Assembly: GCA_937996685.1 (NCBI GenBank)
Contig: CALKUP010000006.1
Span: 64,001 to 128,000 of the forward strand
Source: an uncultured bacterium
Lineage (GTDB): Bacteria > Patescibacteriota > Patescibacteriia > UBA9570 > XYC2-FULL-38-9
Length of the DNA stretch: 64,000 bases
Reading direction: 5' to 3'
Below the pieces are notes generated by a model. The model was not told the origin of the DNA. It saw nothing but the letters and a program-made list of their open reading frames with translations, and did no database searches. The position numbers were made by a program, and so were the translations under genes. This document shows positions 1 to 64,000 of the stretch, one piece after another; position 1 is the first letter of the stretch, and the number at the start of each line of letters is the position of its first letter.

Positions 1-1889
1 GTGTATGTCACAGTGTAGGTTCCTGGCGCTGCGGTATCCACTGGATTTGTCGTTGAGACAGCAACGCTTGCATCACACGCGTCTGAGGCTGTTGCTCCTA
101 GATCAGTATATGTTTGCCCTTGCGTCACAGATACATTTCCAGCGCTCACTTGCGTAATCGTTGGCGCAGTCGTATCCACAACACTCACTGTTCGTGTATT
201 GGAGCCTTGGTTTCCATCATAGTCAAGCGTACTGAGATACAGAATTGGATAGCTCCCAATGACACTCGCATTCACTGTCCCGCTACTCAAACCTGCAATT
301 AAACCTGTTCGAAAATTATCCGTTGCTGTCGCTCCTGCGTCTGACCAACTGCCAATGCCACATTGCACTGTGTCTGTTCCACTGGTGATCGCGACAGTTG
401 GGATTGTTTGATCTGACTCAAATGCACCAATGTCACACAAACCATTTTGTGGGCGAGATAACCCACGTGCATCTGTCGTTAGCGGATTTCCAGCAATGTC
501 TGTGCAATCAACTTCTGGGACAATGTCACGCGTGTTACTTGTCCATAAACGAGCTGTCTGCACAGGCCCTCCATTATTTTCTAATGAGACTGTAAAAAAG
601 AGTGAATGTGATCCAGAGGTTGTGTTGTCATGTGTTTGCGTAAAAATACCAGTGCAGTCAGTTGTTGTTGCGAGATAATTATAATCAGCAGACGCGAGAC
701 CCGCACTCGCAGAACAATCATTCGCGGTTGAGCCTGTTGGCGTATCTGGATATTGATAATTTTCCGCAAAGAGCGACCCCTTCACAACCACGTCAGCACT
801 TCCGCCTGCAACAAATAATCCACCACCATTTCCCCCACCACTGCGATTATTATTAGCGTTATTTTGCAAAATTGTACTAAAGGAAATATCGAGATGTGCA
901 TCGCCATTATTCTCCACAAAAATAGCACCACCGTTGTCAGCAGCTGTGTTATCCATAAAGGTTGTATTCACAACAACAGTTGGTGCATCAATATATAATG
1001 CTCCGCCGCCTAAACCAAAACCACCCAAAGAAGCGTTGTTGTTCGAAAAGGTACTATCGCGAATCACCATCTGGCCAGCCGGAATGATTGTGCTTTCAGT
1101 GGTATAAATTGCTCCGCCGATTGTTGCTGAGTTATTTGTAAAAGAAGAGTCCTCAATCAAAATCTCATTCGATTGTATTGAAGCGATAATCGCTCCGCCA
1201 CCTCCACTTGCAGTGTTGTTTGAAAACGCTGATTGAGAAATGGTCAAATTACACAAATTCGCATTCATCGCACCACCGAACTCACCTGCAGTTGTTGTGT
1301 TTCCGGAAATCGTGGAATTTGTAATCACTAATGTATTGTTCTCACAACGAATACCACCGCCAAATGACGAGCCGGTCATTGCATTATTTGAAACCGTCAC
1401 ATGATCGAGTGTTGTTGTTCCAAGCGCTAGAATGCCTGCACCGTCACCAGTTGTTGTGCCATTTGTGAGCGTGAGTTGACTGATTACAGCCGTTGTTCCT
1501 GCCAGCGTCTCCATCACACGATCAATGTGGTTCGCATCAATAATTGTCTCGTCTACTCCAGCACCAGTGAGCGTTAACGTGCCGCTTGTGTCTGTAATAT
1601 CTAAATCGCCAGTCGCTGCAGCGTTTTCAGCTGTTCCGGAAACACTGAGAGTGTACGTTCCAGCTGGAACAATGATTGTGTCTGAACCACTACTTGCATT
1701 TGCAGATCGAATCGCTTCACGCAATGAACAATCCGTTGCACTGCCAGTGACGCAGGATGGCGAAACATCTGCTTCATCGTTTTCGATGGTCACCGTGTAA
1801 CTCGCCGCGTATGCGCTTGTTGGCATCAAGAAACAGAACAAAGCGAAAAAAGAAACAACTATTTTTTTGATTGTGTGTTGTGCATGCAT
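1..1889 (-). CDS. Large secreted beta-helix surface protein with PMP-type repeats and a DUF5011-like Ig domain. 5' partial: the C-terminus lies beyond the window start.
   Basis: Manual minus-strand translation from ATG at 1889 reads MHAQHTIKKIVVSFFALFCFLMPTSAYA (signal peptide). The open frame continues without a stop to position 3. Repeated FxxN and GGAI motifs (FSNNTASGGGGAIIAS, FTNNSATIGGAIYTT, GGALYID), a CDIGAFE motif, then a DUF5011-like TAPTIT...GATATD...TYTVTYT segment. This ORF is absent from the supplied track because it is open-ended. Confidence 0.72.
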   Translation of the reverse strand, partial: MHAQHTIKKIVVSFFALFCFLMPTSAYAASYTVTIENDEADVSPSCVTGSATDCSLREAIRSANASSGSDTIIVPAGTYTLSVSGTAENAAATGDLDITDTSGTLTLTGAGVDETIIDANHIDRVMETLAGTTAVISQLTLTNGTTTGDGAGILALGTTTLDHVTVSNNAMTGSSFGGGIRCENNTLVITNSTISGNTTTAGEFGGAMNANLCNLTISQSAFSNNTASGGGGAIIASIQSNEILIEDSSFTNNSATIGGAIYTTESTIIPAGQMVIRDSTFSNNNASLGGFGLGGGALYIDAPTVVVNTTFMDNTAADNGGAIFVENNGDAHLDISFSTILQNNANNNRSGGGNGGGLFVAGGSADVVVKGSLFAENYQYPDTPTGSTANDCSASAGLASADYNYLATTTDCTGIFTQTHDNTTSGSHSLFFTVSLENNGGPVQTARLWTSNTRDIVPEVDCTDIAGNPLTTDARGLSRPQNGLCDIGAFESDQTIPTVAITSGTDTVQCGIGSWSDAGATATDNFRTGLIAGLSSGTVNASVIGSYPILYLSTLDYDGNQGSNTRTVSVVDTTAPTITQVSAGNVSVTQGQTYTDLGATASDACDASVAVSTTNPVDTAAPGTYTVTY

Positions 1890-1951
1890 GAAGCAATGTT
1901 AACACGAGCGGAATTAATTCACCAAATACTATTTGAATCAAGTCACGCTCT

Positions 1952-2773
1952 TTACACCGTAATAAACGAACGCATCCCGACACTCCCCATTTCAATCTCC
2001 GTATTAAAATAGGACAACTGTTCATCTGGTTCAAGCAGCGCCATTGCCGCAACCATTGGCCGGTAATGATCATCTGTTGGAACTGCTAATTGCGTAATCG
2101 CTCCAAACTGCTGCGGGCGTGTAATCACATTCATATTTTGGTCAGTCATCGCATCTGTCAGGCGCGCATCAAATTCTTGCGCCCAATCGAACGGCTGTCC
2201 GTTTTCCCAATCAATCGCACCGAGGTTGTGAACAATATTTCCGCTCCCAATAAAAATCACGCCACGATTGCGCAAGCTTTTTAATTCCGCGAACATGGTG
2301 AGCAATTGCTCCAGCGACTGATTGATATCAAGACTTATTTGTAACATCGGAATGTCGCGCTCAGGCTTCATGCGCATCATCACAGACCACATCCCATGAT
2401 CAAAACCGCGCGTGCGATCGAGCTCGGCTTCATACGCGAGCAGCGCCTGTTGCAATTGCTGTGCGACAGCTGGATCTCCCGGCGCTTGATATTGCACCGC
2501 AAAAAGCTCCGGCGGAAAACCAAGAAAATCGTGGATCGTATCAGGCCGCTCAACAGATTGAATGAACGTTCCGCGCGACAACCAATGCGCGCTAATCACC
2601 ACAATCGCCTGCGCCTCAGGCAAGCTCGCTCCGATCCGCTCCCATTCAACCGCAAACGGATTGTCTGTAATCGCATTCATCGGATTGCCATGCCCAACAA
2701 ACAACACCGGCATGCGCGCAGACGGCGTGAGCGTGTGTGACAATTGACGCAACGAATCAACAGGATGTTTCAT
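1952..2773 (-). CDS. Class III extradiol ring-cleavage dioxygenase, YgiD/LigB family (4,5-DOPA dioxygenase-like)
   Basis: Protein ...MPVLFVGHGNPMN...ISAHW... matches the YgiD N-terminus. The track ORF 1952..2995 extends upstream; the likely start is ATG at 2773 (MKHPVD) or 2713 (MPVLFVGHGNP). Confidence 0.78.
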   Translation of the reverse strand: MKHPVDSLRQLSHTLTPSARMPVLFVGHGNPMNAITDNPFAVEWERIGASLPEAQAIVVISAHWLSRGTFIQSVERPDTIHDFLGFPPELFAVQYQAPGDPAVAQQLQQALLAYEAELDRTRGFDHGMWSVMMRMKPERDIPMLQISLDINQSLEQLLTMFAELKSLRNRGVIFIGSGNIVHNLGAIDWENGQPFDWAQEFDARLTDAMTDQNMNVITRPQQFGAITQLAVPTDDHYRPMVAAMALLEPDEQLSYFNTEIEMGSVGMRSFITV

Positions 2774-2819
2774 TCCTCTATCTAACCAAAGAACTGGACC
2801 GATAGCAAATTGCGGATCT

Positions 2820-2848
2820 TTGCAAAATATCAAATATCTGATTAGATA
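2820..2848 (+). promoter_or_regulatory. Sigma70-like promoter TTGCAA-17-TAGATA, about 7 nt upstream of the CYTH gene ATG (near-leaderless)
   Basis: TTGCAA at 2820-2825, 17-nt spacer, TAGATA at 2843-2848. The ATG is at 2856. Confidence 0.35.
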
Positions 2849-2855
2849 GTGGCAT

Positions 2856-3599
2856 ATGGAAAAACCACTCCGAAAACAACCCGACAAAAAATCGTCAACC
2901 GAAAAGCGCGAAGACACGCCGCAAGAACGAGAGCTCAAAATTGTTGTGCCCAGAGCCGCGATTGAACCCTTAATCGCAAGCGCTCCAGCTGCCACGATTG
3001 ATCAATGGTATTTTCCGAAAGACGTCGAACTCTTTCAACGCGTCGCGAGAGAATGTGCTTTAGATCTACCATCTGATGCTGATGTTTCGCAAGCTCGGAT
3101 TCGCAAACAAGTTGAGCCAAACGGCAAAGTGGTGTACACCGCAACATTCAAAGGACAAAAAGATCTTACAACCTTTTCTCGCAGTGAGTTTGAAGTGGTG
3201 ATTTCGCAAGAGACAGCGGAAAGACTGCTGCCACAAGCAACCAATGGTCATTTACAAAAACGCCGACATTTTATTGAAGGCATTGTCGTTATTGACGGAC
3301 AACCTGAAAAACAAAAAGCGGAAATTGATTTACTCCTTCAAGATGCAAAGGGCGATGCAAGTGATTACCCTATCGCCTTTTTTGAAATTGAATGTGATTC
3401 CGATGCCGCGATTGATGCAATTCGAAAAGGAAGGGTAACATTTTCAGAAGAAATCAATGCAGTGCTCCGTGCTGGCAAAGAAGCGTCTGATAACAAGTTG
3501 TTAAGCATGACAACGATCGCAAAAAAAGGTGTTGACAGAGACGGTGCAGCTGACTTGCTCAAAAAAATTACCCCCGAAAGCAAGAAAAAGAAAAAATAA
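2856..3599 (+). CDS. CYTH-domain protein (triphosphate tunnel metalloenzyme, class IV adenylate cyclase / triphosphatase-like)
   Basis: N-terminal ExExK motif (ERELKIVVP). Alternating acidic and basic beta-strand pattern typical of CYTH. Lys-rich C-terminal tail. Confidence 0.6.
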   Translation: MEKPLRKQPDKKSSTEKREDTPQERELKIVVPRAAIEPLIASAPAATIDQWYFPKDVELFQRVARECALDLPSDADVSQARIRKQVEPNGKVVYTATFKGQKDLTTFSRSEFEVVISQETAERLLPQATNGHLQKRRHFIEGIVVIDGQPEKQKAEIDLLLQDAKGDASDYPIAFFEIECDSDAAIDAIRKGRVTFSEEINAVLRAGKEASDNKLLSMTTIAKKGVDRDGAADLLKKITPESKKKKK

Positions 3600-3621
3600 A
3601 TACTGCGCGAGTATTATTTTG

Positions 3622-3650
3622 TTGCAGCTCAACAAGAGATGTCATATAAT
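3622..3650 (+). promoter_or_regulatory. Sigma70-like promoter TTGCAG-17-TATAAT for the FG-GAP gene
   Basis: TTGCAG at 3622-3627, 17-nt spacer, TATAAT at 3645-3650. GGAGA lies 10 nt before the ATG at 3682. Confidence 0.45.
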
Positions 3651-3681
3651 ACAGGCATCTTATTTGTAATATAAAAATTTT

Positions 3682-5566
3682 ATGGAGATAAAATATGGAG
3701 CGAGTTTTGCGCTCCTTGGCGCGTTTGCGTTCAATCTTATTGTTCCTCATCAAACCCTTGCTGATACAGTTTGGGATGCGACCAAAAAGAGTGCAGCGAC
3801 GTACACACTTTCTAGTCCATATGCTGGCCCAACAAACGTCAATTTTGTCGGCGATGTAAATGGCGATGGCTTCGATGACGTGGTTGTCACAAGCGCAAAA
3901 AGTGATGACTCAAATGCAACGATTTATAATTATCTTGTATACGGGTCAGCCAACAAAATTTCTGACGGCAAGCTCACAGCAAAAGCGAGTGCCATTTTCA
4001 CAAACTCTCGACCATTAACCGGCGTTTCTCGACCAGTCGGCGGCGACATCAATAATGATGGCTATTCTGACATCATGATCGGAGACGACGATAACGTATA
4101 TATCATCTTCGGAAAAAGCACAAAATTTACCGGCACACAAACAACAAAGACTGCTTCAAGTGCATCAATTTTAAATCCAAATTCATCAGAAGCAGAGGTT
4201 GTTGATGTAAATAACGACAACATTGAAGATTTGATTGTGCCAGGGCGCTTACAAAAGCACAGTGGTTCTTGGGTCTACATCTATCACCAACACCACAACA
4301 GCGCGAGCCGCTGCTCATGACATTGCACAAACAACTCTCTTAGGAGACATCAATAACGATGGTTTCATGGATTGGGGCAAAGTTGTTGAAAAAGGCAACA
4401 CAAACGCAATTGTTCATATCTATAAAGGCTCTGCAAGTTTTTACACAAACAACAGCGCGGTAAAAGCAGCCACAAAAATAACCATTACTCCAAGTACAGT
4501 CGGTGTTGCTGGAGAAAATGCTATCGGTGTATCCATTGCTCCCCTTTCAGATCTAAACAGAGATTCATATGACGACGCAGTCATTCGCGTCATTCATTAC
4601 AAGGTCCAAGGCACAAACGTGAAAGAACTCAAAACAACCAGTCACGTATTGTACAGCGACGGCACAATGCCAAAGACTCGTACGCTTGGATCATTAAAAC
4701 AATTAGATTCTGACTTTTTACGTGGCCTCTATAACGCAGGAGACGTGAATGGCGACTCTGTTTCAGACATTGCATCACGCAATATCCCAGGATCAAGTCT
4801 ACAAGCTGGATCAAGTGTCATGAATGTATTTACTTCAGGGGTAAACAAAACAAAAAATACAGCACACGACATTTTGCAACTCGGCTTTACTCCAGGAAAT
4901 CGAATTGGCGCGTATCAAACTGCGACAGACATTGCTTCAACAGCAAATAAAGCCGGTGACTTGAATAATGACGGATTTGCAGATCTACTATTTTCTGGTG
5001 ATCCTGAGCACAAAAATGCAACCTTTATTGTATATGGCCAGTCGAACTTTACTGGATCAGAAAGTCGCATTGGCTCAGCTGTTGGCTTAAAACGAGATCG
5101 CGTACAAATCACTCGAGAAGATGGCACGATTTTAAAGAAACAAGTATTTTCAACTGGAAAAACCGGACAAAGTCCATATGTTAACCCTTTGAAATATCGT
5201 AATTTTGCACTTGTTGTATCCAGCAACGGAAAACAAGTTGCAACAATTAAAAATACTGGCTCAATCAGTAAAGTAAAAAAATTGGCTTCAAAGGCACAAT
5301 CTTCTGTGCTAGAGATGGAATCATTTAACATCGGAAACACAGCAACTGAAGAAGCTGTTGTTGTCACCCGAACTGGTAATGATGTCACAACGTTTTATCT
5401 CACCATCATGAATGGCGCTATTAAAACAATTGACTCAAAAACTATTTCAACAACAGAAGCATTCGTTGGACTCGTTGTTGATCCAGCGCAAAAAACTGTT
5501 ACTCTGCAAAAAACAGATAGCTCAACAATTAAAGCATATACAATTGTTGGAACAACACTACAATAA
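3682..5566 (+). CDS. Secreted FG-GAP/VCBS-repeat (integrin-alpha-like beta-propeller) protein. The reading frame is interrupted by an apparent +1 frameshift near 4245-4255 (track ORFs 3682..4320 and 4235..5566). Either a pseudogene or a sequencing indel.
   Basis: Signal peptide MEIKYGASFALLGAFAFNLIVPHQTLA. Repeated GDVNGDGFDDVVV, GGDINNDGYSDIMIGD, GDINNDGFMDW, GDVNGDSVSDIAS and GDLNNDGFADLLFSGD motifs continue across the frame break. Both frames look protein-like only on their own side of about 4250. Confidence 0.6.
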
Positions 5567-5592
5567 GAACACTCTTCATTCTTATTCAAAAA

Positions 5593-5618
5593 GCGTCCCA
5601 TATCGGGGCGCTTTTGTT
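5593..5618. terminator. Bidirectional rho-independent terminator between convergent genes
   Basis: GCGTCCC-ATATC-GGGGCGC hairpin (7 bp including one G.U) flanked by CAAAAA upstream and TTTTGTT downstream. Confidence 0.6.
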
Positions 5619-5639
5619 ATAGGAAGATATTCTTGAGTA

Positions 5640-6170
5640 TTATTTTGTTGCAGCTTCAATCCGCTTCACCCGTTCAACGGCTTGTTTTCGGGTCACAAAG
5701 AGATAGACGAATAATGCAATCCCCACCGCCACTGCAACCGCAGAAATAATCATTCGGATATAATATGGCCGCCAATATTCCATTGTTGTGGCTTTTTGTA
5801 ACAACGGTTGCATGTCTTCGGGATTCGCAGAATCAATCACTAAGATGTCGACAGTATCACCAAGTGACAATTCGTTATATGTATTGCCATGCACGACTTG
5901 TGTGATGTTCCCTTCTGTCAGGGCGCCGTTTTGGGTCGTATATGAAACCGCGATATCATATTCCGTTCGCCAGCGATAATGCTCCGCGGAAAGATTGGTC
6001 ACACTCGCTTGTCGGACAGTTCCTTCTGCTTGATATCGCCCAATGAGTCGGTATTCACCAAACTGCAACAAAAACACCGGCCCGCCAATAACTAGGCACG
6101 CCGCGAATAGGCCCACCAAGATATTTCGACCGCGTTGTAATTGTGTGTCGCTGAGTGATTGTTTGTTCAT
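5640..6170 (-). CDS. DUF3592-like membrane protein (TM, beta-rich domain, TM)
   Basis: Two hydrophobic helices flank a beta-rich segment. Likely start is ATG at 6170 (MNKQSL); the track ORF extends to 6206 via an alternative start. Confidence 0.45.
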   Translation of the reverse strand: MNKQSLSDTQLQRGRNILVGLFAACLVIGGPVFLLQFGEYRLIGRYQAEGTVRQASVTNLSAEHYRWRTEYDIAVSYTTQNGALTEGNITQVVHGNTYNELSLGDTVDILVIDSANPEDMQPLLQKATTMEYWRPYYIRMIISAVAVAVGIALFVYLFVTRKQAVERVKRIEAATK

Positions 6171-6210
6171 GCAGAAAGTATGCCACAATTTCACACAACT
6201 AAACAAGGTG

Positions 6211-7467
6211 TTACTGATTGTTTGATTTTTGCAACACAGAACGGACGGTAAACAATAATGGGAGTTGCGTTAAAATCACACCGAGTAATCCGAAGCGCAA
6301 TGTTTCAGCTGGAAAATAGATATAGCCGAGTGCCAGCGCGATTAAAATAGTCACCCGACCCGCTCCGAGAAAAAATTCACGATCAAGCAAATAGACAAAA
6401 CGATTAACCCCACTCTTTTGGATCTCTTCATCGACGATATCAAAAAAGATTGTGAATAATGTTGAGTAGCGCAGTTCAATGGAAAAGGCACTAAACGCCA
6501 AATACACCAACAACGCCCAGGCAGTGTAACTAAATCCTAGGATCACTGCTCCAATAGTGGTGAGCGCAAACCAAAATGTGAGAATGCGGATATAATATCG
6601 CGGCTGAATGACTCGTCCTAATAAATACATTGCAGCCGTCGACAACACCGCTGTGACAGATTGGACTGAGCCGACGACATTCTCCTGCCCTATCAATAAC
6701 AAGATTAATAAGACCGGAAAATAAGTTGATGCACCTTCAACGAGTCCACTGAGAAATTCAACAAAGCGAACCTTCTGCCACCGCCTATTAGGGGCTTTCA
6801 AAAAAAGACCCTTCATTTTAATTGGGACGTGCACTTCTTCCGCGATCCATAATGTGATTATTCCTGAAACAACCAAACAGCAAGCTCCAATAATGCCGAA
6901 AAAACGATAGGCCACTCCAACATGAACAAACCCACTTCTCTCACCCAAAATAATACACCAACCGATCAACACAGGGAGCGCGGCACTTGTCATTGTTGAG
7001 AGCGCACTATCAAGACTCATGAATTGAAAACGGCGCGCTCCTTGGCTCGCGTGTGATGCGATGGTGTTTCGATTTGCCCAATACAAACCGCCAGCCAAGC
7101 CATTGAGTAAACTAAAAAACATAAAATACCCCACCGATGTCATCCCCTCTCCAAAAAATAAAAATGTTAAGGGCGCAAGAGCCTGAGCAATACAACCGAG
7201 GGTATATAAGGTGCGAATCCGAAAATAGTTGAGCAAAAATCCGTTGAGCGCAAAGGTGGCAATAATCCCAACAGGAAAAGCAACGTTGTATTCAATTAAT
7301 AATAACGGGTCACGCGTCTGCCGCCACACAAAGGTTTCTAAAAATACGAGCAACAATGGCGCCGCTGTGGAATACAACACAAACGACAATAACAAAACAC
7401 GCTGATCTTTTGTCAGCACTTGGAAATAAGACAACTCTTTCCGAAAAAATTGGATGATGTGATTCAT
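6211..7467 (-). CDS. MFS-type transporter (12 predicted TM helices)
   Basis: 418 aa, uniformly hydrophobic with a periodic helix pattern, mid-protein cytoplasmic loop with basic residues. Confidence 0.65.
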   Translation of the reverse strand: MNHIIQFFRKELSYFQVLTKDQRVLLLSFVLYSTAAPLLLVFLETFVWRQTRDPLLLIEYNVAFPVGIIATFALNGFLLNYFRIRTLYTLGCIAQALAPLTFLFFGEGMTSVGYFMFFSLLNGLAGGLYWANRNTIASHASQGARRFQFMSLDSALSTMTSAALPVLIGWCIILGERSGFVHVGVAYRFFGIIGACCLVVSGIITLWIAEEVHVPIKMKGLFLKAPNRRWQKVRFVEFLSGLVEGASTYFPVLLILLLIGQENVVGSVQSVTAVLSTAAMYLLGRVIQPRYYIRILTFWFALTTIGAVILGFSYTAWALLVYLAFSAFSIELRYSTLFTIFFDIVDEEIQKSGVNRFVYLLDREFFLGAGRVTILIALALGYIYFPAETLRFGLLGVILTQLPLLFTVRSVLQKSNNQ

Positions 7468-7507
7468 GCAAGCCTGCCTATTTTTTCACTAGATTATATA
7501 TTACTTT

Positions 7508-7933
7508 TTACCACTTCGCAGCAAATTCCACTGTCCATTCAATACCGAACTTGTCTCTGAACATACCGAAATATGTTCCCCATGGACTTCCTCCCATTGG
7601 CATTTCAACTGCGCCGCCAACGGACAATCCATTGAAGATTTTTTCAGCTTCTTCTTTGCTTTCTGCACGAACAGATATTTTGGATCTGTTTTCGTTTTCA
7701 TTCACTCGCCCCATCGCTTCCGGGATGTCGTTCGCGATTAACACGTTCGCGCCAATAGACAACGCAATGCGCATGATTTTATTCTCCTCTTTTTCTGGAA
7801 CTGGAAACTCAGCGCTTGATAAATCTTTGAAACGCACAAGCTCCACAAACTCTCCCCCAAATACTGATTTGTAAAATGTGAATGCTTCTTCGGCGTTTCC
7901 GTTAAAGTTGATCCATGGATTGATTGTTGTCAT
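7508..7933 (-). CDS. VOC/glyoxalase-family protein (PhnB/YjdN-like)
   Basis: MTTINPWINFNGNAEEAFTFYKSVFGGEF matches the PhnB-like N-terminus. Confidence 0.75.
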   Translation of the reverse strand: MTTINPWINFNGNAEEAFTFYKSVFGGEFVELVRFKDLSSAEFPVPEKEENKIMRIALSIGANVLIANDIPEAMGRVNENENRSKISVRAESKEEAEKIFNGLSVGGAVEMPMGGSPWGTYFGMFRDKFGIEWTVEFAAKW

Positions 7934-8070
7934 ATGTACTGCTGTTTATCTTTCGTTATGTTGTTATGCGTATATGGTAACAGGTTATTTGGGTGTGTGG
8001 CAACGATAACTGTTTGAATTGACTTATTTTAAGATGTTGATGGAAGAGAAAAAATTTTGATTTTAGTTTC

Positions 8071-8964
8071 TTAATCAATTTCACCATTTTCTCTCAAAAC
8101 GCGAATCGCATTAAATCTTCTACCCTCATCCACTTTATCCTTAACAATCTCGCGGAGTGCAATAATGGTTTGATTATATGCCAATTCCAACCCCTTATTT
8201 ACAACTTGCATCCATTGATCAAAATCAAATTGCTCAGCTTCAAGCAGTTTTTTGATTATGTCACCAAAATCACGCGGACTAAAACACGAATCCAGAAAAT
8301 GTGTTTCCAAAAATTGCTCGATGTCATCACCAGTACTGATTTTCTTAAGCCATGCAAGGGCAACCTTCTGATTCATGGGCAGATACGAAATTTGCGTTTT
8401 TTCCAACCAGTCGAAATATTCTACAATTTTAGCCTCAATATCTTGCTCAATATAGCCTTTGGCGTGTGCAATTTTGTCATTACGATATGTAATAATCGAC
8501 TTCTTAATACTACGTGCATCAATTTTTGTTAGACCTACAATCTTCAATAAATCGATAATTTCAGTTTCGCCCAAAAAAGCGATGGCATGCGGTGATTCAG
8601 GCGCTAAAATACCCTCTGCCCCATTACGGGGGTTTTTAATAGTTAATGCCAACTCATATTTATCTTTCTCCTCTCTGTAAATTCGCAAAATTTTATACTG
8701 TATGGCGAGCATAAAAAGGAGATGAAATGGCATTACCGCAAAAGGATTCGGTTCAGCTTCGTCTTTATTAAGAGAAGAAAATGCTTCCCATAGGTGATTT
8801 ATATAATCATTTTCCGTAGTGTCTCGACGAATGGGTAGATAGTCAAAAATCTCAGCTCCGATTACTGAATACGAGACATCCTTTCTATTATCCTCTATAG
8901 CAGACTCTCGTATTTGTTCAAGATAATCTTGATGTTTGTAAAAATATTCATCATCTTCTGACAT
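8071..8964 (-). CDS. Hypothetical HEPN-motif protein, possibly an Abi2 (AbiD/AbiF)-like abortive-infection effector, last gene of the type I R-M cluster
   Basis: 297 aa. Rx4-6H motif RNDKIAH in a helical C-terminal half. Position immediately downstream of hsdMS with a 6-nt gap. Low GC like the rest of the island. Confidence 0.45.
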   Translation of the reverse strand: MSEDDEYFYKHQDYLEQIRESAIEDNRKDVSYSVIGAEIFDYLPIRRDTTENDYINHLWEAFSSLNKDEAEPNPFAVMPFHLLFMLAIQYKILRIYREEKDKYELALTIKNPRNGAEGILAPESPHAIAFLGETEIIDLLKIVGLTKIDARSIKKSIITYRNDKIAHAKGYIEQDIEAKIVEYFDWLEKTQISYLPMNQKVALAWLKKISTGDDIEQFLETHFLDSCFSPRDFGDIIKKLLEAEQFDFDQWMQVVNKGLELAYNQTIIALREIVKDKVDEGRRFNAIRVLRENGEID

Positions 8965-8969
8965 AGTAG

Positions 8970-11390
8970 TTACATCCAGAGTTTGGCAATCACGTCCTTG
9001 ATCTTTTGATCGTAAATGACAATGAGTTTTTTGGCAGATTCGACTAGCATACGCTCAACCTTAATCTTCTCTACAATCTGCCCTTGTACTTCGAGGGATG
9101 GGAGAGGTATTTTAAAATTTTTCACACTACCCGCAGCAAGATTGGGCTGTGCAACACCATTTTTAGATTCAAGGATCATATCTGCAAAAAATGACGTCCC
9201 AAAATACACCGCTAGAAAATCTACCATTACTTTTTCTCTGGGACGTACTATGACCAATGATGAAGCGATAGCTCCTTCAGAAAAGTTCTCAACTTTGGCA
9301 TATTTACCTAAAGACCCTCGCAAACATAATAATATATCATCTTTCTGAACCTTACCGCCTCCAAGCAGATCAAATCTGACTCGTGATATGAAATCCATAT
9401 TCTTCATGTCAATTCCATCATCTGTTAAATGGCCCGCATTAATAAATGGAATTCCATTGTCTACCCGGTCAGATTTTGAAGGATAATTTACGCCTCTATC
9501 GCCATTTTCAAAATCACAAATCTCCCCCAACTTCACTTTCTCCCACTCAGGATCGATGTCAATTTTGGGTTTCCAATTTTGGACGATTTGCTTGGCACCG
9601 GCGATGATGCCTGTGTAACCATTCAGCTCCGCTACAATTTGCTCTTGAATTTCGAGAGACGGGAGAGGGATTTGAAATGACTGCAACATTCCAAGCTTGA
9701 TATAAGGCATTGTATTTCCAAGTTTCTGCAACTGCATATTCTCTTTCAGAGAATTATTCAAAACTTGAAAAAGATACTTTACATTTACATTTTTGAAATT
9801 ACTCAAAACATAAGTTCGTTGATATGCGTCAAATTTTCCTTTGTAATATTTCACTGCACCAACATCACCGTTTCCAGCAATAAGTAACGCTTCTGTATCA
9901 AATGAAAATACATCAATAAATGTGTTTTCTTTAGCACAAGTAAAGAATGGGTACTCGCCGTTAGGATTTCCTTCATTTACATCTTTTCTGCCTGTTGTAA
10001 TTTCACAAAGTTCTTTTAACTCCACCATTTGCCATTTGACCTTACTGTAATCAGTAACTACACGATATCTGTCACCTGAAAGGTTATAATCACCGTTTTC
10101 GGCAATTTTTGATTTTTCTACATACATTGCAAGCTTGCTTTCTACTTTTTCACCGGCGTTCCATTTGTTCAAAATATCTAGTGCAGCTGGCAAATCATTT
10201 TTGTTAATTGGCCTCTTGGTTGCACCGAGATCAAGACCATCTTGTTCAATTTTTACGAACAAAATTTCTTGATTTGTTTTTGTTAACTCATTATTAAAAA
10301 GCAAAATACTTGTTTTTACTCCGCTATACGGAGCAAAAACACCTGATGGTAAACTTACAACAGCATATAGACCGTCCTCAATAAGATTTTTTCGAAGTTG
10401 CTTATGAGCCGTACCCGATTGAAAAATAATCCCTTCCGGCACGATAATTCCTGCGCGACCATTTGGGCGCAAGTGATTCATGATGTAATCAACGAATAAC
10501 ACCTCCGAACGGGTAGACTCAATGCTAAATTTTTTGTGGGTTGCTACACCACCTTTCGGTGACATAAACGGCGGATTCGCAAGAATGACATCGAACTTAT
10601 CACCCCATCGATCTTCTTCGCTCAATGAATTATATTGAACAATTTTAGGGTTCTTAAACTGATGTAAATACATATTCACTTGAGCAATACGCACCATGCT
10701 CGGATCAACATCGTATCCCTCAAAATTCTCCATTATTTTACGACGCTGCGATGGTGTTAATGGGGATTCTTTTTTTTTGGGGTCATTTATGCCATCATGC
10801 TGTTCCAAAATATGCTTGTATGAACTCACCAAAAAACCACCTGTTCCACATGCCGGGTCCAGTATCTTATCATCTTTTGTCGGATTAATAACATCCACAA
10901 TAAAATCGATGATATGACGCGGCGTGCGAAACTGCCCAGCATCACCTTGACTCGACATAATCGAAAGCAAATACTCATATGCATTACCAAGCTCTTCTGG
11001 ATGAGAATAATCAAAGAAATCAATCTCTTTCAAGAATAATCCAAGCGTTTCTGGTGAACGATATGGTAAAAATGCTGATTTAAAAATTCCACGGAATAAT
11101 TCTGGGAGTTGTTTCGCCTCGGAAAATTTAAGTAGAGCTTCGGCATATAAATTCATTCGCTCTTGATTCCCAACGCGCGAATCCATGAGCCGCGACCATG
11201 CATATTGCTCAAGCTCACCAATAAAAAAAGAAGGTTCATCTCCTTGTTTAATTGCAGCCTGATCCATATCATCCATGAATTTGTAAATCAAAGCATTGGT
11301 GATTTGCTCGATTTGTGAAGTCGGGTTTGGAACAACACCTACAAGCACTTGCCTTGCAGCGTCTATATGTCTTTTAGTTTCTGAATTCAT
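8970..11390 (-). CDS. hsdMS: Type I restriction-modification methyltransferase fused to the specificity subunit (HsdM-HsdS single polypeptide, two target-recognition domains)
   Basis: N6-adenine methyltransferase motifs DPACGTGGFL (motif I) and NPPF (motif IV). C-terminal 330 aa contain two TRDs, each ending in the conserved HsdS helix LPSLEIQEQIVAELN / LPSLEVQGQIVEKI. Confidence 0.8.
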   Translation of the reverse strand: MNSETKRHIDAARQVLVGVVPNPTSQIEQITNALIYKFMDDMDQAAIKQGDEPSFFIGELEQYAWSRLMDSRVGNQERMNLYAEALLKFSEAKQLPELFRGIFKSAFLPYRSPETLGLFLKEIDFFDYSHPEELGNAYEYLLSIMSSQGDAGQFRTPRHIIDFIVDVINPTKDDKILDPACGTGGFLVSSYKHILEQHDGINDPKKKESPLTPSQRRKIMENFEGYDVDPSMVRIAQVNMYLHQFKNPKIVQYNSLSEEDRWGDKFDVILANPPFMSPKGGVATHKKFSIESTRSEVLFVDYIMNHLRPNGRAGIIVPEGIIFQSGTAHKQLRKNLIEDGLYAVVSLPSGVFAPYSGVKTSILLFNNELTKTNQEILFVKIEQDGLDLGATKRPINKNDLPAALDILNKWNAGEKVESKLAMYVEKSKIAENGDYNLSGDRYRVVTDYSKVKWQMVELKELCEITTGRKDVNEGNPNGEYPFFTCAKENTFIDVFSFDTEALLIAGNGDVGAVKYYKGKFDAYQRTYVLSNFKNVNVKYLFQVLNNSLKENMQLQKLGNTMPYIKLGMLQSFQIPLPSLEIQEQIVAELNGYTGIIAGAKQIVQNWKPKIDIDPEWEKVKLGEICDFENGDRGVNYPSKSDRVDNGIPFINAGHLTDDGIDMKNMDFISRVRFDLLGGGKVQKDDILLCLRGSLGKYAKVENFSEGAIASSLVIVRPREKVMVDFLAVYFGTSFFADMILESKNGVAQPNLAAGSVKNFKIPLPSLEVQGQIVEKIKVERMLVESAKKLIVIYDQKIKDVIAKLWM

Positions 11391-11392
11391 AT

Positions 11393-13993
11393 TTACAAGT
11401 TTGTTATATGATACGCGTAATCATGGATATATTGAGGAACTATTGCCTTATAACCATTCAGCATCTGATATTCCTCAAAATCAAACGTGGACTCTGTGTT
11501 AAATCGTGCTGTTTGTTTGGTTGAGATAATTTCTCGCACTTTTTCATCTGTTGCGTATGCCTTAAAAAACATCTTGACTGGCGCATAATGCTTTTGATCA
11601 ACTGGGTTTACTTCCATGAATTTCTCCCATTCGGACTCTAGTAAGTCTTCTTTATTTTCAAATGATTCTTTTTGCCCAAAAGCGACTTCTAAAAATTCCT
11701 TTACGGAAATTCGACGATCGACATCAAATATTTTACGTATTTTATCGAGATTCAAAAAATGTTTTGGCTTATCAAAAATTTCTTTCTTCGCAAAATCTTC
11801 TGCTTCTTGTAAATCACCATTCTCCCACAATGATTTTAGGACTTCATTACCCACAACATCTTCTTCAACAGCTTGTTTAAAGCCTTCTCGGTCAATGCGC
11901 ATTCCTTCTACGCCAATAGCTATTGCAGCAACAGAAATGACTTTATCATCCATCGCTAAATCAACAGGTCCTTTAAATACTGCATTGCCATTTTCGTCTA
12001 CAAATTCTCCTTGCTGTCCTTCTGAATCAGCATTTTTTTCAGTTGCGGTCACTTTTTTTATTTGTGGCAGTTTGATTTTCTCATCATACGGAAATTCATG
12101 TTCAAAATATTCACAACTGGCAAAGAAATCAAAGAACTTAAATTCGTTCTTATCGACATGAATTTGTTCATTTGTCGTATAATCATGATAATCGAATGAA
12201 TACTTTCTAGTACCGCGGCCTTTCATCTGCACAAAATCAGACGGACTAAACACAGGTCGCATAAGACCAATATTCAACAAATCTGGGCAGTCATACCCTG
12301 TTGTCATCATGCCAACTGTAACCACTACTCGTGTCTTTCCTGAATCATATCCTTCAAGAAATTTCACTGGCCCACCAAGTCTGTTATTCGCAAAATTTAT
12401 TGTCATCTGCTGTGCCTTCTGCACTTGAGATGTCACCTGCACAGCAAAATCAGATTCATTATATTGATCTGGCCATTTTTCATAAGCAAGTCTATTGAGA
12501 ATATTTGCTACACGCGCAGCATGACTTTGTGAAACACAAAAGACAATGGATTTTCCAAAAAGTGGGAGGCCAAATTTTTGACCAATTGGATCCAGAAGAC
12601 CGTTATCAATAAATGCCTTACACATCGCAATATTTGTCTCTTCATTGAAAAATTTCTTTTCATAGTGTCGTTCATCAAACACCTCATTCATTTCTCCGGC
12701 TTCTGTATTTGTAGATACACCGTATCCTTTTTCAGATAGAAGTTCAGTGGTAATTTCTGTACGAGCATCTATGCGCGTTGGCTGAATAAGATGCCCATCT
12801 TTTGAGCCTGTATTTAAATCATATGAAAAAGTAGGAACACCTGATTCACAACCGAAAGTTTTATACGTATCTAAAAGCAAGCGCCGTTCATGCTCCCGCT
12901 GATTATCTAATGTAACGGTATTAACATTCTTCAAATAATTTTTTGGCGTAGCAGTTAAACCAAGTTTATAACCAACAAAATATTCAAACACAGCGCGACT
13001 ATTACCACCTATAGAACGATGAGCTTCATCTGAAATCACTAGTTCAAAATCTGTAGGTGAAAAATCCTTTTTGTATCGGTCGCCTGCGAGAAATGTTTGC
13101 ACTGTAGAAACGACAATGCTCGCATTTTGCCAAGAATCCTTTTTGTTCTTATAAATAACACTTGGAAAATCACGTCCCAAATACTGTGTAAATGCCTTAT
13201 GCGCCTGGTCTTCTAACTCTAATCTATCTACTAAAAATAAAATACGCTGTGCGTTACCAGACTGTAAAAACAATTTTATAGCAGCCGCGGAAATCAGCGT
13301 CTTGCCTGTACCTGTTGCCATCTCAAACAGAAACCGATTATTACCCAACTGAGCAGACTGCTGCAAAGAATTAATCGCTTGCATCTGATACGAACGCAAC
13401 TGTTTAAGGCTATTGTCTTTCAAGAACGCGCTGCGAGTATATTCATTTTGAAATAAAGGATCTTTTTCGAAACCCGGCATCTGAGATTCAATTATATAAT
13501 TCGCTCCTACTTCAATTTGCGCTAACCCTGCGGGGTCTGGTGTATATTTTTCGTACTGTGAAATTGAATCTTGCGTAGGAAAACGCGAAATTGTTTCCGG
13601 ATTACCGTTTTGAGTATCCCAAAAATAATGAATGTTACCATTCGACAAAATCACAAAACGCGCATTTATATTACGCGCATAATTACGGGCCTGTTCCTTT
13701 GCAGAAAGCGGGTCGATTGATTCTTTTTTTGCCTCAACAACAACCAGCGCTCGCCCGTTCTTATCTAGCAATAAAAAATCGATAAATCCTTTTGAAGCAT
13801 TTTCAAAATCATCACCTAACTCGCTAATACTCACTCCTGGCTCCAGCTGAATATTTGCCTTACCATTTTTATCATCAAAAAATCGCCACCCAGATTCTTG
13901 TAGTAGGTTATTTATTTTTATTCTTGCTTGGGCTTCTTTTTTATTTTTCATAACATTATTTTTCTTCATCATCCATTCGTCTTCGTCGATCAT
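11393..13993 (-). CDS. hsdR: Type I restriction enzyme R subunit (HsdR)
   Basis: N-terminal PD-(D/E)xK nuclease (FIDFLLLDKNGRALVVVEAKK). SF2 helicase Walker A (ATGTGKT) and DEAH box (SDEAHRS). The true start is probably 13972 or 13951 (MKNKKEAQARIKINNLLQESGW); the longest ORF overlaps the upstream gene by 38 nt. Confidence 0.85.
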   Translation of the reverse strand: MIDEDEWMMKKNNVMKNKKEAQARIKINNLLQESGWRFFDDKNGKANIQLEPGVSISELGDDFENASKGFIDFLLLDKNGRALVVVEAKKESIDPLSAKEQARNYARNINARFVILSNGNIHYFWDTQNGNPETISRFPTQDSISQYEKYTPDPAGLAQIEVGANYIIESQMPGFEKDPLFQNEYTRSAFLKDNSLKQLRSYQMQAINSLQQSAQLGNNRFLFEMATGTGKTLISAAAIKLFLQSGNAQRILFLVDRLELEDQAHKAFTQYLGRDFPSVIYKNKKDSWQNASIVVSTVQTFLAGDRYKKDFSPTDFELVISDEAHRSIGGNSRAVFEYFVGYKLGLTATPKNYLKNVNTVTLDNQREHERRLLLDTYKTFGCESGVPTFSYDLNTGSKDGHLIQPTRIDARTEITTELLSEKGYGVSTNTEAGEMNEVFDERHYEKKFFNEETNIAMCKAFIDNGLLDPIGQKFGLPLFGKSIVFCVSQSHAARVANILNRLAYEKWPDQYNESDFAVQVTSQVQKAQQMTINFANNRLGGPVKFLEGYDSGKTRVVVTVGMMTTGYDCPDLLNIGLMRPVFSPSDFVQMKGRGTRKYSFDYHDYTTNEQIHVDKNEFKFFDFFASCEYFEHEFPYDEKIKLPQIKKVTATEKNADSEGQQGEFVDENGNAVFKGPVDLAMDDKVISVAAIAIGVEGMRIDREGFKQAVEEDVVGNEVLKSLWENGDLQEAEDFAKKEIFDKPKHFLNLDKIRKIFDVDRRISVKEFLEVAFGQKESFENKEDLLESEWEKFMEVNPVDQKHYAPVKMFFKAYATDEKVREIISTKQTARFNTESTFDFEEYQMLNGYKAIVPQYIHDYAYHITNL

Positions 13994-14552
13994 CTAAAAT
14001 CTCATCCTCAAATTCAAAATAAAGCGTGCCTTGCGGTCGTCTCTGATACCCCAATAACTCCATTGCAAAAGTTGAAAGGCTATTTACCTTATCACCAATT
14101 TTGATTTTATCATTTTCAATAACCTCAGCAACAATGTTTGCATCTCTCGTAAATGTCAGCTTTGAGCCAACAGGGATGCCATATTGATCAAAATGAAACC
14201 GTGAACGTCGCTCTTTCACTTCATCAACCTCTTTCTCTTGCTCTTTCGTTAAACCACTGTCAATTCTTTCTTCTTGAATTTGAACCTTTTTTAACGCCAA
14301 GGCAGCATATTCAGGATTCATCTTAAAAAATTCACGATTATCTCGCGCTCGTCGATCAGCAAAAATAGAATGCAACCACTTTTCTTCTTTCTCGGCATTT
14401 TCAACTACTGCAGCATAATACACTTCAAAAGGAAGCGGGGTGCCAGTTCGATCCAGTTGCTTCATCCGCTCTGTGACATCGCCATGAGTAAAACCAATTT
14501 TAATGTACTCTGGCATTGATTCATTTGTTAATATGTAGACAATCTGATTCAT
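13956..14552 (-). CDS. GIY-YIG nuclease-family protein (T5orf172-like N-domain plus DUF4357-like C-domain)
   Basis: VYILTNESMPEYIKIGFT ... R...N ... EFF motif pattern of the T5orf172/GIY-YIG fold. First gene of the R-M operon. Confidence 0.65.
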   Translation of the reverse strand: MNQIVYILTNESMPEYIKIGFTHGDVTERMKQLDRTGTPLPFEVYYAAVVENAEKEEKWLHSIFADRRARDNREFFKMNPEYAALALKKVQIQEERIDSGLTKEQEKEVDEVKERRSRFHFDQYGIPVGSKLTFTRDANIVAEVIENDKIKIGDKVNSLSTFAMELLGYQRRPQGTLYFEFEDEILDDRRRRMDDEEK

Positions 14553-14755
14553 ACGCCAACTTCAGCAACCTATTGATAAAAACTCAAAACTTCGCAAAAT
14601 TCGAGTTAATTTGAATAATATATACATATAATATAAAGCAATTAGCGAAAAAATGCCATAGCACTGAATACGTAGAATAAACCGAAATTTAGGGGGTGTA
14701 CCCCTTCAGGGCACGGGCAGGAATCCTCGATTCCCGCTCTCCTTCTAGAGATAAC

Positions 14756-14789
14756 AAAAAAGCGGTCCCAGAAGGACCACTCTTTTGTT
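14756..14789. terminator. Bidirectional rho-independent terminator downstream of tRNA-Trp
   Basis: GGTCC-CAGAA-GGACC hairpin flanked by an A6 tract and TTTTGTT. Confidence 0.6.
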
Positions 14790-14794
14790 ATATG

Positions 14795-14865
14795 CAGGGG
14801 GTGCAGGAATCGAACCCGCCCAAATGGTTTTGGAGACCAGTGTACTACCGATATACGAACCCCCT
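14795..14865 (-). tRNA. tRNA-Trp (anticodon CCA)
   Basis: Manual fold: acceptor AGGGGGT/ACCCCCT, D-arm GTAT/GTAC, anticodon loop CTCCAAA, T-arm GCGGG-TTCGATT-CCTGC, discriminator G. The 3' CCA is not encoded. Confidence 0.8.
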
Positions 14866-15011
14866 AGAAAAGGGTGGGTCATTTGTTGACGAGATCCGGC
14901 ACATCGACAAAGGTCGGGGGGTGCGGCGGACAGACATCAAAAAAATAACCCAGCTACCCATAGTATACGGAAATATTTGGATTTGTAAAGATGGCGCAGA
15001 ATTGAAAAGAT

Positions 15012-16088
15012 ATGATACAATCCACACATATGGAAGAAAAAAGAAATATCATCTTTGATAAAAAAAATGTCCTTGTGATTGGTGGAGCTGGATTCATCGG
15101 CTCTCACCTCTGCGACGAACTGATTCAAACCTCGAAAGTCATCTGCGTTGATGATTACAGCTCTGGTTCAGTCAACAATATCTCCCACTTGCTCCAAAAT
15201 CCGAACTTCGTGTTTTTGCGGCACGATATCACAAAACCGCTGGATCTCGCGGCCTATCCCGAACTTGATTTGTTGCAAGTCAAATTCCAAGGCATCCAAG
15301 AAATCTACTACCTCGCCTGCCCGACGATTCAATTGGGATATGAGGAATTCATGCTCCAAACCGCGAAAGCAAACTCGGTTGGCGTTTTCCACGGACTTGA
15401 GCTCGCGAAAGAATATAACGCGAAATTTTTACTCGGCTCATCTCGCGCGGTCTACGGCGATCCACTTGATGGCCAAGAACAATTCCAAGAAGATTATTGG
15501 GGCTTTGTTGACCAACTCGGTAGTCGCGCTGCGTACAACGAAGGCAAACGCTTTGCAGAAACACTAACGCTCACTTACAAACGCACATTCAACCTCGACA
15601 CAAAGATTGCTCGGATTTTCAATACCTATGGCCCTCGCATGATGCTCAACGCCGGGCGCATGATCCCCGACTTTGTGAAAGCTGCCGTCGACAACAATGA
15701 CGTTGTGATTTACGGCGACGGAACCAGTGAAGACAGTTATTGCTATGTCGATGACATGATTCAAGGGTTAGTCGCGCTCATGCAAACACCGATTATTGAA
15801 CCAGTGAATCTCGGCGCTGACACTACATTTCAAATTATTGATATTGCAAAAAAAGTCATTGAACTGTCTGGCTCAAAATCTCAAATTTTATTTCAAAAAG
15901 AAATTCAAGGATTGGTTCGCTATGCTGCGCCAGACATCTCTCGTTCAAAACGACAACTCGGCTGGTTTCCGGTTACTGACCTCGATACTGGACTCAAACG
16001 CACCGTCTCGGATATGATCGGCGCCCAAACAATGACCTACAATTCCCTGTCTCCAGAAAATTACAGCACAATCTCCTCTTCATCTTGA
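15012..16088 (+). CDS. UDP-glucuronate decarboxylase / UDP-xylose synthase-like NAD-dependent epimerase-dehydratase (UXS family)
   Basis: GGAGFIGSHL Rossmann motif, YNEGKR catalytic YxxxK, and IARIFNTYGPRM characteristic of UXS/ArnA-type decarboxylases. The start may be ATG 15030 (MEEKRN). Confidence 0.7.
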   Translation: MIQSTHMEEKRNIIFDKKNVLVIGGAGFIGSHLCDELIQTSKVICVDDYSSGSVNNISHLLQNPNFVFLRHDITKPLDLAAYPELDLLQVKFQGIQEIYYLACPTIQLGYEEFMLQTAKANSVGVFHGLELAKEYNAKFLLGSSRAVYGDPLDGQEQFQEDYWGFVDQLGSRAAYNEGKRFAETLTLTYKRTFNLDTKIARIFNTYGPRMMLNAGRMIPDFVKAAVDNNDVVIYGDGTSEDSYCYVDDMIQGLVALMQTPIIEPVNLGADTTFQIIDIAKKVIELSGSKSQILFQKEIQGLVRYAAPDISRSKRQLGWFPVTDLDTGLKRTVSDMIGAQTMTYNSLSPENYSTISSSS

Positions 16089-16501
16089 GGATCTTCTGAA
16101 AACGCAAAGATCCATAATTTTTGCAACGCGAAACTAAAGACGCCTGCCGCCATTCCTGAGAATGGTTTTGCGATGATGTCTAATATATGGAAGTGTTCAA
16201 CTAAGCCCCACAGCACACTTTGGTTGATTAATAGCGCAACACCGGTTGCAACATAAAACTTCAACATCTGTTGATACGAAAACTCATGTGTTTTACCGGA
16301 ATGATGCTTGAATGTCCAACGACGACTCCAATAATAGCCATTCACGCCTGACACAACGAACGCAATTAACGCCGCGAGTAAATAATGTTCTCGGAAAAAC
16401 ACAATACCGCGAGTAAGGCTGATAAACACAGCCGAATCAATCGCGGTATTGAGAACGCCAATAATGCCGAATTTACTGAACTGCAGGATCGTATGCTTCA
16501 T
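16061..16501 (-). CDS. GtrA-family membrane protein (polysaccharide synthesis / flippase accessory)
   Basis: FGIIGVLNTAIDSAVFISL ... YWSRRWTF, four TM helices, about 146 aa. Confidence 0.65.
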   Translation of the reverse strand: MKHTILQFSKFGIIGVLNTAIDSAVFISLTRGIVFFREHYLLAALIAFVVSGVNGYYWSRRWTFKHHSGKTHEFSYQQMLKFYVATGVALLINQSVLWGLVEHFHILDIIAKPFSGMAAGVFSFALQKLWIFAFSEDPQDEEEIVL

Positions 16502-17663
16502 AGAGGTCGAATGATTGTTCGTTTATACCTCCGTGATTATAAAGGCGCGTGGTGTTTTTTGCAATGTCGTCCCAATTATATTGCTGCTTCACATGCTCTT
16601 TAATCGAGCGGCCAGCAACTTTTAAGACATGCGGGTTTTTCAAGATGAAGGCACACTGCTCAGTCAAACCATCAACATCTCCTTTGTCGAAGAAAAAGCC
16701 ACCGTGTTGCACAACTTCCACATTCGCTGGAATGTTACTCGCGATAATCCCTTTTCCGAAACTCGCGGCTTCAAGCAACGCAATCGACAACCCCTCTGAA
16801 TCAGACGGATGAATCGACGCATACGCATTCGCATAAATTTGTTTCAATGCGCGGCCTGTTTGAAAACCGGTGAAAATAATTCGAGGATCGTTTGCTGCCA
16901 AATCTTTCAATTGACTCACATATTCTTCTGTTCCAATTGCAGCGTCACCAACAATCGCTAATTTTTTATCTGTTTCTAAACGCATCCAGGCTTCAATCGC
17001 GAAATGGACGCCTTTATGCGGAACCAATCGGTTGACCACGATGGCGTAGTCTTGCGGCGAAAGACCGAGACCCGCAAGCAATTCTGAACCAACGTCTTCA
17101 CCGTCTTGCACTTCAACACCATTTGGGATATACCACGCATGTTTTCCATACGCTTCTTGCGCATAGTCTTGCAATTCCCGAGACACAACAATTGTTTGAT
17201 GTGGGAATGAAAGCGCTGCTCGTTCACCCAGTGTTAACATCAATCGAGCAAACGAACCCCATTTACCGTGCAGGCGATCTGGACTATGGAAGGTTGCGAT
17301 CACACGAGCATTCGGCGCAAAGACGCGCGGCAAAAACGACAACAATGACGGACCAACACTGTGGAAATGATAGACATCTGGACGGACAAACAATAATGCA
17401 TGTGTTACAGCGAACAGCGTTGAAATAATGGTATCAAAATGTTTTGTGCGCAATGTCGGTGTAAAGACAATCCGAACCAGTGGATGCTCTTTCTGAAACT
17501 GTTCAGCTTTTTTTGGCGAAACATAATGACGACGACTATATACAATAACCGCATTCCCTGCGCTGGAGAGTTGTTTACTTAAATGATGGACATGCTGCTC
17601 CACTCCACCCCATGTGGCTGGAACACCTTTTTGTCCAAACATTGCAATTCGTTGTCTTTTCAT
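16473..17663 (-). CDS. Glycosyltransferase family 4 (GT-B, retaining)
   Basis: MKRQRIAMFGQKGVPATWGGVEQHV N-terminus. C-terminal EX7E-type motif EGLSIALLEAASFGKGIIASN. Confidence 0.75.
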   Translation of the reverse strand: MKRQRIAMFGQKGVPATWGGVEQHVHHLSKQLSSAGNAVIVYSRRHYVSPKKAEQFQKEHPLVRIVFTPTLRTKHFDTIISTLFAVTHALLFVRPDVYHFHSVGPSLLSFLPRVFAPNARVIATFHSPDRLHGKWGSFARLMLTLGERAALSFPHQTIVVSRELQDYAQEAYGKHAWYIPNGVEVQDGEDVGSELLAGLGLSPQDYAIVVNRLVPHKGVHFAIEAWMRLETDKKLAIVGDAAIGTEEYVSQLKDLAANDPRIIFTGFQTGRALKQIYANAYASIHPSDSEGLSIALLEAASFGKGIIASNIPANVEVVQHGGFFFDKGDVDGLTEQCAFILKNPHVLKVAGRSIKEHVKQQYNWDDIAKNTTRLYNHGGINEQSFDLYEAYDPAVQ

Positions 17664-17793
17664 ACGTTACATGTTTCGCCGCTGTCTTAATCAAGAAATG
17701 TGAGCGACAGAAAACAGTAACAGGTTTTCGCTATTTTGTCAAGTCTATACACCAAAAGACCTTTTTCCTATAGAAAAAATTGTCTAATATTGG

Positions 17794-19674
17794 CTATTTT
17801 TTATCAATCACTTTCGCGGGGGTATTCAACACACCTTTTTCAAGAGTGAAGGTTTCTCCAGTAAATGCGTCGGTTGCAATAATTTTCAATGAATCAATTG
17901 CCGGCACGGCTTTATTTAATTGCAAGATATTTGGAGTAATCAACACTTCGAATTGACCGCCATATTTCTCACTTTGCGGTGATAGATCAGGAATCTTCCA
18001 ATAGACAGTTTGTGTCCGCTTATCAAAGCTCATCGCTGTTCCGGCGCTGTAACTGTATAAATCTGTCCATTCCGCTTGCTTGCTGAGTTTTGCGAACACA
18101 TGGACATTTGAAAGGTCGTTGTTGATATTTTGAATATTCAATAAGACACGGAAGGCTGTCGTTTTCCACGGCTCAAGCGGCAGTGGGCCATACCCCAATT
18201 GTTCCCCTTCTGGCGAGTAATAGATGACCTCCTGAGAAGCACTGACACGTGAATGGAACTTCACTTCGCCAGACTGCACAATCAACGGGATGCGTGTTTC
18301 AATTTCCGGTGCGTACACAGAACCTGATGTTGTCACAAACGCTTGCACGCGTTGATCCATGGTTGCAAATGTCGGAACAGACAGCGTCACAACCCCGGTC
18401 TTGCCTGGTTGAATACTTGGAATCCGCGGAATCGCAGCGCCACCCCCCGTTAAGTTCACAATACCAGAAGCAGTTATTTTTTCACCGTCATAAATACGAT
18501 ACAAAATTTTATCCGCATGTACGGAAACACCTTTGACCGCAGCAGACAAATCAATATCTGTAATTGGTGTGTCGCCAACATTTTGGACATTCAATTGCAC
18601 TTTCCAAGTATCGCCAAAATGAATCGCGCGTGGTGATGTCACTGACAGCACAGCTCGCGGGTTCACCACTGCAATGGTTCCAGCGACAATATCCTGCGTG
18701 AACTGCTCGTCTGTTGCTGCAAGTTTGCTATCAATCGCGGCTTTAATCGTTGATCGAATCTCCACCTCTTGATCACCAAACACATTATGCTCACGCGCCT
18801 CTTTCAAAGAAAAGTACCCACTGATATCAACCGCCCCTTCCTCTGCCGATTCGATGCGATTCAATCGAACGCTATTATTCTCTGTATTCACATTCAAATC
18901 TTGTCCATCTTTCACAGCTCGCGTTAACACAAAATGATCCGGCAACAATAATGTGATCTCAGCATTTTTTCGCGAGACTGTACTGTGATTCACATATCGA
19001 ACCGTGCCGGTAAATTCGCGACCATACACCGCAACACTCGGCAGATCAACACTCATTTCAATCGTCGAATCTTTGACCGAAAAATGATAATACAATACTT
19101 CTTCATGAGTATTTCCAAGGTAGCTATACACCATCACAACCCGAGCGGTATATGTTTCCCCGACATTTCCAAAAATCACACCACGCACTGGGATTGTTTG
19201 CACATCGCCTTTGCGGATAGTCCCAAGCAACGCATCAACCGTATTATGCTCGCCGCCCGTTGCTCCAAGAAAGCCAGGTGGTAAATCAATATGAATCTGC
19301 GCATCTTTGATTGTGCGATACGGATTCGCATACGTCACTTGAATATCCATCGGTTTTCCAGAAGTAACGTGTGACGTTGTCGCAATGCGCAAATCAACAT
19401 CCGCTGGCGTGTAATAGAGATAGAGCCACAATAAAATACCAACATTGGTAAACAACAACGTCATTGTCACAGCAGCATAAATCGTATCAACAATAACCTT
19501 ATGCCATTTGCCGTCGTACTTATCCGTCAAATAATGGATCATGAACGGCATGAACAAATGCATGAACGTCCACAGCACTGACAAAAACGCCGGCCACAAT
19601 GTTGGAAAATTCCGGTGGTGCCATTTTTCTGGGTTATGCGTATGCGCGAGTGTATCGAATGCGTGCTGTTTCAT
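17794..19674 (-). CDS. Membrane-anchored protein with DUF11/CARDB-like beta-sandwich repeats
   Basis: Two N-terminal TM helices, then repeated segments such as NVQNVGDTPITDIDLSAAV typical of DUF11/CARDB-type repeats. 3-nt gap to the downstream gene. Confidence 0.45.
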   Translation of the reverse strand: MKQHAFDTLAHTHNPEKWHHRNFPTLWPAFLSVLWTFMHLFMPFMIHYLTDKYDGKWHKVIVDTIYAAVTMTLLFTNVGILLWLYLYYTPADVDLRIATTSHVTSGKPMDIQVTYANPYRTIKDAQIHIDLPPGFLGATGGEHNTVDALLGTIRKGDVQTIPVRGVIFGNVGETYTARVVMVYSYLGNTHEEVLYYHFSVKDSTIEMSVDLPSVAVYGREFTGTVRYVNHSTVSRKNAEITLLLPDHFVLTRAVKDGQDLNVNTENNSVRLNRIESAEEGAVDISGYFSLKEAREHNVFGDQEVEIRSTIKAAIDSKLAATDEQFTQDIVAGTIAVVNPRAVLSVTSPRAIHFGDTWKVQLNVQNVGDTPITDIDLSAAVKGVSVHADKILYRIYDGEKITASGIVNLTGGGAAIPRIPSIQPGKTGVVTLSVPTFATMDQRVQAFVTTSGSVYAPEIETRIPLIVQSGEVKFHSRVSASQEVIYYSPEGEQLGYGPLPLEPWKTTAFRVLLNIQNINNDLSNVHVFAKLSKQAEWTDLYSYSAGTAMSFDKRTQTVYWKIPDLSPQSEKYGGQFEVLITPNILQLNKAVPAIDSLKIIATDAFTGETFTLEKGVLNTPAKVIDKK

Positions 19675-19676
19675 AT

Positions 19677-21737
19677 CTAGAAATTGAATATACCATAACT
19701 CATCGGAACAATCTCGTTTGTGCCATCCTCATCAATGTCAGAGATTGTAATAAAACCACCGCTCTTGTTTGATTTTGGAAAGGCGTAAAAACCATTGTTC
19801 ACCACTTTTTTCTTACTTTTTTCCATTCGGAACACACGCACAAAACTCCCAGCGCGCGCGGCTGGCATTGTGACAATTTCTTCAAAACCATCACCGTCCA
19901 AATCACCACTTGCGAGCGACACGCCAGAAGTCACGCCTGTGTCATACGCCGTGAACCCGCCTTTCATGCGTTTGCATTGAGCGTTATAAATCCGGACTTC
20001 TGGCTTCCCGGACGTTGCAGGAGCGACAATAATTTCTTTGCCAGACTTTTCTTTAATCACATCACCAATTGCCAAATTCACACCGCGCACTTGCCCAGCA
20101 GAAAAGACATCACAACCATTGCTGATTTTTTTACCCGTCAAGTCATACATTTTAATCGACGGACTCCCTGTTTTTGCGCCAACGACAATGCGATACGGTT
20201 TCAAACGACCTTTCTTTGCACCCTTTTTGTCTGGCGCTTCTAAACGATCAATATCCATTGACAGTCCGCCACGATAACTTGTTCCAAACGGCGCAAACCG
20301 CGCGAGTTTTTTTGACCCCTTATAGACAGTGACATATGTCTTATCTGCCACGATTGTTTTATTGCCATCAGCGAGATGATGAATCACTGTTCCCCCTTCA
20401 TATTTCCGGTTAAAGGCAAAGAAACTCGTTCGAACGCGCTTGCCTTTGTTGCTGTAAATATTGGTAAATGCGCCGTTGAAAAATGCAGCATCATCAATCT
20501 GTTGCAAACGCCTGCGTAATATAATCGCATCTTTTGGCTTCAATGTAATCTTTCCGGTTGTGGCGCCATTATTCACTTTTTTTTCTTTTGTTCCACGCAC
20601 TTTTTCATACCCACTTTCCAATGTGATCGTTTGATTTTTTGAGGTTGAATTGAGCAACACAATACCATTATCAAAATCACGTCGCCAGACACCATTTTGA
20701 ATCTTGTATGGATTATTTGGATTCTTGAGATTTCGTGCCTTGCCGTGCGCTTTGCCGAGATTCACTAAATATTCATCATACAGCCACACGCTGTTATGTT
20801 TATCAACACCGTTATCATATCCAGCGTATGTTCCAGAAACCAAACCAGACGCGATTGAAAAGCGCATTTTCTTGTAATCTGTTTCTGAACCTTGCGCAGA
20901 AAAAATAATTCCTACTGGATCCATATTATATTGTTCCAGTGTTGGAACATTTTCTGACACTCCGTCCCATTGTCCATTCGCATGCCACGGCGTTGGAAAA
21001 TCTTCAAACATCCGACCATTAATATCACTTTGCATATCAAGATTTGATGCGCCGTTGATAATAATCAATTTATCTTTGCCAATTTTTGATCGGGTGGATT
21101 TAAATAATTCTTTATATCCAGCCACCCACTGAGAATTCACATTACTATCCACAACGCCATCGCGATTCAAATCAAGACCACCAAGGTAATCGAGGTTATC
21201 TTCGACAACATCAAAAAAGACACCATCCCAACAATTTTTTGAACCGCACTTGTCGTTATTCAAATCAGCAACAAATGATGCAATCGCTTCTCGTGTATCG
21301 CTTCGTGTAATATTCAAATCCGATTCCCCGGTATATCGAGACACAATCGAACCGTTTGGTCTGCGGAGATACCAATCGTCTTGCAGCACATCAATCAACC
21401 GCTGTCGTGTCGCGGACGCGTTTAATGTCACCACACCCTGACTTGGGACATACGGCAAAATTTTGATCTTTGGATTGAGTTCGCGCAACGTCTTGATTCC
21501 TTCGAGGTTATATTCAGCCGCTTCCATTGTCACAATCACTAAATCAAATTTCGCAATATCTTTGGCTTGCGCTTGCGTGAAACAACAATCAACATAATAC
21601 AATGACAGCAATGGATACGTTGTTGCGGCTTGCGCTTGAATACTTCCCGCATACAACACACATCCCACGACAAATAACGACACAATACAGCGACGCAGCA
21701 GAACTACAGGTTGAGAAAATTGTGCTATCATACTCAT
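19677..21737 (-). CDS. Secreted protein: GH114/GHL-type TIM-barrel glycoside-hydrolase-like N-domain plus C-terminal FG-GAP repeats
   Basis: Signal peptide MSMIAQFSQPVVLLRRCIVSLFVVGCVLYAGSIQAQA. YYVDCCF...DGVFFDVVEDNL resembles endo-alpha-1,4-polygalactosaminidase-like folds. C-terminal GDLDGDGFEEIV and ISDIDEDGTNEIV repeats. Confidence 0.45.
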   Translation of the reverse strand: MSMIAQFSQPVVLLRRCIVSLFVVGCVLYAGSIQAQAATTYPLLSLYYVDCCFTQAQAKDIAKFDLVIVTMEAAEYNLEGIKTLRELNPKIKILPYVPSQGVVTLNASATRQRLIDVLQDDWYLRRPNGSIVSRYTGESDLNITRSDTREAIASFVADLNNDKCGSKNCWDGVFFDVVEDNLDYLGGLDLNRDGVVDSNVNSQWVAGYKELFKSTRSKIGKDKLIIINGASNLDMQSDINGRMFEDFPTPWHANGQWDGVSENVPTLEQYNMDPVGIIFSAQGSETDYKKMRFSIASGLVSGTYAGYDNGVDKHNSVWLYDEYLVNLGKAHGKARNLKNPNNPYKIQNGVWRRDFDNGIVLLNSTSKNQTITLESGYEKVRGTKEKKVNNGATTGKITLKPKDAIILRRRLQQIDDAAFFNGAFTNIYSNKGKRVRTSFFAFNRKYEGGTVIHHLADGNKTIVADKTYVTVYKGSKKLARFAPFGTSYRGGLSMDIDRLEAPDKKGAKKGRLKPYRIVVGAKTGSPSIKMYDLTGKKISNGCDVFSAGQVRGVNLAIGDVIKEKSGKEIIVAPATSGKPEVRIYNAQCKRMKGGFTAYDTGVTSGVSLASGDLDGDGFEEIVTMPAARAGSFVRVFRMEKSKKKVVNNGFYAFPKSNKSGGFITISDIDEDGTNEIVPMSYGIFNF

Positions 21738-21864
21738 GAACAGATTCGTCTCCTATAATATACCTATTTTTTACGATTCTTTCCATCCTTTGTAGCAAGT
21801 GTGCTCAAAGAATGAACAACATAATACATCATATTTTTTCTTTTTTGTCAATATTCTAGATCGT

Positions 21865-22938
21865 ATGAACATTGGACTTGATTATCGCACAACCACTCCA
21901 CCGAAAACCGGCGTCTTTTCTGTCACGCAAACGCTGGCAACCGAGCTCACTGCGCGCGGGCACGCTGTCTCGTATCCTCGTCCTTCAATCCCTTTTCGAT
22001 TACAAAATGCATTATGGCCTTCTGCACTGCGACGCCTTGCTCCAATTGACCGCGGAGTATCACTCGACATCTATCACCATCTCTGGCCATTTGGTGCGCT
22101 CCCACACACGAAGCATGCCAAACGTATTTTCACGATTCACGACATCATCCCACTACACGAAACATCACGAACAGCATTTTCACAACGACAGATTCGACAA
22201 TTTAGACACTGGGTCAAAGACGGCATTGAACGTGCGGATCAGGTTCATTTTATTTCGGAGTTCACAAAACACGATGTACTCAATCACTATGACATCGCAG
22301 ATAATCCAACGAAATTTTCAGTCGCGCATCTTGGCGTTTCTCATGACTATGTCACAAGCAGCAGCCTTCTCAAAGCGAAGTTGCCGCACGAACTCACCTC
22401 TATTGAATCAACGTTGATTCATAACAAGAAAACACTAATGGAAGGCTTTTTCTTTTTGCTCGCCTCACACTTGCCGCATAAAAATATTCAAGCGGTTATT
22501 GATGCGTACGACGAAACTTTTCCACCGCTGATTATTGCCGGCAGCGATACGAATACACTCACAACCACAAAACGCAACATTGTCTTTACTGGCTATATCG
22601 AACAGCCGACAATTCTCTGGTTATACGACAACGCTCTTGGGTTTATTTTTCCATCACTCCACGAAGGCTTTGGGTTACCGGTGATTGAAGCGATGATGCG
22701 TGGCTGTCCAGTAATCGCGAGCAGCTCAACAAGTATCCAGGAAATTGCCGGCAATGCAGCGCTTTTAATCGACGCGCGCGAACCAGAAGCGATCACACAC
22801 GCCATCAACGAATTATTGCTTTCATCTGAACTGCAAGACAAATTGCGAACTGCCGGAATCGTCCACGCGCAACAATTTACACCACACGCATTTGGCGATC
22901 GAATGCTCGCGCTTTATCAACGCGCGCTCGCTGTATAA
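21865..22938 (+). CDS. Glycosyltransferase family 4
   Basis: EGFGLPVIEAMMRGCPVIASSSTSIQEIAG motif. Likely start is ATG 21865 (MNIGLDY); the track ORF begins at 21799. Confidence 0.75.
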   Translation: MNIGLDYRTTTPPKTGVFSVTQTLATELTARGHAVSYPRPSIPFRLQNALWPSALRRLAPIDRGVSLDIYHHLWPFGALPHTKHAKRIFTIHDIIPLHETSRTAFSQRQIRQFRHWVKDGIERADQVHFISEFTKHDVLNHYDIADNPTKFSVAHLGVSHDYVTSSSLLKAKLPHELTSIESTLIHNKKTLMEGFFFLLASHLPHKNIQAVIDAYDETFPPLIIAGSDTNTLTTTKRNIVFTGYIEQPTILWLYDNALGFIFPSLHEGFGLPVIEAMMRGCPVIASSSTSIQEIAGNAALLIDAREPEAITHAINELLLSSELQDKLRTAGIVHAQQFTPHAFGDRMLALYQRALAV

Positions 22939-24083
22939 TATTGCAATAACTGCGCGATGTGTGACTCAACTGTACTGTTTGCGTACGGTGTGTAACTCTG
23001 TTTCAAGGTGTCTAATTCTGTTATTTTTTTAGCCAGGTCTGCGCTGTTGCCCATTTCAAACCACCAACCATCGACACCATCAGTTAATACATCAATCGAT
23101 CCAGTGTTCGCCGCAATGACCCATGTTCCAACGGTGTGCGCCTCGGGAATTACTAAACTATTCACCTCATACCACTTTGACGGAACAATCAAGGCTTTTG
23201 CGCGTTTCATGTAATCACGAACCACAGTCCGAGATTGATACCCAAGCCATTGAATATTTTCCGGCGCATCTTGCGCAGCTGCCGGACCTTCCCCAATCAC
23301 AATATATTTTTGTTCAGGCAACAAATGAGCTGATTCAATCAGTGTATCCAATCCTTTTTCCGCAGATAGTCTTCCGACATATAACACAAAATCATCCCGC
23401 TCGTGTTGTGGGACCGGATTCAATTCCAGTTCGCTTTCTGTAAAATTATGCAACACCACAGTCGGCAGATTCGCACGATATTCATGAATCTGTTTTTGCA
23501 TAAAATATGACGGCGCGATCACAAGATCAATATTTTTTTGATAGCGTTTGAACAACCACGTGTAATACGCTTCGGTTGCGAGCAACACACGCCGCGCAAG
23601 TGATTCATCAGATGCACCCGGGAACAACAAGCGATAGTATTGATGAATTTTTGTCGCCTCTGTAATACGACCCGCGGCAAACAAGCTGTAATTTGGTGCA
23701 ATTAATTTGTAGTCATGCGCTGTCATCACCACCTTCGCTCCAGACGCGCGCGCAATCGGCAAAATCGCTGTTGTCAGCTGATGATAGATATTGTGCAGAT
23801 GAATGACATCTGGCTGAAACCGATCAATCACTGCTTGGAATTTTTCTGCCGCTTCTTTGTTATAAATAAATCGCTTTGCCGCAGAGAGCGTCGGACGATC
23901 TTGGTGATAATTTGACTCTGACACAAAATAATCATTCCAGCGTGACGGTTCATTGTCTGGATGCTGCATCCCAAACCGCGCAACCTCATGACCACGTGTT
24001 TGCAGTTCACGCGTTAATTGCAAACAATAGATGTCAGCGCCACCTTTTGGATACCAGAATTTATTCACCTGCAAAATTTTCAT
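22917..24083 (-). CDS. Glycosyltransferase family 4
   Basis: MKILQVNKFWYPKGGAD N-terminus, GT-B C-terminal domain. Converges on and overlaps the previous GT4 by 22 nt. Confidence 0.75.
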   Translation of the reverse strand: MKILQVNKFWYPKGGADIYCLQLTRELQTRGHEVARFGMQHPDNEPSRWNDYFVSESNYHQDRPTLSAAKRFIYNKEAAEKFQAVIDRFQPDVIHLHNIYHQLTTAILPIARASGAKVVMTAHDYKLIAPNYSLFAAGRITEATKIHQYYRLLFPGASDESLARRVLLATEAYYTWLFKRYQKNIDLVIAPSYFMQKQIHEYRANLPTVVLHNFTESELELNPVPQHERDDFVLYVGRLSAEKGLDTLIESAHLLPEQKYIVIGEGPAAAQDAPENIQWLGYQSRTVVRDYMKRAKALIVPSKWYEVNSLVIPEAHTVGTWVIAANTGSIDVLTDGVDGWWFEMGNSADLAKKITELDTLKQSYTPYANSTVESHIAQLLQYYTASAR

Positions 24084-24119
24084 ATCTATAGTATACTGTA
24101 TTTAGAAAAAAAATTCGAC

Positions 24120-25346
24120 ATGAAAAAAAATACAAAAAAAATTCTTGTTGTCACAGAGCGATGGTATCCGGATACATTCGGCGGATCTGAGCGTCTCGCC
24201 TTCGAACAAGTGCAAGGACTTGCGGACGCTGGATTTTCTGTTGACGTGTTTGTTGCGACGAACATGCGCGCTCTGCCGCTGACTGAACACACAGACCAGC
24301 ACATCACGATTCACCGCGCGCCAGGAGCGCTCGCGATTCCTGGAAACCAACTGTATTCCATTAATGTCCAAAGTCGCAAACCACTCGCGGCATTACTGAC
24401 CGCAGAGCGCTACGACGCGATACTCTGTCATCACCCGCAAATTGGCGACGCTGTTTTAACATATCGCGTTGGAACAAAAAACTTCCACACTCCTCTACTC
24501 TATTTTTTTCACAGTAGTCAGCCACAAGAAATTCGCGTTGACGGACCAAATCGCTCATATCCTGGGAAAGCGATCTGGAATGAAATTGTCGCACAATATG
24601 TTGAAGCCAAAGAACACCGCATTCTCCGAGCCGCAGACCACATCATGGTCTTCAGTGCATTCAGCTCGAACATTTTGCACACACTCAACAACGCTGCTTG
24701 GGAACATTCTGAAATTATCTCACCTGGAATTAATACCGATCTCTACGACACTGTCTTTGAACGCAGACAAACCCACACCGGAAGCTTTACGCCAGACACC
24801 ACGGCAAAGACTCGTTTTTTTACGATCCGACGCCTGACAAAACGCATGGGACTCCATCTACTTATTCAAGCCCTTGGAACAGATCCACTCGCGCATACAT
24901 ATGAACTACGGATTGCTGGATCCGGAGCCATGGAATCAGAACTAAAAAAACTCGCCGCGCAATTCCCGAAGCTCACCGTTCATTTTCTTGGCAATATTTC
25001 AATGAAAGAATTAGAGTCAGAACTGATTCACGCAGATGCGTTTGTTTTACCGACAATTGCCTTAGAAGGATTTGGCATCGCGACACTTGAAGCATTGCTC
25101 TCTGGCGTTCCAGTGATTGCGACAAACGTTGGCGCCACTCCTGAATTATTACAACCAATTAACCCTGCAATGATCGCAGACGGCGCAAACATCGACGCGC
25201 TTCAGAAGGCTGTTCATCACTTTACTGACTTGTCACAAAAAGAACGGATCGCCTTAGGTAAGAAATGTCGATCAGTATCACTCAAAGCCTACAGCGCCGA
25301 TGCGATGAATAAAAAAATCATCAAGGCGATTAAACGGTTTTCGTAA
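24120..25346 (+). CDS. Glycosyltransferase family 4
   Basis: MKKNTKKILVVTERWYPDTFGGSERLAFE N-terminus, C-terminal LEGFGIATLEALLSGVPVIATNVG motif. Start ATG 24120 (track ORF from 24018). Confidence 0.75.
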   Translation: MKKNTKKILVVTERWYPDTFGGSERLAFEQVQGLADAGFSVDVFVATNMRALPLTEHTDQHITIHRAPGALAIPGNQLYSINVQSRKPLAALLTAERYDAILCHHPQIGDAVLTYRVGTKNFHTPLLYFFHSSQPQEIRVDGPNRSYPGKAIWNEIVAQYVEAKEHRILRAADHIMVFSAFSSNILHTLNNAAWEHSEIISPGINTDLYDTVFERRQTHTGSFTPDTTAKTRFFTIRRLTKRMGLHLLIQALGTDPLAHTYELRIAGSGAMESELKKLAAQFPKLTVHFLGNISMKELESELIHADAFVLPTIALEGFGIATLEALLSGVPVIATNVGATPELLQPINPAMIADGANIDALQKAVHHFTDLSQKERIALGKKCRSVSLKAYSADAMNKKIIKAIKRFS

Positions 25347-25638
25347 GCTTGTATTTTTTTACAAGCTGTAATTCTTCTCCTCGAAAAATGAAAGACCCAT
25401 ATATATAGGAAATTGCAACAAGCACTATCACCGCTAATTCCAGCCCATATCGACCATTCACAAGCGGAAAGACATCTTTCAAAAGAGGAAGTACAGCAAA
25501 AAATACAATAAGCAGTGTAACTAACGATTGATAACTACGCTGATATGCACGGAGATATAATTGTTGCTCACGCTCATCTGCGGGTTGAAACCGAAACCAG
25601 AAAAGGTGCTTTTTAACAGTGGGTAGCATAGTGTTCAT
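25330..25638 (-). CDS. Small two-TM membrane protein cotranscribed with an XRE regulator
   Basis: ATG 25638 (MNTMLPTVKK) lies 2 nt past the HTH gene stop. Hydrophobic helices LVTLLIVFFAVLPLL and LAVIVLVAISYIYGSFIF. Confidence 0.45.
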   Translation of the reverse strand: MNTMLPTVKKHLFWFRFQPADEREQQLYLRAYQRSYQSLVTLLIVFFAVLPLLKDVFPLVNGRYGLELAVIVLVAISYIYGSFIFRGEELQLVKKYKLTKTV

Positions 25639-25642
25639 ATAG

Positions 25643-25852
25643 TTATTTTTTAAACGTAAAAATATCCTCAATTGAAACATGAAATAATTTTGCGCATTTC
25701 CAAGCCAAAAAAAGTGACGGCTGGTATTTTCCCTGCTCTAAAGCAATGATTGTTTGCCGTGTGACGTCTAAATTTTCAGCGAGCTGCTCTTGCGTAAAAC
25801 CCTTCGTCACTCGAAAATCTTTCAGTTTTGATTGAATAGTTGTTGGTTCCAT
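25643..25852 (-). CDS. XRE-family helix-turn-helix transcriptional regulator (Cro/CI-type)
   Basis: 69 aa, [47 protein letters not shown]. Confidence 0.75.
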
Positions 25853-25864
25853 GTAAAATATACC

Positions 25865-25897
25865 TTACATTTAAAATGTAAAACATTTTTTACATTT
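25865..25897. promoter_or_regulatory. Operator-like palindromes upstream of the XRE regulator gene
   Basis: TTACATTT-A-AAATGTAA perfect palindrome overlapping a second inverted repeat AAATGTAAAA-catt-TTTTACATTT. A TATATT -10-like element sits 4 nt before the ATG at 25852. Confidence 0.45.
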
Positions 25898-25931
25898 GGT
25901 CAATATAAAAATATGGACAGTTATCCACAAA

Positions 25932-25957
25932 CAAAAAACTCCGGTACAAGACCGGAG
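25932..25957 (-). terminator. Rho-independent terminator of rplL
   Basis: CTCCGGT-ACAAG-ACCGGAG hairpin with a T-tract on the minus strand (plus-strand CAAAAAA at 25932-25938). Confidence 0.65.
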
Positions 25958-25979
25958 TTTTTCTTACAATAACAATGAA

Positions 25980-26384
25980 CTATTTCAAAGTTACTGTTGC
26001 ACCTGCTTCTTCTAATTTCGCTTTCATTGCTTCAGCGTCTTCTTTCTTCGCGCCAGTTGCTACCATTGCTGGAGCTCCGTCAACGAGGTCTTTTGCTTCT
26101 TTCAAGCCAAGAGCTGCAACTTCTTTCACAGCTTTGATAACACCAATTTTGTTATCACCGATTGCTGTCAATTCAACGTCAAACGCTGATTTTTCTTCTG
26201 CTGCTTCTCCGCCTGCTGCTGGACCTGCTGCGGCCATCATCATTGGAGCTGCTGCTGAAACGCCGAACTTATCTTCGAGGATTGAAACCAATTCTGAAAG
26301 ATCAAGTACTGACATTTGTTCGATTTGTTCAACCAAAGCTTTGAACTTTTCTGGTACTTCTACCGGAGTTTTTTCTTCTGACAT
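25980..26384 (-). CDS. rplL: 50S ribosomal protein L7/L12
   Basis: [42 protein letters not shown] ... [22 protein letters not shown]. Confidence 0.9.
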
Positions 26385-26408
26385 ATGTGTATATGAATAG
26401 ATTATGAA

Positions 26409-26936
26409 TTAAGCTGACTTTTGTTCTGAAATGCGTGTAAGCACTGTCATTAAGTTTCGTTGGTTTCCAGCGAACACATTGACCAAGCCAGAAATTGGAG
26501 CATTCATGCTTCCAACCATCTTGGCAAGTAATTCTTGTTTGCTTGGGAGTTTTGAGAGAGCAATCATTTCTTCACCAGAAAGGATTTTTCCTTCAAGAAC
26601 ACCAGCGTAAAAACTCACAACGTCATGGGTTTTTGCAAAATCGGCAACTGCCTTTGCAGGAGCAACTTCATCTTTGAAACCAAAGATAACAGCAACACCG
26701 GATTCCATGCCGTCAACAACTGAATCGTCAGATCCGTTGTCTTTCAACATGCGTTTGATGAGGCTTTTTTTCGCAACCATCATCTCACTGTTTTCTGCCT
26801 TGAGTTCTTTGCGCAACGCTTGCACATCACTCACAGTCAGACCCATGTAGCGTGCAAACACGACACTTTTTGAGTCAACAAACTTTTGTGAAAGTTCACT
26901 GAGTGTTTGTTCCTTTTGTTGTCGTGTTTTTGGCAT
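26409..26936 (-). CDS. rplJ: 50S ribosomal protein L10
   Basis: MPKTRQQKEQTLSELSQKFVDSKSVVFARYMGLTVSDVQALRKELK. Start ATG 26936 (track ORF from 26966). Confidence 0.85.
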   Translation of the reverse strand: MPKTRQQKEQTLSELSQKFVDSKSVVFARYMGLTVSDVQALRKELKAENSEMMVAKKSLIKRMLKDNGSDDSVVDGMESGVAVIFGFKDEVAPAKAVADFAKTHDVVSFYAGVLEGKILSGEEMIALSKLPSKQELLAKMVGSMNAPISGLVNVFAGNQRNLMTVLTRISEQKSA

Positions 26937-27148
26937 AATTATGGTTCGTGTTATTTGAGATAACACTGAATTAAAAAACTGCGTTTTTGACGCAGGTAAT
27001 AGACGAAGTAATAAAAACAGATGAAGCAGAATCTGTTTATGACCTTCAGTGAATTACACCTGCGTCGGTCTTATGAAACGTGGATATTACACCACTTTCG
27101 CCGACGGTCTTGGGTACAATTTCTCTATCCGAAAGGGATAGTTGTACG
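26937..27148 (-). promoter_or_regulatory. Candidate L10 (rplJ) leader, a long 5' UTR with two terminator-like hairpins
   Basis: About 210 nt between the predicted TSS and the rplJ ATG. Hairpins ACAGAT-8-ATCTGT plus T5 (27011-27036) and CTGCGT-5-ACGCAG plus T6 (26971-26995) on the minus strand. Confidence 0.4.
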
Positions 27149-27154
27149 AGAATG

Positions 27155-27183
27155 AGTATACGAAAAAGCTGGATTTTTGTCAA
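27155..27183 (-). promoter_or_regulatory. Sigma70-like promoter TTGACA-17-TATACT for the rplJL operon
   Basis: Minus-strand TTGACA (plus 27178-27183), 17-nt spacer, TATACT (plus 27155-27160). Confidence 0.5.
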
Positions 27184-27204
27184 TATTTTTTAAAATACGG
27201 TTTT

Positions 27205-27256
27205 AATAGAAAAACATGCCGGCCAACTTTCTTTGTTTCAAGAAAAGTTAGCCGGC
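27205..27256 (-). terminator. Terminator hairpin downstream of the high-GC GT4 gene (bidirectional potential)
   Basis: 13-bp imperfect stem GCCGGCCAACTTT/AAAGTTAGCCGGC followed on the minus strand by ATGTTTTTCTATT. An adjacent second hairpin CCTGGT-6-ACCAGG (27265-27282) has a T-tract on the plus strand. Confidence 0.45.
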
Positions 27257-27286
27257 GGAGACCGCCTGGTGCGTCAACCAGGTGGT

Positions 27287-28513
27287 TTATTTTTGCTTCG
27301 GGATTCCGAGGCGCTTCCGATTGAGGAGCGCCATCACCCGAGGACCGTAAAGCTCCAGACCCAGGTGCGCAACCAAATCGCGACACTTCTGAGGATCAGG
27401 GGTGAAGTGCTGCAGCCGCTCCAGAGCCAGGCAACCGAAGTCGTCAAGCCGAGGATTGAAGCGATCGTTCCATCTTTCCTGCCACGGAATCGTCGCCACC
27501 GCCTGTGGCGACTTGCAGTGACTCAGAAGTCCAACGTTGTCGAAGCCGAAAACTGGAACTCTGGCCGCAAGCATCTCTGCCGCAACCAGGCCGAAGGCCT
27601 CTCTCCAAGGGCTATTCCTCGAACCATCAAAGCTTCTCGGATTTGAAGTGAAGAAGCCCAAGTCAGCATCGTCCAAGATCCGCGACATCATACAATTGTC
27701 TCCCTCACCGTAGTAGGTGACGAAGTGTGCGGTCTCTGCTCTATTCTCGAAGAGATGTTGACGAGCGTAGTAGTGACCATGATGAGGATCGATTGGTCCC
27801 ATGACGTGGAGACGCAGATCCGGCGCCCAGCCCGATTCCCGCATCGCCTTGCAGGCTGCGATCGCAAGATCAAGACCTTTCACGCGGTCAACTCGTCCAA
27901 GGAACACTGCATTTTTTGGTGGCCAGACGTGAGCCTGCTTTTGGGTATGCACCAGACCCGTAGGGTTTTCCAGGCAGCCTGCATACCTGTTAGGCGCTCG
28001 CTCGTACTGCCCGAGCCCGACCGCGTAGTTGCTGATTCTGATGTCGCCGATTGCATCACTGAGATACTGACCCTGATCCAGGTGAACCAGGTTGTGAATG
28101 CGACCAGCATCAATACCTTCGAGCAAGTGCGCGTGCGTACCGAGATCGTTGAAGATGATGTGGTCAGGCCGATACGGCAAAGCCAAAATTGCCGCCTTCA
28201 CCTTGCGGTAGTAGGCAATCGGCTCAGCATGCGGGTCAAAGTCAGCATCCCAAGTCTCCCATCCGTAAGACACACGGCGATCATGACCACCCTCAGTGTA
28301 GGCGGAGGGCAACTGCAGGACCACAGTCGAATTCTCCATGCCGTCTGAACCGGCCGCGACGATGCAGTGGACGCCCACTTTATCACGCATATACCCCAAA
28401 GCCATCACGAGACGACGAGCAACGACGCCGCTACCTGAAGTTCTTGAATTGCGGACAGGGAACCGATCCGGACCAACAACGACAACCTTCTGCTTCTTGA
28501 TCTCAGCAGCCAT
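27287..28513 (-). CDS. Glycosyltransferase family 4-like (GT-B) encoded in a high-GC island
   Basis: RVDRVKGLDLAIAACK ... FGLVAAEMLAARVPVFGFDNVG GT4-type motifs. About 58-60% GC against a ~42% neighbourhood. Strong SD GGAAGGTGA 6 nt before the ATG. Confidence 0.6.
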   Translation of the reverse strand: MAAEIKKQKVVVVGPDRFPVRNSRTSGSGVVARRLVMALGYMRDKVGVHCIVAAGSDGMENSTVVLQLPSAYTEGGHDRRVSYGWETWDADFDPHAEPIAYYRKVKAAILALPYRPDHIIFNDLGTHAHLLEGIDAGRIHNLVHLDQGQYLSDAIGDIRISNYAVGLGQYERAPNRYAGCLENPTGLVHTQKQAHVWPPKNAVFLGRVDRVKGLDLAIAACKAMRESGWAPDLRLHVMGPIDPHHGHYYARQHLFENRAETAHFVTYYGEGDNCMMSRILDDADLGFFTSNPRSFDGSRNSPWREAFGLVAAEMLAARVPVFGFDNVGLLSHCKSPQAVATIPWQERWNDRFNPRLDDFGCLALERLQHFTPDPQKCRDLVAHLGLELYGPRVMALLNRKRLGIPKQK

Positions 28514-28690
28514 GAGTCACCTTCCTGCTTCTCTTTCTGATTGTGGAAGAACAGTACTTTCAGCACTGCTTATCGAAATAAACAGCCCTAAAAATAGCTC
28601 CTATAAATACTATAAAAATACCCACCTGTCAAACAAACAAGTATTTTTTCACCAGAAAATTGGCTGGTCTTATTTTCCTACAACTCTCAC

Positions 28691-31363
28691 CTATTTCTTG
28701 ATTTGCAACTTGTACTTTTTACTTAATGTATACCGCAATACGCGTTTTGACTTACTTGTGCGCAACTCAACTGTATCCTTGGCTGATAATCGAGTTTTTG
28801 AGGCCTTGACCTTTGTACTCGTAAACTTCACCACTGCTGTTTTTGAAAAGCCTTTTTGATCTTTTTTGATACGCAAGACAATCAATCGACCATTGTTTTT
28901 CCCCTTTTTATTTTTGAGTGTCACAATCGCGTCTTGTGATTTATCTTTGCGCAGATCTTTAATCAAGAGCGCTTTTTCTGCCCACGGCACAGAACTAATT
29001 CGTTTATTTGCAACACGCTCACCGGTGTATGCATTTAACACAGAAAGGTATTTTCCTTTCGGAGACAGGACAAGTAAATATCCGGTATTTGGAATGCGTG
29101 CTACTTCCGGCTGTCCCACAGTATCACCTGACTCAGGAGTAAAGACCGCTGTCTCACCCGTCGAATATGTAACAGTAATTGTTCCGTTGTTTCCTGCGGT
29201 CACACCACTAACTAACGTGTCATAGGTTGTTGCGTTTGTTGGATCTTGCGCTGCACGCTCATCTGGCGTGAATGTGTCACTGCCACTTGTTGTTGAACCG
29301 CCAGCTCCTGGAGTAGAAGCTGCTGCCGCAACAGTCACTACACGCGTTGCCTCACCTCGATTTCCTGAAGCGTCGACACTTGCATAAGTTAATGTATAGG
29401 TCCCTGCAACTGCCGTATTCACCGAACCGGACACCGTCACGCTCGTTGAACCAGTGCACGCATCTGCGGCTGTTGCTCCTGAGTCTGTAAATGTATCACC
29501 AACAGTCAGCGACGGAGCTGCGTTGCCAGAAACAGTCACAACTGGCGCAACACGATCAACGACGTTCACTGTACGATTTGTCGTTGCAACACGTTGAATA
29601 AAGTTTGTCAGTGAATAGGTTGTTGTAAATGAATGAACAAAACTAGCATCAAGCGAACTCGGCGCAGCAATCGCTGTCGTTGATTGAGAGGTATATGAAT
29701 CAAGCGCGCTCGCTCCTGGGTCAGTTGCCGCAACTCCACACTCAAGTGTTAATGGATTTGCGCCGGTAAGCGCCGGTGTTGTCGCAACAGAATAAATCAA
29801 ATGTGTTAACCCATTGTTTGTAACAGCGCCGCGTGTTCCGTCGTCGCTCACTGCTAATTCATCGTATCCGTCATTGTTCATGTCGAGACCAATTGAACCA
29901 ACAGTTGGGTACCCATCAGCACCAGGTGTCTCAAACACAACGCTACTAGCTGCGCTGGCTTGTGTTGCGATGTCAGATCGGCCATATAACAATGTATATT
30001 GATCACTACTTGTTGCTGTTGCGTATTGAAAAAACAACAGATCATCAATGCCATCGCCGTTCACGTCGCCGCTATTGTCGACAATCCGAGGATCATAAAT
30101 TGTTGAGCCTGTTGAAATCAGGTTTCCGGTCGACAACAATGCTGATGAAAAACGACCGAGCTGCCCGAAAAATAAACGCCCCCCAATTGTAAAATCAGAA
30201 TAGGTGTCATTATTATTGTCTCCTCCACCAGCTACTGTTAGGCCCGCATACTCACTCGCTGAAGACCCTGAAAAACGACTTGCTTGCCCGCCTGTTGCAA
30301 GCGAATTAATTGAATAACTCCCACTTAAGAGCGCATCTGAATCACACACAGCACTTGAACCAGCGCCATACAAAACATATCCAGCGCCAGCAATCGCATT
30401 ACTTCCTACTTTAAGGTATGGAGCACCCATTACAATATCAGCACACCCATCATGATCAACATCACCAGCAGCGCTCAGCGAAAAACCAAGAGCACCGCCT
30501 GAGCCAGTAATAATCCCAGTTCCAGGATCAACAGCAAGGTCTGCCACCTCACCGGTAATCCGCTTCACAGAAGAATGGGCAACGACGCTCACAATTAAAC
30601 CGTCCCCAGGTGTTCCACCGTACGCAGTGACAACTTCAGCTGGAGTTCCAGATGTACCATAGACAACATAGACAGCACCTTCAGTTGTTGGTGCTGAAAA
30701 TGCATTTTCTGTAAAATATGGCGCGCTAAAAACAACATCGTCAAGACCGTCATTATTCAAATCCCCTGCACGAATAACAGAGCCGCCAGCCATTGCGGCA
30801 GTTGCACTTGAAGAGGCTGGAATTGCAAACGCAATGAATTTATCAGCAGTATTAGACAGGTCAATCAACGAACCTCCGGTTAACTCTTCTTTTCCAAAAA
30901 TTAAAAAGGCCGCGCCTTGTCCACGACTTGAAGGAGCTCCGCCATATTTATATCCGCCGGCGAGTACAACAAAATCATCCATTCCATCGCCATTCACGTC
31001 GCCCACTCCGGAAATAGACGAACCGAATCCATCATTTGTTTGATAACTTGTGTATTCAATAGCTTGCATTGGATCAGCCGTCACTGTTGCTGCTGTGCCT
31101 TCTGCAACTTGCCCGGCTGCACCAAACACGACAACGACGGAATTACGCCCGAGCTTTGTTGCAGAGTATGCAAAGTCCTGGTATCCATCACCATTTACAT
31201 CACCAATAAAACCATGAGCGCCCATGACTTTATTTGATGCATCCGCAGCACTAAACGTTCGAATCGCTCCTTGGTCAGACTGTAAGCCAACTGCTTGAAC
31301 AGAAAACGGAACACAGGCAGCAATTGCACATAAAACGGATAAGATGAGCTTTGAATATCGCAT
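28691..31363 (-). CDS. Giant secreted FG-GAP repeat protein with a DUF5011-like Ig domain and a Lys-rich C-terminal tail
   Basis: Signal peptide MRYSKLILSVLCAIAACVPFSVQA (ATG 31363; track ORF from TTG 31384). Motifs GDVNGDGYQDFAY, GDLNNDGLDDVVFSAPY, GDVDHDGCADIVMGAPY. DUF5011-like VAPVVTVSG...GATAADAC...TYTLTYASVD. Tail ...KSKRVLRYTLSKKYKLQIKK. Confidence 0.7.
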   Translation of the reverse strand: MRYSKLILSVLCAIAACVPFSVQAVGLQSDQGAIRTFSAADASNKVMGAHGFIGDVNGDGYQDFAYSATKLGRNSVVVVFGAAGQVAEGTAATVTADPMQAIEYTSYQTNDGFGSSISGVGDVNGDGMDDFVVLAGGYKYGGAPSSRGQGAAFLIFGKEELTGGSLIDLSNTADKFIAFAIPASSSATAAMAGGSVIRAGDLNNDGLDDVVFSAPYFTENAFSAPTTEGAVYVVYGTSGTPAEVVTAYGGTPGDGLIVSVVAHSSVKRITGEVADLAVDPGTGIITGSGGALGFSLSAAGDVDHDGCADIVMGAPYLKVGSNAIAGAGYVLYGAGSSAVCDSDALLSGSYSINSLATGGQASRFSGSSASEYAGLTVAGGGDNNNDTYSDFTIGGRLFFGQLGRFSSALLSTGNLISTGSTIYDPRIVDNSGDVNGDGIDDLLFFQYATATSSDQYTLLYGRSDIATQASAASSVVFETPGADGYPTVGSIGLDMNNDGYDELAVSDDGTRGAVTNNGLTHLIYSVATTPALTGANPLTLECGVAATDPGASALDSYTSQSTTAIAAPSSLDASFVHSFTTTYSLTNFIQRVATTNRTVNVVDRVAPVVTVSGNAAPSLTVGDTFTDSGATAADACTGSTSVTVSGSVNTAVAGTYTLTYASVDASGNRGEATRVVTVAAAASTPGAGGSTTSGSDTFTPDERAAQDPTNATTYDTLVSGVTAGNNGTITVTYSTGETAVFTPESGDTVGQPEVARIPNTGYLLVLSPKGKYLSVLNAYTGERVANKRISSVPWAEKALLIKDLRKDKSQDAIVTLKNKKGKNNGRLIVLRIKKDQKGFSKTAVVKFTSTKVKASKTRLSAKDTVELRTSKSKRVLRYTLSKKYKLQIKK

Positions 31364-31398
31364 AAAAAATTGCGTGAACGGCAAATTAATTGGGCTAT

Positions 31399-31427
31399 AA
31401 TATACTTATAAAATACTCTTTTGTCAA
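31399..31427 (-). promoter_or_regulatory. Sigma70-like promoter TTGACA-17-TATATT for the FG-GAP surface protein gene
   Basis: Minus-strand TTGACA (plus 31422-31427), 17-nt spacer, TATATT (plus 31399-31404). Confidence 0.5.
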
Positions 31428-31483
31428 TATCTACACAAGAGAGCTTGAAAAATCTGTATTTTTTTGGCTAATATCTGCACTAT

Positions 31484-32173
31484 TTAATCAGGTCGAATGA
31501 CTGTGCCGATAAATTCCGTGCCATCAATGATCGCTTCAACGTTTTCTAAATTTTTTCCGTTTGCAATAATCACTGTTTTGCTGTGTTCAGCTGCAAGCTT
31601 TGCGGCAATCGGATCAAACGGCGCGTTCAAGCCTGGTTTCCACTCTGTGCCAACAATTTTTTGAAACTCTGACCATGTTGTCTCAAGAATCGGTATTGCA
31701 GTTGGATCTTGCTTTGGATCAGCCGTGTAGGCATATTCAATATTCGATAGATTCACAACCATGCCTGCGCCTACTGTCACAGCAACTTGCACCGCATCGT
31801 AATCCGTTGACCAACCCGGTTTCCAGCCAGCGCCAATACGAATCGGTGTTGTCATTTCAAATGAAACTGTCGGATCAACAATAATTTCTTCTGCAGCAAG
31901 ATCCCCGAACATCGCACGCACTAATTGCGCATTTAAACGAGATCCATGAATCCCGATCCAATCAAGATCCGCGTCAGTTGTGTCTTTGATCCCACGCAAA
32001 CCATCCATATATAAACGAGCAGTATTTCCCCCACCAGTAAAAATCACAAACTCAAATCCTTCCTCAACTTTTCGCAAAATAAGTTCACGAAACCCTTTCA
32101 ACATTTCGCTGCTCACTGCTTCAGGAATAATCAATGATCCGCCAAGGGATAAAATAACACGTTTAGTTTCCAT
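31484..32173 (-). CDS. pyrH: Amino-acid-kinase family protein, putative archaeal-type UMP kinase
   Basis: KRVILSLGGSLIIPE ... FTGGGNTAR glycine-rich kinase motifs, 229 aa. Confidence 0.5.
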   Translation of the reverse strand: METKRVILSLGGSLIIPEAVSSEMLKGFRELILRKVEEGFEFVIFTGGGNTARLYMDGLRGIKDTTDADLDWIGIHGSRLNAQLVRAMFGDLAAEEIIVDPTVSFEMTTPIRIGAGWKPGWSTDYDAVQVAVTVGAGMVVNLSNIEYAYTADPKQDPTAIPILETTWSEFQKIVGTEWKPGLNAPFDPIAAKLAAEHSKTVIIANGKNLENVEAIIDGTEFIGTVIRPD

Positions 32174-33050
32174 AATATTTTGCTTTATTCGTTAGATGTT
32201 CTTCGTAGGTTTTGCTATAAATTGCTTTATTCTCTGGCGGTGGTGTTGTTAGGAAGAAATAATAATCTGTCATCTTTGGTTTCAGCACCGCTTCAATTGC
32301 GCCAATGCTGGGATTATTAATTGGCGTTGGCGGGAGCCCGCTGTTTTGGTAGGTGTTGTACTCATTTTGAATCTTTGTATCCGCAAATGATGGGGTTGTC
32401 GTTTTTTTGCCGGTCACATAATTGACTGTCGCATCAGATTGCAGTGGATAGGTATCCGAAAGACGTGACAAAAAAATACCAGCGACAGTTGCTCGATCTG
32501 CTTTATTTGCAACTTCTTTTTCTACAACACTCGCAAGCGTCAAAATTTCATAAAATGAATAGTCACTTTTTTTAATCAGCGCCATGTCATCATCAGTCAA
32601 TTTTGCAAGCATGTTATCCAGTAATTTTTTCACCACTTCTTGCGGAGTTGCGTCGGCAAAAAACTTATAGGTATCAGGATACAGATATCCTTCTGAAGAC
32701 AGTTTTTTTGTTGGCAATCCTTCAAACAATACAGCGTATTTACTCGCTGAATCTTTTTGCAGCGTTGCAATTTCTTCCTCGAGCTGTTCTTCTGTGATAC
32801 CGAGACCCTGTTTTTGCATTTCTGCAATCGCTTGATTTTCTGTCCAGCCTTCAATAATACGCACTGTCACTTCTGCTCGTTTTTGACTTGCCGCGAGGCG
32901 TTTCGCTGCTTGCGCCGCTTGATATTGTTGCACACCAAAAGCAACACCGCCGATACACACAAGCAGCACAATCACCACAATAAATCGCTTGGTGTTTGAT
33001 TTTTTTCGTGGGGGCAACAATGAATCCGTATTATTTATTTCCATATGCAT
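32163..33050 (-). CDS. mltG: Endolytic murein transglycosylase MltG (YceG-like)
   Basis: N-terminal TM, then YPDTYKF ... LTLASVVEKE ... DRATVAGIFLSRL ... LQSDATVNY ... YNTYQNSGLPPTPINNPS YceG signature. Confidence 0.8.
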   Translation of the reverse strand: MHMEINNTDSLLPPRKKSNTKRFIVVIVLLVCIGGVAFGVQQYQAAQAAKRLAASQKRAEVTVRIIEGWTENQAIAEMQKQGLGITEEQLEEEIATLQKDSASKYAVLFEGLPTKKLSSEGYLYPDTYKFFADATPQEVVKKLLDNMLAKLTDDDMALIKKSDYSFYEILTLASVVEKEVANKADRATVAGIFLSRLSDTYPLQSDATVNYVTGKKTTTPSFADTKIQNEYNTYQNSGLPPTPINNPSIGAIEAVLKPKMTDYYFFLTTPPPENKAIYSKTYEEHLTNKAKYYGN

Positions 33051-34132
33051 TACAACAGCTCTGTATTATCCGCCGCTTCTAAGGCTTCAACGATGTCCTT
33101 CACGCGCTGTGTTTGTGATTTTTTTGCAATGAGCAATGCATCGTCTGTATCAATAATCACCAAATCATCAAGACCGATGGTTGCAATGAGTTTCTTTTTG
33201 CCGTTGCGATAAATCAACACGTTATTGCTTTCAACGTTTTGATGCTCTGCATTAATCACAACATTTTCCGCTTCACTTGCCGACAACTCATCTTTCAAGC
33301 GAGACCAATCCCCGATATCATTCCAACCAATACTTGCTGGAATTGTTGCAATTTTGTGCGTCTTTTCAATAATCGCGTAATCAACCGCGACTTTTTCCAA
33401 TGTCGGATAGACCTCATGCAATACACGCTCTTGATCTGGTGTACCAATTGCGTCGGCAATTTTTTCAAGCTCTGCGTACATTTCTGGCAAATGCGTTTTA
33501 TATAAATCCAAAATTGTTTTCACACTCCAGACAAACATATTCGCGTTCCACAAATAATTACCCGCTTCAAAAAATTCTTTCGCAGTTGCGGCGTCTGGCT
33601 TTTCCGTAAAGCGAATAACCTCGTGCACTGTCACTCCATTCACCTCTTCAATTTTTTCACCGTACTGAATATATCCCATGCTGGTATCCGGATGTTGCGG
33701 CTCAATCGCAATTGGGACAATGTATTCTGGATGAGCCTTAACAAAACCTTCCGCAGCGAGCAATGCATCTTGAAATTCTTTTGTCAGTCGAACACTGTGA
33801 TCAGACCCAAGACTTGCAACAATTGCATTCGGATCACGCTTGGCGATCATAATTGATTCAAGACCAATAGCGGCAGCGGTATCTTTTCGAGCTGGTTCAA
33901 TAATCAAATTCTGAGCTGGAATTTCTGAGCACTGCTCAAGCACAAGCTCTTTGCATTGTGTGTTTGTTGAAACAAAAATATCTTCAATTGGAGCAATGTC
34001 GCGTACTCGATCAAGGGCCTCTTGAAGCATTGTGCGTTCGCTTAAAAACGCATGAAACTGTTTTGGAGCAAGTTTACGACTAACAGGCCAGAGACGAGAG
34101 CCGGCTCCACCGGCACGAATAACAATATGCAT
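33050..34132 (-). CDS. manC: Mannose-1-phosphate guanylyltransferase (GMP/ManC nucleotidyltransferase)
   Basis: MHIVIRAGGAGSRLWPVSRKLAPKQF N-terminus typical of GDP-mannose pyrophosphorylase. Confidence 0.75.
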   Translation of the reverse strand: MHIVIRAGGAGSRLWPVSRKLAPKQFHAFLSERTMLQEALDRVRDIAPIEDIFVSTNTQCKELVLEQCSEIPAQNLIIEPARKDTAAAIGLESIMIAKRDPNAIVASLGSDHSVRLTKEFQDALLAAEGFVKAHPEYIVPIAIEPQHPDTSMGYIQYGEKIEEVNGVTVHEVIRFTEKPDAATAKEFFEAGNYLWNANMFVWSVKTILDLYKTHLPEMYAELEKIADAIGTPDQERVLHEVYPTLEKVAVDYAIIEKTHKIATIPASIGWNDIGDWSRLKDELSASEAENVVINAEHQNVESNNVLIYRNGKKKLIATIGLDDLVIIDTDDALLIAKKSQTQRVKDIVEALEAADNTELL

Positions 34133-34135
34133 ACA

Positions 34136-34984
34136 CTATTTTAGTAAAAGGATAAACGCGACAATCACCGCAAGTCCAATGCGATACCACGCAAAAACGG
34201 CCAGTGATCGATGACTCAAGTAACGAAGCAGTCCGGCAATCGCGATAAACCCAACAATTGCTGAAAAAAGCACAGCAATTGACAAGGAAGCGAGTTGGTC
34301 AGACGTCACACCAACACTAGCAAGATCAGCGGTCTTTTTCAAGGTTGCTGCCAAAATAATTGACGCAGAGAGCAAAAAAGAAAAACGAGCCGCGTGTGCC
34401 CGGGACAACCCGAGCATCATTCCGGTGATAATTGTAATCCCGGACCTTGATGTTCCAGGAATCAGCGCAAAAGCCTGTGCAACACCAATGGTCAGTGCTT
34501 GTTTGAGGGTAATCTGATCAATCGTCGAATGCTCAATCTGTTTTGCTACTTTTTCGACCCAAAAAAATGCGCAACCAATCACAATCAACATTGTAATCAC
34601 AATCCACGGTGAACGCAGAACATCTTCAATAAACGACTGAAACAACAAACCAGTTACACCCGCTGGAATCACCGCGAAAAATAAATACCACGCGATTTTT
34701 TGATCTGTTGTCAGATGCGTCGCTGTTTGCATTGATGGTTTTTTCAACAACGACAAAAGACTTGTCAGCCAGGCAACGAGATAGCGCAATAAATCTCGCC
34801 AAAAAAAGGTAAAGAGCGCGAGCAATGTCCCAATATTTAATGCAGCATCAAATGATGCTTCATCAATGGTTGTAAATGACGGCAATACGGCGTGTAATAA
34901 TAACAAATGCCCAGACGATGACACCGGAATGAACTCCGTGAGACCTTGGACGCTTCCGTAAATAATTGGTAGAATAAATGACAT
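34136..34984 (-). CDS. uppP: Undecaprenyl-diphosphate phosphatase UppP/BacA
   Basis: GLTEFIPVSSSGHL and PGTSRSGITI signature motifs, 8 TM. Confidence 0.85.
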   Translation of the reverse strand: MSFILPIIYGSVQGLTEFIPVSSSGHLLLLHAVLPSFTTIDEASFDAALNIGTLLALFTFFWRDLLRYLVAWLTSLLSLLKKPSMQTATHLTTDQKIAWYLFFAVIPAGVTGLLFQSFIEDVLRSPWIVITMLIVIGCAFFWVEKVAKQIEHSTIDQITLKQALTIGVAQAFALIPGTSRSGITIITGMMLGLSRAHAARFSFLLSASIILAATLKKTADLASVGVTSDQLASLSIAVLFSAIVGFIAIAGLLRYLSHRSLAVFAWYRIGLAVIVAFILLLK

Positions 34985-35446
34985 ATGGAAATATTGAATG
35001 GTTCTGCATGGGAAGTGCTGATTGCGCCTCTTGCTGCAATGATTATATCACAGCTTATTAAAGTTGTCAGAGGTCGTAAAAACGGCAAACTTGCCTGGAG
35101 TGAGTTGAATAAATACGGCGGAATGCCAAGTTCACACACCGGCCTGTTTATTGCACTTACTGCAATTGTTGGGTTGACTGTTGGATTTGTCTCTCCCCTA
35201 TTTTTTGTCACTTTGTTCGTTTCGATCACATTTATTCGTGATGCTATTGGCATTCGCTGGTCATTAGGCTTTCATGGAAAAATGCTCAATAAACTCATTG
35301 ATGAATTGCCACAAACGGAACAAAAAGAATACCCAGGTCACTTAGAAGAACGCCTTGGGCACACGCCATATGAAGCAGTTGTTGGCGGAATGCTTGGATT
35401 TTTTATCGCACTCCTGACACACGGCCTTTTTTTGATGTTGCAATAA
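34985..35446 (+). CDS. Divergent PAP2-family membrane phosphatase (DUF212/YuiD-like)
   Basis: YGGMPSSHTGLFIALTA and GHTPYEAVVGG motifs. Its start codon directly abuts the uppP start codon (CAT|ATG at 34982-34987). Confidence 0.7.
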   Translation: MEILNGSAWEVLIAPLAAMIISQLIKVVRGRKNGKLAWSELNKYGGMPSSHTGLFIALTAIVGLTVGFVSPLFFVTLFVSITFIRDAIGIRWSLGFHGKMLNKLIDELPQTEQKEYPGHLEERLGHTPYEAVVGGMLGFFIALLTHGLFLMLQ

Positions 35447-35720
35447 AAGAAAAAGCCGCCCGTAATACACAGAAAAACCGGATTGGAGGAGACTCAGGCT
35501 TGCAAGCGACCCTGGAGGTAGTAGGTGCTCGAAAAGCAAAGTCTTGGTTTTTTGTATACACGGACGGTTTTATAAAAAGAACAGAATTGAAAAACAGAGA
35601 AATTTCGAGACAGCGAGCCGTTGAAGAAGCGTTTGCCCCCCTCCCAGACGCAAAGCGCCTCAGCAACGGCTGCTGTGATCGAAACGATGTGTTCATTTTA
35701 TTAGGCGGCTGACAGCCGGT

Positions 35721-35750
35721 CAACCGCGGACTGGTTGGGTGTTTTTGCTG
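35721..35750 (+). terminator. Hairpin plus T-tract at the boundary of the high-GC island (bidirectional potential)
   Basis: CAACC-GCGGACT-GGTTG followed by GGTGTTTTTGCTG. Ends 1 nt before the guaB1-like stop codon. Confidence 0.4.
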
Positions 35751-37202
35751 TTACTTCCGGATGGCGCCGTGGGGAGTACCTTCATGGAAGGCGGCCGACG
35801 TCTGCACGCCAACGATCGCTTCCACACAGAACTCAGGCAACGTGCGTGCGCCGACGTAGGTCATCGAGGACTGAAGTCCTGTGATGTAGGCCGCGACGAA
35901 GCGACCGACGGTGTCCTGGCCTTCACGCAGGAATACCTTCGAGTTGGAGATACCCTCCTCGTACATCGCACGGATCGCAGCCTCGAATTCACCAATGCCG
36001 GCGTTGCGGTCCACAACGGCGCGACGCGATGCCATGCCGAAGTTCACCTTGTAGGCCGCGCCGTCCGGGTCGCGCTTGAGCTCGCCGGGCGCCTCGTACG
36101 TACCCGCGAGAGATGTGCCGATCATGACGCGGCTTGCTCCGGCAGCGAGGTAGAGACCCAGATCGCGCGGGTGCTTGACGCCCCCGTCGGCCCAGATGAA
36201 TCCACCAACATCCTTCGCCGCAAGCGCGCAAGCGACGGTAGTGCTGAAGCTCGGGCGACCGACACCGGTCTGCAACCGCGTCGTACACATCGCTCCCGGG
36301 CCGACGTTCGTCTTCACGATGTCGGCACCGGCCTCGATCAGACGCTTGACGCCGTCGGGCATGCAGACATTGCCGGCCACGAGCTTCACGCCGGGATCGA
36401 CCGCGGCACGGACCTCGCGTAGTGCCTTGAGCATCTTAACCTGGTCGCCGTGCGCCGTGTCGAGCACGATCACACTGGCGCCAGCCTCGACACACGCGAC
36501 AGCCTTTTTGACCGACTCGCCGTTGATTCCGACGGCAGCACCGACTGCCATGTCGCTCGTCTGCCATGGGTTGAGAGCTCGGTGGACCAGAAGGTCCCGA
36601 CTGACGGTGCCGATGAGCACGCCACTGCTGTCCACAACCGGAGCCACGCTAACGCGAGCAGCGAAGAGCTGTTCGAACATGTACTGAAGCGAGGAGTCGG
36701 GACGGATCGCGAATGGCGCGGTCATGAAGGCATGCGCCTTCGCAAACGGGTCGAGCTTCTCGCGAAACTTGTCATCCCACAGGTCGTCGGGAGTGACAAC
36801 ACCGAGTGGCTTGCGCTGATCGTCAACCACGATCACCAAGCGGCAGCCGCGGCGGTTCACGAGATCCATCACGAGGCGCGCGTCCTGGTTCGGCCCCACG
36901 GTGAGCGGGGTCTCGAAGATCGGATGCGCACTGCAGACCTTGCGGATCGCGCGCGTGACGGTCTCGACCGACATGTCCTGTGGAAGGATGGCGATGCCAC
37001 CGGCGCGAGCGAGGGCCTCGGCCAGACGCTTCCCCGCCACCGCGTTCATGTTCGCGGCGACGATCGGATTGCTGCCAGGCAGGCCGTCGATCGGGGTGAT
37101 GTTGACATCACGGCGGGAGTTACCGGTCCAGTGACCCTGGCAAAGGAAGACGTCCTCGAGCGCGAGCTCACGACAAGCATCCTCAGAGTTAAGAAAACGC
37201 AT
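35751..37202 (-). CDS. IMP dehydrogenase / GMP reductase family protein with a CBS pair (GuaB1-like), high-GC island
   Basis: Catalytic loop NVGPGAMCTTR. CBS pair within ...LTVGPNQDARLVMDLV...VVDSSGVLIGTVSRDLL. About 62-67% GC. Start ATG 37202 (MRFLNSED) preceded by SD GGAAGGAGA. Confidence 0.75.
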   Translation of the reverse strand: MRFLNSEDACRELALEDVFLCQGHWTGNSRRDVNITPIDGLPGSNPIVAANMNAVAGKRLAEALARAGGIAILPQDMSVETVTRAIRKVCSAHPIFETPLTVGPNQDARLVMDLVNRRGCRLVIVVDDQRKPLGVVTPDDLWDDKFREKLDPFAKAHAFMTAPFAIRPDSSLQYMFEQLFAARVSVAPVVDSSGVLIGTVSRDLLVHRALNPWQTSDMAVGAAVGINGESVKKAVACVEAGASVIVLDTAHGDQVKMLKALREVRAAVDPGVKLVAGNVCMPDGVKRLIEAGADIVKTNVGPGAMCTTRLQTGVGRPSFSTTVACALAAKDVGGFIWADGGVKHPRDLGLYLAAGASRVMIGTSLAGTYEAPGELKRDPDGAAYKVNFGMASRRAVVDRNAGIGEFEAAIRAMYEEGISNSKVFLREGQDTVGRFVAAYITGLQSSMTYVGARTLPEFCVEAIVGVQTSAAFHEGTPHGAIRK

Positions 37203-37391
37203 GCTGTCTCCTTCCTGCGTATGCAGCAAACGCCCATCTCGTGGGCGTTATCTCTGTTTTTTCAATTTTCAATTCAGTCGTGTGCAATGGGATCTCCATT
37301 GCGCTTTCCACACTGAACGATGTGCCAACCTTACACCATTTTTTTCTTAAAAGTCAACAATAAATGTGCGTAACTTTTTTACAAAATATCA

Positions 37392-37420
37392 TTGACCTTT
37401 TTCTTATTTCCGCGTAGGCT
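37392..37420 (+). promoter_or_regulatory. Actinobacteria-style promoter TTGACC-17-TAGGCT for the rdgB-like gene
   Basis: TTGACC at 37392-37397, 17-nt spacer, TAGGCT (TANNNT) at 37415-37420. GGAGAA SD 8 nt before ATG 37461. Confidence 0.4.
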
Positions 37421-37460
37421 GACCGCGCACATTTCACAACCTTTCGACTGGAGAACGCGC

Positions 37461-38141
37461 ATGCACAACGCACTGTCTGCATATACCGCTGTCGTCGCAA
37501 CCGGTAACGGCGGCAAGTCAGAAGAAGTTTTGCGGATTCTCGCACGACTCGGGATTCGCGCCGTGACACTCGAGAGCCTCGGGTTCGCTGTCCTCGACGT
37601 CGAGGAGACCCAGACAACCTACACCGGTAACGCGCGCCTCAAGGCGAACGCGCATTTCGACCAGCACAGCCGAGACATCACCGAGAAACTCGGCAAAGAG
37701 ACCTGGTTCTTGGTCTGCGAAGACTTCGGGCTCGCAGTGGATGCGCTGCTCTGTCTTGCAACAACAGAGCAGGGGTACACCGGCTTCCCTGGCCTCTACA
37801 CCCGGAGGTTTCACCCCGGAACCGACGCTGATCGGGCACGAAAAGTCCTTTATCTACTGAAGCAACGCTGGGCTGCCGTTCGGACTGCAAAATTCTTCTG
37901 CGGCGTGGCACTCCGCGGCCCTGGAATCGACCTAGCTGAGCTCCGGCTCTGCAACGGACAGATCACCATCGAGCCGCGAGGAGATCAGTCAAGCTTTCCG
38001 CTTGACCAAATCTTCATTCCGAGCCTGGACCGCGAGGCACGCACCTTCGGGGAAATGCGCCCGGAAGCGAAGGATCGGATCAGTGCTCGTGGCCTGGCTG
38101 TTCGGGCCGTGGTCGAAGAGCTGTTGAAGAAATTGGCGTAA
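37461..38141 (+). CDS. rdgB: Non-canonical purine NTP pyrophosphatase (RdgB/HAM1 ITPase family), high-GC island
   Basis: AVVATGNGGKSEE (ATGNxGKxxE motif) and FIPSLDREARTFGEMRPEAKDRISARG C-terminal motif. Start ATG 37461 (track ORF from 37392). Confidence 0.8.
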   Translation: MHNALSAYTAVVATGNGGKSEEVLRILARLGIRAVTLESLGFAVLDVEETQTTYTGNARLKANAHFDQHSRDITEKLGKETWFLVCEDFGLAVDALLCLATTEQGYTGFPGLYTRRFHPGTDADRARKVLYLLKQRWAAVRTAKFFCGVALRGPGIDLAELRLCNGQITIEPRGDQSSFPLDQIFIPSLDREARTFGEMRPEAKDRISARGLAVRAVVEELLKKLA

Positions 38142-38166
38142 ACGAAAAAGAGTAGACACACTACTC
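38142..38166 (-). terminator. Rho-independent terminator of the 38221..39435 gene
   Basis: GAGTAG-ACACA-CTACTC hairpin followed on the minus strand by TTTTTCGTTT. Overlaps the rdgB stop codon region. Confidence 0.55.
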
Positions 38167-38220
38167 CTTCCTCGTTCCGCGGTCATCCAAGACTCAACAT
38201 CTTGGCGGCCGCATATTTTT

Positions 38221-39435
38221 TTATTGAAACACCGAACCTTTTGCGATAACGCCGTTTCCGACACGTTCAACCAACACACTCGACAACGACGTGACTGACC
38301 CCTGTGAACCAAAGCCACTATTTGTCATATTCACCACAACTGGATCACCAGACTCTGTAAAATCAACAACCACGTATAACGTGTCATCTGCAAAGAATAA
38401 AATATCACCTGAACGATAGCCACTCGTCAAAAGCGCGTCCCCTTCTGTCAGGCCGCTGGTGTGTGCAAACCACTGCTTGATATTTGCCGGACGATACGCA
38501 AAATCTTCTGCCCCGCTATCTCCTTGGTATCCATCCGGATGTTGCAGTGCATCACGATGAATCTCTTGATCGAGAAAAATCCCAAAACCACGAAACAAAC
38601 GCCACGGCATGTCATGATTTGAAATGAATCCCATTTTTTGCATAATTCTGAGCGGCACTCCTTCTGTAACATCATAATAGACACCAGTCACTGCATTCCC
38701 AGCAGTCCGTAATTCAATTGTATTATCAATCCCATCACCGTCACTATCGCCATCAATGCGATTTCGCTTGCCGTCTCCGTCCATATCTTCGTCAAGATAA
38801 TTCACAATGCCATCACTATCCACATCACCATATTGCAACATAGCAGGACCTCGATACGCATGTGCTTGTATCTGCAACAACACACCTGCCCCAATCACAA
38901 ACAATGCAACGACAACGGAAGTCAGCATGCGGTGATAATATGTGTTCACAAATTCTCGCACCAAAAAAATCAAAAACCAACTAATAAAAAATCCTTCGAT
39001 CAAAAAATTGATCAGCAATAATCGATCATTCACAAACAAGATACCGAGATCAGTCAAGCCAAAATATCGCTCATTGAGCGGGTACAAAATCCGTACATTT
39101 GACGCGATCATGTCCGTACACAGATGTGTGAATACACCGATTACAAACGTTGTCACAGCCGCAAACCATAACGGGCGCTTGAGAAAATAACACCCAAACG
39201 CGAGTACAGCCCATGCAACAATGTAGATTGGAAAGGTATGCGTGATGAGTGAGCGATGCGACACAGAGCCATCAATAAAATAGACATACAAAAAATCAAT
39301 GTCCGGAAATATTCCGCCGATAAAACCCGCGATGAGCAGCAAACGTAATTGCGAGCGACGAAAATTGAATACGCCAAACAGTCGCCAGGTTGAACGACTT
39401 GCGAGTGCGCCGAGGGGTCCATGTGCAAAAATCAT
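38221..39435 (-). CDS. Membrane-bound metal-dependent hydrolase (YdjM/DUF457-like) fused to calcium-binding DxDxDG (thrombospondin-type-3-like) repeats and a C-terminal domain of unknown function
   Basis: N-terminal polytopic HxxxD-rich region. DVDSDGIVNYLDEDMDGDGKRNRIDGDSDGDGIDN repeats. Confidence 0.45.
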   Translation of the reverse strand: MIFAHGPLGALASRSTWRLFGVFNFRRSQLRLLLIAGFIGGIFPDIDFLYVYFIDGSVSHRSLITHTFPIYIVAWAVLAFGCYFLKRPLWFAAVTTFVIGVFTHLCTDMIASNVRILYPLNERYFGLTDLGILFVNDRLLLINFLIEGFFISWFLIFLVREFVNTYYHRMLTSVVVALFVIGAGVLLQIQAHAYRGPAMLQYGDVDSDGIVNYLDEDMDGDGKRNRIDGDSDGDGIDNTIELRTAGNAVTGVYYDVTEGVPLRIMQKMGFISNHDMPWRLFRGFGIFLDQEIHRDALQHPDGYQGDSGAEDFAYRPANIKQWFAHTSGLTEGDALLTSGYRSGDILFFADDTLYVVVDFTESGDPVVVNMTNSGFGSQGSVTSLSSVLVERVGNGVIAKGSVFQ

Positions 39436-39453
39436 AGTCTTATATATAACACA

Positions 39454-40830
39454 TTACTTGTGAGGGTGAAACGTATGACGAAATCGATAATAGAAGGCTG
39501 TGCCAAAAATAATGAAAATACCGATTGTTTCCGGCTTGAATAACCACACTGTCCAATTCTTATCAGCAACAAGCAGGATATAGATATTTGTTAAAAACAG
39601 AGCAATCATTCCGATAAAAAACGGCGCGTGCTCAGACACCCACAGATGCTTCCATGTTTTCAGGCGATTCCAGCGCACTGTTGCAAGTATCGGACTTGAA
39701 AGCTGTGATACTGACCAGACAAAAAACGGGAGAAAAAATAAATGAAACTGCCGATGCGATGCCGCAGCAAATAACAATAAAAAACTCATCGCAATTGTGT
39801 AATCTAGCACCCAATACGCATGAGTCTTGAGAATTTGGCCGGTCCACCATTCGCGTACATACAACCCGCCGATAACCGCTGCACACAACAAACCAATTGC
39901 CTGCACGCTCACTTTCAAGATGCGGTAGATATCCCACTCTCCTTGCTTGGTAACGCGCTTTCCAAGAAAGGTTTCACGACCTTCTAGGCCGGCGTGATAT
40001 GACGCCTGCAACGTTGTTCCGTCTTGAATGCGCCCAAGGTCGCCAGAGACTGCCGCACCGTGCACACCGAGCGCATATTGTACAACTTGTTTCGGCGGAT
40101 AGATCACACAACTCACTAACACAATACAGAGCACCGCTACACTGAGCGATCCAAGCATCTGCCATTGTTTGCGCAACAACAAGACTGGTACAAATCCAAT
40201 TGAAAAATATTTTATCACTGCAACAATGCCGAGTAGTGCACCACCAAGCAGTGAAAGGGAGCGAGCCACTTTTGGAGCCATCTGTTTGCTCAGCGGAATC
40301 CCAGCAATCACAATCCCGAGCAATAAAAAGCCGTTGACTTGCCCGGTTTGAATCAGTTTGCGAACCGGCTCGCCAAATGCAAGCACAGCAAAAAGCAATG
40401 TATACCGCAGCTGAAATGGATCAGCCGACGCCCAATATCGAACAGACAAATAATATGACGCAATCACAGACAACACACTTGCATACATCCAGAGCTTCCA
40501 AGCATGCTGATATGAAAATAGCGCGAGCGGCGAAAATAACCATGCTGATGATAGAGAATAAATATATTTCGTTCCACCACTTTGTCGACGCACTGACGCG
40601 ATCGCTTCTTTATATACAGGACGATTAAAAATATCTTGCGGTGACAAATTCATCTGATGCGTCACTGTTGCCGCTGTCACATAAAACACAGCAAAATCCG
40701 TTCGACCATATCCTTGACGTCGAAATCGATCAGCCGAATAGATGCAAAAATACCAGACAAATGTTACACACACAATTGCGGCAATGACATATTTCCAGCG
40801 GGTTTGTAAAACAGAAGAAAGAGACGACAT
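39454..40830 (-). CDS. DUF2029 / GT87-like polytopic membrane glycosyltransferase (GT-C fold candidate)
   Basis: 458 aa, about 11 TM. N-terminal loop with RTDFAVFYVTAA resembling the DUF2029 motif. Confidence 0.45.
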   Translation of the reverse strand: MSSLSSVLQTRWKYVIAAIVCVTFVWYFCIYSADRFRRQGYGRTDFAVFYVTAATVTHQMNLSPQDIFNRPVYKEAIASVRRQSGGTKYIYSLSSAWLFSPLALFSYQHAWKLWMYASVLSVIASYYLSVRYWASADPFQLRYTLLFAVLAFGEPVRKLIQTGQVNGFLLLGIVIAGIPLSKQMAPKVARSLSLLGGALLGIVAVIKYFSIGFVPVLLLRKQWQMLGSLSVAVLCIVLVSCVIYPPKQVVQYALGVHGAAVSGDLGRIQDGTTLQASYHAGLEGRETFLGKRVTKQGEWDIYRILKVSVQAIGLLCAAVIGGLYVREWWTGQILKTHAYWVLDYTIAMSFLLLFAAASHRQFHLFFLPFFVWSVSQLSSPILATVRWNRLKTWKHLWVSEHAPFFIGMIALFLTNIYILLVADKNWTVWLFKPETIGIFIIFGTAFYYRFRHTFHPHK

Positions 40831-40839
40831 GGAATAAAA

Positions 40840-41406
40840 TTATGCTTGCGGAAGCTGCATTAAATTTTGCAATTCACTGACTTGTGTCTGCACCGCTGTG
40901 TCATCAAGTTGTTGCATTGCGGCCTGCAATACATCGGTGATTTTTTGGAACTGCGGATCGGCTTGCTGGCGTGGGATAATATGAATTTCCAAATGGTCAG
41001 CTACTTGCACTTCTGGTGTGCCATCGCTCATCACCAATGTAAAACCAGGCGCGTTGGTTTGTCGCATAGCAATAAATGACACCTTTTTAATAAGGTATCC
41101 AAATTCTTCTAATTGATCGAGATCAAAACTATAGAAATGTGGGTCGTGATTTTTCGGAACAATGACAACATGACCGTGCGTTGCTGGCGTGCGACTCACA
41201 AGCACACGAAACAGTTTTGTTTCATAAAATTGTGCAAGCGGCGCAGTAGCTGCGGAAGCACAATATTCACAAGGAGTCGAAACAGGCGCTGTCGGAATCG
41301 CTGAATCTGCAGCAACAACTGGAGCTGGGGCACTTTGTGGCTGCGTCGGCGCAGAAGGTTGCACGGCAGCGTCTGTGTTTGGGACAAATGTCGGTGTATC
41401 AGGCAT
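40840..41406 (-). CDS. HIT-family (histidine triad-like) hydrolase with a Pro/Ala-rich N-terminal extension and a variant triad
   Basis: CEYCA ... FRVLVSRTPATHGHVVIVPKNH ... HLEIHIIPR. The motif reads H-x-E-x-H rather than H-x-H-x-H. Confidence 0.55.
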   Translation of the reverse strand: MPDTPTFVPNTDAAVQPSAPTQPQSAPAPVVAADSAIPTAPVSTPCEYCASAATAPLAQFYETKLFRVLVSRTPATHGHVVIVPKNHDPHFYSFDLDQLEEFGYLIKKVSFIAMRQTNAPGFTLVMSDGTPEVQVADHLEIHIIPRQQADPQFQKITDVLQAAMQQLDDTAVQTQVSELQNLMQLPQA

Positions 41407-41420
41407 ACGAATAGTATACC

Positions 41421-41446
41421 AAAAAAAAATAGGTCTTCAAAGACCT
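41421..41446 (-). terminator. Rho-independent terminator of rpmG
   Basis: AGGTCTT-CA-AAGACCT hairpin overlapping the rpmG stop, followed on the minus strand by a T9 tract (plus 41421-41430 A-run). Confidence 0.65.
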
Positions 41447-41603
41447 ATTTTCTTTCCTTATGGTTGGTGTGTTGTTTGCAACGTTTGCAGAACTTGTTTT
41501 TTTCGAGACGGATACCACGGAATTTTTTTACGTTCTTGTTTTCGTGGTAGTTGATCTCGTCGCAAGTAGTGCACGCGAGTTTGATGAGATTATCTTGTGA
41601 CAT
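41445..41603 (-). CDS. rpmG: 50S ribosomal protein L33
   Basis: Manual translation MSQDNLIKLACTTCDEINYHENKNVKKFRGIRLEKNKFCKRCKQHTNHKERK (52 aa, CxxC...CxxC zinc ribbon). Below the track ORF size cutoff. Confidence 0.85.
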   Translation of the reverse strand: MSQDNLIKLACTTCDEINYHENKNVKKFRGIRLEKNKFCKRCKQHTNHKERK

Positions 41604-41637
41604 ATAGTTAAACTTATAACAGCTCGATATTATCCGG

Positions 41638-41710
41638 AGCCACTTGTCGGGCTCGAACCGACGACCTACGGTTTACAAAACCGTTGCTCTACCAGCTGAG
41701 CTAAAGTGGC
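41638..41710 (-). tRNA. tRNA-Thr (anticodon TGT)
   Basis: Manual fold: acceptor GCCACTT/AAGTGGC, D-arm GCTC-AGCTGGTA-GAGC, anticodon stem ACGGT/ACCGT with loop TTTGTAA, T-arm GTCGG-TTCGAGC-CCGAC. Confidence 0.8.
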
Positions 41711-41746
41711 GGAGACTCCGTTGTGTTTTCTGGAAAAAACACTGTG

Positions 41747-41828
41747 TGGGCCGGGAGGGACTCGAACCCCCGAAGGCGTAGCCATCTGGTCTACAGCCAG
41801 ACCCATTTGACCGCTTTGGTACCGACCC
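41747..41828 (-). tRNA. tRNA-Tyr (anticodon GTA) with long variable arm
   Basis: Acceptor GGGTCGG/CCGGCCC, anticodon stem TCTGG/CCAGA with loop CTGTAGA, 13-nt variable arm, T-loop TTCGAGT. Confidence 0.8.
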
Positions 41829-41851
41829 AGAACTTGTAAAATAGCTGTATG

Positions 41852-41880
41852 AGCATACAATATTTCAGAAAATGCGTCAA
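41852..41880 (-). promoter_or_regulatory. Sigma70-like promoter TTGACG-17-TATGCT for the tRNA-Tyr/tRNA-Thr (and probably rpmG) transcript
   Basis: Minus-strand TTGACG (plus 41875-41880, overlapping the rlmN stop), 17-nt spacer, TATGCT (plus 41852-41857). Confidence 0.45.
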
Positions 41881-42965
41881 CTCGCTTGCTCCATGCGGTT
41901 TTTTAAAGCCTCTTTTGCCTTCTCTGCCTGCATGTTTTTGACAACTAATTGACCGCACGCCGCTTCAATATCCAGTCCTTTTGAGTACCGAATCGTTGTT
42001 GTGATTCCGCCGGCTTCACAAATCCGCGCAAACTCCTCGATGTGTTCATGTGTACTACGTTCGAGATGCTTCCCTGTTGCGTTCCACGGAATTAAATTCA
42101 ATTTCACCGAGTCGTGGATCTTTGCGAACACTTTCACAAGAGCACGCGCCTCAGAATGCATATCGTTAACACCATTCAACATCACATACTCAACCGTAAC
42201 ATGATGTCGTCGGTTGCCGTATGTATCAAGATATCGTTCCATCCAGTCAACAATTTTTGCAATTGTCCATGCACGATGTGATGGCACAATCTGCGACCGG
42301 GTTTCGTCTGTCCCTGCGTGCAATGAAAACGCAATACGCACATGCGGAAATGAGTCGTCTTTCAATAACCGATTCAAGATCACCGGAACCCCAACAGTCG
42401 ACACTGTGATACGCGTCGCGCCAATTCCCAGCTCATCAATCAAGATGCGCACCACTTCTTTCACCACTTCATAATTTGCAAGCGGCTCTCCCATGCCCAT
42501 AAACACGATGTTTGAAATCTCCTCTTCCGGGCGCGCAAATTTCCAAAAACGCACTTGGTCAACAATTTCATCAACACTTAAATTCCGGATCATTCCCATG
42601 GTTCCTGTTGCACAAAATGTACACGCCATTGCACAACCAACTTGCGAACTCACACAAATCGTGCGCTTCCCACGAGCGTTCGGCATGAATACACTTTCAA
42701 TTTTTTGACCGTCCTGTAGCGTCATGAGTGACTTTTGCGTGCCGTCGCGTGGTGAAGTTGCAATTTCAGAGCCAACCAAAGAAAGCCACGGGAACGCACC
42801 TTTTAACTCTTGTCGCAACTCTTTTGAAATCGTCGAAACAACATCCCATGATTCAGCATCGTACCAGGCTGTTGCAATTTGTGTGTATCGATATTCTGGC
42901 TCTTTTCTTTCAACAAGAAACGCGCGAATACGCTCAAGGGTTGAACTCGTATCTACTGTATTCAT
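41877..42965 (-). CDS. rlmN: 23S rRNA (adenine2503-C2)-methyltransferase RlmN (radical SAM)
   Basis: CAMACTFCATG radical-SAM CxxxCxxC, GMGEPLAN, and C-terminal IEAACGQL motifs. Start ATG 42965 (MNTVDTSSTLERIRAF). Confidence 0.85.
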   Translation of the reverse strand: MNTVDTSSTLERIRAFLVERKEPEYRYTQIATAWYDAESWDVVSTISKELRQELKGAFPWLSLVGSEIATSPRDGTQKSLMTLQDGQKIESVFMPNARGKRTICVSSQVGCAMACTFCATGTMGMIRNLSVDEIVDQVRFWKFARPEEEISNIVFMGMGEPLANYEVVKEVVRILIDELGIGATRITVSTVGVPVILNRLLKDDSFPHVRIAFSLHAGTDETRSQIVPSHRAWTIAKIVDWMERYLDTYGNRRHHVTVEYVMLNGVNDMHSEARALVKVFAKIHDSVKLNLIPWNATGKHLERSTHEHIEEFARICEAGGITTTIRYSKGLDIEAACGQLVVKNMQAEKAKEALKNRMEQAS

Positions 42966-43003
42966 GCGTCGATTTGTATCAATATACCGCTGAAAAGTCA
43001 ACG

Positions 43004-45283
43004 TTATTTTTTAATCTTTAGAGTCTTCACAGTTGAAGTGCTCTTTGAAAATTCTTCTTTATCAGCAACACCTGGTTTCCACACCGCTTTTAATTGCACC
43101 TTCTTTGAAGCCTTTAATGTCATTGTTGCCACACCACGATTATTCGTTTTGGCAACTTTTATTTTTACCCATTTTGATCCTTTCTTTTGATAGAAGGTGA
43201 TATTTTTTTTCTTGAGTAAACGAGCCGTTGATTTGTCCTTGACTGTTGCAGTGACTTTTAATTTCGTGCCCTTTTTAACAGACGATTTACTGAGCTTCAT
43301 TGAAACAGAAGCTTTTGCTTTTAGATTATATAAGCCACGAGTATTACCTGAAATCAAACCATCAAACAACAATGCGTTGAAATTTTCATTTTTCAGACCA
43401 GTGTAATACAGTCCAAAACTAACGCCATTATTTGTCGATTTATAAATAACTCCAGCATTCGATAATTTATTCACTCCACCAATATAGACATTTGTCACAC
43501 TTCCTGCATCCTGCAAGCCAATGGATCGAATTTTTGTCACATCAGCAATGCCACTCGTAATTTTTGTCCACGTCGCACCACTGTCAGTAGAGCGATAGAA
43601 ACCACTTGTTGTGTCACCTGCAGCGCCGTACGTATTAAAGTCTGCTGCTGCGGCATATAGAATCGCCGAGTTATTTGGATCAATCGCAAGAGCGGTAATT
43701 TCTTCTGCTGGAGATCCTGTCAACTTACTCCATGAACCACCTGTATATACATAGACACCTGTTTCACTCGTTGCGTTGATGCTGACATTTCCATTTCCTG
43801 CATAGAGTGTTCCGTCTGCCATCGCTGCAACACTTTGCACTGACTCATCACTTGGAAACGACAATGTTGACCAGGTCGCGCCTCCGTCAGTTGATGTGTA
43901 CACACCGCCGCTCATGGCAGCTGTTTGATTTTGATAACTTGCCGCAGCAAAGAGCACATCTGGATTTCCTGGCTTGTGAACAATTTGCAACGCCGCATAA
44001 CTCGAATTCCAACCAGTTGCTGTTGACCAGGTTGCACCACCATCATTCGAATAGATGACACTACTTTGACCACCGACAACAACATGACTTGCATTATCTG
44101 GATCAATCCACACAGTGTATGCGCCTGCTTCATATTGAATTGGGAATGTCCAATCTGGCGACGAAGTCAAAAAGTTTGTTGTCCGCGCAAGGCCTGCGTT
44201 TGTCGCAACCCACACCGTGTTTTTATCAGTCGATTGCGCAATGCCCTTCACTGTCACAGCAGTAATGCCTTCATTTGTATCTGACCATGTCACACCACGA
44301 TCGGTTGATTTTGCAAACGCAGCAAATGAACCACCGTAGATTGTATTCACGTCGTCCGGATCAGCTGTGACATATCCACTCACTCGACTAATTGGTGTTG
44401 TCTGTTGAATCTGTGACCACGTTGCTCCGTTATCATCTGAGTAATCAACACCTAAATAGATGCGACCGTTAGTATCAAAATCAACATGCGTTGCATATGG
44501 AGTTACCGGAAGCTCAGACCAACTTGTTCCACCGTTTGTTGTCATCCACGGACCAACATCAGCAGTACTTGAAATCAGAATCACCTGATTTGCGTCCGCA
44601 GGATTCACGCCCACGGTTGAGAACGTTGTTGTTACAGAACTCGTATCAATGAGAGTCCAACTCGCTCCAAAATCAATGGTCTTATACAATTGCGTCGTCG
44701 TGTTGTTTGTTGTACTCGCATACGCAGTTCCAGTAGTTGAGGTGGGCGCAATACTTTGAACCACTGACCCATCTCCAACCGCTGTTGCCGTTGTAAAAGA
44801 TATTCCACCATTTCGACTCACACTCACCTGACCATCGGTTCGTCCAATGTAGATTGCGTCATCTGCAGCAATTGCAATCGATCCGCCGTATCCAGCCGGA
44901 AAACTGGAAAGCAGTGTCCAATTTGCTCCACGGTCAGTACTTTTTAATAATCCTTCTCCCAGCACAGCATATACATTTCCCGCGCTATCAATTTCAACAC
45001 CGCGCGGTTCACCGTAATCAGTGCCTGCAGGAAGCCCGCGCCAAGTCGCGCCATTGTTCCCAGAAATATAGACACCGTTTGGTGAATAGGTTGTGATATA
45101 GATCGAATCTGAATTTGTATCAACAGCAATATCACGCACCTCACCACCATACAATCCAAGATTGGTTGCAGTTGCACGGGATTGTGAAATTGTTTCCGCA
45201 TAAACAGCTTGCGTACTGATGAACGCAGCCATTGCAAAAAGCGCAAAACTCACTCGTCGTATGAATAGAGATACAGTTTTCAT
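43004..45283 (-). CDS. Secreted BNR/Asp-box repeat beta-propeller protein with a Lys-rich C-terminal tail
   Basis: Signal peptide MKTVSLFIRRVSFALFAMAAFISTQAVYA. At least ten SxDxGxTW repeats (STDRGANW, TTNGGTSW, SDDNGATW, STDRGVTW, SNDGGATW, STDGGATW, STDSGATW). Tail ...KAVWKPGVADKEEFSKSTSTVKTLKIKK. Confidence 0.7.
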   Translation of the reverse strand: MKTVSLFIRRVSFALFAMAAFISTQAVYAETISQSRATATNLGLYGGEVRDIAVDTNSDSIYITTYSPNGVYISGNNGATWRGLPAGTDYGEPRGVEIDSAGNVYAVLGEGLLKSTDRGANWTLLSSFPAGYGGSIAIAADDAIYIGRTDGQVSVSRNGGISFTTATAVGDGSVVQSIAPTSTTGTAYASTTNNTTTQLYKTIDFGASWTLIDTSSVTTTFSTVGVNPADANQVILISSTADVGPWMTTNGGTSWSELPVTPYATHVDFDTNGRIYLGVDYSDDNGATWSQIQQTTPISRVSGYVTADPDDVNTIYGGSFAAFAKSTDRGVTWSDTNEGITAVTVKGIAQSTDKNTVWVATNAGLARTTNFLTSSPDWTFPIQYEAGAYTVWIDPDNASHVVVGGQSSVIYSNDGGATWSTATGWNSSYAALQIVHKPGNPDVLFAAASYQNQTAAMSGGVYTSTDGGATWSTLSFPSDESVQSVAAMADGTLYAGNGNVSINATSETGVYVYTGGSWSKLTGSPAEEITALAIDPNNSAILYAAAADFNTYGAAGDTTSGFYRSTDSGATWTKITSGIADVTKIRSIGLQDAGSVTNVYIGGVNKLSNAGVIYKSTNNGVSFGLYYTGLKNENFNALLFDGLISGNTRGLYNLKAKASVSMKLSKSSVKKGTKLKVTATVKDKSTARLLKKKNITFYQKKGSKWVKIKVAKTNNRGVATMTLKASKKVQLKAVWKPGVADKEEFSKSTSTVKTLKIKK

Positions 45284-45382
45284 AATACTGATTTTTTTAT
45301 TACTTTTAATTACAAAAAGTATATCACTTCTGTTTGTTGTCCGCTATTGATTTTTTTTAACAACTACGGCACACTGGCGCCT

Positions 45383-46558
45383 ATGCGCTATAAAAAAGGT
45401 TTATTTGGCTTTTCCGCAGATCCGATTACACTCGGACATCTTGATGTTATTCAAAAAAGCCTAGAGCACTGCGAGAAACTGGTTGTACTAGTTGCGAATA
45501 ATCCGAAAAAAAAGGCGGAGTACACATTTTCCCTTGAAGAGCGCGACGCGTTAACACGAGCCACTATTGAAACGTTGCCACACGAACTCCAAACACGCAT
45601 TACTGTTATTACTACACCTGGACTTCTGATTGATGTCTATCTCACGGAAGATTGTGATGTAATTGTGCGCGGTATCCGTAATAGCCACGACGAACTATTT
45701 GAGAACGAACAACGCAGCCTCTACACTGTCATGCTCCCTACGCTGTCAGATCGATTTCTCTACATCGAAGCTAATCCAGTGTATAGCGCGATTTCATCGT
45801 CATGGGTCAAAGAACTCGTGCGATCACATGTTGACGTGAGCGCGCTTGTGCCGCTTGTTGTTAAAGCCGCGCTTGAATTTCGTATCCACGAACAAAAATT
45901 CATCGGCGTCACAGGACCCATCGCCAGCGGCAAAACCACTGCAGCCCGCGCGCTTGTGAATCACCTCACAAACCTTTCGATTGATGCGCATCATATTGCA
46001 ATTGACGATCTCGTGCGCGCACTCTACGAAGAAGATTCACTCGGAGCACAAGCTGTGAGAAACCAAATCATTGCACGCTTTGGACAAGACATTGCTGAAC
46101 ATAACAACACAGCAATCAATACACACGCATTAACACGTGCGCTATTTTCCGGAACTCCAGAAACAGTCGCTGAGCATCGCGCTTTTCTTGAAACACTCAC
46201 TGCACCGCATGTGATGCGACTCTTTCGAAACGCAGTGCATGGTAAGTCTGGATTTTTTTTCGTTGAATGGAGCGACTATGTTTCACAAAATCTTTTACCG
46301 CTCGTGAATAATACAGTTATTCTGATTGACACCGATGATGACACTCGCGCGCACTACGCAACGCAGCGCGGCATTGAACCAGAACTATTTGCAGCAATCA
46401 ACAACACCCAGCGCACAACCGCAGAAATGCACACATTCATACAACATGCACACACTGCCGGCACGCACGGACGATGCATTGTTATGAATCAAGAAACACC
46501 AGAAGACGCTGTGATTGAGCACATTCTTTCAATCCAATCACTCCCCTTTACTTCATAG
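45383..46558 (+). CDS. Bifunctional phosphopantetheine adenylyltransferase / dephospho-CoA kinase (CoaD-CoaE fusion)
   Basis: N-domain GLFGFSADPITLGHLDVI (PPAT T/HxGH motif). C-domain Walker A IGVTGPIASGKTT (DPCK). Start ATG 45383. Confidence 0.72.
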   Translation: MRYKKGLFGFSADPITLGHLDVIQKSLEHCEKLVVLVANNPKKKAEYTFSLEERDALTRATIETLPHELQTRITVITTPGLLIDVYLTEDCDVIVRGIRNSHDELFENEQRSLYTVMLPTLSDRFLYIEANPVYSAISSSWVKELVRSHVDVSALVPLVVKAALEFRIHEQKFIGVTGPIASGKTTAARALVNHLTNLSIDAHHIAIDDLVRALYEEDSLGAQAVRNQIIARFGQDIAEHNNTAINTHALTRALFSGTPETVAEHRAFLETLTAPHVMRLFRNAVHGKSGFFFVEWSDYVSQNLLPLVNNTVILIDTDDDTRAHYATQRGIEPELFAAINNTQRTTAEMHTFIQHAHTAGTHGRCIVMNQETPEDAVIEHILSIQSLPFTS

Positions 46559-46639
46559 CGCGTACACACACCTCTTGACATGCTATGTGCATTATACTAT
46601 TTTATACATAGTATAAATAACAAGGTATTTTTGAATCAT

Positions 46640-46978
46640 ATGCAATTTTCTAAAGGACTTTTAGTTGGCGCTGCGGAATTGATTGTTCTGCATGTGCTCA
46701 AAACAAAAAAAGAAAGTTACGGCTACGAACTCATTCGTGCGATCTCCCAGGAAAGCGAAGGAATCTTTGACTTTGAAGAAGGAACACTCTATCCCCTGTT
46801 GTACCGACTTGAACAAAAAGGATTGATCGAAAGTGAAACAAAAAAGGCACCGAGTGGCAAAAAACGTCGCTACTATAAACTCACAACAACAGGCACCGCC
46901 TCATTGAAAGAGCGGAAAAAAGAAATGACGTTTTTCTTCAAAGGCCTTGAACACGTCTTGCAATCACAATCTGCATAA
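46640..46978 (+). CDS. PadR-family transcriptional regulator
   Basis: GYELIRAISQES...GTLYPLLYRLEQKGLIESE...KRRYYKLTTTG winged-helix PadR signature. Start ATG 46640. Confidence 0.75.
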   Translation: MQFSKGLLVGAAELIVLHVLKTKKESYGYELIRAISQESEGIFDFEEGTLYPLLYRLEQKGLIESETKKAPSGKKRRYYKLTTTGTASLKERKKEMTFFFKGLEHVLQSQSA

Positions 46979-48727
46979 TTGCGTATGTCGTCTCCTACTC
47001 AAAAATTTTTTGCAGAGTTAGAAGAACTCTCATTTGTTGATGAAGCATACAAACAGCGTTTCATTGAAGAACTCCATGACCACATCGAAGACTCGATACA
47101 CGATGCGGATGTACGCGGCATTGACGACCTCAACGCCGAACAAACTGCGATCCAAAGACTTGGAGCACCAAAAAAATTACAAAAGAATTTTAATCGTATG
47201 ATGAAGCCACAACGACTACAAACACTCCTCTTATGTATTCTTCAGTTCGTTGGAACAGTGAGCGTCACATATGCCTCCCTGATTCCATTTGGTGGGATTG
47301 CTGACAGCGTTGTCAATGTCGCACGATATTTGACTGGCAGGCCGTATGTGCTTGATTACCCAAATCTTTCTTCAAGCATCACACTCTTTGTAATAGGCCT
47401 CGGGGTACTCGGTATTCTACAAATTATTATTTTCCAAACAGCGTTGTTTTCTCTACTCAGTCAAGACATGAAGCGTAGTGTGTTTTGGTTTATGTATATT
47501 TTTATGGCTGGCGCTCCTGGTGTACTTGTCATTTTTAGCTCACTCATCACACCCCTCCTTGGAATCCCTTTTGAATTTTGGACAGATCAAATTCGTGGTC
47601 TTGCGCCACAATACGCCATTACATTCATTTGTGCCCTAATGTTTCTCACAATCTGTTTTACACTTGCAGCTATTGGCGTCATCGCGCGCCTAAATAATTC
47701 GTCATTCTTTTTACAACTTGTTGGACATCTTCCGGATTCAATCAACCGCCCAATCACACAACTCTTCACACGCTATCGCGTTTTTTCACATCTGAATACA
47801 GTCAATATTTTTGGCGTACTCAGCATCTTGTACCTCTTGTTTTGGCTCATGGTATCACTTTTTCCAGACCTACAAGCATTCTTACAATCAGGGAATCAAT
47901 ACATAATGAATGAGACGGACCCACGGATTTGGTGGCTGATTTTTGTCATGCCAATCATGATTATTTCTGCAATACAAACCCTCACCATCTCTTCATTGTT
48001 TACCACCCTTTCACCAATTCATGGCATCTGGGCAGCCGGCTTCATTTATAGCGGACTTTTCATGCTCAGTATTGCGCTCATTATCATTAGTCTTCGAAAA
48101 CAAAAAATCAAAACAATGCAGTCATTTTGGGTGGCAAGCGTTCTTGCGCTCACATGTACCATGGTTCTGACAAATCGCTTTCCGAACAACTCATGGGACA
48201 ACCCAAACAATCAGACCCAGTGGGAGCGCCCAGCAAAAAACCTCTCAGTGAAAATAGACAAAAAAGTGTTTGGACCATTTTACATGCTCTATAATAGCAC
48301 GAGCTTGTTTACTCCTATTCCAGCAAGTCAAATACTTGTTGATACAACAGGTGATTTTTTTGTCATTCAAACAGCTCTTGGATCAGAGTTTATGTTGGAA
48401 TTTACTGATGCAAATAGACTCAAAATGGTACACAGACACACAGAAAACACAATGCGGAATGTTGAAAAAAATCTTGCAACAGCAATTCCAAAAGAACTCA
48501 AAGATCGTATTTATTGTGGGGAAAAAACAATAGACACAACTGGGGATATATTTTCAGATGGTACGCCAGCGTACTTTTGTACATCATTACAAATTGATAA
48601 TACACTCGTTGCAAGCGGCGGCTCAATTGGACTGTTGGACGTCGCGATTAGTCCTGATAACTCCACCGCACTGATTGTTACGACAGAAAATGGAAAGCCT
48701 CAAGTCTACCGCGTTAGTTTGAAATAG
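46979..48727 (+). CDS. DUF1700-like polytopic membrane protein partnered with PadR
   Basis: ATG overlaps the PadR stop. Cytoplasmic N-domain FFAELEELSFVDEAYKQRFIEELHDHIEDSI followed by about 8 TM and a C-terminal extracytoplasmic domain. Confidence 0.45.
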   Translation: MRMSSPTQKFFAELEELSFVDEAYKQRFIEELHDHIEDSIHDADVRGIDDLNAEQTAIQRLGAPKKLQKNFNRMMKPQRLQTLLLCILQFVGTVSVTYASLIPFGGIADSVVNVARYLTGRPYVLDYPNLSSSITLFVIGLGVLGILQIIIFQTALFSLLSQDMKRSVFWFMYIFMAGAPGVLVIFSSLITPLLGIPFEFWTDQIRGLAPQYAITFICALMFLTICFTLAAIGVIARLNNSSFFLQLVGHLPDSINRPITQLFTRYRVFSHLNTVNIFGVLSILYLLFWLMVSLFPDLQAFLQSGNQYIMNETDPRIWWLIFVMPIMIISAIQTLTISSLFTTLSPIHGIWAAGFIYSGLFMLSIALIIISLRKQKIKTMQSFWVASVLALTCTMVLTNRFPNNSWDNPNNQTQWERPAKNLSVKIDKKVFGPFYMLYNSTSLFTPIPASQILVDTTGDFFVIQTALGSEFMLEFTDANRLKMVHRHTENTMRNVEKNLATAIPKELKDRIYCGEKTIDTTGDIFSDGTPAYFCTSLQIDNTLVASGGSIGLLDVAISPDNSTALIVTTENGKPQVYRVSLK

Positions 48728-48743
48728 CAACACCCAAATCACA

Positions 48744-49418
48744 TTATATTTTCTTTGGATCTAGTAAATCTTTATTTGGTATTTTGCGCAAATAATACAC
48801 GACCGTTGGATACAGAATGCACACTAACGAAAGAGCAAAAACAGCATTTCCAAAATGCCGCGTATTACACCACCATAATATCAACAGCAATACAGATAAC
48901 GGCCCAAAAATAATCCAGTGTTTTCGTATATACGCCGCCCAACGATAGACCGGCTTATTGAACAAGTTCGATGTTGAAAGAGAAACAAAGACAGGCACCA
49001 TGATACTTGTTGTGTCAAATAGCTCGAATGAATCAAATGTGATTAATATATACAGAAAAATAGGGATAATCATATTTCTTTGGAGCGTTACGGTATATGC
49101 ATCCTCGTCAACACCAGTGACTTCTGGAAAGAAGGAACATGTGATTACACACAAACAATACAAAGCTAGGTAATATGCCGACCAATGAACATCTAAAAAT
49201 GTAGTCACCAGTCCAACTAACAATGCCCCACGAACAATCACCTCCTTGAGATACGGCCATGTCATCAATGGACGCAACTCACTTATTGTGTGATTTTGCG
49301 CATAAAAATAATACACCCTCGTCAAAGAATCAGCGAGCAAGAAAAATCCTAAAACAATACACATCCATCGAAATACGACAGCAGTGGCGTCCAAAATAGA
49401 GAGAGCGCTATCAATCAT
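48744..49418 (-). CDS. Polytopic membrane protein (about 6 TM), last of five tandem small membrane proteins in a ~32% GC segment
   Basis: 224 aa, hydrophobic helices throughout. Confidence 0.4.
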   Translation of the reverse strand: MIDSALSILDATAVVFRWMCIVLGFFLLADSLTRVYYFYAQNHTISELRPLMTWPYLKEVIVRGALLVGLVTTFLDVHWSAYYLALYCLCVITCSFFPEVTGVDEDAYTVTLQRNMIIPIFLYILITFDSFELFDTTSIMVPVFVSLSTSNLFNKPVYRWAAYIRKHWIIFGPLSVLLLILWWCNTRHFGNAVFALSLVCILYPTVVYYLRKIPNKDLLDPKKI

Positions 49419-49731
49419 ATATTTGTTGAATTAATCTTTTTTGAATAAAACGATTTTTGATTATCCAAAACGCGCCGTGTAGTAGGATCACGAAAAAAAA
49501 TAGCGGTAATCCATACACACCAAATAATGCCACATCGGCTCCACCAAGAGCATATTCATCCGCAATAAGGCCTGCGTGAAACAAATCCACCGCAAGAATT
49601 GCAATAAACAACAACACACATGACTGAGTGTATTTCCATACAGTTGTTGTGTTAGTTGCGTAGACTTTTTGAAGCAAGACTGCTGCGAACGCGATAATAA
49701 GAATAAGGAGTGTATTCATAAATATGACCAT
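49411..49731 (-). CDS. Small membrane protein (3 TM)
   Basis: 106 aa, MVIFMNTLLILIIAFAAVLL... Overlaps its neighbour by 8 nt. Confidence 0.4.
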   Translation of the reverse strand: MVIFMNTLLILIIAFAAVLLQKVYATNTTTVWKYTQSCVLLFIAILAVDLFHAGLIADEYALGGADVALFGVYGLPLFFFVILLHGAFWIIKNRFIQKRLIQQIYD

Positions 49732-49748
49732 TCGTTAACAATATGTTA

Positions 49749-50201
49749 TCACGAAATGTTTTTTTGAAAGAGTAGATATTTCAAAATATAAAATAGAACA
49801 AGAATCATTCCAAGATATAAAATATCTTTGATATCGAATGGATACAGCGCATAAGTGACTCCAAAGATGAAAAATGCGGAGGTTGTTTCAAAAAAATGAG
49901 GATCTTTTTTAAAAAACGTGTACTGAAGCCATGCTGCGTATCCAATAACACCTACAAATATCCAAATAATATTTGTAACATACATAAACACGGCTAACAG
50001 CGCAAAAACTAATGCATGTACACGCACTGCAGATTTTTTAAGACCCTTAATATTTACAGGTATAAAAAACCACAGACTCAAAAAACCAGTTACAACAGAC
50101 AATGCTGTTAAAAGGGTTGGGTTATAAAAATAAGCAACCCCTAAAACACCGCCAAACAAACCTCCTAAAAATACATTTTCTATTCTCTTTTGAATTTTCA
50201 T
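49749..50201 (-). CDS. Small membrane protein (4 TM)
   Basis: 150 aa, GGLFGGVLGVAYFY ... hydrophobic. Confidence 0.4.
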   Translation of the reverse strand: MKIQKRIENVFLGGLFGGVLGVAYFYNPTLLTALSVVTGFLSLWFFIPVNIKGLKKSAVRVHALVFALLAVFMYVTNIIWIFVGVIGYAAWLQYTFFKKDPHFFETTSAFFIFGVTYALYPFDIKDILYLGMILVLFYILKYLLFQKNIS

Positions 50202-50203
50202 AA

Positions 50204-50470
50204 CTACCCTTTTGTATTTTTAGCGTATAAGTACCAGGCACATACAAAGCAGCTTATTGCTGAAAATATTTTAACCGTTGTATATACATCCCAATTATCG
50301 GCCCCGATTTCTACTGCGACTCGAAACAAAAAGAATAATCCCCACAAAATAACCGCTGAAATCTTCTTATCGAAAATAATTGCCCCGAGAATCAACGCGA
50401 AAAAAATGTAAGAGACAAGGCTATAAAAAATCATATTATCAACAATTATATCCCCACTTAGGCAGAGCAA
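50204..50470 (-). CDS. Small membrane protein (2-3 TM)
   Basis: 88 aa. 3-nt gap to the next gene. Confidence 0.4.
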   Translation of the reverse strand: MLCLSGDIIVDNMIFYSLVSYIFFALILGAIIFDKKISAVILWGLFFLFRVAVEIGADNWDVYTTVKIFSAISCFVCAWYLYAKNTKG

Positions 50471-50479
50471 TCGGTGTTT

Positions 50480-50674
50480 TTATGATTGATACACTTCCTT
50501 AGTAACTGTCAGTATCAGCACTGACATTATAGATATGACAATTTTTTCAATCAACCACTCTCCTCTCACATCAATAAATTCAAAGAGAAAAAAGGTACAA
50601 AGCACACTTACAATCATTAGCGCGATAAATAATCCAGCACAATAGAGAATGCGATATAATGTATTTTTTTTCAT
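50480..50674 (-). CDS. Small membrane protein (2 TM)
   Basis: 64 aa, MKKNTLYRILYCAGLFIALMIVSVLCTFFLF... Confidence 0.35.
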   Translation of the reverse strand: MKKNTLYRILYCAGLFIALMIVSVLCTFFLFEFIDVRGEWLIEKIVISIMSVLILTVTKEVYQS

Positions 50675-50698
50675 ACGAAGTTTAAAATCATCGCGCTG

Positions 50699-51745
50699 CT
50701 ATGCACGTAAACGAACAATACCTTTTATTGCATTTGTTAACTGCCTCACCATTGCCCCTTTTAATGACGGGGGTATAAGCCTTGAAACAACTGGACCAAA
50801 AACCACACCCCCAGCACATGACCAAGCAGCATCTTGCAATCTTTGATTCCAGTACCAATCCTGATTATGGACAGCTGCTCTAACGCCTGCGATTCCTAAA
50901 TCTTGAATTGCCGAACTTGCACACATCGCAGTCGCCCAGCCAACGTAACCAGCAACAACCGCATACCAATACGGATCAGCATTTACAGGATACACCACGC
51001 CTTCCACATTGTGAATGACATGTTGCGTCAGAGTTTGACCATCTGTTGTAAACCAAGTTTGCAACACCATGCCGTTGGCATCTTTTGCCCATGGAACATC
51101 AACCGTTGCAATCACATCTCCGTTCGCATCTAACACCACTGCACCGCCTTCTTCTGTGAGTTCAATATGTCCACCATTTGGAACAGTCACGGTATATGGA
51201 TATTCCGCTGGAGCTCCCGCGTTATCAATAATCGTTAGCATGCGCACTCCGCCATCTTCCGTTGCTTGAACAGCGCTTGCAGAACCGTTACTGGCTGGAT
51301 ACGCAACTGTTCCATCCGCAACAACTGCAGCGTCACTTGCAGCGGCAGCATTTGGCAAAGAGATTTCAATCGCTGGCGCATCTCCACCAGAAAGCGTCAC
51401 ACCATCTTCTGGGTTGCGTGGAATTTCAACAGTCGTTGCCGCCACTTCCCCTTCCGCGCCGTCTGCTGCAACCGTTGCAACAATCGCTGAGTCCGCATCT
51501 GATGTTGTTGCAACATCGCTAGACTCCTCTGCAATACTCGGTATTGCCGACAATGATTCTGCAACTTCATTTGCGCTCACAGTCCGATTATTATCCGTTT
51601 GTGGGTCCGCAGACACGTCCACAGCCGGGGCTGCATCAACAACGCTTGCTGGCGCTTCTTGCGCATATACCGCTCCTGGAAAAACCACCAAGGCACTGAA
51701 GAATGCTGTTGTTGCGAATGACAACAACGTATGTGTGTATTTCAT
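50699..51745 (-). CDS. Secreted protein with an Ala/Asp-rich linker and a Cys-containing C-terminal globular domain. Candidate toxin or effector.
   Basis: Signal peptide MKYTHTLLSFATTAFFSALVVFPGAVYAQE (ATG 51745). C-terminus ...YWYAVVAGYVGWATAMCASSAIQDLGIAGV...AAWSCAGGVVFGP. Followed by five small membrane-protein genes. Confidence 0.5.
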   Translation of the reverse strand: MKYTHTLLSFATTAFFSALVVFPGAVYAQEAPASVVDAAPAVDVSADPQTDNNRTVSANEVAESLSAIPSIAEESSDVATTSDADSAIVATVAADGAEGEVAATTVEIPRNPEDGVTLSGGDAPAIEISLPNAAAASDAAVVADGTVAYPASNGSASAVQATEDGGVRMLTIIDNAGAPAEYPYTVTVPNGGHIELTEEGGAVVLDANGDVIATVDVPWAKDANGMVLQTWFTTDGQTLTQHVIHNVEGVVYPVNADPYWYAVVAGYVGWATAMCASSAIQDLGIAGVRAAVHNQDWYWNQRLQDAAWSCAGGVVFGPVVSRLIPPSLKGAMVRQLTNAIKGIVRLRA

Positions 51746-51860
51746 ATTGTGAAATAAATAATTATACCTATTGTAATTATAAAAAACCTGCGTGAATTCT
51801 GTATATGGCAGATTTGCGCCGTCTGGGGACAAGTCGTTTTTGGTGCTAATATTAGATATC

Positions 51861-51891
51861 CAAAAAAACAAAAACGCCTGTTTTGACGTTT
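51861..51891 (-). terminator. Rho-independent terminator of the O-methyltransferase operon
   Basis: Minus-strand AAACGTC-AAAACA-GGCGTTT hairpin followed by TTGTTTTTTTGG. Confidence 0.5.
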
Positions 51892-52549
51892 AGCGCTCTA
51901 TTGTTGACGCAATGAGCAGGCCATGACCAACTGAATCGATCACTGTCTTGTACTCCGCATTATCAGAAAACAGAGAAATAAAATCTGTCATCACAGCGTT
52001 GTATTTCACAACATCATCCGCAAGAATCAAATGCGTACGCGACAATTGCGGTTGCAGCAACTGGTAGTACTGCGCATAATTTTTTTTGTCTGCGTCAAAA
52101 AACACCGCATCGATTTTCTCTTCGCCGACCAGCTCTGACAACTGGTTCAGTGCATCACGCACACCACTTTCGTAATATGTAACACGATCAATCACTCCAG
52201 CGCGGGTTGCGAAATCGCGCGCCATTGCTTGCTTTTCGTGCGACGAATCAATCGTAATCACTCGGCCGCCGTATTCTTTGGCAGCAAGCGCGAGCCACAA
52301 CGTTGAATATCCAGCAGATGTTCCAAGCTCCAGGATAATCTTCGGCTGGTGTTGTAAGATTGCTACATACAGCGCCTCCCCTGTTTCGCGTGACACCGCC
52401 CACAGCCGCACGGTATGCATCACACCTTTCGCAATCAGCTTTGGATTCTGCGTTGCCGGCAGTTGCACCTCATAGGTTTTATCAAGCTCTTCTACTTCTC
52501 GTAAAACATCTTGCACAGCAACTGGAAGCTTAGAAAAAATACTATTCAT
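51890..52549 (-). CDS. Class I SAM-dependent O-methyltransferase (family 3, caffeoyl-CoA OMT-like)
   Basis: ILELGTSAGYSTLWLA SAM-binding motif ... FFDADKKNY. Confidence 0.7.
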   Translation of the reverse strand: MNSIFSKLPVAVQDVLREVEELDKTYEVQLPATQNPKLIAKGVMHTVRLWAVSRETGEALYVAILQHQPKIILELGTSAGYSTLWLALAAKEYGGRVITIDSSHEKQAMARDFATRAGVIDRVTYYESGVRDALNQLSELVGEEKIDAVFFDADKKNYAQYYQLLQPQLSRTHLILADDVVKYNAVMTDFISLFSDNAEYKTVIDSVGHGLLIASTIER

Positions 52550-52767
52550 AGACCCTGAATTTCAAAGACTTTTCGAGTCGCGGTATGCCCACGGACTAAT
52601 TGCACACTGGCTTTCGGTACAGAAAAATACGCCGCGAGGGCTACGCACGCCGCTTCATTCGCCTTGCCGTCTTCCCGAATTGCTCGCACACGAATAACAT
52701 AGACATCGTCGCGAACAACAACTGACTCAGAACGTGCCCCAGCGATAATTTTTGCGGAAATCATCAT
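52546..52767 (-). CDS. DUF167 (YggU-like) protein
   Basis: 73 aa, VVVRDDVYVIRVRAIREDGKANEAACVALAAYFSVPKASVQLVRGHTATRKVFEI. Confidence 0.6.
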   Translation of the reverse strand: MMISAKIIAGARSESVVVRDDVYVIRVRAIREDGKANEAACVALAAYFSVPKASVQLVRGHTATRKVFEIQGL

Positions 52768-53930
52768 AGATCAAACAAGGTGTCATTGACGATCTCGTGG
52801 AGCAATTGCTGAAACAGCGCAACGCGTTCTTGTTTTTGCTCATACGGAACTTCCACACGCGCAATTGTGTCAGCATAGAGTGACCCCAAAATTCGTTCAA
52901 GCAACGCCGCCATTTGAATACCCTTTTCAAGAACCAGTGCCTGACGAACATCAGGAGTCACACTCACTTGTTCGGACTCATCCATGAACCGCGTCACTTC
53001 TGTATTATACGCCGATATCCAATCAATCACCCGCTGCCGATATGCGGCGTACGAAATAATTCCGTGCTCTGCTTGCGCTTGAATGCGCTGCTGCGACGGA
53101 TCTTCATGATGCGCAATTGCCGTAATGTTCACATGCTCGCCACCAAACTCCATCAATACATCTGCCCAAATCATAAACGCAAATTCATAGCCACGCGGAA
53201 ACAGCGCCATATGCCCAAAATCCGTAATCCAAAAATTTCCAGTCGCGGAGTTAATGTGAATTTCATTTGGTTTAAAATGACCATGACACCAATACAACGG
53301 TTGATTCGCAAACGCAGTTTCAATCATTCCGAGTGCTGTCTGTATATCTTCCTGCAACACTTCTGTAAGGAGGGCATCTTTTCCTTGCTGTACATATTCC
53401 GCATCTGCTGCCTCTGCCATCTTTTTCCAACTAGTTATACGCAATGCGTGAAACTCTGCACCAGAAATACTGCCACCATCTTTTATATAGCGCTTATCTA
53501 TTTTACCAATTGGCCACGGCGACATCAAAGACATGTGTGATCGATATTCAAAAAATGCTTGTAAAAATTCTTGACGCTGTCTGTCATTTAAAGGCGATGT
53601 AAACATCTGCGCTGTTTCTGGAACACGCTCCATAATCATCCAGCCAGACTCACTCGACTCAACTTCATATGCAAACAATTCTGGAACATGCATTCGAGAA
53701 CTAGCATTCCCGCTTGCAAATTCAAGCGCGTTTTCTGGCTGACGCACCAATTGCCTCCCTGTCTTGTTATATATTTTAAACACCGCCGGCTGTCCTTTAT
53801 ACACACCACCATACACCAAACTCCGTGGACTCCCATCATATGTTGTAGCAAATTGCAAGGTTGAATCAACAATAAAACCAGTCTTTTGTATAATTTCTTT
53901 AGCATGATTTTCCAAGGTAGTTCCAGGCAT
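52764..53930 (-). CDS. Protein-kinase-like phosphotransferase (APH/CotS family) with HGH in place of the HGD catalytic motif
   Basis: YWCHGHFKPNEIHI (Brenner-type motif) and ITDFGH (DFG). Confidence 0.55.
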   Translation of the reverse strand: MPGTTLENHAKEIIQKTGFIVDSTLQFATTYDGSPRSLVYGGVYKGQPAVFKIYNKTGRQLVRQPENALEFASGNASSRMHVPELFAYEVESSESGWMIMERVPETAQMFTSPLNDRQRQEFLQAFFEYRSHMSLMSPWPIGKIDKRYIKDGGSISGAEFHALRITSWKKMAEAADAEYVQQGKDALLTEVLQEDIQTALGMIETAFANQPLYWCHGHFKPNEIHINSATGNFWITDFGHMALFPRGYEFAFMIWADVLMEFGGEHVNITAIAHHEDPSQQRIQAQAEHGIISYAAYRQRVIDWISAYNTEVTRFMDESEQVSVTPDVRQALVLEKGIQMAALLERILGSLYADTIARVEVPYEQKQERVALFQQLLHEIVNDTLFDL

Positions 53931-53939
53931 ACGCCAATA

Positions 53940-55571
53940 TTATTGTATTTCTTGCAACGAATGCTTTGTCATAACATACCGTCGATGAGACAACTCCTCA
54001 ACTGCTGAACGATGTGTGACAATCACAACCGTTTTATTCTTCAGTGCTTGTTGCAAATATTTTACCACCACTTGTTCAGTTGCTTCATCAAGGTGCGATG
54101 TTGGTTCATCAAGCAACACAATATCACGATCAAGTAAAACACCACGCGCAATATTTAAACGCTGTTTTTGCCCAGCAGACATTTTTACACCCTTCTCACC
54201 AACAATCGTTTCAAAACCATCAGTCAGTTGGCGATACCATTCACCTAATCCAATATCAGTCAACGTTTTTTCTAGCACCACTTCAGGAATATTCACACCT
54301 AACGTCAAATTGTCTCTGACTGACAAATTAAATAACTCAGTTTCCTGAGAAATATAGGTGATATGTTGTCGAAAAAAGTCTGGGTCAATAGACTTAAATT
54401 CTATACCATCAATATACCGCTCACCCTGACTTGGTTGTACATTATTCATTAATATATTTAATACAGTTGTCTTGCCTTGACCAGAAGCGCCAGTCAAGGA
54501 GATGATTTTGCCTTTTTGCAAGGTGAGTGCTGGGATTGAAATAACCGCCGTTGCATCCTGTAGATGAAGCTGAACATCTTTCAGACTCATCTCTTGCCAC
54601 CGCAATGGTAATGTACCATTTTTAACTGGTAAAACTTGCATTAAGACTTCATCAAGATTTTGAATATAACCATTCATGACCATTAAATCTTTGACATATT
54701 CTGACAAGCGCTCAATATTCCCACGAATAATCGCATACGCAGCAATAAACAAAATAAGCACAGAAGGACTCAAAACGCCTCTACTAATTTGTAATAACAA
54801 AAACCCAATCGTCGATAAAAATGCGAACCCAAATAATGAATGTAAAAATGCCCAGCGATTCGCATGAAATTTTTGCAGTTGCGAAATTTGTTGGTTATGA
54901 GTCAGTGTTTTATCAGCTATTTTTGCATAAGCAAAATCAACAACATTTAACCGCTGGACAGTTATGATGTTTGCCATAAAATCAGCATATCGCTCAAAAA
55001 GAGATGCTCGGCGAGCGTTTAATTCCTGTGTGATCGGAATCATTTTTCGGGACAGCAACACGCTTGCGATAATAAAAATAGACAAGGTTAAAAAATTAAC
55101 ACACGCAACAAGAAATGATTCACGTGCGGTAAAATAAAAAAATAAAATCAGATTTGAAGTACTCAGAGCGACTGTCCAAAAAATGGAAAAAAGAATTGGC
55201 GTCATTCCCTCTGATACATTATTAATCAGTGACAACGTATAACCAGAATGATATTTTTTTAATTCAGTGGGTGGAAGTTCAACTAATTTTCGAAAATAGA
55301 CCAATCGAATATGATTCGCAAATTGCTGAGCCATTGCTTCACCGTAATTACGAATAAACCACTGAAGAATCAGTGACAGCACATACGCACAAAGCACAGC
55401 TATCGCCAATTGAATAAAACGATGTGTATCTAAATTTGTTTTCGTAAACTCAGCTAATAAAACGGGGATCGCGAACAACGCAGCGCCATCTAAAATACCC
55501 ATGATAAAAATCACGATAAATCGAGCACGATAGATCGATAAATTTTTAAAAATAAAAACTAAAGCGTTCAT
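53940..55571 (-). CDS. ABC exporter, fused transmembrane and ATP-binding domains
   Basis: Six N-terminal TM helices. Walker A LTGASGQGKTT, signature MSAGQKQRLNIARG, Walker B IVLLDEPTSHLD. Confidence 0.8.
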   Translation of the reverse strand: MNALVFIFKNLSIYRARFIVIFIMGILDGAALFAIPVLLAEFTKTNLDTHRFIQLAIAVLCAYVLSLILQWFIRNYGEAMAQQFANHIRLVYFRKLVELPPTELKKYHSGYTLSLINNVSEGMTPILFSIFWTVALSTSNLILFFYFTARESFLVACVNFLTLSIFIIASVLLSRKMIPITQELNARRASLFERYADFMANIITVQRLNVVDFAYAKIADKTLTHNQQISQLQKFHANRWAFLHSLFGFAFLSTIGFLLLQISRGVLSPSVLILFIAAYAIIRGNIERLSEYVKDLMVMNGYIQNLDEVLMQVLPVKNGTLPLRWQEMSLKDVQLHLQDATAVISIPALTLQKGKIISLTGASGQGKTTVLNILMNNVQPSQGERYIDGIEFKSIDPDFFRQHITYISQETELFNLSVRDNLTLGVNIPEVVLEKTLTDIGLGEWYRQLTDGFETIVGEKGVKMSAGQKQRLNIARGVLLDRDIVLLDEPTSHLDEATEQVVVKYLQQALKNKTVVIVTHRSAVEELSHRRYVMTKHSLQEIQ

Positions 55572-55718
55572 TGATTTTTATACTATATCTAAAGAGACAT
55601 CAATCAACCCCTCTTTTTGGGTGCATTTCCTCATGCTCAATTAGGTTTATCCCCACAAAAATAGACGGTATGATATGATGTGATATACTGTACCTATAAT
55701 CATCTAATTATACAACAT

Positions 55719-56273
55719 ATGAAAAAATCATTGCTTGGTTTACTTGTTGTCTCTCTTGTCCTTACAGGTGCAAGTTGTGGCAGCGACGATAAAACAACAA
55801 CAAAAACTGCTGCGAACACAGCCGCTGCTGTTTCAACAGTAAAAGTAAATGAAGCTGCAAAAGCTGGCGACATTTCACACACAGTCACATTGGCTGAAAA
55901 AATGGATACTATTCCAGCGTCAAAGACCGTTGAAGACTTTAAGTCAATTGCAAAAGACAAAAAAGCTGCTGACGGTTTCACATGGGTGCATTTGACTGGA
56001 AAAGTCACAAACAACTCATCTGAATCAGAAAATGTAAGTTCAAACTCTTTGACTGTTGTTGACGACAGTGGAAAAGAATATGACCTTGCAACTGACGTGA
56101 CAATTTACGTTCCAGATGACAAGTTCCCAACATACATCGACATTCAACCAACACAAACAGTTGAATGGGAAGCGTATTACCTCGTTCCAACAACTGCGAA
56201 AGGCTTGAAATTGAAAGTAAACGACTTGCAAATCTTGTCTGACAACGAAGCGCTCGTTGACCTCGGTTTATAA
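55719..56273 (+). CDS. Lipoprotein, DUF4352-like
   Basis: Signal peptide plus lipobox MKKSLLGLLVVSLVLTGASC. Start ATG 55719 (track ORF from 55680). Confidence 0.55.
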   Translation: MKKSLLGLLVVSLVLTGASCGSDDKTTTKTAANTAAAVSTVKVNEAAKAGDISHTVTLAEKMDTIPASKTVEDFKSIAKDKKAADGFTWVHLTGKVTNNSSESENVSSNSLTVVDDSGKEYDLATDVTIYVPDDKFPTYIDIQPTQTVEWEAYYLVPTTAKGLKLKVNDLQILSDNEALVDLGL

Positions 56274-56295
56274 TCAATACAATCAAATACGAAAA

Positions 56296-56324
56296 ATACT
56301 CCGTTTCTACGGGGTATTTTTTTA
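56296..56324 (+). terminator. Rho-independent terminator
   Basis: ATACTCCG-TTTCTA-CGGGGTAT hairpin followed by T7. Confidence 0.65.
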
Positions 56325-56347
56325 TAGCGAGATTGCTGCAAATGGTA

Positions 56348-56374
56348 TTGATGTACACGCATTTGTGGTATACT
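56348..56374 (+). promoter_or_regulatory. Promoter with extended -10 (TGgTATACT) for the second lipoprotein gene, near-leaderless
   Basis: TTGATG at 56348-56353, 15-nt spacer, TG at 56366-56367, TATACT at 56369-56374. The ATG at 56389 is about 8 nt after the predicted TSS. Confidence 0.4.
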
Positions 56375-56388
56375 ACGTGCATTAACAT

Positions 56389-56961
56389 ATGTATTTTATG
56401 ACACATCGTTTCACCGCTTTTTTACTTGTTGCGACACTCCTGCTTACAGGACAAAGCTGCCTCAACCGCAACACCAATACAAATACGAACGTTGCTCCAC
56501 CAGAAAAAATTGTCATCAAGGTTGGTGAAAAAACAACCATCGATTCACTTGAACACCAAGTCACAACAGCTGAGCGATTAGATGTGATTCCAGCCAGTAG
56601 CACAATCAAGCGCTTTAAAAATATCGCCGCTGACAAAAAAGCCCCTGAAGGCTTTACCTATATTCACTTGAGAGGCAACATCAAAAATACCGGAGAAACA
56701 GCCCAAACAATTGACAGTAATAGCTTCCAAATCATCGACCGGATTGGCGAAACATATAAAATCACCACAGACGTAACACTCTACATCGAAGACACACTGT
56801 TCCCGACCTATATTGAAGTGCCTGCAGGAAAAACAACACCGTGGGAAGGATACTTCCTTGTTCCGAATGTCGGCAAAGATCTCGAATTACAACTCACCGA
56901 TCTCCAATCACCTCCAGTAAAAACAGCCTTTGTTAACCTTGGTATCGCAAACAAAGAATAA
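56389..56961 (+). CDS. Lipoprotein, DUF4352-like. Tandem paralogue of 55719..56273.
   Basis: Lipobox LLLTGQSC. About 45% identity to the upstream paralogue across the C-terminal 110 aa (DVIPASSTIKRFKNIAADKKAPEGFTYIHL... versus DTIPASKTVEDFKSIAKDKKAADGFTWVHL...). Confidence 0.55.
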   Translation: MYFMTHRFTAFLLVATLLLTGQSCLNRNTNTNTNVAPPEKIVIKVGEKTTIDSLEHQVTTAERLDVIPASSTIKRFKNIAADKKAPEGFTYIHLRGNIKNTGETAQTIDSNSFQIIDRIGETYKITTDVTLYIEDTLFPTYIEVPAGKTTPWEGYFLVPNVGKDLELQLTDLQSPPVKTAFVNLGIANKE

Positions 56962-56988
56962 AAAAAGAGCCTCAAGGCTCTTTTTTTA
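56960..56988. terminator. Bidirectional rho-independent terminator between the lipoprotein gene and rmlD
   Basis: A7-AGAGCC-TCAA-GGCTCT-T7. Confidence 0.7.
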
Positions 56989-57004
56989 TTATCAGCAAAC
57001 TACG

Positions 57005-57931
57005 TTATTCACTTTTTGTTTCAAGATAGGCAGCCAGCGCATCTTGCCATGATCGCGTTGCAGGAAGCTTTGTATTCAACAGCATGGAAAATTTTGGACG
57101 TGTCGCAGGACGCGGAAATGTACTGGCTGGAACTGGATTCAGCGTCATTTCTTTTCCTGTTTTTTCTTTTTGGATACGGAAAATTTCTTGTGCAAATTCA
57201 AACCATGTGCAGGCTCCCGTATTTGTAATATGGAAGATTCCTGGCTCAATCTCCCCTTGCAACGCTTTTTCAAGCAACACTTTTGTTTGATCAGCAAGAT
57301 CTGGAGTATATGTCGGTGACGCAAACTCTTCATCAACCACATCTAAACTCTCTCGTGTTTGCGCGAGCTCAAGCATCATATCAACAAAACTTTTTTTCGA
57401 CATATCAGAAACACCAGGCTTACCAAACAATTTACATGTTCGAGCCACAAATACCTTACCGCCTGCTGCCAAGACCTGTTCTTCTCCAGCTCGCTTTGAA
57501 CGGGCGTAATTACTTTGTGGATTTGGTGTGTCAATTTCTGTGTAACCGTCTTTTTTTGTACCGTCAAATACATAATCTGTACTGTAATGCACAAACAGCG
57601 CGTCAATTTCTTTGCAGGCTCGGGCCAAATTTCCTGGACCATCTGCATTCACTTTCATTGCCACAGCAAACACTTCTGGCTTTTCAGCATCATCAACCGC
57701 ATTAAATGCTGCTGTGTTAATCACAATCGCTGGTTTCAATTCACGAAACTTTTCTAACACCGCTGCCTCATCAGTAATGTCTAATTCAGCGCGATCCCAC
57801 ACAATCGGATTATATTCAGCAAGGACACGCGCAACATCTTGACCGAGCATTCCGTGACCACCAACAATTAAAATCGGTGTTGGCAGCGTCACATGTGTTT
57901 CAAGATTATTTGTTTCCATATTGCTCTGCAT
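57005..57931 (-). CDS. rmlD: dTDP-4-dehydrorhamnose reductase
   Basis: PILIVGGHGMLGQDV NAD(P)-binding N-terminus, RmlD-like. Start ATG 57931 or 57919 (track ORF from 57952). Confidence 0.8.
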   Translation of the reverse strand: MQSNMETNNLETHVTLPTPILIVGGHGMLGQDVARVLAEYNPIVWDRAELDITDEAAVLEKFRELKPAIVINTAAFNAVDDAEKPEVFAVAMKVNADGPGNLARACKEIDALFVHYSTDYVFDGTKKDGYTEIDTPNPQSNYARSKRAGEEQVLAAGGKVFVARTCKLFGKPGVSDMSKKSFVDMMLELAQTRESLDVVDEEFASPTYTPDLADQTKVLLEKALQGEIEPGIFHITNTGACTWFEFAQEIFRIQKEKTGKEMTLNPVPASTFPRPATRPKFSMLLNTKLPATRSWQDALAAYLETKSE

Positions 57932-58919
57932 AATAATTCGCGTACTCCCCACTTTTAATTGGCTTCCACCACCATTCGTTATCTGTATACCATTGAATGG
58001 TATTTTTCAAACCTTCTTCAAAAGAGTATTTCGGCTCCCAGTGCAGCTCACGTTGAATCTTTGACCAATCCACTGTGTAACGTCGATCATGACCTGGGCG
58101 ATCTTTCACAAATTCAATATCATCCTCTGTTTTGCCCATAATCTGCAACATCATTTTTACAACATCGAGGTTACTCACTTCATCAGTCATGCCTCCAACT
58201 AAATAGGTTTCACCAACAACACCACGCAACAACACCGCTTCAATCGCACTGCAATGATCTTCAACATGCAACCAATCACGGACATATAAACCGTCGCCAT
58301 ACACTGGGACTTTTTTTCCTTCAATCAAGTTTGTGATTGCAAGTGGAAATAATTTTTCTGGGAAATGATACGGACCATAGTTATTTGAACAATTGGTGAT
58401 TGTGATCGGTAAACCGTATGTATCAAAATACGCCCGGACTAAATGATCAGACGCTGCTTTACTGGCTGAATACGGACTATGTGGATCATAATGTGTAAAC
58501 TCATCAAACTTTTTGCCTCCTTCAAGCGGCAGAGCACCAAACACTTCATCAGTAGAAATATGATGGAAACGTTTCACTGAAAGTTCGAGCGCTGCATTCA
58601 ACATCACGGCAGTTCCTTCAACATTTGTTTTGACAAATTCCATTGGATTCGTGATCGAACGATCAACGTGTGACTCGGCTGCAAAATGCACCACAATGTC
58701 AGCGCCAGTCATTGCTGCTTTCACAGCCGCAAAATCGGTGATATCACCTTTCACAAACGAATAATTCGGATTATCTTCTACATCTTTTAATGAACTTAAA
58801 TTTCCAGAATAGGTTAAGACATCGTAATTCACGATCGTGTCCTCTGGATGATTCGCAAGCCAATAGCGAACAAAATTACTACCGATAAAGCCGGCACCGC
58901 CTGTAACAAATAATTTCAT
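57906..58919 (-). CDS. rmlB: dTDP-glucose 4,6-dehydratase
   Basis: MKLFVTGGAGFIGSNFVRYW ... YSASKAASDHLVRAY (YxxxK). Confidence 0.9.
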   Translation of the reverse strand: MKLFVTGGAGFIGSNFVRYWLANHPEDTIVNYDVLTYSGNLSSLKDVEDNPNYSFVKGDITDFAAVKAAMTGADIVVHFAAESHVDRSITNPMEFVKTNVEGTAVMLNAALELSVKRFHHISTDEVFGALPLEGGKKFDEFTHYDPHSPYSASKAASDHLVRAYFDTYGLPITITNCSNNYGPYHFPEKLFPLAITNLIEGKKVPVYGDGLYVRDWLHVEDHCSAIEAVLLRGVVGETYLVGGMTDEVSNLDVVKMMLQIMGKTEDDIEFVKDRPGHDRRYTVDWSKIQRELHWEPKYSFEEGLKNTIQWYTDNEWWWKPIKSGEYANYYAEQYGNK

Positions 58920-58922
58920 AAT

Positions 58923-59477
58923 TTATTCTTTTGATAATTCCCAAAAATCAGCGCCAAACACATCCCATGGCAACCGTTTTTCATCGCATTCACTCGGCTC
59001 TGCAGAAAATGCATTATTTACAAAATAGACAATCGCTGCATTTTTATCCCACAAATTTCCAGCACCATGTGCAACACCGCGTGGAATATAGAGCACTTTT
59101 GCTTTCCCACCGCCGAGCACAAAACGCATGACCGTGCCTTCAGTCGGACTGCCAGCACGCAAATCCTTCAAGCCAATAAGTAGTCGATGATGTGGCGGAA
59201 TAAACCAAATATCTTCTTGGTTAAAATGTAAATGCGTCGCTTTAATAACACCTGGAACCATTTCAGAATAATTCACTTGCTTTACTTCAAAGCCTGGGAA
59301 TTGTTGGTGCATGCCGGATCGAAAACGACCAAGCTCCATAAACTGACCACCATCGTCAATCATGAGCGGTAATTCAATAATTTGCACACCGTCGATTGGT
59401 GTTTTTTTTGAATAATCTTGCATCGTGACTTGATCACGAACGTCAGCACTGATTGACTCGGTTGATAATGGTTCCAT
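58923..59477 (-). CDS. rmlC: dTDP-4-dehydrorhamnose 3,5-epimerase
   Basis: Cupin fold, ...GVIKATHLHFNQEDIWFIPPHHRLLIGLKDLR... RmlC-like. Confidence 0.8.
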   Translation of the reverse strand: MEPLSTESISADVRDQVTMQDYSKKTPIDGVQIIELPLMIDDGGQFMELGRFRSGMHQQFPGFEVKQVNYSEMVPGVIKATHLHFNQEDIWFIPPHHRLLIGLKDLRAGSPTEGTVMRFVLGGGKAKVLYIPRGVAHGAGNLWDKNAAIVYFVNNAFSAEPSECDEKRLPWDVFGADFWELSKE

Positions 59478-59500
59478 AGATTATAATGTAAAGCGAGTAA

Positions 59501-60568
59501 TTAAAGTTCGATTGTTGTGTTTTCACCAAGAATCATTTTGTGACCTTCATTTTTCTTGTGGTCCACAATTGTTGCATTGTGACCAATGATACTTTGGTTA
59601 ATATGCATGCTGTGGTGAATCGTCGCATCATCCATCACAATCGTTTCTTCGATTGTTGCATTTTGAATCGACGTTCCGTTACCGATACATGCATATGGTT
59701 TTAATGTGGCATTTTCAATCACTGCATTTTCACCAATGACCACCGGACCTTCAATCACCGTGTTGCCGAGAATTTTTGCACCGTCACCAATGGACACTTT
59801 TCCGCTCATTTTGACTGTATCATCAACAACAGCAGCGCCATTATAATCAGACACCAAATTCATCAACAAGCTATTCCCTTCTAACATATCAAGCGGTTTG
59901 CCAGTATCTTTCCACCAACCATCAACGACTTGGTATGACACTTTTTTACCGTTATCAATTAAATATGTATGTACATCTGAAATTTCCAATTCACCACGAT
60001 CTGACATCGCAACACCATCAACCGCTTCATGCACATCTTTGGTGTAACAATAAATCCCAGTCACCGCGAAATCACTTGGTGGATTTTTTGGTTTTTCAAG
60101 AACGCGTGTGATATTGCCGTTTGCATCAATTTCTGGCACTCCAAAACGTTCCGGATCTTGCACTTTTGATAATGCCAAAAAGGCAGTCGCGCCACTCTCT
60201 TCAAAGCCTTTCACAAAATCAACAATTGAACCCAAAATAATGTTATCACCAAGATAAAAGACAAATGAATCATCTCCCAAAAATTCTTGGGCATTTTTAA
60301 TCACATGCGCAACTCCAAGCGCTCCGCCAACTTGTTCTAAAAATGTTACCTTCAATCCCCAAGCACTTCCGTCTCCAATCAATTCTTGCAAGGATGTATC
60401 CCCTTCATTCACATTAATCGCCACTTCCACAATGCCGGCTTCAGCAATTTTTTCAAGTGCGTAAACAATCAGCGGCTTGTTCACAAGCGGAATCAAGTGC
60501 TTATTTAATGAATAGGTAATTGGACGTAATCGGGTTCCACGACCACCAGCGGCAATAAGGGCTTTCAT
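59501..60568 (-). CDS. rmlA: Glucose-1-phosphate thymidylyltransferase, long form with a C-terminal left-handed beta-helix
   Basis: MKALIAAGGRGTRLRPITYSLNKHLIPL nucleotidyltransferase N-terminus. C-terminal hexapeptide repeats (IGDGAKILGNTVIEGPVVIGENAVIENA). Confidence 0.8.
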   Translation of the reverse strand: MKALIAAGGRGTRLRPITYSLNKHLIPLVNKPLIVYALEKIAEAGIVEVAINVNEGDTSLQELIGDGSAWGLKVTFLEQVGGALGVAHVIKNAQEFLGDDSFVFYLGDNIILGSIVDFVKGFEESGATAFLALSKVQDPERFGVPEIDANGNITRVLEKPKNPPSDFAVTGIYCYTKDVHEAVDGVAMSDRGELEISDVHTYLIDNGKKVSYQVVDGWWKDTGKPLDMLEGNSLLMNLVSDYNGAAVVDDTVKMSGKVSIGDGAKILGNTVIEGPVVIGENAVIENATLKPYACIGNGTSIQNATIEETIVMDDATIHHSMHINQSIIGHNATIVDHKKNEGHKMILGENTTIEL

Positions 60569-60578
60569 ATATAACAGG

Positions 60579-60785
60579 TTAATTCTCTTGTTTTTGGAAA
60601 TAAAATAGAATATGTATCAGCGCCAAGAATAACACAAAAAGACCGAAATAATCAAGGTTGATAGAAAACTGCGCAAACCCAGGAAGCCATTGGTCAAGAA
60701 CCAGCAAAACAAGAAACAACGCGCTGCATATTTCCAGCGCTGCTTGATGGACATTCTTTATAAGGGAATAGTGGGATGTTTTCAT
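60579..60785 (-). CDS. Possible small two-TM membrane peptide (uncertain)
   Basis: Internal ATG 60785 of track ORF 60579..60872. The full ORF would overlap the upstream gene by 77 nt. Confidence 0.2.
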   Translation of the reverse strand: MKTSHYSLIKNVHQAALEICSALFLVLLVLDQWLPGFAQFSINLDYFGLFVLFLALIHILFYFQKQEN

Positions 60786-60795
60786 ATACACAGAA

Positions 60796-62286
60796 TTATT
60801 TCGTGAACCGCTGTCGCAAACGATCAAATAACGACTCTCGGTGAAAATCAAATTGGATTGACTGTACTTCAATTGTTTCTTTCTCGGATTTCAAATCGGG
60901 GGCTTCGAGTGTGAATTGTAATTTTTTTCGATTGCCAAGCACATGATCCAGGGGCAGGTTCACGGTCGCTTCTTTTCCTGTATACAAGACCGTTGATGGA
61001 ACATATGAAGACGTTGTTACAATTGCTTCGACATCAGACAGTTGCAGACCACTCCGAATTGACTGCATTTCAAAGTCGGGATCAAAATATGCATCTTCGG
61101 CAAATGCCATATATCCAGAAAATGACACGGTCGCGTCTGCAATTGGCACGCGCAATGAAGACAGCAGGTCAGTTGACACGTCCTGTAACTCAACCTTTTC
61201 ACCAGCGGAACCCAACACAATGGAACGATCTTGGATCGTCAGCGTCTGGAGCGACTCTGCCGCTTCTGTCACCGCTGAAAGACCGGAAACACGCGTGAAT
61301 GTTGTCACGGCATTTTGTTTATCCACCCCACTTCCTGGAATACGCGGAGTACCCGCAAATGTGACGTGATCTTTAATCACGAGACGTCTACTGCCTGCCT
61401 TAATATTTTTCAACAATACATCACCACTGGTCTGCACTACGATGCGGTACACACCGTCTGCGAGACCTTCTTTGTTAATACTGACCGGTTGTTCAGAGCT
61501 TGGAACACGGTTATTTGTTGTGTTTCCATCATCCGCAAACTCTTGCTTAAACACTTCCTCGCCTGCCTCATTCACAACAAGCACGGTCGCTGGATCAAGA
61601 CCGCCGGAAAGATTTGCATCAACCAATGTTGTTGAAAAACTAAGCGCACCTTTTGAAACGTAGACTAAAAACTCGTGGCTCCCCCGCAATGGAACGGGCA
61701 CAACCTGCGTTACTGAATCCCCAATAGCCTCTTCTCGATACATCACTGGCACTGTTGTATCACCAAGCGCAACAACAGCTCCGTTTGCAATACGCTCTTT
61801 CACTGCATTAAGATCAAGGCCATCTTTGCTATACACCACTTGACCAGCCCCTTCATCAACCACGGACTTCCAGTGTGCATCCAAAGCTTCTTGCACAAGT
61901 GGAAAATCAATGATTTGTTTTTTTACTGCAAGCGGATTCAGCAACTCCACAATACCGAAATCAATTGGACCATGATGCGCTGTTTTATAGTGAATAGTTG
62001 CAGTGACAGAATCAAACGCCCGCGGAGTCTGTACGGTCATATAGACCGGAGCTTCAGACAGCACCTGCACAGAGCCTCCTGTTCGTGTATTGTACAACAC
62101 GTCGCTGGCGCGATCCTGAGGGATAAACAACGAGATAAACCGATTGCGTGGCTGTGAAAAATCTTGGGTGATCGTGAAGTTTCCGGAAACACCGAAATAC
62201 TGCCACGCACAATAGCCGAGTACACCCAGCGCAAAAAGACCCCATCCACACCGTGCTAGAAATAACGAACGAGACTGTTTCTTCAT
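60796..62286 (-). CDS. Membrane-anchored extracytoplasmic protein of unknown function
   Basis: ATG 62286 (MKKQSRSLFLARCGWGLFALGVLGYCAWQY, signal-anchor). About 470-aa beta-rich ectodomain. Sits between the rml operon and a UDP-sugar epimerase. Confidence 0.5.
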   Translation of the reverse strand: MKKQSRSLFLARCGWGLFALGVLGYCAWQYFGVSGNFTITQDFSQPRNRFISLFIPQDRASDVLYNTRTGGSVQVLSEAPVYMTVQTPRAFDSVTATIHYKTAHHGPIDFGIVELLNPLAVKKQIIDFPLVQEALDAHWKSVVDEGAGQVVYSKDGLDLNAVKERIANGAVVALGDTTVPVMYREEAIGDSVTQVVPVPLRGSHEFLVYVSKGALSFSTTLVDANLSGGLDPATVLVVNEAGEEVFKQEFADDGNTTNNRVPSSEQPVSINKEGLADGVYRIVVQTSGDVLLKNIKAGSRRLVIKDHVTFAGTPRIPGSGVDKQNAVTTFTRVSGLSAVTEAAESLQTLTIQDRSIVLGSAGEKVELQDVSTDLLSSLRVPIADATVSFSGYMAFAEDAYFDPDFEMQSIRSGLQLSDVEAIVTTSSYVPSTVLYTGKEATVNLPLDHVLGNRKKLQFTLEAPDLKSEKETIEVQSIQFDFHRESLFDRLRQRFTK

Positions 62287-62366
62287 ATAGAAGCAGTATA
62301 ACGAACCAGCCGGTATTTTGCTAGCATGTATTGCGCTTTTACTCAAAATACGGTAGTTTTCAAGCT

Positions 62367-63335
62367 ATGAAACGAACCATTTTAGTGACTGGGGCCGCTG
62401 GTTTTATTGGATCAAACGTCATCGACCGACTGTTAGAACGCGGGGACACTGTTGTTGCTGTTGACAATTTCACCGATTATTACGATGTATCGTTCAAAGA
62501 AGAAAACATCGCCGAACACACCACGCATCCGAACTACACCCTCTATCGCACTGATATTACTGACATGGCTGGCATGGCCGCAATTTTTGCAGCTCATACA
62601 TTCGACACGGTTTTGCATCTTGCCGCTCAAGCTGGGGTTCGCTCTTCGATTATTGATCCAATTACGTTCGTGAACGTGAATGTCAGTGGTACAACAATTC
62701 TATTTGAACTCTGCCAAAAAAACGCTGTCCCGCACGTTGTCTTTGCTTCATCTTCATCGGTCTACGGCAATCAAGAAAAGATTCCGTTTTCAGAAGACGA
62801 TTCTGTAACAGCGCCAATCTCTCCATATGCCGCTTCCAAAAAGTCTGCCGAACTCATTGCCTATACGTTTCATCACCTGTATGGCATGCATATGACTGGC
62901 CTGCGTTTTTTTACTGTCTATGGACAACGCGGCAGACCAGACATGTCGCCATATCTCTTTGCGGATGCGATTTTACATGACCGCCCAATCACGCAATTCG
63001 GCGACGGATCAACGAGGCGCGATTACACGTATATCGATGATATTGCAAACGGCATCCTCGCAGCGATTGAGCACCCACTCGGTTTCGAAATCATTAACCT
63101 CGGCAATTCATCAACCATCAGCCTTCAAGAATACATCGAATTATTTGAACAGGTCATTGGTAAGAAAGCAAAAATCATTCGAGAACCGGAAAAGCCTGGG
63201 GATGTCAAAAAAACCTATGCCGATATTCGAAAGGCACGTGAACTCCTTGCCTGGCAGCCGACCACAACCCTTGAAGAAGGTCTCCCACAATTTATCGAAT
63301 GGTTTAAAAAGCATCGCTACACCCCAAACAACTAA
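62367..63335 (+). CDS. UDP-glucuronate 4-epimerase-like NAD-dependent epimerase
   Basis: ILVTGAAGFIGSNV, DNFTDYYDVSFKEEN (typical of UDP-GlcA epimerases), YAASKKSAE (YxxxK). Start ATG 62367. Confidence 0.65.
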   Translation: MKRTILVTGAAGFIGSNVIDRLLERGDTVVAVDNFTDYYDVSFKEENIAEHTTHPNYTLYRTDITDMAGMAAIFAAHTFDTVLHLAAQAGVRSSIIDPITFVNVNVSGTTILFELCQKNAVPHVVFASSSSVYGNQEKIPFSEDDSVTAPISPYAASKKSAELIAYTFHHLYGMHMTGLRFFTVYGQRGRPDMSPYLFADAILHDRPITQFGDGSTRRDYTYIDDIANGILAAIEHPLGFEIINLGNSSTISLQEYIELFEQVIGKKAKIIREPEKPGDVKKTYADIRKARELLAWQPTTTLEEGLPQFIEWFKKHRYTPNN

Positions 63336-63346
63336 CGTACATCTCT

Positions 63347-64000
63347 ATGAAATATTCCATCGTCGTCCCAGTCTTTAATGAAGAAGGAAACGTCTCTGTG
63401 CTCCACGCGGAAATCGTCACCGCAATGAATCAATTACCAGAACACTTGTCTGGTGGCTATGAAATTATTTTTATTGATGACGGCAGTTCAGATAAAACCG
63501 TTGAAATTCTCCGCAATCTTTCCCCTGTTACTGTTATTGAACTGCGCAAAAACTTCGGACAAACTGCAGCAATGGACGCTGGCATCAAACACGCTGTCGG
63601 CGACGTTATCATCACACTCGACGGCGATGGACAAAACCCACCAAGCGATATTGTGAAACTCCTTGAAACAATGAAAGACGGTGGCTTTGACATCGTTTCA
63701 GGTTGGCGCAAAGATCGACACGACCCGTTCATGAAACGCTTCACCTCTCGTGGCGCAAATATTTTACGCGGGATTTTGGTCAAAGACGAAATTCATGATT
63801 CTGGCTGCAGCTTGAAAGCCTACCGCGCCAGCGTGCTCAAGCGCGTCAGTCTGTACGGTGAAATGCACCGATTCATTCCCGCCTGGATGGCCACGGTGAC
63901 CTCGCCTGCTCGCATGTCGGAAGTGGCTGTGAGCCACCATGCACGCACACGCGGAGAGTCCAAATACGGCATCTCTCGCACCCTGCGTGTGGTGCTGGAC
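63347..64000 (+). CDS. GT2 polyprenyl-phosphate glycosyltransferase (GtrB/ArnC/Dpm1-like). 3' partial: runs off the window end.
   Basis: Manual translation MKYSIVVPVFNEEGNVSVLHAEIV...EIIFIDDGSSDKT...DGDGQNPPSDI (DXD). No stop codon before position 64000. Confidence 0.7.
   Translation, partial: MKYSIVVPVFNEEGNVSVLHAEIVTAMNQLPEHLSGGYEIIFIDDGSSDKTVEILRNLSPVTVIELRKNFGQTAAMDAGIKHAVGDVIITLDGDGQNPPSDIVKLLETMKDGGFDIVSGWRKDRHDPFMKRFTSRGANILRGILVKDEIHDSGCSLKAYRASVLKRVSLYGEMHRFIPAWMATVTSPARMSEVAVSHHARTRGESKYGISRTLRVVLD

Follow-up and report, generated by a model that had tools for sequence, protein, structure and literature searches.

Between a VOC/glyoxalase-fold gene and tRNA-Trp, the 64,000-nt stretch of DNA analysed here (the window), from an uncultured bacterium that probably belongs to the Patescibacteria, carries four minus-strand genes, G, R, MS and X in 5' to 3' order. 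A sequence-only reading had described them as an acquired defence island in which a type I restriction-modification (R-M) system is bracketed by two further nuclease or RNase candidates. The locus raises two questions: was the block borrowed as a unit, and do its genes make up one layered system of restriction and abortive infection or several systems that share a slot?

A low-GC cassette next to tRNA-Trp

The four open reading frames were confirmed at the predicted places, co-directional and tightly packed (Table 1). R and MS are separated by 2 nt and MS and X by 5 nt. With the longest R ORF (11393-13993, 866 aa), the ends of G and R overlap by 38 nt; a start at ATG 13951 (852 aa) would instead leave a 4-nt gap between them. 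ATG 13951 is the probable start, since homologues of R are 842-863 aa long and align only from residue 20. The claim that no gap or overlap exceeds 6 nt thus holds with this start, but fails for G and R on the longest ORF.

The cassette has a GC content of 0.374, close to the 37% first estimated, against 0.445 for the remaining window, and is the lowest of all 6.7-kb segments in the 64 kb. The background of 177 non-overlapping 6.7-kb segments had a mean of 0.444 (sd 0.027, minimum 0.399). Comparison with two close relatives (L010 and L011), both of which lack the four-gene block at the tRNA-Trp locus, placed the borders at ~8013/8014 and 14690/14691. The L011 sequence matches the window up to ~8013 and resumes at ~14691 with other cargo between, and L010 is without window positions 3607-14690, its tRNA-Trp being joined to a homologue of window 2817-3606. 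In L011, the slot from the VOC gene to tRNA-Trp is occupied by an AbiL-like pair, with an AbiLi-like gene (E 3.2e-51) and two small genes, which makes this slot a variable defence hotspot. As had been proposed, the segment at 8014-14690, just downstream of tRNA-Trp, is a defence cassette acquired by horizontal transfer, and not a block present in all relatives at equal GC.

No integrase was found with the island, and neither a tRNA-Trp-derived direct repeat nor a clean att repeat brackets it. The conserved block at the right border resembles the 3' end of tRNA-Trp (local alignment score 29 vs 18.3 ± 3.5 for shuffled sequences, reached by 3 of 500 shuffles) and is possibly what remains of an old att site. 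The VOC gene on the left had been taken for a core gene of about 46% GC. Its measured GC is 0.434, and it is not clearly core: its nucleotide identity to L011 is 95.5%, against about 71% for the core beyond tRNA-Trp. In another locus (L006), a VOC homologue is found slightly less than 1 kb downstream of the R-MS-X genes. It appears from these comparisons that the VOC gene has also been recently exchanged.

Promoter and terminator scans gave results not above those of shuffles; hence a promoter in the leader upstream of G is presumed, and it is from gene spacing that we infer a single operon, in which the cassette genes would be co-transcribed.

Table 1. Features of the cassette and its flanks (window coordinates).
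Feature	Position	Strand	Remarks
VOC/glyoxalase-fold gene	7508..7933	-	left flank, outside cassette; Glyoxalase E 9.9e-10
Low-GC defence cassette, ~6.7 kb	8014..14690	.	between VOC gene and tRNA-Trp; variable slot
X, 297-aa all-alpha protein	8071..8964	-	previously unnamed HEPN-superfamily family
X motif R161-N-D-K-I-A-H167, codons	8464..8484	-	HEPN Rx4-6H
MS, single-chain HsdM-HsdS, 806 aa	8970..11390	-	N6_Mtase and two Methylase_S stretches
MS TRD2, aa 615-790	9021-9548	-	
C-terminal conserved helix of S part (LPSLEVQGQIVEKI)	9061..9116	-	direct repeat of 9622-9677
MS TRD1, aa 451-594	9609-10040	-	
Central conserved helix of S part (LPSLEIQEQIVAEL)	9622..9677	-	between TRD1 and TRD2; repeat D1
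MS methylase, ~aa 1-450	10041-11390	-	motifs DPACGTGG, NPPF
R, HsdR-like restriction/translocase subunit	11393..13951	-	HSDR_N_2, ResIII, PADLOC REase_I
G, 198-aa GIY-YIG/T5orf172 protein	13956..14552	-	C-terminal beta-rich domain; T5orf172, MUG113, PDC-S57
AT-rich leader, presumed promoter region	14553..14690	-	window only; no counterpart in L010, L011
Conserved block, ~60 nt, right island border	14693..14750	.	common to window, L010, L011
Terminator-like hairpin, 3' of tRNA-Trp	14751-14791		inverted repeat I16
tRNA-Trp (CCA)	14794..14865	-	ARAGORN; Rfam 51.9 bits

G is a companion of many R-M operons

The assignment of G as a T5orf172-type GIY-YIG protein was borne out by Pfam (T5orf172, E 1.1e-15; MUG113, E 4.6e-14), while the DUF4357 domain also suggested for it had no match in the Pfam search. 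G matches the PADLOC candidate PDC-S57 over its full length (HMM E 1.9e-61). Across 35 homologues, residues Y6, G20, R29, E74, N79 and E81 never vary, and those expected for GIY-YIG catalysis (Y6, Y16, G20, R29, E74/E81, N79) are invariant or nearly so. All seven sampled contexts of homologues 82-93% identical to G were R-M operons of differing types, in agreement with the earlier statement that T5orf172 genes are frequent hsdR neighbours. G is associated with R-M operons of many types, and we conclude that it is a promiscuous companion independent of this particular R-MS. PADLOC lists PDC-S57 as a single-gene candidate only, and we found no publication mentioning it; the consistent placement of G in R-M operons does not suggest a stand-alone system.

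Could G regulate R-M operons, or ride on them as a selfish element, rather than act as a defence nuclease? One possibility is a domesticated endonuclease that serves as a DNA-binding controller timing restriction versus methylation, another a homing-type element. Its position at the operon head would fit, as would its place directly after an XRE-type HTH gene (68-103 aa, C protein-like) in three contexts and the extreme conservation of the protein whatever the specificity of the R-M partner, with synonymous sites near saturation. There is also a precedent, a T5orf172 endonuclease domesticated as a repressor, which is the subject of PMC8096241. However, the residues expected for catalysis are invariant or nearly so, and in L078 G comes last, behind hsdS. 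Nucleotide homology does not extend past the CDS, nor was a target-site signature seen, which argues against recent homing. We regard a regulator or rider as rather unlikely.

R and MS resemble a natural 'Type IMS' enzyme

R is an HsdR-like subunit, as first called, with matches to HSDR_N_2 (E 1.1e-9) and ResIII (E 2.5e-39) in Pfam and to REase_I in PADLOC (E 7.4e-54). Its translation contains a PD-(D/E)xK motif as D..EAK and the SF2 motifs GTGKT and DEAH. The match to Helicase_C (E 0.0014) was below Pfam's cut-off, and the best NCBIfam match, EcoAI/FtnUII, scored 212.7 bits, below the cut-off of 550.

MS likewise proved to be a single-chain HsdM-HsdS, with N6_Mtase (E 9e-56) and two Methylase_S stretches (E 1.6e-39) in the same ORF, and PADLOC returned MTase_I (E 2.3e-102) and Specificity_I. 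The conserved helices of the S part are encoded by repeat D1 (56 nt, 79% identity, spacing 561 nt). Judged by its sequence, the S part follows the canonical TRD1-CR1-TRD2-CR2 order of an HsdS. Of 42 related loci, 41 encode M and S in a single ORF, and the two-TRD chain supplies one methylase per specificity unit (1 M : 2 TRD).

The 'Type IMS' layout was proposed from engineered EcoKI fusions (Roberts et al. 2012, PMC3510504), and R-MS, as read from its sequence, falls under that definition. The engineered systems (EcoKI M-S fusion; CC398-1 MSfus) likewise combine an in-frame fusion of HsdM to a two-TRD HsdS with a separate HsdR. In vivo these fusions work together with HsdR (PMC3510504; Bower et al. 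2018, PMC6158711), and the EcoKI fusion required additional free HsdM in vitro (PMC3510504). While those are laboratory constructs, R-MS-X is a natural, widespread family that has no separate hsdM, a fixed third gene X, and an R that resembles EcoAI without reaching the family cut-off. An IncF plasmid locus of E. coli/Klebsiella, R(849)-M+1TRD(677)-Ppl/TrlF(951), has the same R and M families (M 42.6% identical). Its M is likewise fused to a TRD, and the operon position of X is taken by another gene of defence type. It differs in having a single TRD instead of two and Ppl in place of X. Because Ppl, a PHP/ABC-type ATPase, is a PADLOC defence gene in its own right, the third slot can hold independent defence genes.

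X is a HEPN-superfamily protein strictly linked to R-MS

X had been called HEPN/Abi2-like. The Abi_2 part failed, with no match in Pfam, and the HEPN part stands at the family level: X as a single sequence matched no current Pfam HEPN model, and the best family-level E was 1.1e-5. Members of the X family matched HEPN_RiboL-PSP (24), MAE_28990 (8), Swt1 (2) and Apea (1), and non-HEPN families were each matched by just one member. Across 96 diverse sequences, down to ~20% identity, the motif consensus is RNxxAH and the sole invariant columns are Y54, R161 and H167. X is assigned by these family-level matches to the HEPN superfamily, nearest to HEPN_RiboL-PSP, MAE_28990 and Swt1.

X is the constant, last gene of an R-MS-X triad. 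In a census of 59 X loci, M and S lay upstream of X on the same strand at all loci with more than 2.7 kb upstream (37/37), and R at all with more than 6.5 kb upstream (16/16). The order R-MS-(optional gene)-X was found in five of five context look-ups. Across the loci, extra genes often stand between MS and X, and the one X that turned up without MS is a truncated remnant. Paracoccus pPZ02, the sole PLSDB plasmid with an MS homologue covering 80% of the query (other matches, ~73%), also carries R and an X-like gene.

These data bear on whether the cassette is four independent hotspot genes, namely an ordinary type I R-MS, a stand-alone HEPN toxin or Abi protein X and a stand-alone nuclease G (PDC-S57). 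The swapped cargo of L011, the Ppl gene in third position in E. coli plasmids, the company that G keeps with many unrelated R-M systems at differing positions and its single-gene model in PADLOC are all in line with such a collection. Nevertheless, the linkage of X to R-MS is unbroken across host flanks of 0.31 to 0.64 GC and no intact X was found without MS, and we consider it unlikely that all of the genes are independent, although for G we do conclude independence from this R-MS.

The strict linkage fits a structural or regulatory subunit equally well as a suicide RNase. As an integral, non-toxic part of the enzyme, X would use its HEPN-fold domain for assembly or regulation, and might sit where a second HsdM is missing, couple to R, or control the alleviation of restriction. 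The ancestral linkage in a fixed last position, the 1 M : 2 TRD stoichiometry together with the extra HsdM needed by the engineered fusion, and the lack of any antitoxin-like gene adjoining X agree with this role. On the other hand, retained chemistry is suggested by the sole invariant residues, Y54 together with the R and H of a catalytic-type HEPN motif; X is absent from the related single-TRD system of E. coli plasmids; and frequent insertions between MS and X are unusual for tightly co-assembled subunits. We think a purely structural or regulatory X improbable.

Proposed mechanism and known systems

We propose, with about an even chance of being right, that R-MS is a natural 'Type IMS' enzyme, that X is an RNase held in check in a PrrC-like manner, and that G is an independent accessory. 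R would serve as a type I-style nuclease and ATP-dependent translocase and MS as an N6-adenine methylase naturally fused to a complete two-TRD specificity subunit; together they would modify the host's own bipartite sites by methylation and cleave incoming DNA left unmodified. X would most likely be a latent RNase restrained by the R-MS complex. When a phage disables or overloads restriction, X would be released as an abortive-infection back-up, as PrrC is with EcoprrI. G, presumably co-transcribed from the operon head and very strongly conserved in many kinds of R-M operon, would probably have a DNA-level function independent of specificity. A layered restriction and abortive-infection system is plausible.

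At least 16 HEPN clades occur in conserved association with R-M operons and have been proposed as second-line RNases (Anantharaman et al. 2013, PMC3710099). The PrrC model, where the R-M complex keeps the RNase silent for as long as restriction is not blocked by a phage, has been suggested to apply generally (PMC3710099). X shares such a conserved R-M neighbourhood, but the fused-MS type I variant is its specific partner and no current Pfam HEPN model matches its family convincingly. Like X, the nucleases of PrrC-EcoprrI (type IC, embedded anticodon nuclease) and RloC are HEPN-type and tightly linked to type I R-M. Unlike PrrC and RloC, X has no ABC-ATPase sensor N-domain and belongs to another HEPN clade, nearest RiboL-PSP and MAE_28990; it follows the MS gene, whereas PrrC lies between hsdS and hsdR. 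In Ronin, HsdMS guards the 61-aa toxin RonA (Silas et al. 2023, bioRxiv 10.1101/2023.04.06.535777). There too, as proposed for R-MS-X, a type I methylase/specificity module restrains a linked effector, and it senses anti-restriction proteins. While Ronin has separate M and S genes, no hsdR and a small membrane protein as effector, R-MS-X has an intact R, a fused M-S and, in X, a soluble HEPN effector candidate.

Results

Gene organization and composition of the cassette

The cassette at 8014-14690 of the window carries four genes on the minus strand, which we designate G (a T5orf172/GIY-YIG gene), R (HsdR-like), MS (a fused HsdM-HsdS) and X (a putative HEPN-type gene). Their open reading frames lie where the sequence-only reading had placed them (Table). 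Only 2 nt separate R from MS, and 5 nt separate MS from X. The longest open reading frame of R overlaps G by 38 nt, while a start at 13951 leaves a 4-nt gap after the G stop codon. Because homologues of R measure 842-863 aa and can be aligned to the window protein only from residue 20, the ATG at 13951 is probably the start of R. Scans for promoter consensus (30 found, 23.6 +/- 4.2 expected) and terminator consensus (10 found, 5.4 +/- 2.7 expected) were uninformative, so the grouping of G, R, MS and X in a single operon is predicted from their spacing. An Rfam scan of the window returned three tRNAs and nothing else.

Table. Genes of the cassette and neighbouring tRNA features (window positions)
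Feature	Position	Strand	Remarks
G	13956-14552	-	198 aa
R	11393-13993	-	866-aa longest ORF; likely start ATG at 13951 (852 aa)
MS	8970-11390	-	806 aa
X	8071-8964	-	297 aa
tRNA-Trp(CCA)	14794-14865	-	
Hairpin after tRNA-Trp	14751-14791		

The cassette has a GC content of 0.374, compared with 0.445 in the remainder of the window, and this is the lowest value among all 6.7-kb windows of the 64 kb (177 non-overlapping windows: mean 0.444, sd 0.027, minimum 0.399). Species-representative genomes were scanned with the flanking epimerase, which gave three relatives, one labelled Candidatus Kerfeldbacteria and two with other, mutually inconsistent MAG labels. In one relative with the same tRNA-Trp locus (L011), the epimerase is 86% identical, and the tRNA-Trp and downstream core are collinear with the window at about 71% nucleotide identity. 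Between the VOC gene and tRNA-Trp of L011 lie 2.7 kb of different cargo, in which positions 565-3042 hold the genes for an AbiLi-like ATPase of 426 aa (PADLOC E 3.2e-51) and for a 192-aa protein weakly matching AbiLii, as well as an ORF of 161 aa; thus the slot of R-MS-X holds a different defence system in L011. In a second relative at this locus (L010), the tRNA-Trp region is joined directly to a homologue of window 2817-3606, and all of 3607-14690 is missing. Within 3607-8013, L010 lacks an FG-GAP repeat gene (4235-5566), the gene of a membrane protein of 188 aa, an MFS transporter gene (6211-7467) and the VOC gene; the variable region beside tRNA-Trp therefore extends over about 11 kb, with non-defence cargo included. 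Comparison with syntenic genomes lacking the insertion had been suggested as a check, and the junction alignments placed the cassette borders at about 8013/8014 and 14690/14691. As the cassette deviates in composition and is missing at this locus in relatives, the claim of an acquired island beside tRNA-Trp stands.

No ORF for an integrase was found within 8014-14690, and the present cassette has no recognisable mobility genes. A direct repeat derived from tRNA-Trp, which the same reading had considered for the borders, was not found bracketing the island; the right border has only a degenerate tRNA-like block. This block of about 60 nt (14693-14750; GGGGGTGTACCCC...GGCAGGAATCCTCGATTCC), just past the tRNA-Trp terminator, is conserved in the window, in L010 (about 2649-2700) and in L011 (about 3248-3400), and is thus also present in relatives without the island. 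Apart from an insertion of about 19 nt it resembles the 3' end of the tRNA, with an alignment score of 29 against 18.3 +/- 3.5 for shuffled sequences (reached by 3 of 500). L011 carries an additional clear partial copy of the tRNA 3' end, GATTCCTGCACCCCCCTGC. The tRNA-3'-end-like block in three genomes and the extra copy in L011 point to a site with a history of tRNA-targeted integration; both could be the remains of old att sites, or the block might instead represent a small structured element.

The VOC gene next to the cassette has a GC content of 0.434, not the approximately 0.46 assigned to it earlier. Together with its upstream spacer it is 95.5% identical at the nucleotide level between the window (7520-8008) and L011 (1-489), against about 71% for the collinear core, and in the unrelated contig L006 a VOC homologue (11795-12232) lies just under 1 kb downstream of an R-MS-X triad. 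It therefore seems that the VOC gene is not core, but was exchanged recently or is linked to the cassette.

R and MS as a natural fused type I enzyme

R matched HSDR_N_2 (E 1.1e-9), ResIII (E 2.5e-39) and, below the cut-off, Helicase_C (E 0.0014), and its translation shows D..EAK, GTGKT and DEAH motifs. By these domains and motifs, R has the PD-(D/E)xK nuclease and the SF2 (DEAD/DEAH) translocase of a type I HsdR. The best NCBIfam model for R, EcoAI/FtnUII, scored 212.7 bits against the 550 needed, which rules out R as a type IB (EcoAI/EcoEI) equivalog. Judged from sequence, R is type I-like and falls outside the type IB equivalog.

The methylase part of MS matched N6_Mtase (E 9e-56) and contains the motifs DPACGTGG and NPPF. 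In the same ORF, two Methylase_S stretches (aa 451-594 and 615-790) make up the S part. A 56-nt direct repeat, D1 (9061-9116 and 9622-9677, 79% identity), encodes the two conserved helices LPSLE(I/V)Q.QIV, so the S part has the canonical TRD1-CR1-TRD2-CR2 layout. MS thus unites the gamma-class N6-adenine methylase of type I systems with a two-TRD HsdS and its two conserved helices, and the cassette has no separate hsdM. While classic type I enzymes have separate M and S subunits assembled as M2S1 (R2M2S1), here both are in one 806-aa ORF, and M and S are likewise fused in 41 of 42 related loci. The exception is locus L023 (6492-8986), in which M and S are two overlapping ORFs (6492-8327 and 8300-8986); a natural split, a frameshift and an assembly error are all possible explanations.

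The name Type IMS has been proposed for systems in which R is separate and M is fused to one or two TRDs (PMC3510504), and R and MS fit this definition by sequence. When hsdM and hsdS of EcoKI were fused by removal of the frameshift, the product worked with HsdR in vivo and required added free HsdM in vitro (PMC3510504); a second engineered set of M-S fusions behaved similarly (PMC6158711). While these are laboratory constructs, the R-MS family described here is natural. Among the papers searched, none described natural Type IMS members. Identity with MADS was also considered and dropped, as the mad2 and mad5 matches were far below their cut-offs.

X is a constant partner of R-MS

A word-indexed search returned 198 relatives of X at E <1e-3, all unnamed, and an exhaustive search gave a family of 355 clusters at 50% identity; the close relatives are labelled Patescibacteria. 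Each of five context look-ups showed R (about 850 aa), MS (about 810 aa), an optional extra gene and then X. After a metagenome scan had added 50 loci, the G, R, M, S and X of the window were located by tblastn in 59 X-bearing loci. M followed by S was found upstream of X on the same strand in 37 of 37 loci with more than 2.7 kb of upstream sequence, and R was present in all 16 loci with more than 6.5 kb. Identities to the window genes were 55-88% for M, 46-81% for R, 30-71% for X and 25-60% for S, the low values of S being expected from variable TRDs. The only X found without MS, in locus L035 (811-1131), is a decayed copy: a 106-aa remnant, 71% identical, that ends before the R..H motif and adjoins a methylase fragment with no R-MS. 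X thus appears to be an obligate partner of the R-MS family.

The spacing between MS and X is bimodal, either about 14 nt or 0.7-1.1 kb, and the longer gaps of the inspected loci contain an additional gene, such as a DUF2806, DUF3800-like or T5orf172-like one. Between R and MS, a Schlafen/AlbA_2 plus HATPase_c_4 gene can be inserted. Genes inserted in the triad were located at L004 (5223-6662 and 9241-10008), L008 (9147-9998) and L018 (4784-5323).

Among PLSDB plasmids, only one had an MS homologue covering 80% of the query, pPZ02 of Paracoccus zhejiangensis, and the other matches covered about 73%. On pPZ02 the triad is present as well, its genes bearing the annotations DEAD/DEAH helicase, N-6 DNA methylase and hypothetical protein. 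Since the GC content of the host flanks of triad loci spans 0.31-0.64, the triad travels widely as one unit. No relatives of X were found in phage records or IMG/VR viral contigs.

Assignment of X to the HEPN superfamily

As a single sequence, X had no match in Pfam, PADLOC, NCBIfam or PHROG. Profiles of the X family (74 and 96 members) gave only chance matches to PDB sequences (E >=0.19), and the best Foldseek hit of the X model in the PDB had an E of 0.5. Because X alone matches nothing, its assignment is drawn from the family. In the 74-member alignment R161 and H167 are invariant and N162 is nearly so; in the 96-member alignment, which reaches down to about 20% identity, Y54, R161 and H167 are the sole invariant columns. 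The consensus of the motif is RNxxAH, and the window version, RNDKIAH, is one residue longer; R161-NDKIA-H167 agrees with the HEPN pattern Rx4-6H. A Pfam scan of the 96 members, with strength taken as E rather than gathering score, matched HEPN_RiboL-PSP in 24 (best E 1.1e-5), HEPN_MAE_28990 in 8, HEPN_Swt1 in 2 and HEPN_Apea in 1, and each unrelated family was matched by one member only. In the members shown individually, the HEPN matches fall on the C-terminal part of the models. A literature search for RiboL-PSP returned essentially nothing.

The AF2 model of X, of high confidence (pLDDT 88.8, pTM 0.83), is all-alpha. The family core comprises about 205 residues; the long form, to which the window X belongs, adds a C-terminal helical extension, and the window protein also has a 35-residue N-terminal helix absent from most relatives. 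From the family motif and profile matches, we conclude that X is most probably a HEPN-superfamily protein of a family outside current models. Of the HEPN/Abi2-like label first given to X, the HEPN part is thereby retained. Abi_2 (AbiD/AbiF) is ruled out, being absent from the single-sequence tables and from the 25 most-matched families listed for the 74 and 96 members. X also differs from PrrC and RloC, in which an N-terminal ABC-type ATPase is fused to a HEPN nuclease: X is a 297-aa, all-alpha protein with no ATPase domain.

G is a conserved accessory of diverse R-M operons

G matched T5orf172 (E 1.1e-15) and MUG113 (E 4.6e-14) in Pfam, and its homologues have invariant Y6, G20, R29, E74, N79 and E81 and a nearly invariant Y16. 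The profile matches and the Y..Y-x-G..R..E..N residues agree with a GIY-YIG/T5orf172 nuclease, in which the conserved residues would have the GIY-YIG catalytic roles. The T5orf172-type identity first proposed for G was therefore upheld; DUF4357, sought alongside it, was not detected, since Pfam at E up to 0.1 gave T5orf172 and MUG113 only. G also matched the candidate defence model PDC-S57 of PADLOC (PDLC05041) over its full length (residues 2-195, E 1.9e-61), a name for which a literature search gave essentially nothing. AF2 modelled G with low confidence (pLDDT 65.2, pTM 0.44).

G-like genes were found in only three other X loci (L018, L046 and L047), at other positions. G has at least 546 homologues. 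The best 120 clusters are all 81-93% identical, with labels spanning Caldatribacteriota, Pacebacteria, Levybacteria and Woesearchaeota. In two comparisons, G homologues had 82-88% amino acid identity, yet 43-54% of the codons for identical residues differ, which argues against recent spread as the source of the identity. Nucleotide homology ends at the ends of the G coding sequence.

All seven sampled contexts of G homologues are R-M operons, and of different kinds: a type IC hsdM-S-AAA_13-hsdR operon; an MmeI-like enzyme accompanied by a helicase; a ResIII+Eco57I fusion protein of 1356 aa; a Dam-like and an N6_N4 methylase together with DUF6996/6997; an EcoRI_methylase with GmrSD_N/HNH and an SMC-like ATPase; and, in one case, G following hsdR-M-S. 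The earlier statement that T5orf172 genes neighbour hsdR is thus confirmed and generalised. In three unrelated R-M operons (L068-L071, L077 and L080-L081), the G homologue is preceded, at a distance of 4 nt, by a gene for an XRE-type HTH protein of 68-103 aa, suggesting a leader cassette of a controller protein plus G; an HTH gene of this kind is absent from the window.

Discussion

The comparisons show what the cassette consists of and that it was acquired, that M and S are fused, that R, MS and X are strictly linked, that X carries a HEPN-type invariant pair, and that G is associated with R-M operons. The first interpretation holds with refinements, and its suggestion of a layered restriction and abortive-infection module is plausible. 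The island combines a natural Type IMS system, an apparently obligate partner of a HEPN family that has no name, and a very strongly conserved GIY-YIG accessory, and it occupies a defence hotspot beside tRNA-Trp.

At least 16 HEPN clades are linked to R-M operons, with PrrC-EcoprrI as the worked example (PMC3710099), and in Ronin an HsdMS module restrains a linked toxin and senses anti-restriction proteins (bioRxiv 10.1101/2023.04.06.535777). The cassette itself is not Ronin, because it includes hsdR and lacks a small membrane toxin. We propose that R and MS would methylate the host's own sites and restrict unmodified DNA, that X may be an RNase kept silent by the R-MS complex and freed once restriction is blocked, and that G may contribute a specificity-independent nuclease or control function. 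The main alternative is that X is a working subunit of the restriction enzyme, which would agree with the stoichiometry of MS (one methylase for two TRDs) and with X never occurring apart from MS. Carried further, R-MS-X would be a distinct, widespread three-component restriction system with X as an obligatory working part, not an add-on toxin, and G a universal, ultra-conserved accessory nuclease or controller common to type I, II, IIG and IIL systems and directed at a conserved target, either cellular or DNA. We consider this joint reading rather unlikely. Under it, X might complete an asymmetric complex of one methylase and two TRDs, or might couple RNA cleavage to DNA recognition.

The M-S fusion, which in the literature surveyed has been a laboratory construct or a hypothetical evolutionary intermediate, would be a common natural design, and a natural Type IMS enzyme poses the question of how one methylase domain serves two half-sites. 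The X family, a well-defined, unnamed HEPN family with an unusually strict partnership, is a good test case for the long-standing idea, seldom tested so far, that HEPN proteins linked to R-M systems are RNases guarded by the restriction complex. G retains over 80% identity between distant lineages while its R-M partners are unrelated systems, which suggests a conserved accessory function for a gene that defence-system catalogues treat as a single-gene candidate. No paradigm is broken by these findings; the triad and G are well-defined, widespread and directly testable.

The closest annotated relative of the R-MS backbone is an operon of E. coli and Klebsiella IncF plasmids, with R (849 aa), M plus a single TRD (677 aa, 42.6% identical) and, as the third gene, Ppl/TrlF (951 aa; PADLOC Ppl E 7.6e-137). 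While the IncF locus has one TRD and Ppl, the window cassette has two TRDs and X, indicating that the third position of the operon can hold alternative effectors. A literature search for the mechanism of TrlF gave nothing. The IncF operon looks like a fused-MS type I system, so far unrecognised, that is paired with Ppl. In the E. coli plasmid NZ_AP022031.1 (50064-57612) it lies between finO and repA, and its annotation reads simply helicase, N-6 DNA methylase and TrlF family ATPase; related operons are found on hundreds of IncF plasmids.

Follow-up and report, generated by a model that had tools for sequence, protein, structure and literature searches.

A previously unmodelled, very probably HEPN-type protein family behind type I restriction-modification genes with a fused HsdM-HsdS subunit

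The window, the whole 64,000 nucleotide stretch of DNA analysed here, contains a gene for a 297 aa protein that is very probably a member of the HEPN superfamily, located at the end of a set of type I restriction-modification (R-M) genes. Judged from profile comparisons, its family appears to be new, having no existing model and belonging to no curated HEPN family. Its genes are a near-obligate partner of one R-M lineage, rather than generic lodgers behind R-M genes, a relationship that was missed in the initial annotation of this DNA. The explanation as a whole, that an unmodelled HEPN family serves as an accessory of R-M systems with a fused HsdM-HsdS subunit (HsdMS) and probably acts as a back-up anti-phage RNase, is considered to have about an even chance of being correct.

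The gene occupies positions 8,071-8,964 on the minus strand, with its stop codon at 8,071-8,073; the open reading frame originally proposed, for which no strand had been given, was confirmed as running from ATG to stop. It is the last of an array of genes on the same strand, which encode a T5orf172 protein, HsdR, the fused HsdMS and the HEPN protein, in agreement with its earlier description as the distal gene of the hsdR-hsdMS operon. The first of these, a 198 aa T5orf172/MUG113 protein (13,956-14,552, minus strand), is a second accessory gene of the island, matching Pfam T5orf172 at 1.1e-15 and the PADLOC candidate PDC-S57 at 1.9e-61, and overlaps the start of hsdR by 38 nt. HsdR, an EcoAI-like motor and nuclease subunit of 866 aa (11,393-13,993, minus strand), matches Pfam ResIII (2.5e-39) and HSDR_N_2, as well as the NCBIfam model of the EcoAI/FtnUII R subunit with a value of 1e-62 that falls below that model's cutoff. 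The 806 aa HsdMS polypeptide (8,970-11,390, minus strand) combines Pfam N6_Mtase (9e-56) with two stretches of Methylase_S (1.6e-39), representing two target-recognition domains (TRDs), and matches PADLOC MTase_I at 2e-102. These neighbours therefore have the components of a type I R-M system, namely an HsdR with nuclease and SF2 motor, an HsdM N6-adenine methyltransferase and an HsdS with two TRDs, and were classified by PADLOC as REase_I, MTase_I and Specificity_I. The ATG of the HEPN gene lies 5 nt past the hsdMS stop codon, and the gene is described as co-transcribed and tightly packed with hsdMS. The GC content of the island is 0.37-0.38, compared with about 0.43-0.46 in its flanks, and its upstream edge adjoins a tRNA-Trp gene (14,794-14,865, minus strand) detected by ARAGORN and Rfam; the R-M island looks horizontally acquired.

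That the 297 aa gene is real follows from its relatives, comprising 198 homologues at E<=1e-3 in a collection of 5.8 billion proteins and, in an exhaustive profile search at the same threshold, 336 representative clusters defined at 50% identity. None of the 198 carries a functional name or a Pfam domain. The protein itself has no match in Pfam, PADLOC or NCBIfam at E<=0.1 and nothing meaningful among the PHROGs at E<=1, while sequence searches of the PDB returned no HEPN-related or significant match, whether the query was the protein alone or one of the profiles A1, A2 and A4. A second large-database search, which used a broad alignment in order to find annotated bridging proteins, recovered only the same unannotated family; a phage collection contained no relatives, and plasmids just one match. 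Literature searches found no earlier description of the family.

Alignment of these proteins divides the window protein into three parts. The conserved family core, residues 36-215 (8,320-8,859, minus strand), corresponds to profile positions 1-205, which align to target residues from about 36 to 240, and occurs alone in short forms of 220-245 aa. It includes a block of the form YLPIRR..ENDYI.HLW, a hydrophobic helix at residues 74-98 with a conserved H81, and a variable insert at about 100-143. Preceding it is an optional N-terminal extension, residues 1-35 (8,860-8,964, minus strand) with a predicted helix at 3-26, found only in the window protein, P0048 and P0105 among 35 aligned sequences and alike in those three; the window gene has no alternative start codon where most homologues begin. 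Following it is an optional C-terminal module of five helices, residues 216-297 (8,074-8,319, minus strand; helices modelled at 215-292), which is missing from the short forms. Neither the extension nor the module matches Pfam.

The core also contains the predicted catalytic site, the Rx5H motif RNDKIAH at residues 161-167 (R161, N162 and H167; 8,464-8,484, minus strand), situated just inside the C-terminal half, where an Rx4-6H signature had been noted originally. The HEPN active site is defined as Rx4-6H with a polar residue (N, D or H) immediately after the arginine (PMC3710099), a pattern to which RNDKIAH conforms. On its own, the motif is weak evidence and not significant, because R[NDH]x3-5H arises in 12.5% of shuffles of the same protein; a looser pattern is present in 17 of 35 unrelated ORFs. 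The conservation of the motif, unlike its mere presence, is significant. R161 and H167 are invariant among the 35 aligned homologues and, together with Y54, are the only residues invariant across 54 sequences reaching approximately 20% identity, with L43, L58, H81, M85, E133, N162 and G170 at least 90% conserved in the same set. The retention of R and H in homologues, on which the first proposal of a HEPN protein was made to depend, extends throughout the family: RN..H is present in every protein of 200 aa or longer but one (253 of 254), and that one is a fragment without the region. A strict form of the pattern is matched by 238 of the 254, with R and H separated by five residues in 160 proteins, four in 73 and six in five, and 15 of the other 16 keep R-N...H at the aligned position. 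An acidic residue upstream of this motif in HEPN proteins typically occurs as Ex3[KR] in helix-2. E133, the end of an AFLGE sequence at residues 129-133, is invariant in the A4 alignment; its context is not Ex3[KR], and it is located in the insert region.

Further indications of a HEPN fold come from individual scans of 68 distant family members. The Pfam model HEPN_RiboL-PSP (PF18735) was matched by 23 of these at E<=0.01, with a best E of 4.4e-6, HEPN_MAE_28990 by three and HEPN_Swt1 by one; the HEPN_RiboL-PSP trend is weak in three of 35 close members, and is also seen in a Paracoccus homologue. Wherever coordinates were reported, the matches fall on the C-terminal part of the HEPN models. 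All matches of relatives to PF18735, PF18737 and PF18731 were seen below the gathering score and the window protein itself has none: the best displayed PF18735 score, that of homologue P0185, is 25.7 bits against a gathering score of 28.4 bits, and the best E of 4.4e-6 corresponds by extrapolation to roughly 27 bits, still short of the threshold. The only non-HEPN models matched more than once by distant members were zinc-ribbon models, and in the per-protein scan a single fusion protein, P0248, accounted for all of them through its C-terminal extension. The nearest described relatives are the RiboL-PSP-HEPN and MAE_28990-HEPN families, of the Abi2/Swt1 assemblage.

The AF2 model of the full-length protein, built from an alignment of 35 sequences, is all-helical (pLDDT 88.6, pTM 0.82), as the protein had been described, and a model of the core only (residues 36-215) has a pLDDT of 88.6 and a pTM of 0.87. 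In both, DSSP places R161 near the C-terminal end of a helix at 147-165 and H167 at the opening of a loop at 166-175, which is followed by a long helix at 176-208; this corresponds to the HEPN definition, in which the motif occupies a helix end and the start of the following loop (PMC3710099). The short helices at 100-143 that precede helix 147-165 form the least conserved, recombining segment. A Foldseek comparison of the full-length model with the PDB and BFVD gave noise only. With the core model, nine of the top 17 matches were chains of the HEPN RNase toxin HepT (7bxo, 6m6w, 6m6u and 5yep), which lead the list with a probability of 0.85, a TM-score of 0.53 and an rmsd of about 6 A, values that are not significant at E>=0.49. 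The expectation that structure prediction would yield a HEPN fold thus stands to the extent that the models are compatible with one, but not as a statistically significant structural match.

Given that neither structural nor profile comparisons provide a significant match for the window protein itself, it might instead have a novel helical fold, in which the conserved R, N and H would serve, along with Y54, H81 and E133, some other chemistry or binding function, perhaps in association with the membrane through a helix at residues 75-93. The initial annotation saw no obvious transmembrane segment, and this holds with the qualification that the hydropathy of residues 75-93 is borderline for such a segment (Kyte-Doolittle mean 1.62); they are modelled as a helix at a pLDDT of about 97. 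Some of the conserved residues also lie outside the canonical HEPN set. Against a novel fold, the sub-threshold matches converge on three HEPN models and nothing else, the best structural neighbours are HepT toxins, and both the position of the motif and the variation in its spacing fit the HEPN definition. There is accordingly a small chance that the protein is not a HEPN at all, whereas a HEPN fold is highly probable.

To survey the genomic context of the family, loci were retrieved from metagenomes and GTDB genomes using the HEPN protein as the sole query, and 31 of them had enough upstream DNA to be evaluated. In 30 of these, a fused HsdMS of about 807 aa is encoded upstream on the same strand, preceded by an HsdR of about 850 aa, and the same context surrounds the most divergent member examined (P0265). 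The sole exception (L032) looks N-terminally truncated, its homology beginning 87 nt ahead of the first start codon, in frame. Between loci, HsdR sequences are about 70% identical. Most hosts are Patescibacteria, with others found among the Gammaproteobacteria, Bdellovibrionales, Elusimicrobiota, Phycisphaerales and Chlorobium. An example from a cultured host is plasmid pPZ02 of Paracoccus zhejiangensis (NZ_CP025432.1, module at 183,657-189,527), on which a helicase gene is followed by that for an 858 aa 'N-6 DNA methylase' and then by that for a 246 aa 'hypothetical protein', the HEPN homologue WP_101754819.1. This plasmid is mobilizable.

The reverse survey, seeded with HsdMS, comprised 61 evaluable loci drawn from at least 596 relatives, and found the HEPN gene in only 17 (28%). 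An obligate fourth subunit of fused-M-S R-M enzymes was consequently rejected as a description of the protein, 44 of the 61 sister loci (72%) being without the gene. The same position in HEPN-less loci is filled by ORFs of great variety, 42 of which formed 38 clusters, including AIPR, reverse transcriptase, Abi_C, GmrSD, a UvrD-like helicase, and TIR with 8xMP. This bears out the suggestion, made from the window alone, that the slot behind the R-M genes collects anti-phage accessory genes. Where the HEPN gene is present, it abuts hsdMS in 32 of 46 loci; in the other 14, cargo lies between the two and the HEPN gene is still 3'-terminal. This cargo includes DUF3800, Abi_C, a ThsB-like TIR with an 8xMP membrane protein, DUF2806 and, in two loci (L008 and L009), a homologue of T5orf172. 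Since the gap between hsdR and hsdMS likewise receives cargo, for example Fic or a Schlafen-like ATPase, the layout is one of HsdR, slot, HsdMS, slot, HEPN.

Such a layout raises the main rival explanation, which is that the HEPN protein is an autonomous toxin of the abortive infection type and a mere passenger that works independently of the R-M enzymes, under the control of its N-terminal block and optional C-terminal module, with the 3' side of hsdMS acting as a hotspot of integration or recombination that travels with the operon. The many unrelated defence genes in the same position of sister loci, the nesting of further cargo between hsdMS and the HEPN gene, the low frequency of the latter in HsdMS-seeded loci and its only modest co-phylogeny with HsdR and HsdM are all as would be expected of a passenger, and embedding of this sort can represent selfish hitch-hiking (bioRxiv 10.1101/2024.01.29.577857). 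A passenger should, nevertheless, also occur elsewhere, yet all evaluable HEPN-seeded loci but one lie behind a single R-M lineage, in hosts of different phyla and with identity as low as about 20%, and that one is the apparently truncated locus. The HEPN gene moreover remains last when other cargo enters the array. On balance the passenger explanation seems unlikely, with perhaps a one-in-four standing in our judgement, and the proposal that the family serves the type I R-M lineage with EcoAI-like HsdR and fused HsdM-HsdS as a dedicated accessory, though an optional one, is considered to be evenly poised between right and wrong.

The evolutionary histories of the components differ. Across the 31 loci, distances between HsdR sequences are tightly correlated with those between HsdM sequences (Mantel r = 0.93), whereas distances between HEPN cores correlate with those of HsdR or HsdM at r of about 0.40 (p about 0.003-0.007). 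Mean pairwise identity in the same loci is 64% for HsdR and 72% for HsdM, compared with 32% for the HsdS TRDs and 33% for the HEPN core. The HEPN genes are, furthermore, recombinationally mosaic. For instance, P0002 and P0050 share 90-100% of positions over the opening ~50 residues and again at residues ~211-270, whereas identity between them falls to 10-25% across the central ~60 residues; P0050, in turn, is identical to P0088 up to about residue 160 and unrelated to it immediately after. [quoted passage not shown] Fast divergence combined with cassette exchange is typical of defence specificity modules.

This pattern bears on a further alternative, in which the protein assists or regulates the R-M enzyme as a subunit without catalytic activity, its HEPN-like domain binding RNA or nucleotides and tuning restriction or methylation, for example through restriction alleviation or the assembly of the fused M-S subunit. 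The near-exclusive linkage and tight packing with hsdMS would suit such a subunit. Additionally, an engineered M-S fusion of EcoKI needed an extra free M subunit (PMC3510504), meaning that fused systems may need helpers, and some HEPN domains are non-catalytic binders (PMC3710099). Non-catalytic HEPNs, however, typically lose the catalytic triad (PMC3710099), whereas RN..H is universally conserved in this family; the absence of the gene from most sister R-M loci means that the enzyme does not need the protein; and divergence like that of the TRDs, with recombination of cassettes, fits an effector in an arms race better than a housekeeping subunit. A purely regulatory role is consequently regarded as improbable.

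Another possible role for a HEPN protein in an apparently acquired island is that of an addiction toxin, stabilising the R-M genes through post-segregational killing rather than defending against phage. HEPN toxins do act in toxin-antitoxin modules (PMC3710099), and one copy of the gene is plasmid-borne. Systems of the AbiF type can use RNA antitoxins. No cognate antitoxin gene or RNA is conserved alongside the HEPN gene, however: no conserved small partner gene was found, the downstream neighbours differing between the loci examined, and neither were tandem repeats resembling an RNA antitoxin. The neighbouring cargo, in addition, is overwhelmingly anti-phage. An addiction toxin is thus the least probable of the alternatives considered. 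Along with the tight packing with hsdMS, the lack of a conserved antitoxin gene or antitoxin-like repeat suggests that either the R-M complex or the protein itself would exert control.

The preferred explanation, an accessory RNase of the R-M system, can be outlined as follows. By analogy with characterised members of the superfamily, two HEPN protomers would pair so that their two Rx4-6H motifs form a metal-independent endoribonuclease site. As in the case of PrrC and EcoprrI, the RNase may be latent while the R-M system works, with either the R-M complex or the protein's N- and C-terminal modules keeping it inactive, and would be released when restriction fails, is overwhelmed or is inhibited by a phage anti-restriction factor. 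Once freed, it would cut tRNA, rRNA or mRNA, halting translation and so aborting the infection. The fast-evolving, recombining central segment is proposed to set the specificity for the trigger or the substrate. RNase activity itself is fairly likely, while functional coupling to the R-M enzyme, as opposed to autonomous action, is a tentative proposal falling slightly short of an even chance; a PrrC-like back-up anti-phage role appears the most likely function. A more specific version, judged rather unlikely, is that the protein constitutes a minimal guard of R-M integrity, in which a standalone HEPN RNase without an ATPase sensor docks on the HsdR/HsdMS complex of this lineage and is freed when a phage anti-restriction protein disables that complex, the recombining central cassette providing specificity for the trigger or RNA and evolving at an arms-race pace like that of the HsdS TRDs. 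Were this true, it would represent a second, independently evolved and much simpler circuit of the PrrC type, prevalent in CRISPR-poor Patescibacteria.

HEPN effectors linked to R-M systems are an established concept. At least 16 HEPN clades have such a linkage (PMC3710099), and these proteins have been proposed in general to be latent until restriction is inhibited (PMC3710099; bioRxiv 10.1101/2024.01.29.577857). They have been predicted to be a second prong of defence since 2013, and PrrC, which is hardly ever found outside type I R-M systems, is almost the only case that is understood mechanistically. What is new here is the family itself, unannotated in every library tried and 'hypothetical' according to PGAP, together with the nature of its partner, a natural type I lineage with fused HsdM-S, the absence of an ATPase sensor, and the mosaic evolution. 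A sizeable family has therefore been invisible to Pfam, NCBIfam, PADLOC and PGAP, despite an unusually clean linkage to R-M genes, and a model of it would improve the annotation of defence islands. The lack of an ATPase and the existence of a copy in a cultured host, on pPZ02, make it a compact test case for the gating of an RNase by an R-M complex. Patescibacteria, in which the family is commonest, are largely devoid of CRISPR-Cas (PMC4742961), and the family may thus account for a significant share of their immunity.

Among known systems, the family most closely approaches RiboL-PSP-HEPN, the only Pfam model it recurrently matches, and the two share a motif of the RNxxAH type with conserved R and H. 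The described RiboL-PSP-HEPN proteins are either fused to endoRNase L-PSP or encoded in an operon with ParB (PMC3710099), whereas those described here are standalone and tied to type I R-M genes, with no L-PSP domain or ParB neighbour seen in the examined loci; they also possess their own conserved N-terminal block (YLP...Y54...H81).

The initial annotation had proposed a relationship with Abi_2 (AbiD/AbiF), describing an AFLGE...IA block ahead of the motif, the one that includes the conserved E133, as putatively reminiscent of that family. Like the members of that family, some of which are reported to be embedded in R-M operons (PMC3710099), these are standalone helical proteins of about 300 aa, from the same broad HEPN assemblage. 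However, membership was not borne out: scans with Abi_2 (PF07751) of the window protein (at E<=0.1 and E<=10) and of about 110 family members (35 close, 68 distant and 10 fusions or distant members) returned no match, and no abortive-infection phenotype is known for the family. As Ribo L-PSP-HEPN has been placed in the Abi2/Swt1 assemblage, 'distantly related' to AbiF/AbiD (Anantharaman et al. 2013, PMC3710099), the Abi_2 proposal seems, on these profile comparisons, to have identified the right neighbourhood and the wrong family.

HepT of the MntA-HepT system (SO_3166/SO_3165) is the best structural neighbour of the core model, with the TM-score normalised to HepT, and has an Rx4H RNase motif. 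By contrast with the window protein, to which it is about 10% identical, HepT is 130 aa long and neutralised by a cognate MNT nucleotidyltransferase; there is no MNT gene at the window locus, and the core is larger, with extra helices. The logic of guilt by embedding is the same as that applied to other defence genes within type I R-M operons, including the PDC and HEC candidates of PADLOC. One of these, the HEPN protein HEC-08, lost its defence activity on mutation of the Rx4-6H histidine (bioRxiv 10.1101/2024.01.29.577857); it differs in that it is a HEPN of the DUF3644 type, carries zinc fingers and lies within Hma systems. The window protein matches no PADLOC v2 model.

The closest functional parallel would be PrrC, encoded with the type Ic R-M system EcoprrI, an RNase that the R-M complex keeps silent until an anti-restriction factor sets it free (PMC3710099; bioRxiv 10.1101/2024.01.29.577857). 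PrrC has an N-terminal ABC-ATPase regulatory domain and its gene sits between hsd genes, whereas the window protein, which has no detectable sequence similarity to PrrC, contains no ATPase domain of the PrrC/RloC type according to Pfam, NCBIfam and PADLOC, is encoded in the 3'-terminal position and accompanies a different R-M lineage with fused M-S. Common to both is a HEPN-type nuclease gene, predicted in the present case, that rarely occurs other than within or next to a type I hsd operon, as seen here in 30 of 31 loci and on the Paracoccus plasmid.

The block comprising the genes for the T5orf172 protein, HsdR, the fused HsdMS and the HEPN protein (8071-14865) has a GC content of 37-38%, compared with about 43-46% in its flanks, and is adjoined by a tRNA-Trp gene on the minus strand (14794-14865). 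With its low GC content and tRNA edge, the block carries the hallmarks of a defence island acquired by horizontal transfer.

Elsewhere in the window lies a block of the opposite composition, having about 60% GC relative to about 44% for the window, which harbours an IMP dehydrogenase gene (35751-37229, minus strand; Pfam IMPDH, E 1.5e-75) adjoined by a gene for a Ham1-like NTP pyrophosphatase (37392-38141, plus strand). Its outlying composition suggests that the block was acquired recently from a foreign source or that its codon usage is strongly biased.

Within the R-M operon, the T5orf172/MUG113 gene (13956-14552, minus strand), which matches the PADLOC candidate PDC-S57 (E 1.9e-61), overlaps the start of hsdR by 38 nt. 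In two related loci (L008 and L009), a homologue 41-43% identical to that of the window is instead found between hsdMS and the HEPN gene; hence one accessory fills different positions of the same R-M frame. Other cargo is also found upstream of the HEPN gene. Two loci carry a gene pair between hsdMS and the HEPN gene (L021, 9093-9975; L026, 9090-9987), encoding a 131 aa ThsB-like TIR protein and a 165 aa 8xMP octameric membrane protein, which has the appearance of a compact defence module pairing a TIR protein with a membrane effector. A DUF3800 protein is encoded directly between the same two genes in a further two loci (L005, 7241-8008; L012, 7255-7998), these loci being independent and the two proteins only 30% identical to each other; DUF3800 proteins may recurrently accompany the HEPN gene. 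Cargo also occupies a second position, between hsdR and hsdMS (L005, 3223-4662; L012, 3642-4727; L011, 2645-3013), the contents of which vary by locus: a Schlafen/AlbA_2 plus HATPase_c_4 protein, a Fic protein or an unknown 122 aa protein.

The HEPN protein is itself variable. In an alignment of the family, the alleles P0002, P0050 and P0088 are mosaic, with termini 90-100% identical and a central stretch of around 60 residues only 10-25% identical. Such near-identical termini flanking a divergent centre, along with the different position of the breakpoint in a second pair of these alleles, indicate that the region of the helix-2/helix-3 insert recombines in a cassette-like fashion. Some family members additionally possess long C-terminal extensions (P0184, 784 aa; P0121, 434 aa; P0248, 396 aa). 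That of P0248 contains zinc-ribbon domains, those of P0184 and P0121 have no match in Pfam, and all three could possibly represent alternative sensor or regulatory modules. In the window's protein, residues 75-93 form a helix, FAVMPFHLLFMLAIQYKIL, which includes the near-invariant H81 and is of borderline transmembrane-like hydropathy (Kyte-Doolittle mean 1.62). Given that a conserved transmembrane helix has been described as preceding the HEPN domain in proteins of the Abi2/Swt1 clade (PMC3710099), there is a small possibility that this protein is membrane-associated.

The complete three-gene module is also present on pPZ02, a mobilizable plasmid of Paracoccus zhejiangensis J6 (NZ_CP025432.1, 183657-189527), where it neighbours a Tn7-like transposition set (TniQ, TniB and a Mu-type transposase) and a tyrosine recombinase; this plasmid represents a tractable source of the module from a cultured host. 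The only HEPN-family copy lacking an R-M system within 10 kb is found in a Chisholmbacteria MAG (L032, 10001-10597), and may be a decaying orphan, as in-frame homology begins 87 nt upstream of its first start codon.

The window (8970-11390), like loci among L001-L113, encodes HsdM and HsdS as a single fused chain of about 807 aa, with no separate hsdM gene. The fused HsdMS has at least 596 metagenomic relatives, constituting a large natural type I R-M lineage; an engineered M-S fusion of EcoKI required an additional free M subunit for activity (PMC3510504).

Follow-up and report, generated by a model that had tools for sequence, protein, structure and literature searches.

Two adjacent genes, hsdR and hsdMS, found in the window (the whole stretch of DNA analysed, 64,000 nt) most likely represent a natural two-gene Type I-like restriction-modification system with the 'Type IMS' layout. 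To this explanation as a whole, including the assembly of the enzyme, we assign a probability of about 0.8. The name 'Type IMS' was defined for systems in which HsdM is fused to an HsdS with one or two target-recognition domains (TRDs) and HsdR is separate (Roberts et al., 2012; PMC3510504). Here, too, HsdM and HsdS form one polypeptide and HsdR is encoded by its own gene. In classical Type I enzymes M and S are separate subunits of an M2S1 (R2M2S1) complex, whereas in the window they are a single 806-aa chain. In the proposed mechanism, hsdR would provide a nuclease and an ATP-driven DNA translocase, and the hsdMS chain an N6-adenine methyltransferase with a complete specificity module. By analogy with the established Type I mechanism, TRD1 and TRD2, spaced by the antiparallel helices of conserved regions 1 and 2 (CR1 and CR2), would read an asymmetric bipartite target, the M domain would methylate adenine using AdoMet, and on an unmethylated target HsdR, bound via M, would pull in DNA and cut it at a distance. 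The features of the locus are listed in Table 1.

Table 1. Positions of the R-MS genes, their domains and motifs, and the neighbouring genes in the window.
Feature	Position (nt)	Strand	Description
ORF297	8071..8964	(-)	297 aa, all-helical; starts 5 nt past the hsdMS stop; recurrent accessory of the R-MS family
hsdMS	8970..11390	(-)	806 aa, ATG start; Pfam N6_Mtase and two Methylase_S stretches; PADLOC MTase_I, Specificity_I
CR2, aa 763-806	8973..9104	(-)	LPSLEVQGQIV and C-terminal helix (model helix 766-805)
TRD2, ~aa 613-762	9105..9554	(-)	hypervariable; second Methylase_S stretch; variable in alignment A1
CR1, ~aa 576-612	9555..9665	(-)	LPSLEIQEQIV and long helix (model helix 579-605)
TRD1, ~aa 451-575	9666..10040	(-)	hypervariable target-recognition domain; Pfam Methylase_S 451-594; variable block in A1
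M module, aa 1-447	10050..11390	(-)	HsdM N-terminal domain, catalytic domain, short tail; PADLOC MTase_I
YNLSGDRY junction motif	10065-10088	(-)	closes the M module tail
Catalytic motif IV NPPF, aa 272-275	10566..10577	(-)	N272, P273, P274, F275 invariant in A1
AdoMet-binding motif I DPACGTGGFL, aa 178-187	10830..10859	(-)	conserved in A1
hsdR	11393..13993	(-)	866 aa; N-terminal PD-(D/E)xK nuclease, SF2 motor, C-terminal region; Pfam HSDR_N_2, ResIII, Helicase_C
T5orf172 (GIY-YIG-like) / PADLOC PDC-S57 gene	13956..14552	(-)	Pfam T5orf172 E=1e-15; PDC-S57 E=2e-61
tRNA-Trp(CCA)	14794..14865	(-)	borders the low-GC block

The original prediction described an 806-aa reading frame with DPACGTGGFL, NPPF, and two LPSLE helices, and all of these elements are present in hsdMS. 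Its interpretation as HsdM joined to a two-TRD HsdS in one polypeptide was confirmed by the open reading frame, Pfam, PADLOC, and the conserved motifs. N6_Mtase covered residues 132–444 (E=9e-56), and Methylase_S matched two stretches, 451–594 and approximately 615–790 (E=1.6e-39). The PADLOC model MTase_I matched residues 2–447 (E=2e-102; model positions 4–456 of 491), and many Specificity_I models were matched, each over two stretches. Residues 1–131 correspond to the HsdM N-domain, as indicated by the same MTase_I match and by EcoKI M, which aligned from residue 61. Eight of the ten residues of motif I (D178, P179, C181, G182, T183, G185, F186, and L187) were invariant in the alignment of homologs (A1). 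Motifs I and IV characterize the M module as a gamma-class N6-adenine methyltransferase of the HsdM type; with motif I ahead of motif IV and the TRDs at the C-terminal end, the order is that of the gamma class. The module formed a strongly conserved block in A1 and matched the HsdM chains 5YBB, 2OKC, and 2Y7C of the PDB. Beyond it, two TRDs alternate with two conserved helical regions as in HsdS, with LPSLEIQEQIV at residues 576–586 and LPSLEVQGQIV at residues 763–773. TRD1 and TRD2 were 26% identical (E=2e-12) and thus represent a true internal duplication of the fold. The TRD2 region (608–783) matched the PDB HsdS chains 1YF2 and 5YBB_D. The agreement with HsdS profiles on which the prediction had been made to depend was found with Methylase_S, Specificity_I, and PDB structures. 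The AF2 monomer model of hsdMS had a pTM of 0.50, so that the placement of M relative to S is undefined in it, and showed a low-confidence linker at residues 444–449, at the M/S junction.

The prediction of HsdR as a separate upstream gene with an SF2 helicase held as well, according to Pfam and to the motifs D72...E87-x-K89, GTGKT (Walker A), DEAH, TATP, and QMKGRGTR. The start codon of hsdR is ambiguous (Met 1, 8, 9, or 15), and its stop lies 2 nt before the ATG of hsdMS. The best PDB match of the protein was 3H1T, the IB-like HsdR_Vv of V. vulnificus (PMC2777439). As in classical Type I systems, the HsdR encoded together with M and S combines an N-terminal PD-(D/E)xK nuclease with an SF2 motor, and, judging by sequence, M, S, and R have all their catalytic and structural motifs intact. 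An HsdR homolog (45–77% identity) was detected in each of the 71 related loci with enough upstream DNA: adjacent to the fusion gene (≤150 nt) in 54 loci, separated from it by an insert of approximately 0.4–2 kb in 16, and on the opposite strand in one. By this genomic record the R and MS genes are conserved together as one unit in many phyla.

More than 120 full-length fused homologs of hsdMS with 57–77% identity were found. At least 8000 protein clusters matched the hsdMS query, the best 120 of which were all fused, and at least 537 confirmed genomic loci from many phyla encode this architecture. A C-terminal extension past the M module was present in 121 of the 128 complete representatives of the M clade (~95% fused), which comprised 73 two-TRD, 33 one-TRD, 15 longer, and at most seven M-only forms. 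Comparative data of this kind indicate that hsdMS is an ordinary member of a large, widespread, and under-described bacterial family and not a one-off oddity. The architecture had been predicted to be unusual; the layout is indeed non-textbook, but a large natural family has it as a rule. PGAP gives relatives no more specific names than "N-6 DNA methylase" and "DEAD/DEAH box helicase family protein," and our literature search found no paper describing a natural family of two-TRD M-S fusions. The fused family can be considered a large natural version of the engineered 'Type IMS' layout, and annotation and defence-finder pipelines should regard R and MS together as a full Type I system.

The possibility that hsdM and hsdS are in fact two genes, and that an indel error, a sequencing or assembly artefact, or a recent pseudogene-like fusion has joined them here, is effectively refuted by these comparisons. 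One relative, L026, has a split at the corresponding position; however, the M/S junction of hsdMS (YNLSGDRY...KWQMVELKE) aligned without gaps to 35 independent homologs (A1), which shows that the continuity of the frame is homologous and not an indel artefact. The fused frame is common to at least 120 homologs from independent assemblies and at least 70 genomic loci, and fused forms dominate the clade.

The same clade holds the natural split form (L026), which breaks exactly after the junction motif, and single-TRD forms (L025, L035, and an E. coli IncF plasmid form). From these variants it appears that M and S of the clade are able to work in trans and as half-S dimers. One clade tied to an EcoAI-like HsdR thus contains split (M+S), fully fused (M~S), and half-fused (M~S1/2) forms, and they correspond to the series of intermediates proposed by Roberts and Bower for Type I evolution; the scheme of Roberts et al. 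(2012) runs from IA/IC through IMS to IB. Among 134 proteins, 71 TRD types were distinguished, 18 of which occur in both slots; the type of the hsdMS TRD1 was found in slot 1 in 40 cases and in slot 2 in four. As read from these distributions, TRDs are replaced and exchanged between slots in the course of evolution while the M/helix scaffold around them stays conserved, exactly as in classical HsdS.

Fusions of this kind had been assumed to be known mainly from Type IIG and Type ISP enzymes, which overlooks the engineered Type IMS proteins (PMC3510504; PMC6158711) and the natural M~S1/2 fusion 7EEW. Engineered EcoKI MSFusion (PMC3510504) and Sau1 CC398-1 MSfus (Bower et al., 2018; PMC6158711) restrict and modify DNA with a separate HsdR and keep the wild-type bipartite specificity. 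Like hsdMS, they have HsdM in frame with a two-TRD HsdS, the C-terminus of M being joined to the N-terminus of TRD1. Unlike hsdMS, which is natural, they are laboratory constructs derived from Type IA and Sau1 systems; hsdMS belongs to a clade with fusion as the ancestral or normal state, has IB-like relatedness, and carries a short M tail. The second M of these engineered fusions was supplied either as extra HsdM or by a clipped fragment that co-purified with the fusion; gel filtration also gave a hint of (MSfus)2 (PMC3510504; PMC6158711).

The top Foldseek match of the hsdMS model was 7EEW, the crystal structure of the 'minimal intact MTase' of V. vulnificus YJ016 (Seo et al., 2022, Int J Biol Macromol 208:381, as relayed in PMC12429846). 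The family profile aligned to 7EEW from the catalytic domain through TRD1 into CR1; relatedness at the sequence level was distant (E=1.8e-27 with the single sequence and E=1.7e-37 with the family profile). By the account given in PMC12429846, 7EEW is likewise a natural single chain with an M domain, a TRD, and a CR helix, located in a Type I operon. Unlike hsdMS, it has one TRD and one CR helix per chain, and two chains dimerise into an M2S1-like particle with a palindromic target, so that its stoichiometry is self-consistent. Since hsdMS carries two different TRDs and two CRs per chain, a dimer in the style of 7EEW does not balance M against TRD. The clade of hsdMS does include single-TRD relatives, namely L025, L035, and those on E. 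coli IncF plasmids.

Among classical Type I systems the closest curated family is Type IB (EcoAI), of which, by score, neither the HsdR nor the HsdM of the window is a member. The HsdR scored 212.7 bits against the best curated HsdR model, NCBIfam restrict_EcoAI (EcoAI/FtnUII; cut-off 550), and hsdMS scored 63.8 bits against TIGR00497 hsdM (cut-off 242.75); with scores below these curated cut-offs the system represents a distinct lineage. It shares with classical Type I systems the fold and motifs of gamma-class HsdM, the TRD-CR-TRD-CR organization of HsdS, and TRD shuffling, and differs from them in the single M + S polypeptide, the fixed order of R followed by MS, and the tight spacing of the genes. 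The single-chain Type IIB/IIG enzymes (AloI, CjeI, BcgI-like), of which AloI and CjeI cleave DNA to either side of the site at fixed distances, carry the nuclease N-terminally in the same chain and have no ATP motor subunit, whereas hsdMS starts with the HsdM N-domain and the nuclease-motor is the separate HsdR; the PADLOC match to REase_MTase_IIG was limited to the TRD/CR region 600–803. Type ISP enzymes (LlaGI, LlaBIII) resemble hsdMS in that Type I-derived modules are combined in fewer polypeptides and a TRD comes after a gamma MTase, but here R has an ORF of its own and two TRDs are present. Scores against the models of MADS (methylation-associated defence system), MAD2 (120.8 bits, cut-off 720) and MAD5 (45.9, cut-off 400), were far below the cut-offs, and no other mad genes were annotated near hsdMS by Pfam or PADLOC. 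Two literature leads were rejected: the 'HsdMS' of Pseudomonas aeruginosa PAO1 is described in the papers as two genes, PA2735 and PA2734, and a 2025 survey of 'four types' of Type I loci covers the order of separate genes, not fusions.

How such a chain fits the M2S1 stoichiometry had been raised with the original prediction, and the question is a real one, with one M per two TRDs in the chain. No second M-like gene was found within 10 kb on either side of the fusion in 80 related loci or in the 64-kb window, and no free hsdS in the window or in the same 80 loci. A programmed frameshift releasing free M was rejected, as no slippery heptamer was conserved in frame among 67 aligned genes over the 60 codons around the junction. 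An internal start releasing free S was rejected as well: many relatives have Ile or Leu instead of the Met in KWPMV, which is thus not conserved, and no Met occupies the corresponding place in TRD2. Because a second hsdM, a frameshift site, and a conserved internal start are all missing, the second M probably comes from a second fusion chain. We infer a two-chain assembly, in which the active methylase would consist of two fusion chains, one giving M plus S and the other lending its M in trans to the TRD2 side; the lending chain would leave its own S idle. Alternatively, a clipped M fragment may fill the role of the second M, as in the engineered fusions. An arrangement with half of the S modules idle is apparently wasteful, yet it is the dominant form, and something else may be going on.

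Release of M by proteolysis or by an early end of translation near the junction, giving an M2S1-like core of free M and MS, is in our opinion unlikely. Such a core was proposed for the engineered EcoKI fusion, which needed added HsdM in vitro (PMC3510504), and Sau1 MSfus co-purified with a clipped fragment of approximately 73 kDa containing M and half of TRD1 (PMC6158711). The low-confidence linker of the model, situated right at the junction, and the break point of L026 are also consistent with it. Against it, neither a slippery heptamer nor a stop-prone feature was conserved at the junction in the 67 aligned genes, and the upkeep of uncontrolled proteolysis over hundreds of lineages seems improbable. 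A single MS chain might instead bind the bipartite site and methylate adenine on the TRD1 side only, TRD2 serving for binding and the logic of protection and restriction being nearer that of Type ISP or Type III systems than that of classical Type I. The strict coding ratio of one M to two TRDs in 80 loci without an extra hsdM, a junction devoid of ratio-adjusting frameshift sites or conserved internal starts, and the same 1RM:2TRD ratio in AloI and CjeI (PMC3874165) all agree with such a hemi-methylating monomer. We nevertheless consider it quite improbable, as engineered MS fusions with two TRDs methylated DNA on both strands in vivo (PMC6158711), HsdR is a standard bidirectional Type I-type subunit, and methylation of one strand would leave one daughter duplex fully unmodified after replication. 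The swapping of TRD types between slots and the conservation of both CR1 and CR2 fit, without proving, two equivalent half-sites with an M for each.

A truly non-canonical assembly of the clade with one M per two TRDs, combined with ORF297 as a third functional component, is doubtful. It may take the form of an (MS)2R2 particle whose spare S module holds a second DNA site or senses methylation in trans, or of a monomer methylating one strand only. A degenerate or repurposed locus, with hsdMS acting as an orphan epigenetic methyltransferase next to an inactive HsdR, is very improbable. Although regulatory roles are known for some Type I loci (PMC5358918), the nuclease and motor motifs of HsdR are all intact, R and MS are linked in 71 of 71 testable loci, the diversification of the TRDs is typical of defence-driven selection, and the block has a defence-island context. 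[quoted passage not shown]

ORF297, a candidate new accessory gene, had 198 homologs; it was located downstream of R-MS in 15 of 54 loci and in four of four independent look-ups. It is dedicated to the R-MS system and travels only with it. The AF2 model of the protein had a pLDDT of 88, and an invariant R-x5-H motif (R161-x5-H167) was recognized. No match was obtained with Pfam, NCBIfam, PADLOC, or PHROGs, and neither Foldseek against the PDB (best E=0.33) nor a profile search against PDB sequences gave a hit. Assignment to HEPN, an idea prompted by the R161-x5-H167 motif alone, was not sustained: Pfam HEPN_RiboL-PSP was matched faintly by two of 38 members (E=0.012), and PDB and PHROGs searches were empty. 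ORF297 could be a third component of the system, for example a back-up effector of the PrrC or HEPN kind, or it could regulate the complex. It is not a universal third gene of R-MS loci, as the genes in the downstream slot vary (GajA, SduA, Mrr, DUF4145, cyclase, and others). For TrlF, the literature search yielded spectroscopy papers only.

The block at 8.0–14.6 kb has a low GC content of 37–39%, measured as 0.37–0.385 vs. 0.42–0.45 in the flanks. Only short repeats at chance level were found in the search for att or integration-site repeats flanking it; the bordering tRNA-Trp(CCA) is the probable site of island insertion. The T5orf172 gene, which heads the block, was absent from all 80 related loci and is an incidental neighbour, not a conserved part of the R-MS system. 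The R-MS block lies in a low-GC island adjoining tRNA-Trp and also carries the dedicated ORF297 and the incidental T5orf172 gene.

The gene hsdMS encodes a methyltransferase (HsdM) and a specificity subunit (HsdS) in a single ORF, as the original prediction had proposed. The Pfam domain N6_Mtase covered residues 132–444 (E=9e-56), and Methylase_S was found twice (451–594 and about 615–790). In PADLOC, the model for Type I methyltransferases spanned residues 2–447 (E=2e-102); matches to Type I specificity models numbered in the dozens and fell into two stretches. The front half of the protein matched the solved HsdM chains 5YBB, 2OKC, and EcoKI 2Y7C, and the back half, including the region proposed to carry two target-recognition domains (TRD1 and TRD2), matched the solved HsdS chains 1YF2, 5YBB_D, and 3OKG. 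All four predicted motifs were in their places. Internal comparison revealed 26% identity between the two TRD-plus-helix units (E=2e-12). The monomer model (pLDDT 79, pTM 0.50) contained two long helices, corresponding to the conserved regions CR1 (579–605) and CR2 (766–805); the linker 444–449 was of low confidence, and the model left the M/S geometry unfixed.

Features of the hsdR-hsdMS locus
Feature	Position	Strand	Evidence or remark
ORF297, 297 aa	8071..8964	-	begins 5 nt past hsdMS
hsdMS, 806 codons, ATG start	8970..11390	-	ORF and translation
DPACGTGGFL	hsdMS residues 178-187		motif scan
NPPF	hsdMS residues 272-275		motif scan
LPSLEIQEQIV	hsdMS residues 576-586		motif scan
LPSLEVQGQIV	hsdMS residues 763-773		motif scan
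hsdR, 866 aa	11393..13993	-	Pfam HSDR_N_2, ResIII, Helicase_C; upstream of hsdMS
T5orf172 (GIY-YIG-like) / PADLOC PDC-S57 gene	13956..14552	-	PDC-S57 E=2e-61
tRNA-Trp(CCA)	14794-14865	-	borders low-GC block

Comparative evidence shows that the fusion is real and not an artefact. The best 120 database relatives of hsdMS were all about 790–840 aa long, with 100% query coverage, 57–77% identity, and identical domain composition, and the M/S junction (…GDYNLSGDRYR…KWPMVELGE…) was conserved without gaps in a 36-sequence alignment. A locus scan with one genome per species confirmed at least 537 fused loci; the phyla listed were Patescibacteria/CPR, Bacteroidota, Chloroflexota, Spirochaetota, Planctomycetota, Omnitrophota, Nitrospirota, and Pseudomonadota, plus one "uncultured archaeon." ORFs with the M module were 750–899 aa long in 74 of the 80 related loci fetched for comparison. 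When the M module by itself was searched exhaustively with HMMER, the best 150 representatives included 128 with a complete M module; their C-terminal extensions corresponded to about two TRDs (73), about one TRD (33), or more (15), and at most seven appeared to be free-standing M. Judged by these sequence comparisons, fusion is the rule within the hsdMS clade. An M-S fusion beside a stand-alone HsdR had been regarded as unusual; this view was not sustained, since at least 537 loci share the architecture and fused forms prevail in the M clade.

The separate upstream gene, predicted to encode HsdR with a full SF2 helicase, did contain the corresponding domains together with the motifs D72...E87-x-K89, GTGKT, DEAH, TATP, and QMKGRGTR, and its stop codon is 2 nt from the ATG of hsdMS. 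A full-length HsdR homolog (45–77% identity) was present in 71 of 71 related loci with sufficient upstream DNA (nine of the 80 were left out of the count, their sequence beginning <450 nt before the MS gene), so that hsdR and hsdMS form a conserved two-gene cassette. HsdR was encoded on the same strand within 150 nt in 54 loci, separated by an insert of about 0.4–2 kb in 16, and on the opposite strand in one. A second M-like or S-like gene was detected neither in the 80 related loci nor in the 64-kb window.

In the family alignment, strong conservation marked the M module and the two helical spacers, and hypervariability was found in both TRD slots. The 268 TRDs of 134 family members clustered into 71 types, 18 of which were shared by slots 1 and 2; the TRD1 type of the window occurred in slot 2 of four relatives. 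This pattern is the signature of classical HsdS evolution via TRD replacement. Hypervariability and exchange between slots argue that both slots read DNA, which does not in itself prove that M serves each of them. In a Cloacimonadota MAG (L040, fusion ORF 440–2944), both slots carried the same TRD type, predicting a (near-)palindromic bipartite target.

Natural variants were also found in the clade. In Microgenomates bacterium UTCPR1 (L026, 589–3102), the gene was split right after the junction motif YNLTGERY (Pfam-confirmed) into an M of 451 aa and a two-TRD S of 380 aa starting 19 nt downstream; either genuine fission or an error in the MAG may account for this. Pfam-confirmed single-TRD fusions were encoded in L025 (667 aa) and L035 (629 aa). 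The E. coli IncFIA/IncFIC plasmid NZ_CP116482.1 (L082, 4403–11951) carried a three-gene cassette adjoining the transfer region: a DEAD/DEAH helicase (849 aa), a single-TRD fusion annotated as "N-6 DNA methylase" (677 aa; Pfam-confirmed, 42.6% identical to hsdMS over residues 1–586), and a "TrlF family AAA-like ATPase" (951 aa) with AAA_21/SMC_N (SMC-like) domains. This generically annotated relative is common on plasmids, many of them similar to NZ_CP116482.1. In a further, Pfam-confirmed fusion, a 1513-aa ORF of an Owenweeksia sp. MAG (L066, 9998–14539), the joined M and S were extended by an FRG domain together with about 10 TPR repeats. One R-linked clade therefore holds separate M and S, two-TRD fusions, and single-TRD fusions, i.e., the forms engineered earlier, which are also the intermediates that Type I systems are postulated to have passed through in their evolution.

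By homology with the established family mechanism, hsdMS and HsdR would act as a Type I enzyme, in which the CR1 and CR2 helices would fix the TRD1–TRD2 spacing on an asymmetric bipartite site, the M domain would methylate adenine, and HsdR would translocate and cut unmodified DNA. Each hsdMS chain has one M per two half-sites, the stoichiometry puzzle noted in the original prediction, and no built-in rebalancing feature was found: there was no extra hsdM in the window or related loci, and neither a conserved slippery site nor a conserved internal start at the junction. AloI and CjeI share this ratio, for which Loenen et al. (PMC3874165) used the term "a mystery"; in these enzymes the nuclease is part of the one chain, and there is no motor.

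Most likely, two chains form the complex, the second giving its M in trans. Non-covalent M/S association is possible in the clade, given the split relative L026 and half-S dimers. The top structural match of the hsdMS model was 7EEW, the "intact MTase" of Vibrio vulnificus YJ016, and the family profile aligned with it across the catalytic domain and TRD1 into CR1. It is likewise a natural M-to-S fusion, but a half-fusion (HsdM with S1/2), and two chains rebuild an M2S1-like assembly, as summarized in PMC12429846 from Seo et al. (2022). Among engineered proteins, Bower et al. (PMC6158711) applied to Sau1 CC398-1 the fusion approach taken earlier with EcoKI. In vivo, both strands of the wild-type motif were methylated by the resulting MSfus; with HsdR it also cleaved DNA, no extra M being needed, and its gel filtration gave a hint of (MSfus)2. 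A clipped fragment comprising M and half of TRD1 co-purified with this protein; a clipped fragment supplying the second M is the second option for hsdMS. Removal of the hsdM/hsdS frameshift in EcoKI also gave a working system with a separate HsdR (Roberts et al., PMC3510504); this fusion required extra free HsdM in vitro, and on that ground its composition was proposed to be R2 + M + MS. A monomer methylating one strand ranks third.

The window system is a natural "Type IMS" Type I-like restriction-modification system from a large, under-annotated family. Its relatives carry only the PGAP labels "N-6 DNA methylase" and "DEAD/DEAH box helicase family protein," and no paper on a natural two-TRD family with separate HsdR was found in the literature searched. 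REBASE contains many putative fused M/S genes. The best solved relative of the window HsdR was V. vulnificus 3H1T (E=1e-31), placed by its authors near EcoAI and family IB (PMC2777439). Among curated models, the EcoAI family was the best match to HsdR, but its 212.7 bits were far under the cut-off of 550; TIGR00497 (hsdM) scored 63.8 bits on hsdMS against a cut-off of 242.75. The lineage is IB-like, not IB. The closest relatives of both genes came mostly from Patescibacteria/CPR MAGs, and the source organism probably belongs to a poorly characterised lineage.

The cassette lies directly downstream of tRNA-Trp within a four-gene block (8.0–14.6 kb, 6.6 kb) of 37–39% GC, compared to 42–45% in the flanks; neither an att-like repeat nor an integrase was found. 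The block resembles a small defence island located at a tRNA gene. The T5orf172/PDC-S57 gene and the annotated start of hsdR share 38 nt. None of the 80 related loci has this gene, which is therefore probably an independent defence gene within the same island. Candidate hsdR starts are Met 1, 8, 9, or 15 (13949–13993, minus strand), and homolog alignments open at residues 7–20. A start at Met15 would abolish the overlap. The ten largest ORFs tested in window positions 15000–64000 included seven with no NCBIfam match at E<=1e-10.

Besides the assembly with one M and two TRDs, the interest of the system lies in ORF297, a dedicated candidate accessory of the cassette. It had no family match in Pfam, NCBIfam, PADLOC, or PHROGs, and its 198 homologs were all "hypothetical." Of the 54 loci with an ORF immediately after hsdMS, 15 had a homolog in that position; four homologs on long contigs were all downstream of hsdR-hsdMS (two directly, two with one interposed gene), and homologs occur essentially only in this setting. 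The ORF297 model was all-helical (pLDDT 88, pTM 0.82). Invariant residues include H81 and, within RNDKIAHAKG, R161 and H167; this R-x5-H motif recalls the Rx4-6H of HEPN, a reading that found no backing in fold and profile searches apart from a faint Pfam hint. Precedent for a Type I locus with an RNase inside it comes from PrrC. Where ORF297 was absent from the related loci, the slot after hsdMS held diverse defence genes unrelated to it: GajA, SduA/Shedu, Mrr_cat (Mrr), DUF4145, DUF3800, AbiEii-like AAA_21, PDC-M50A, a CBASS-type cyclase, or C5 methylases; the cassette is habitually located within defence islands.
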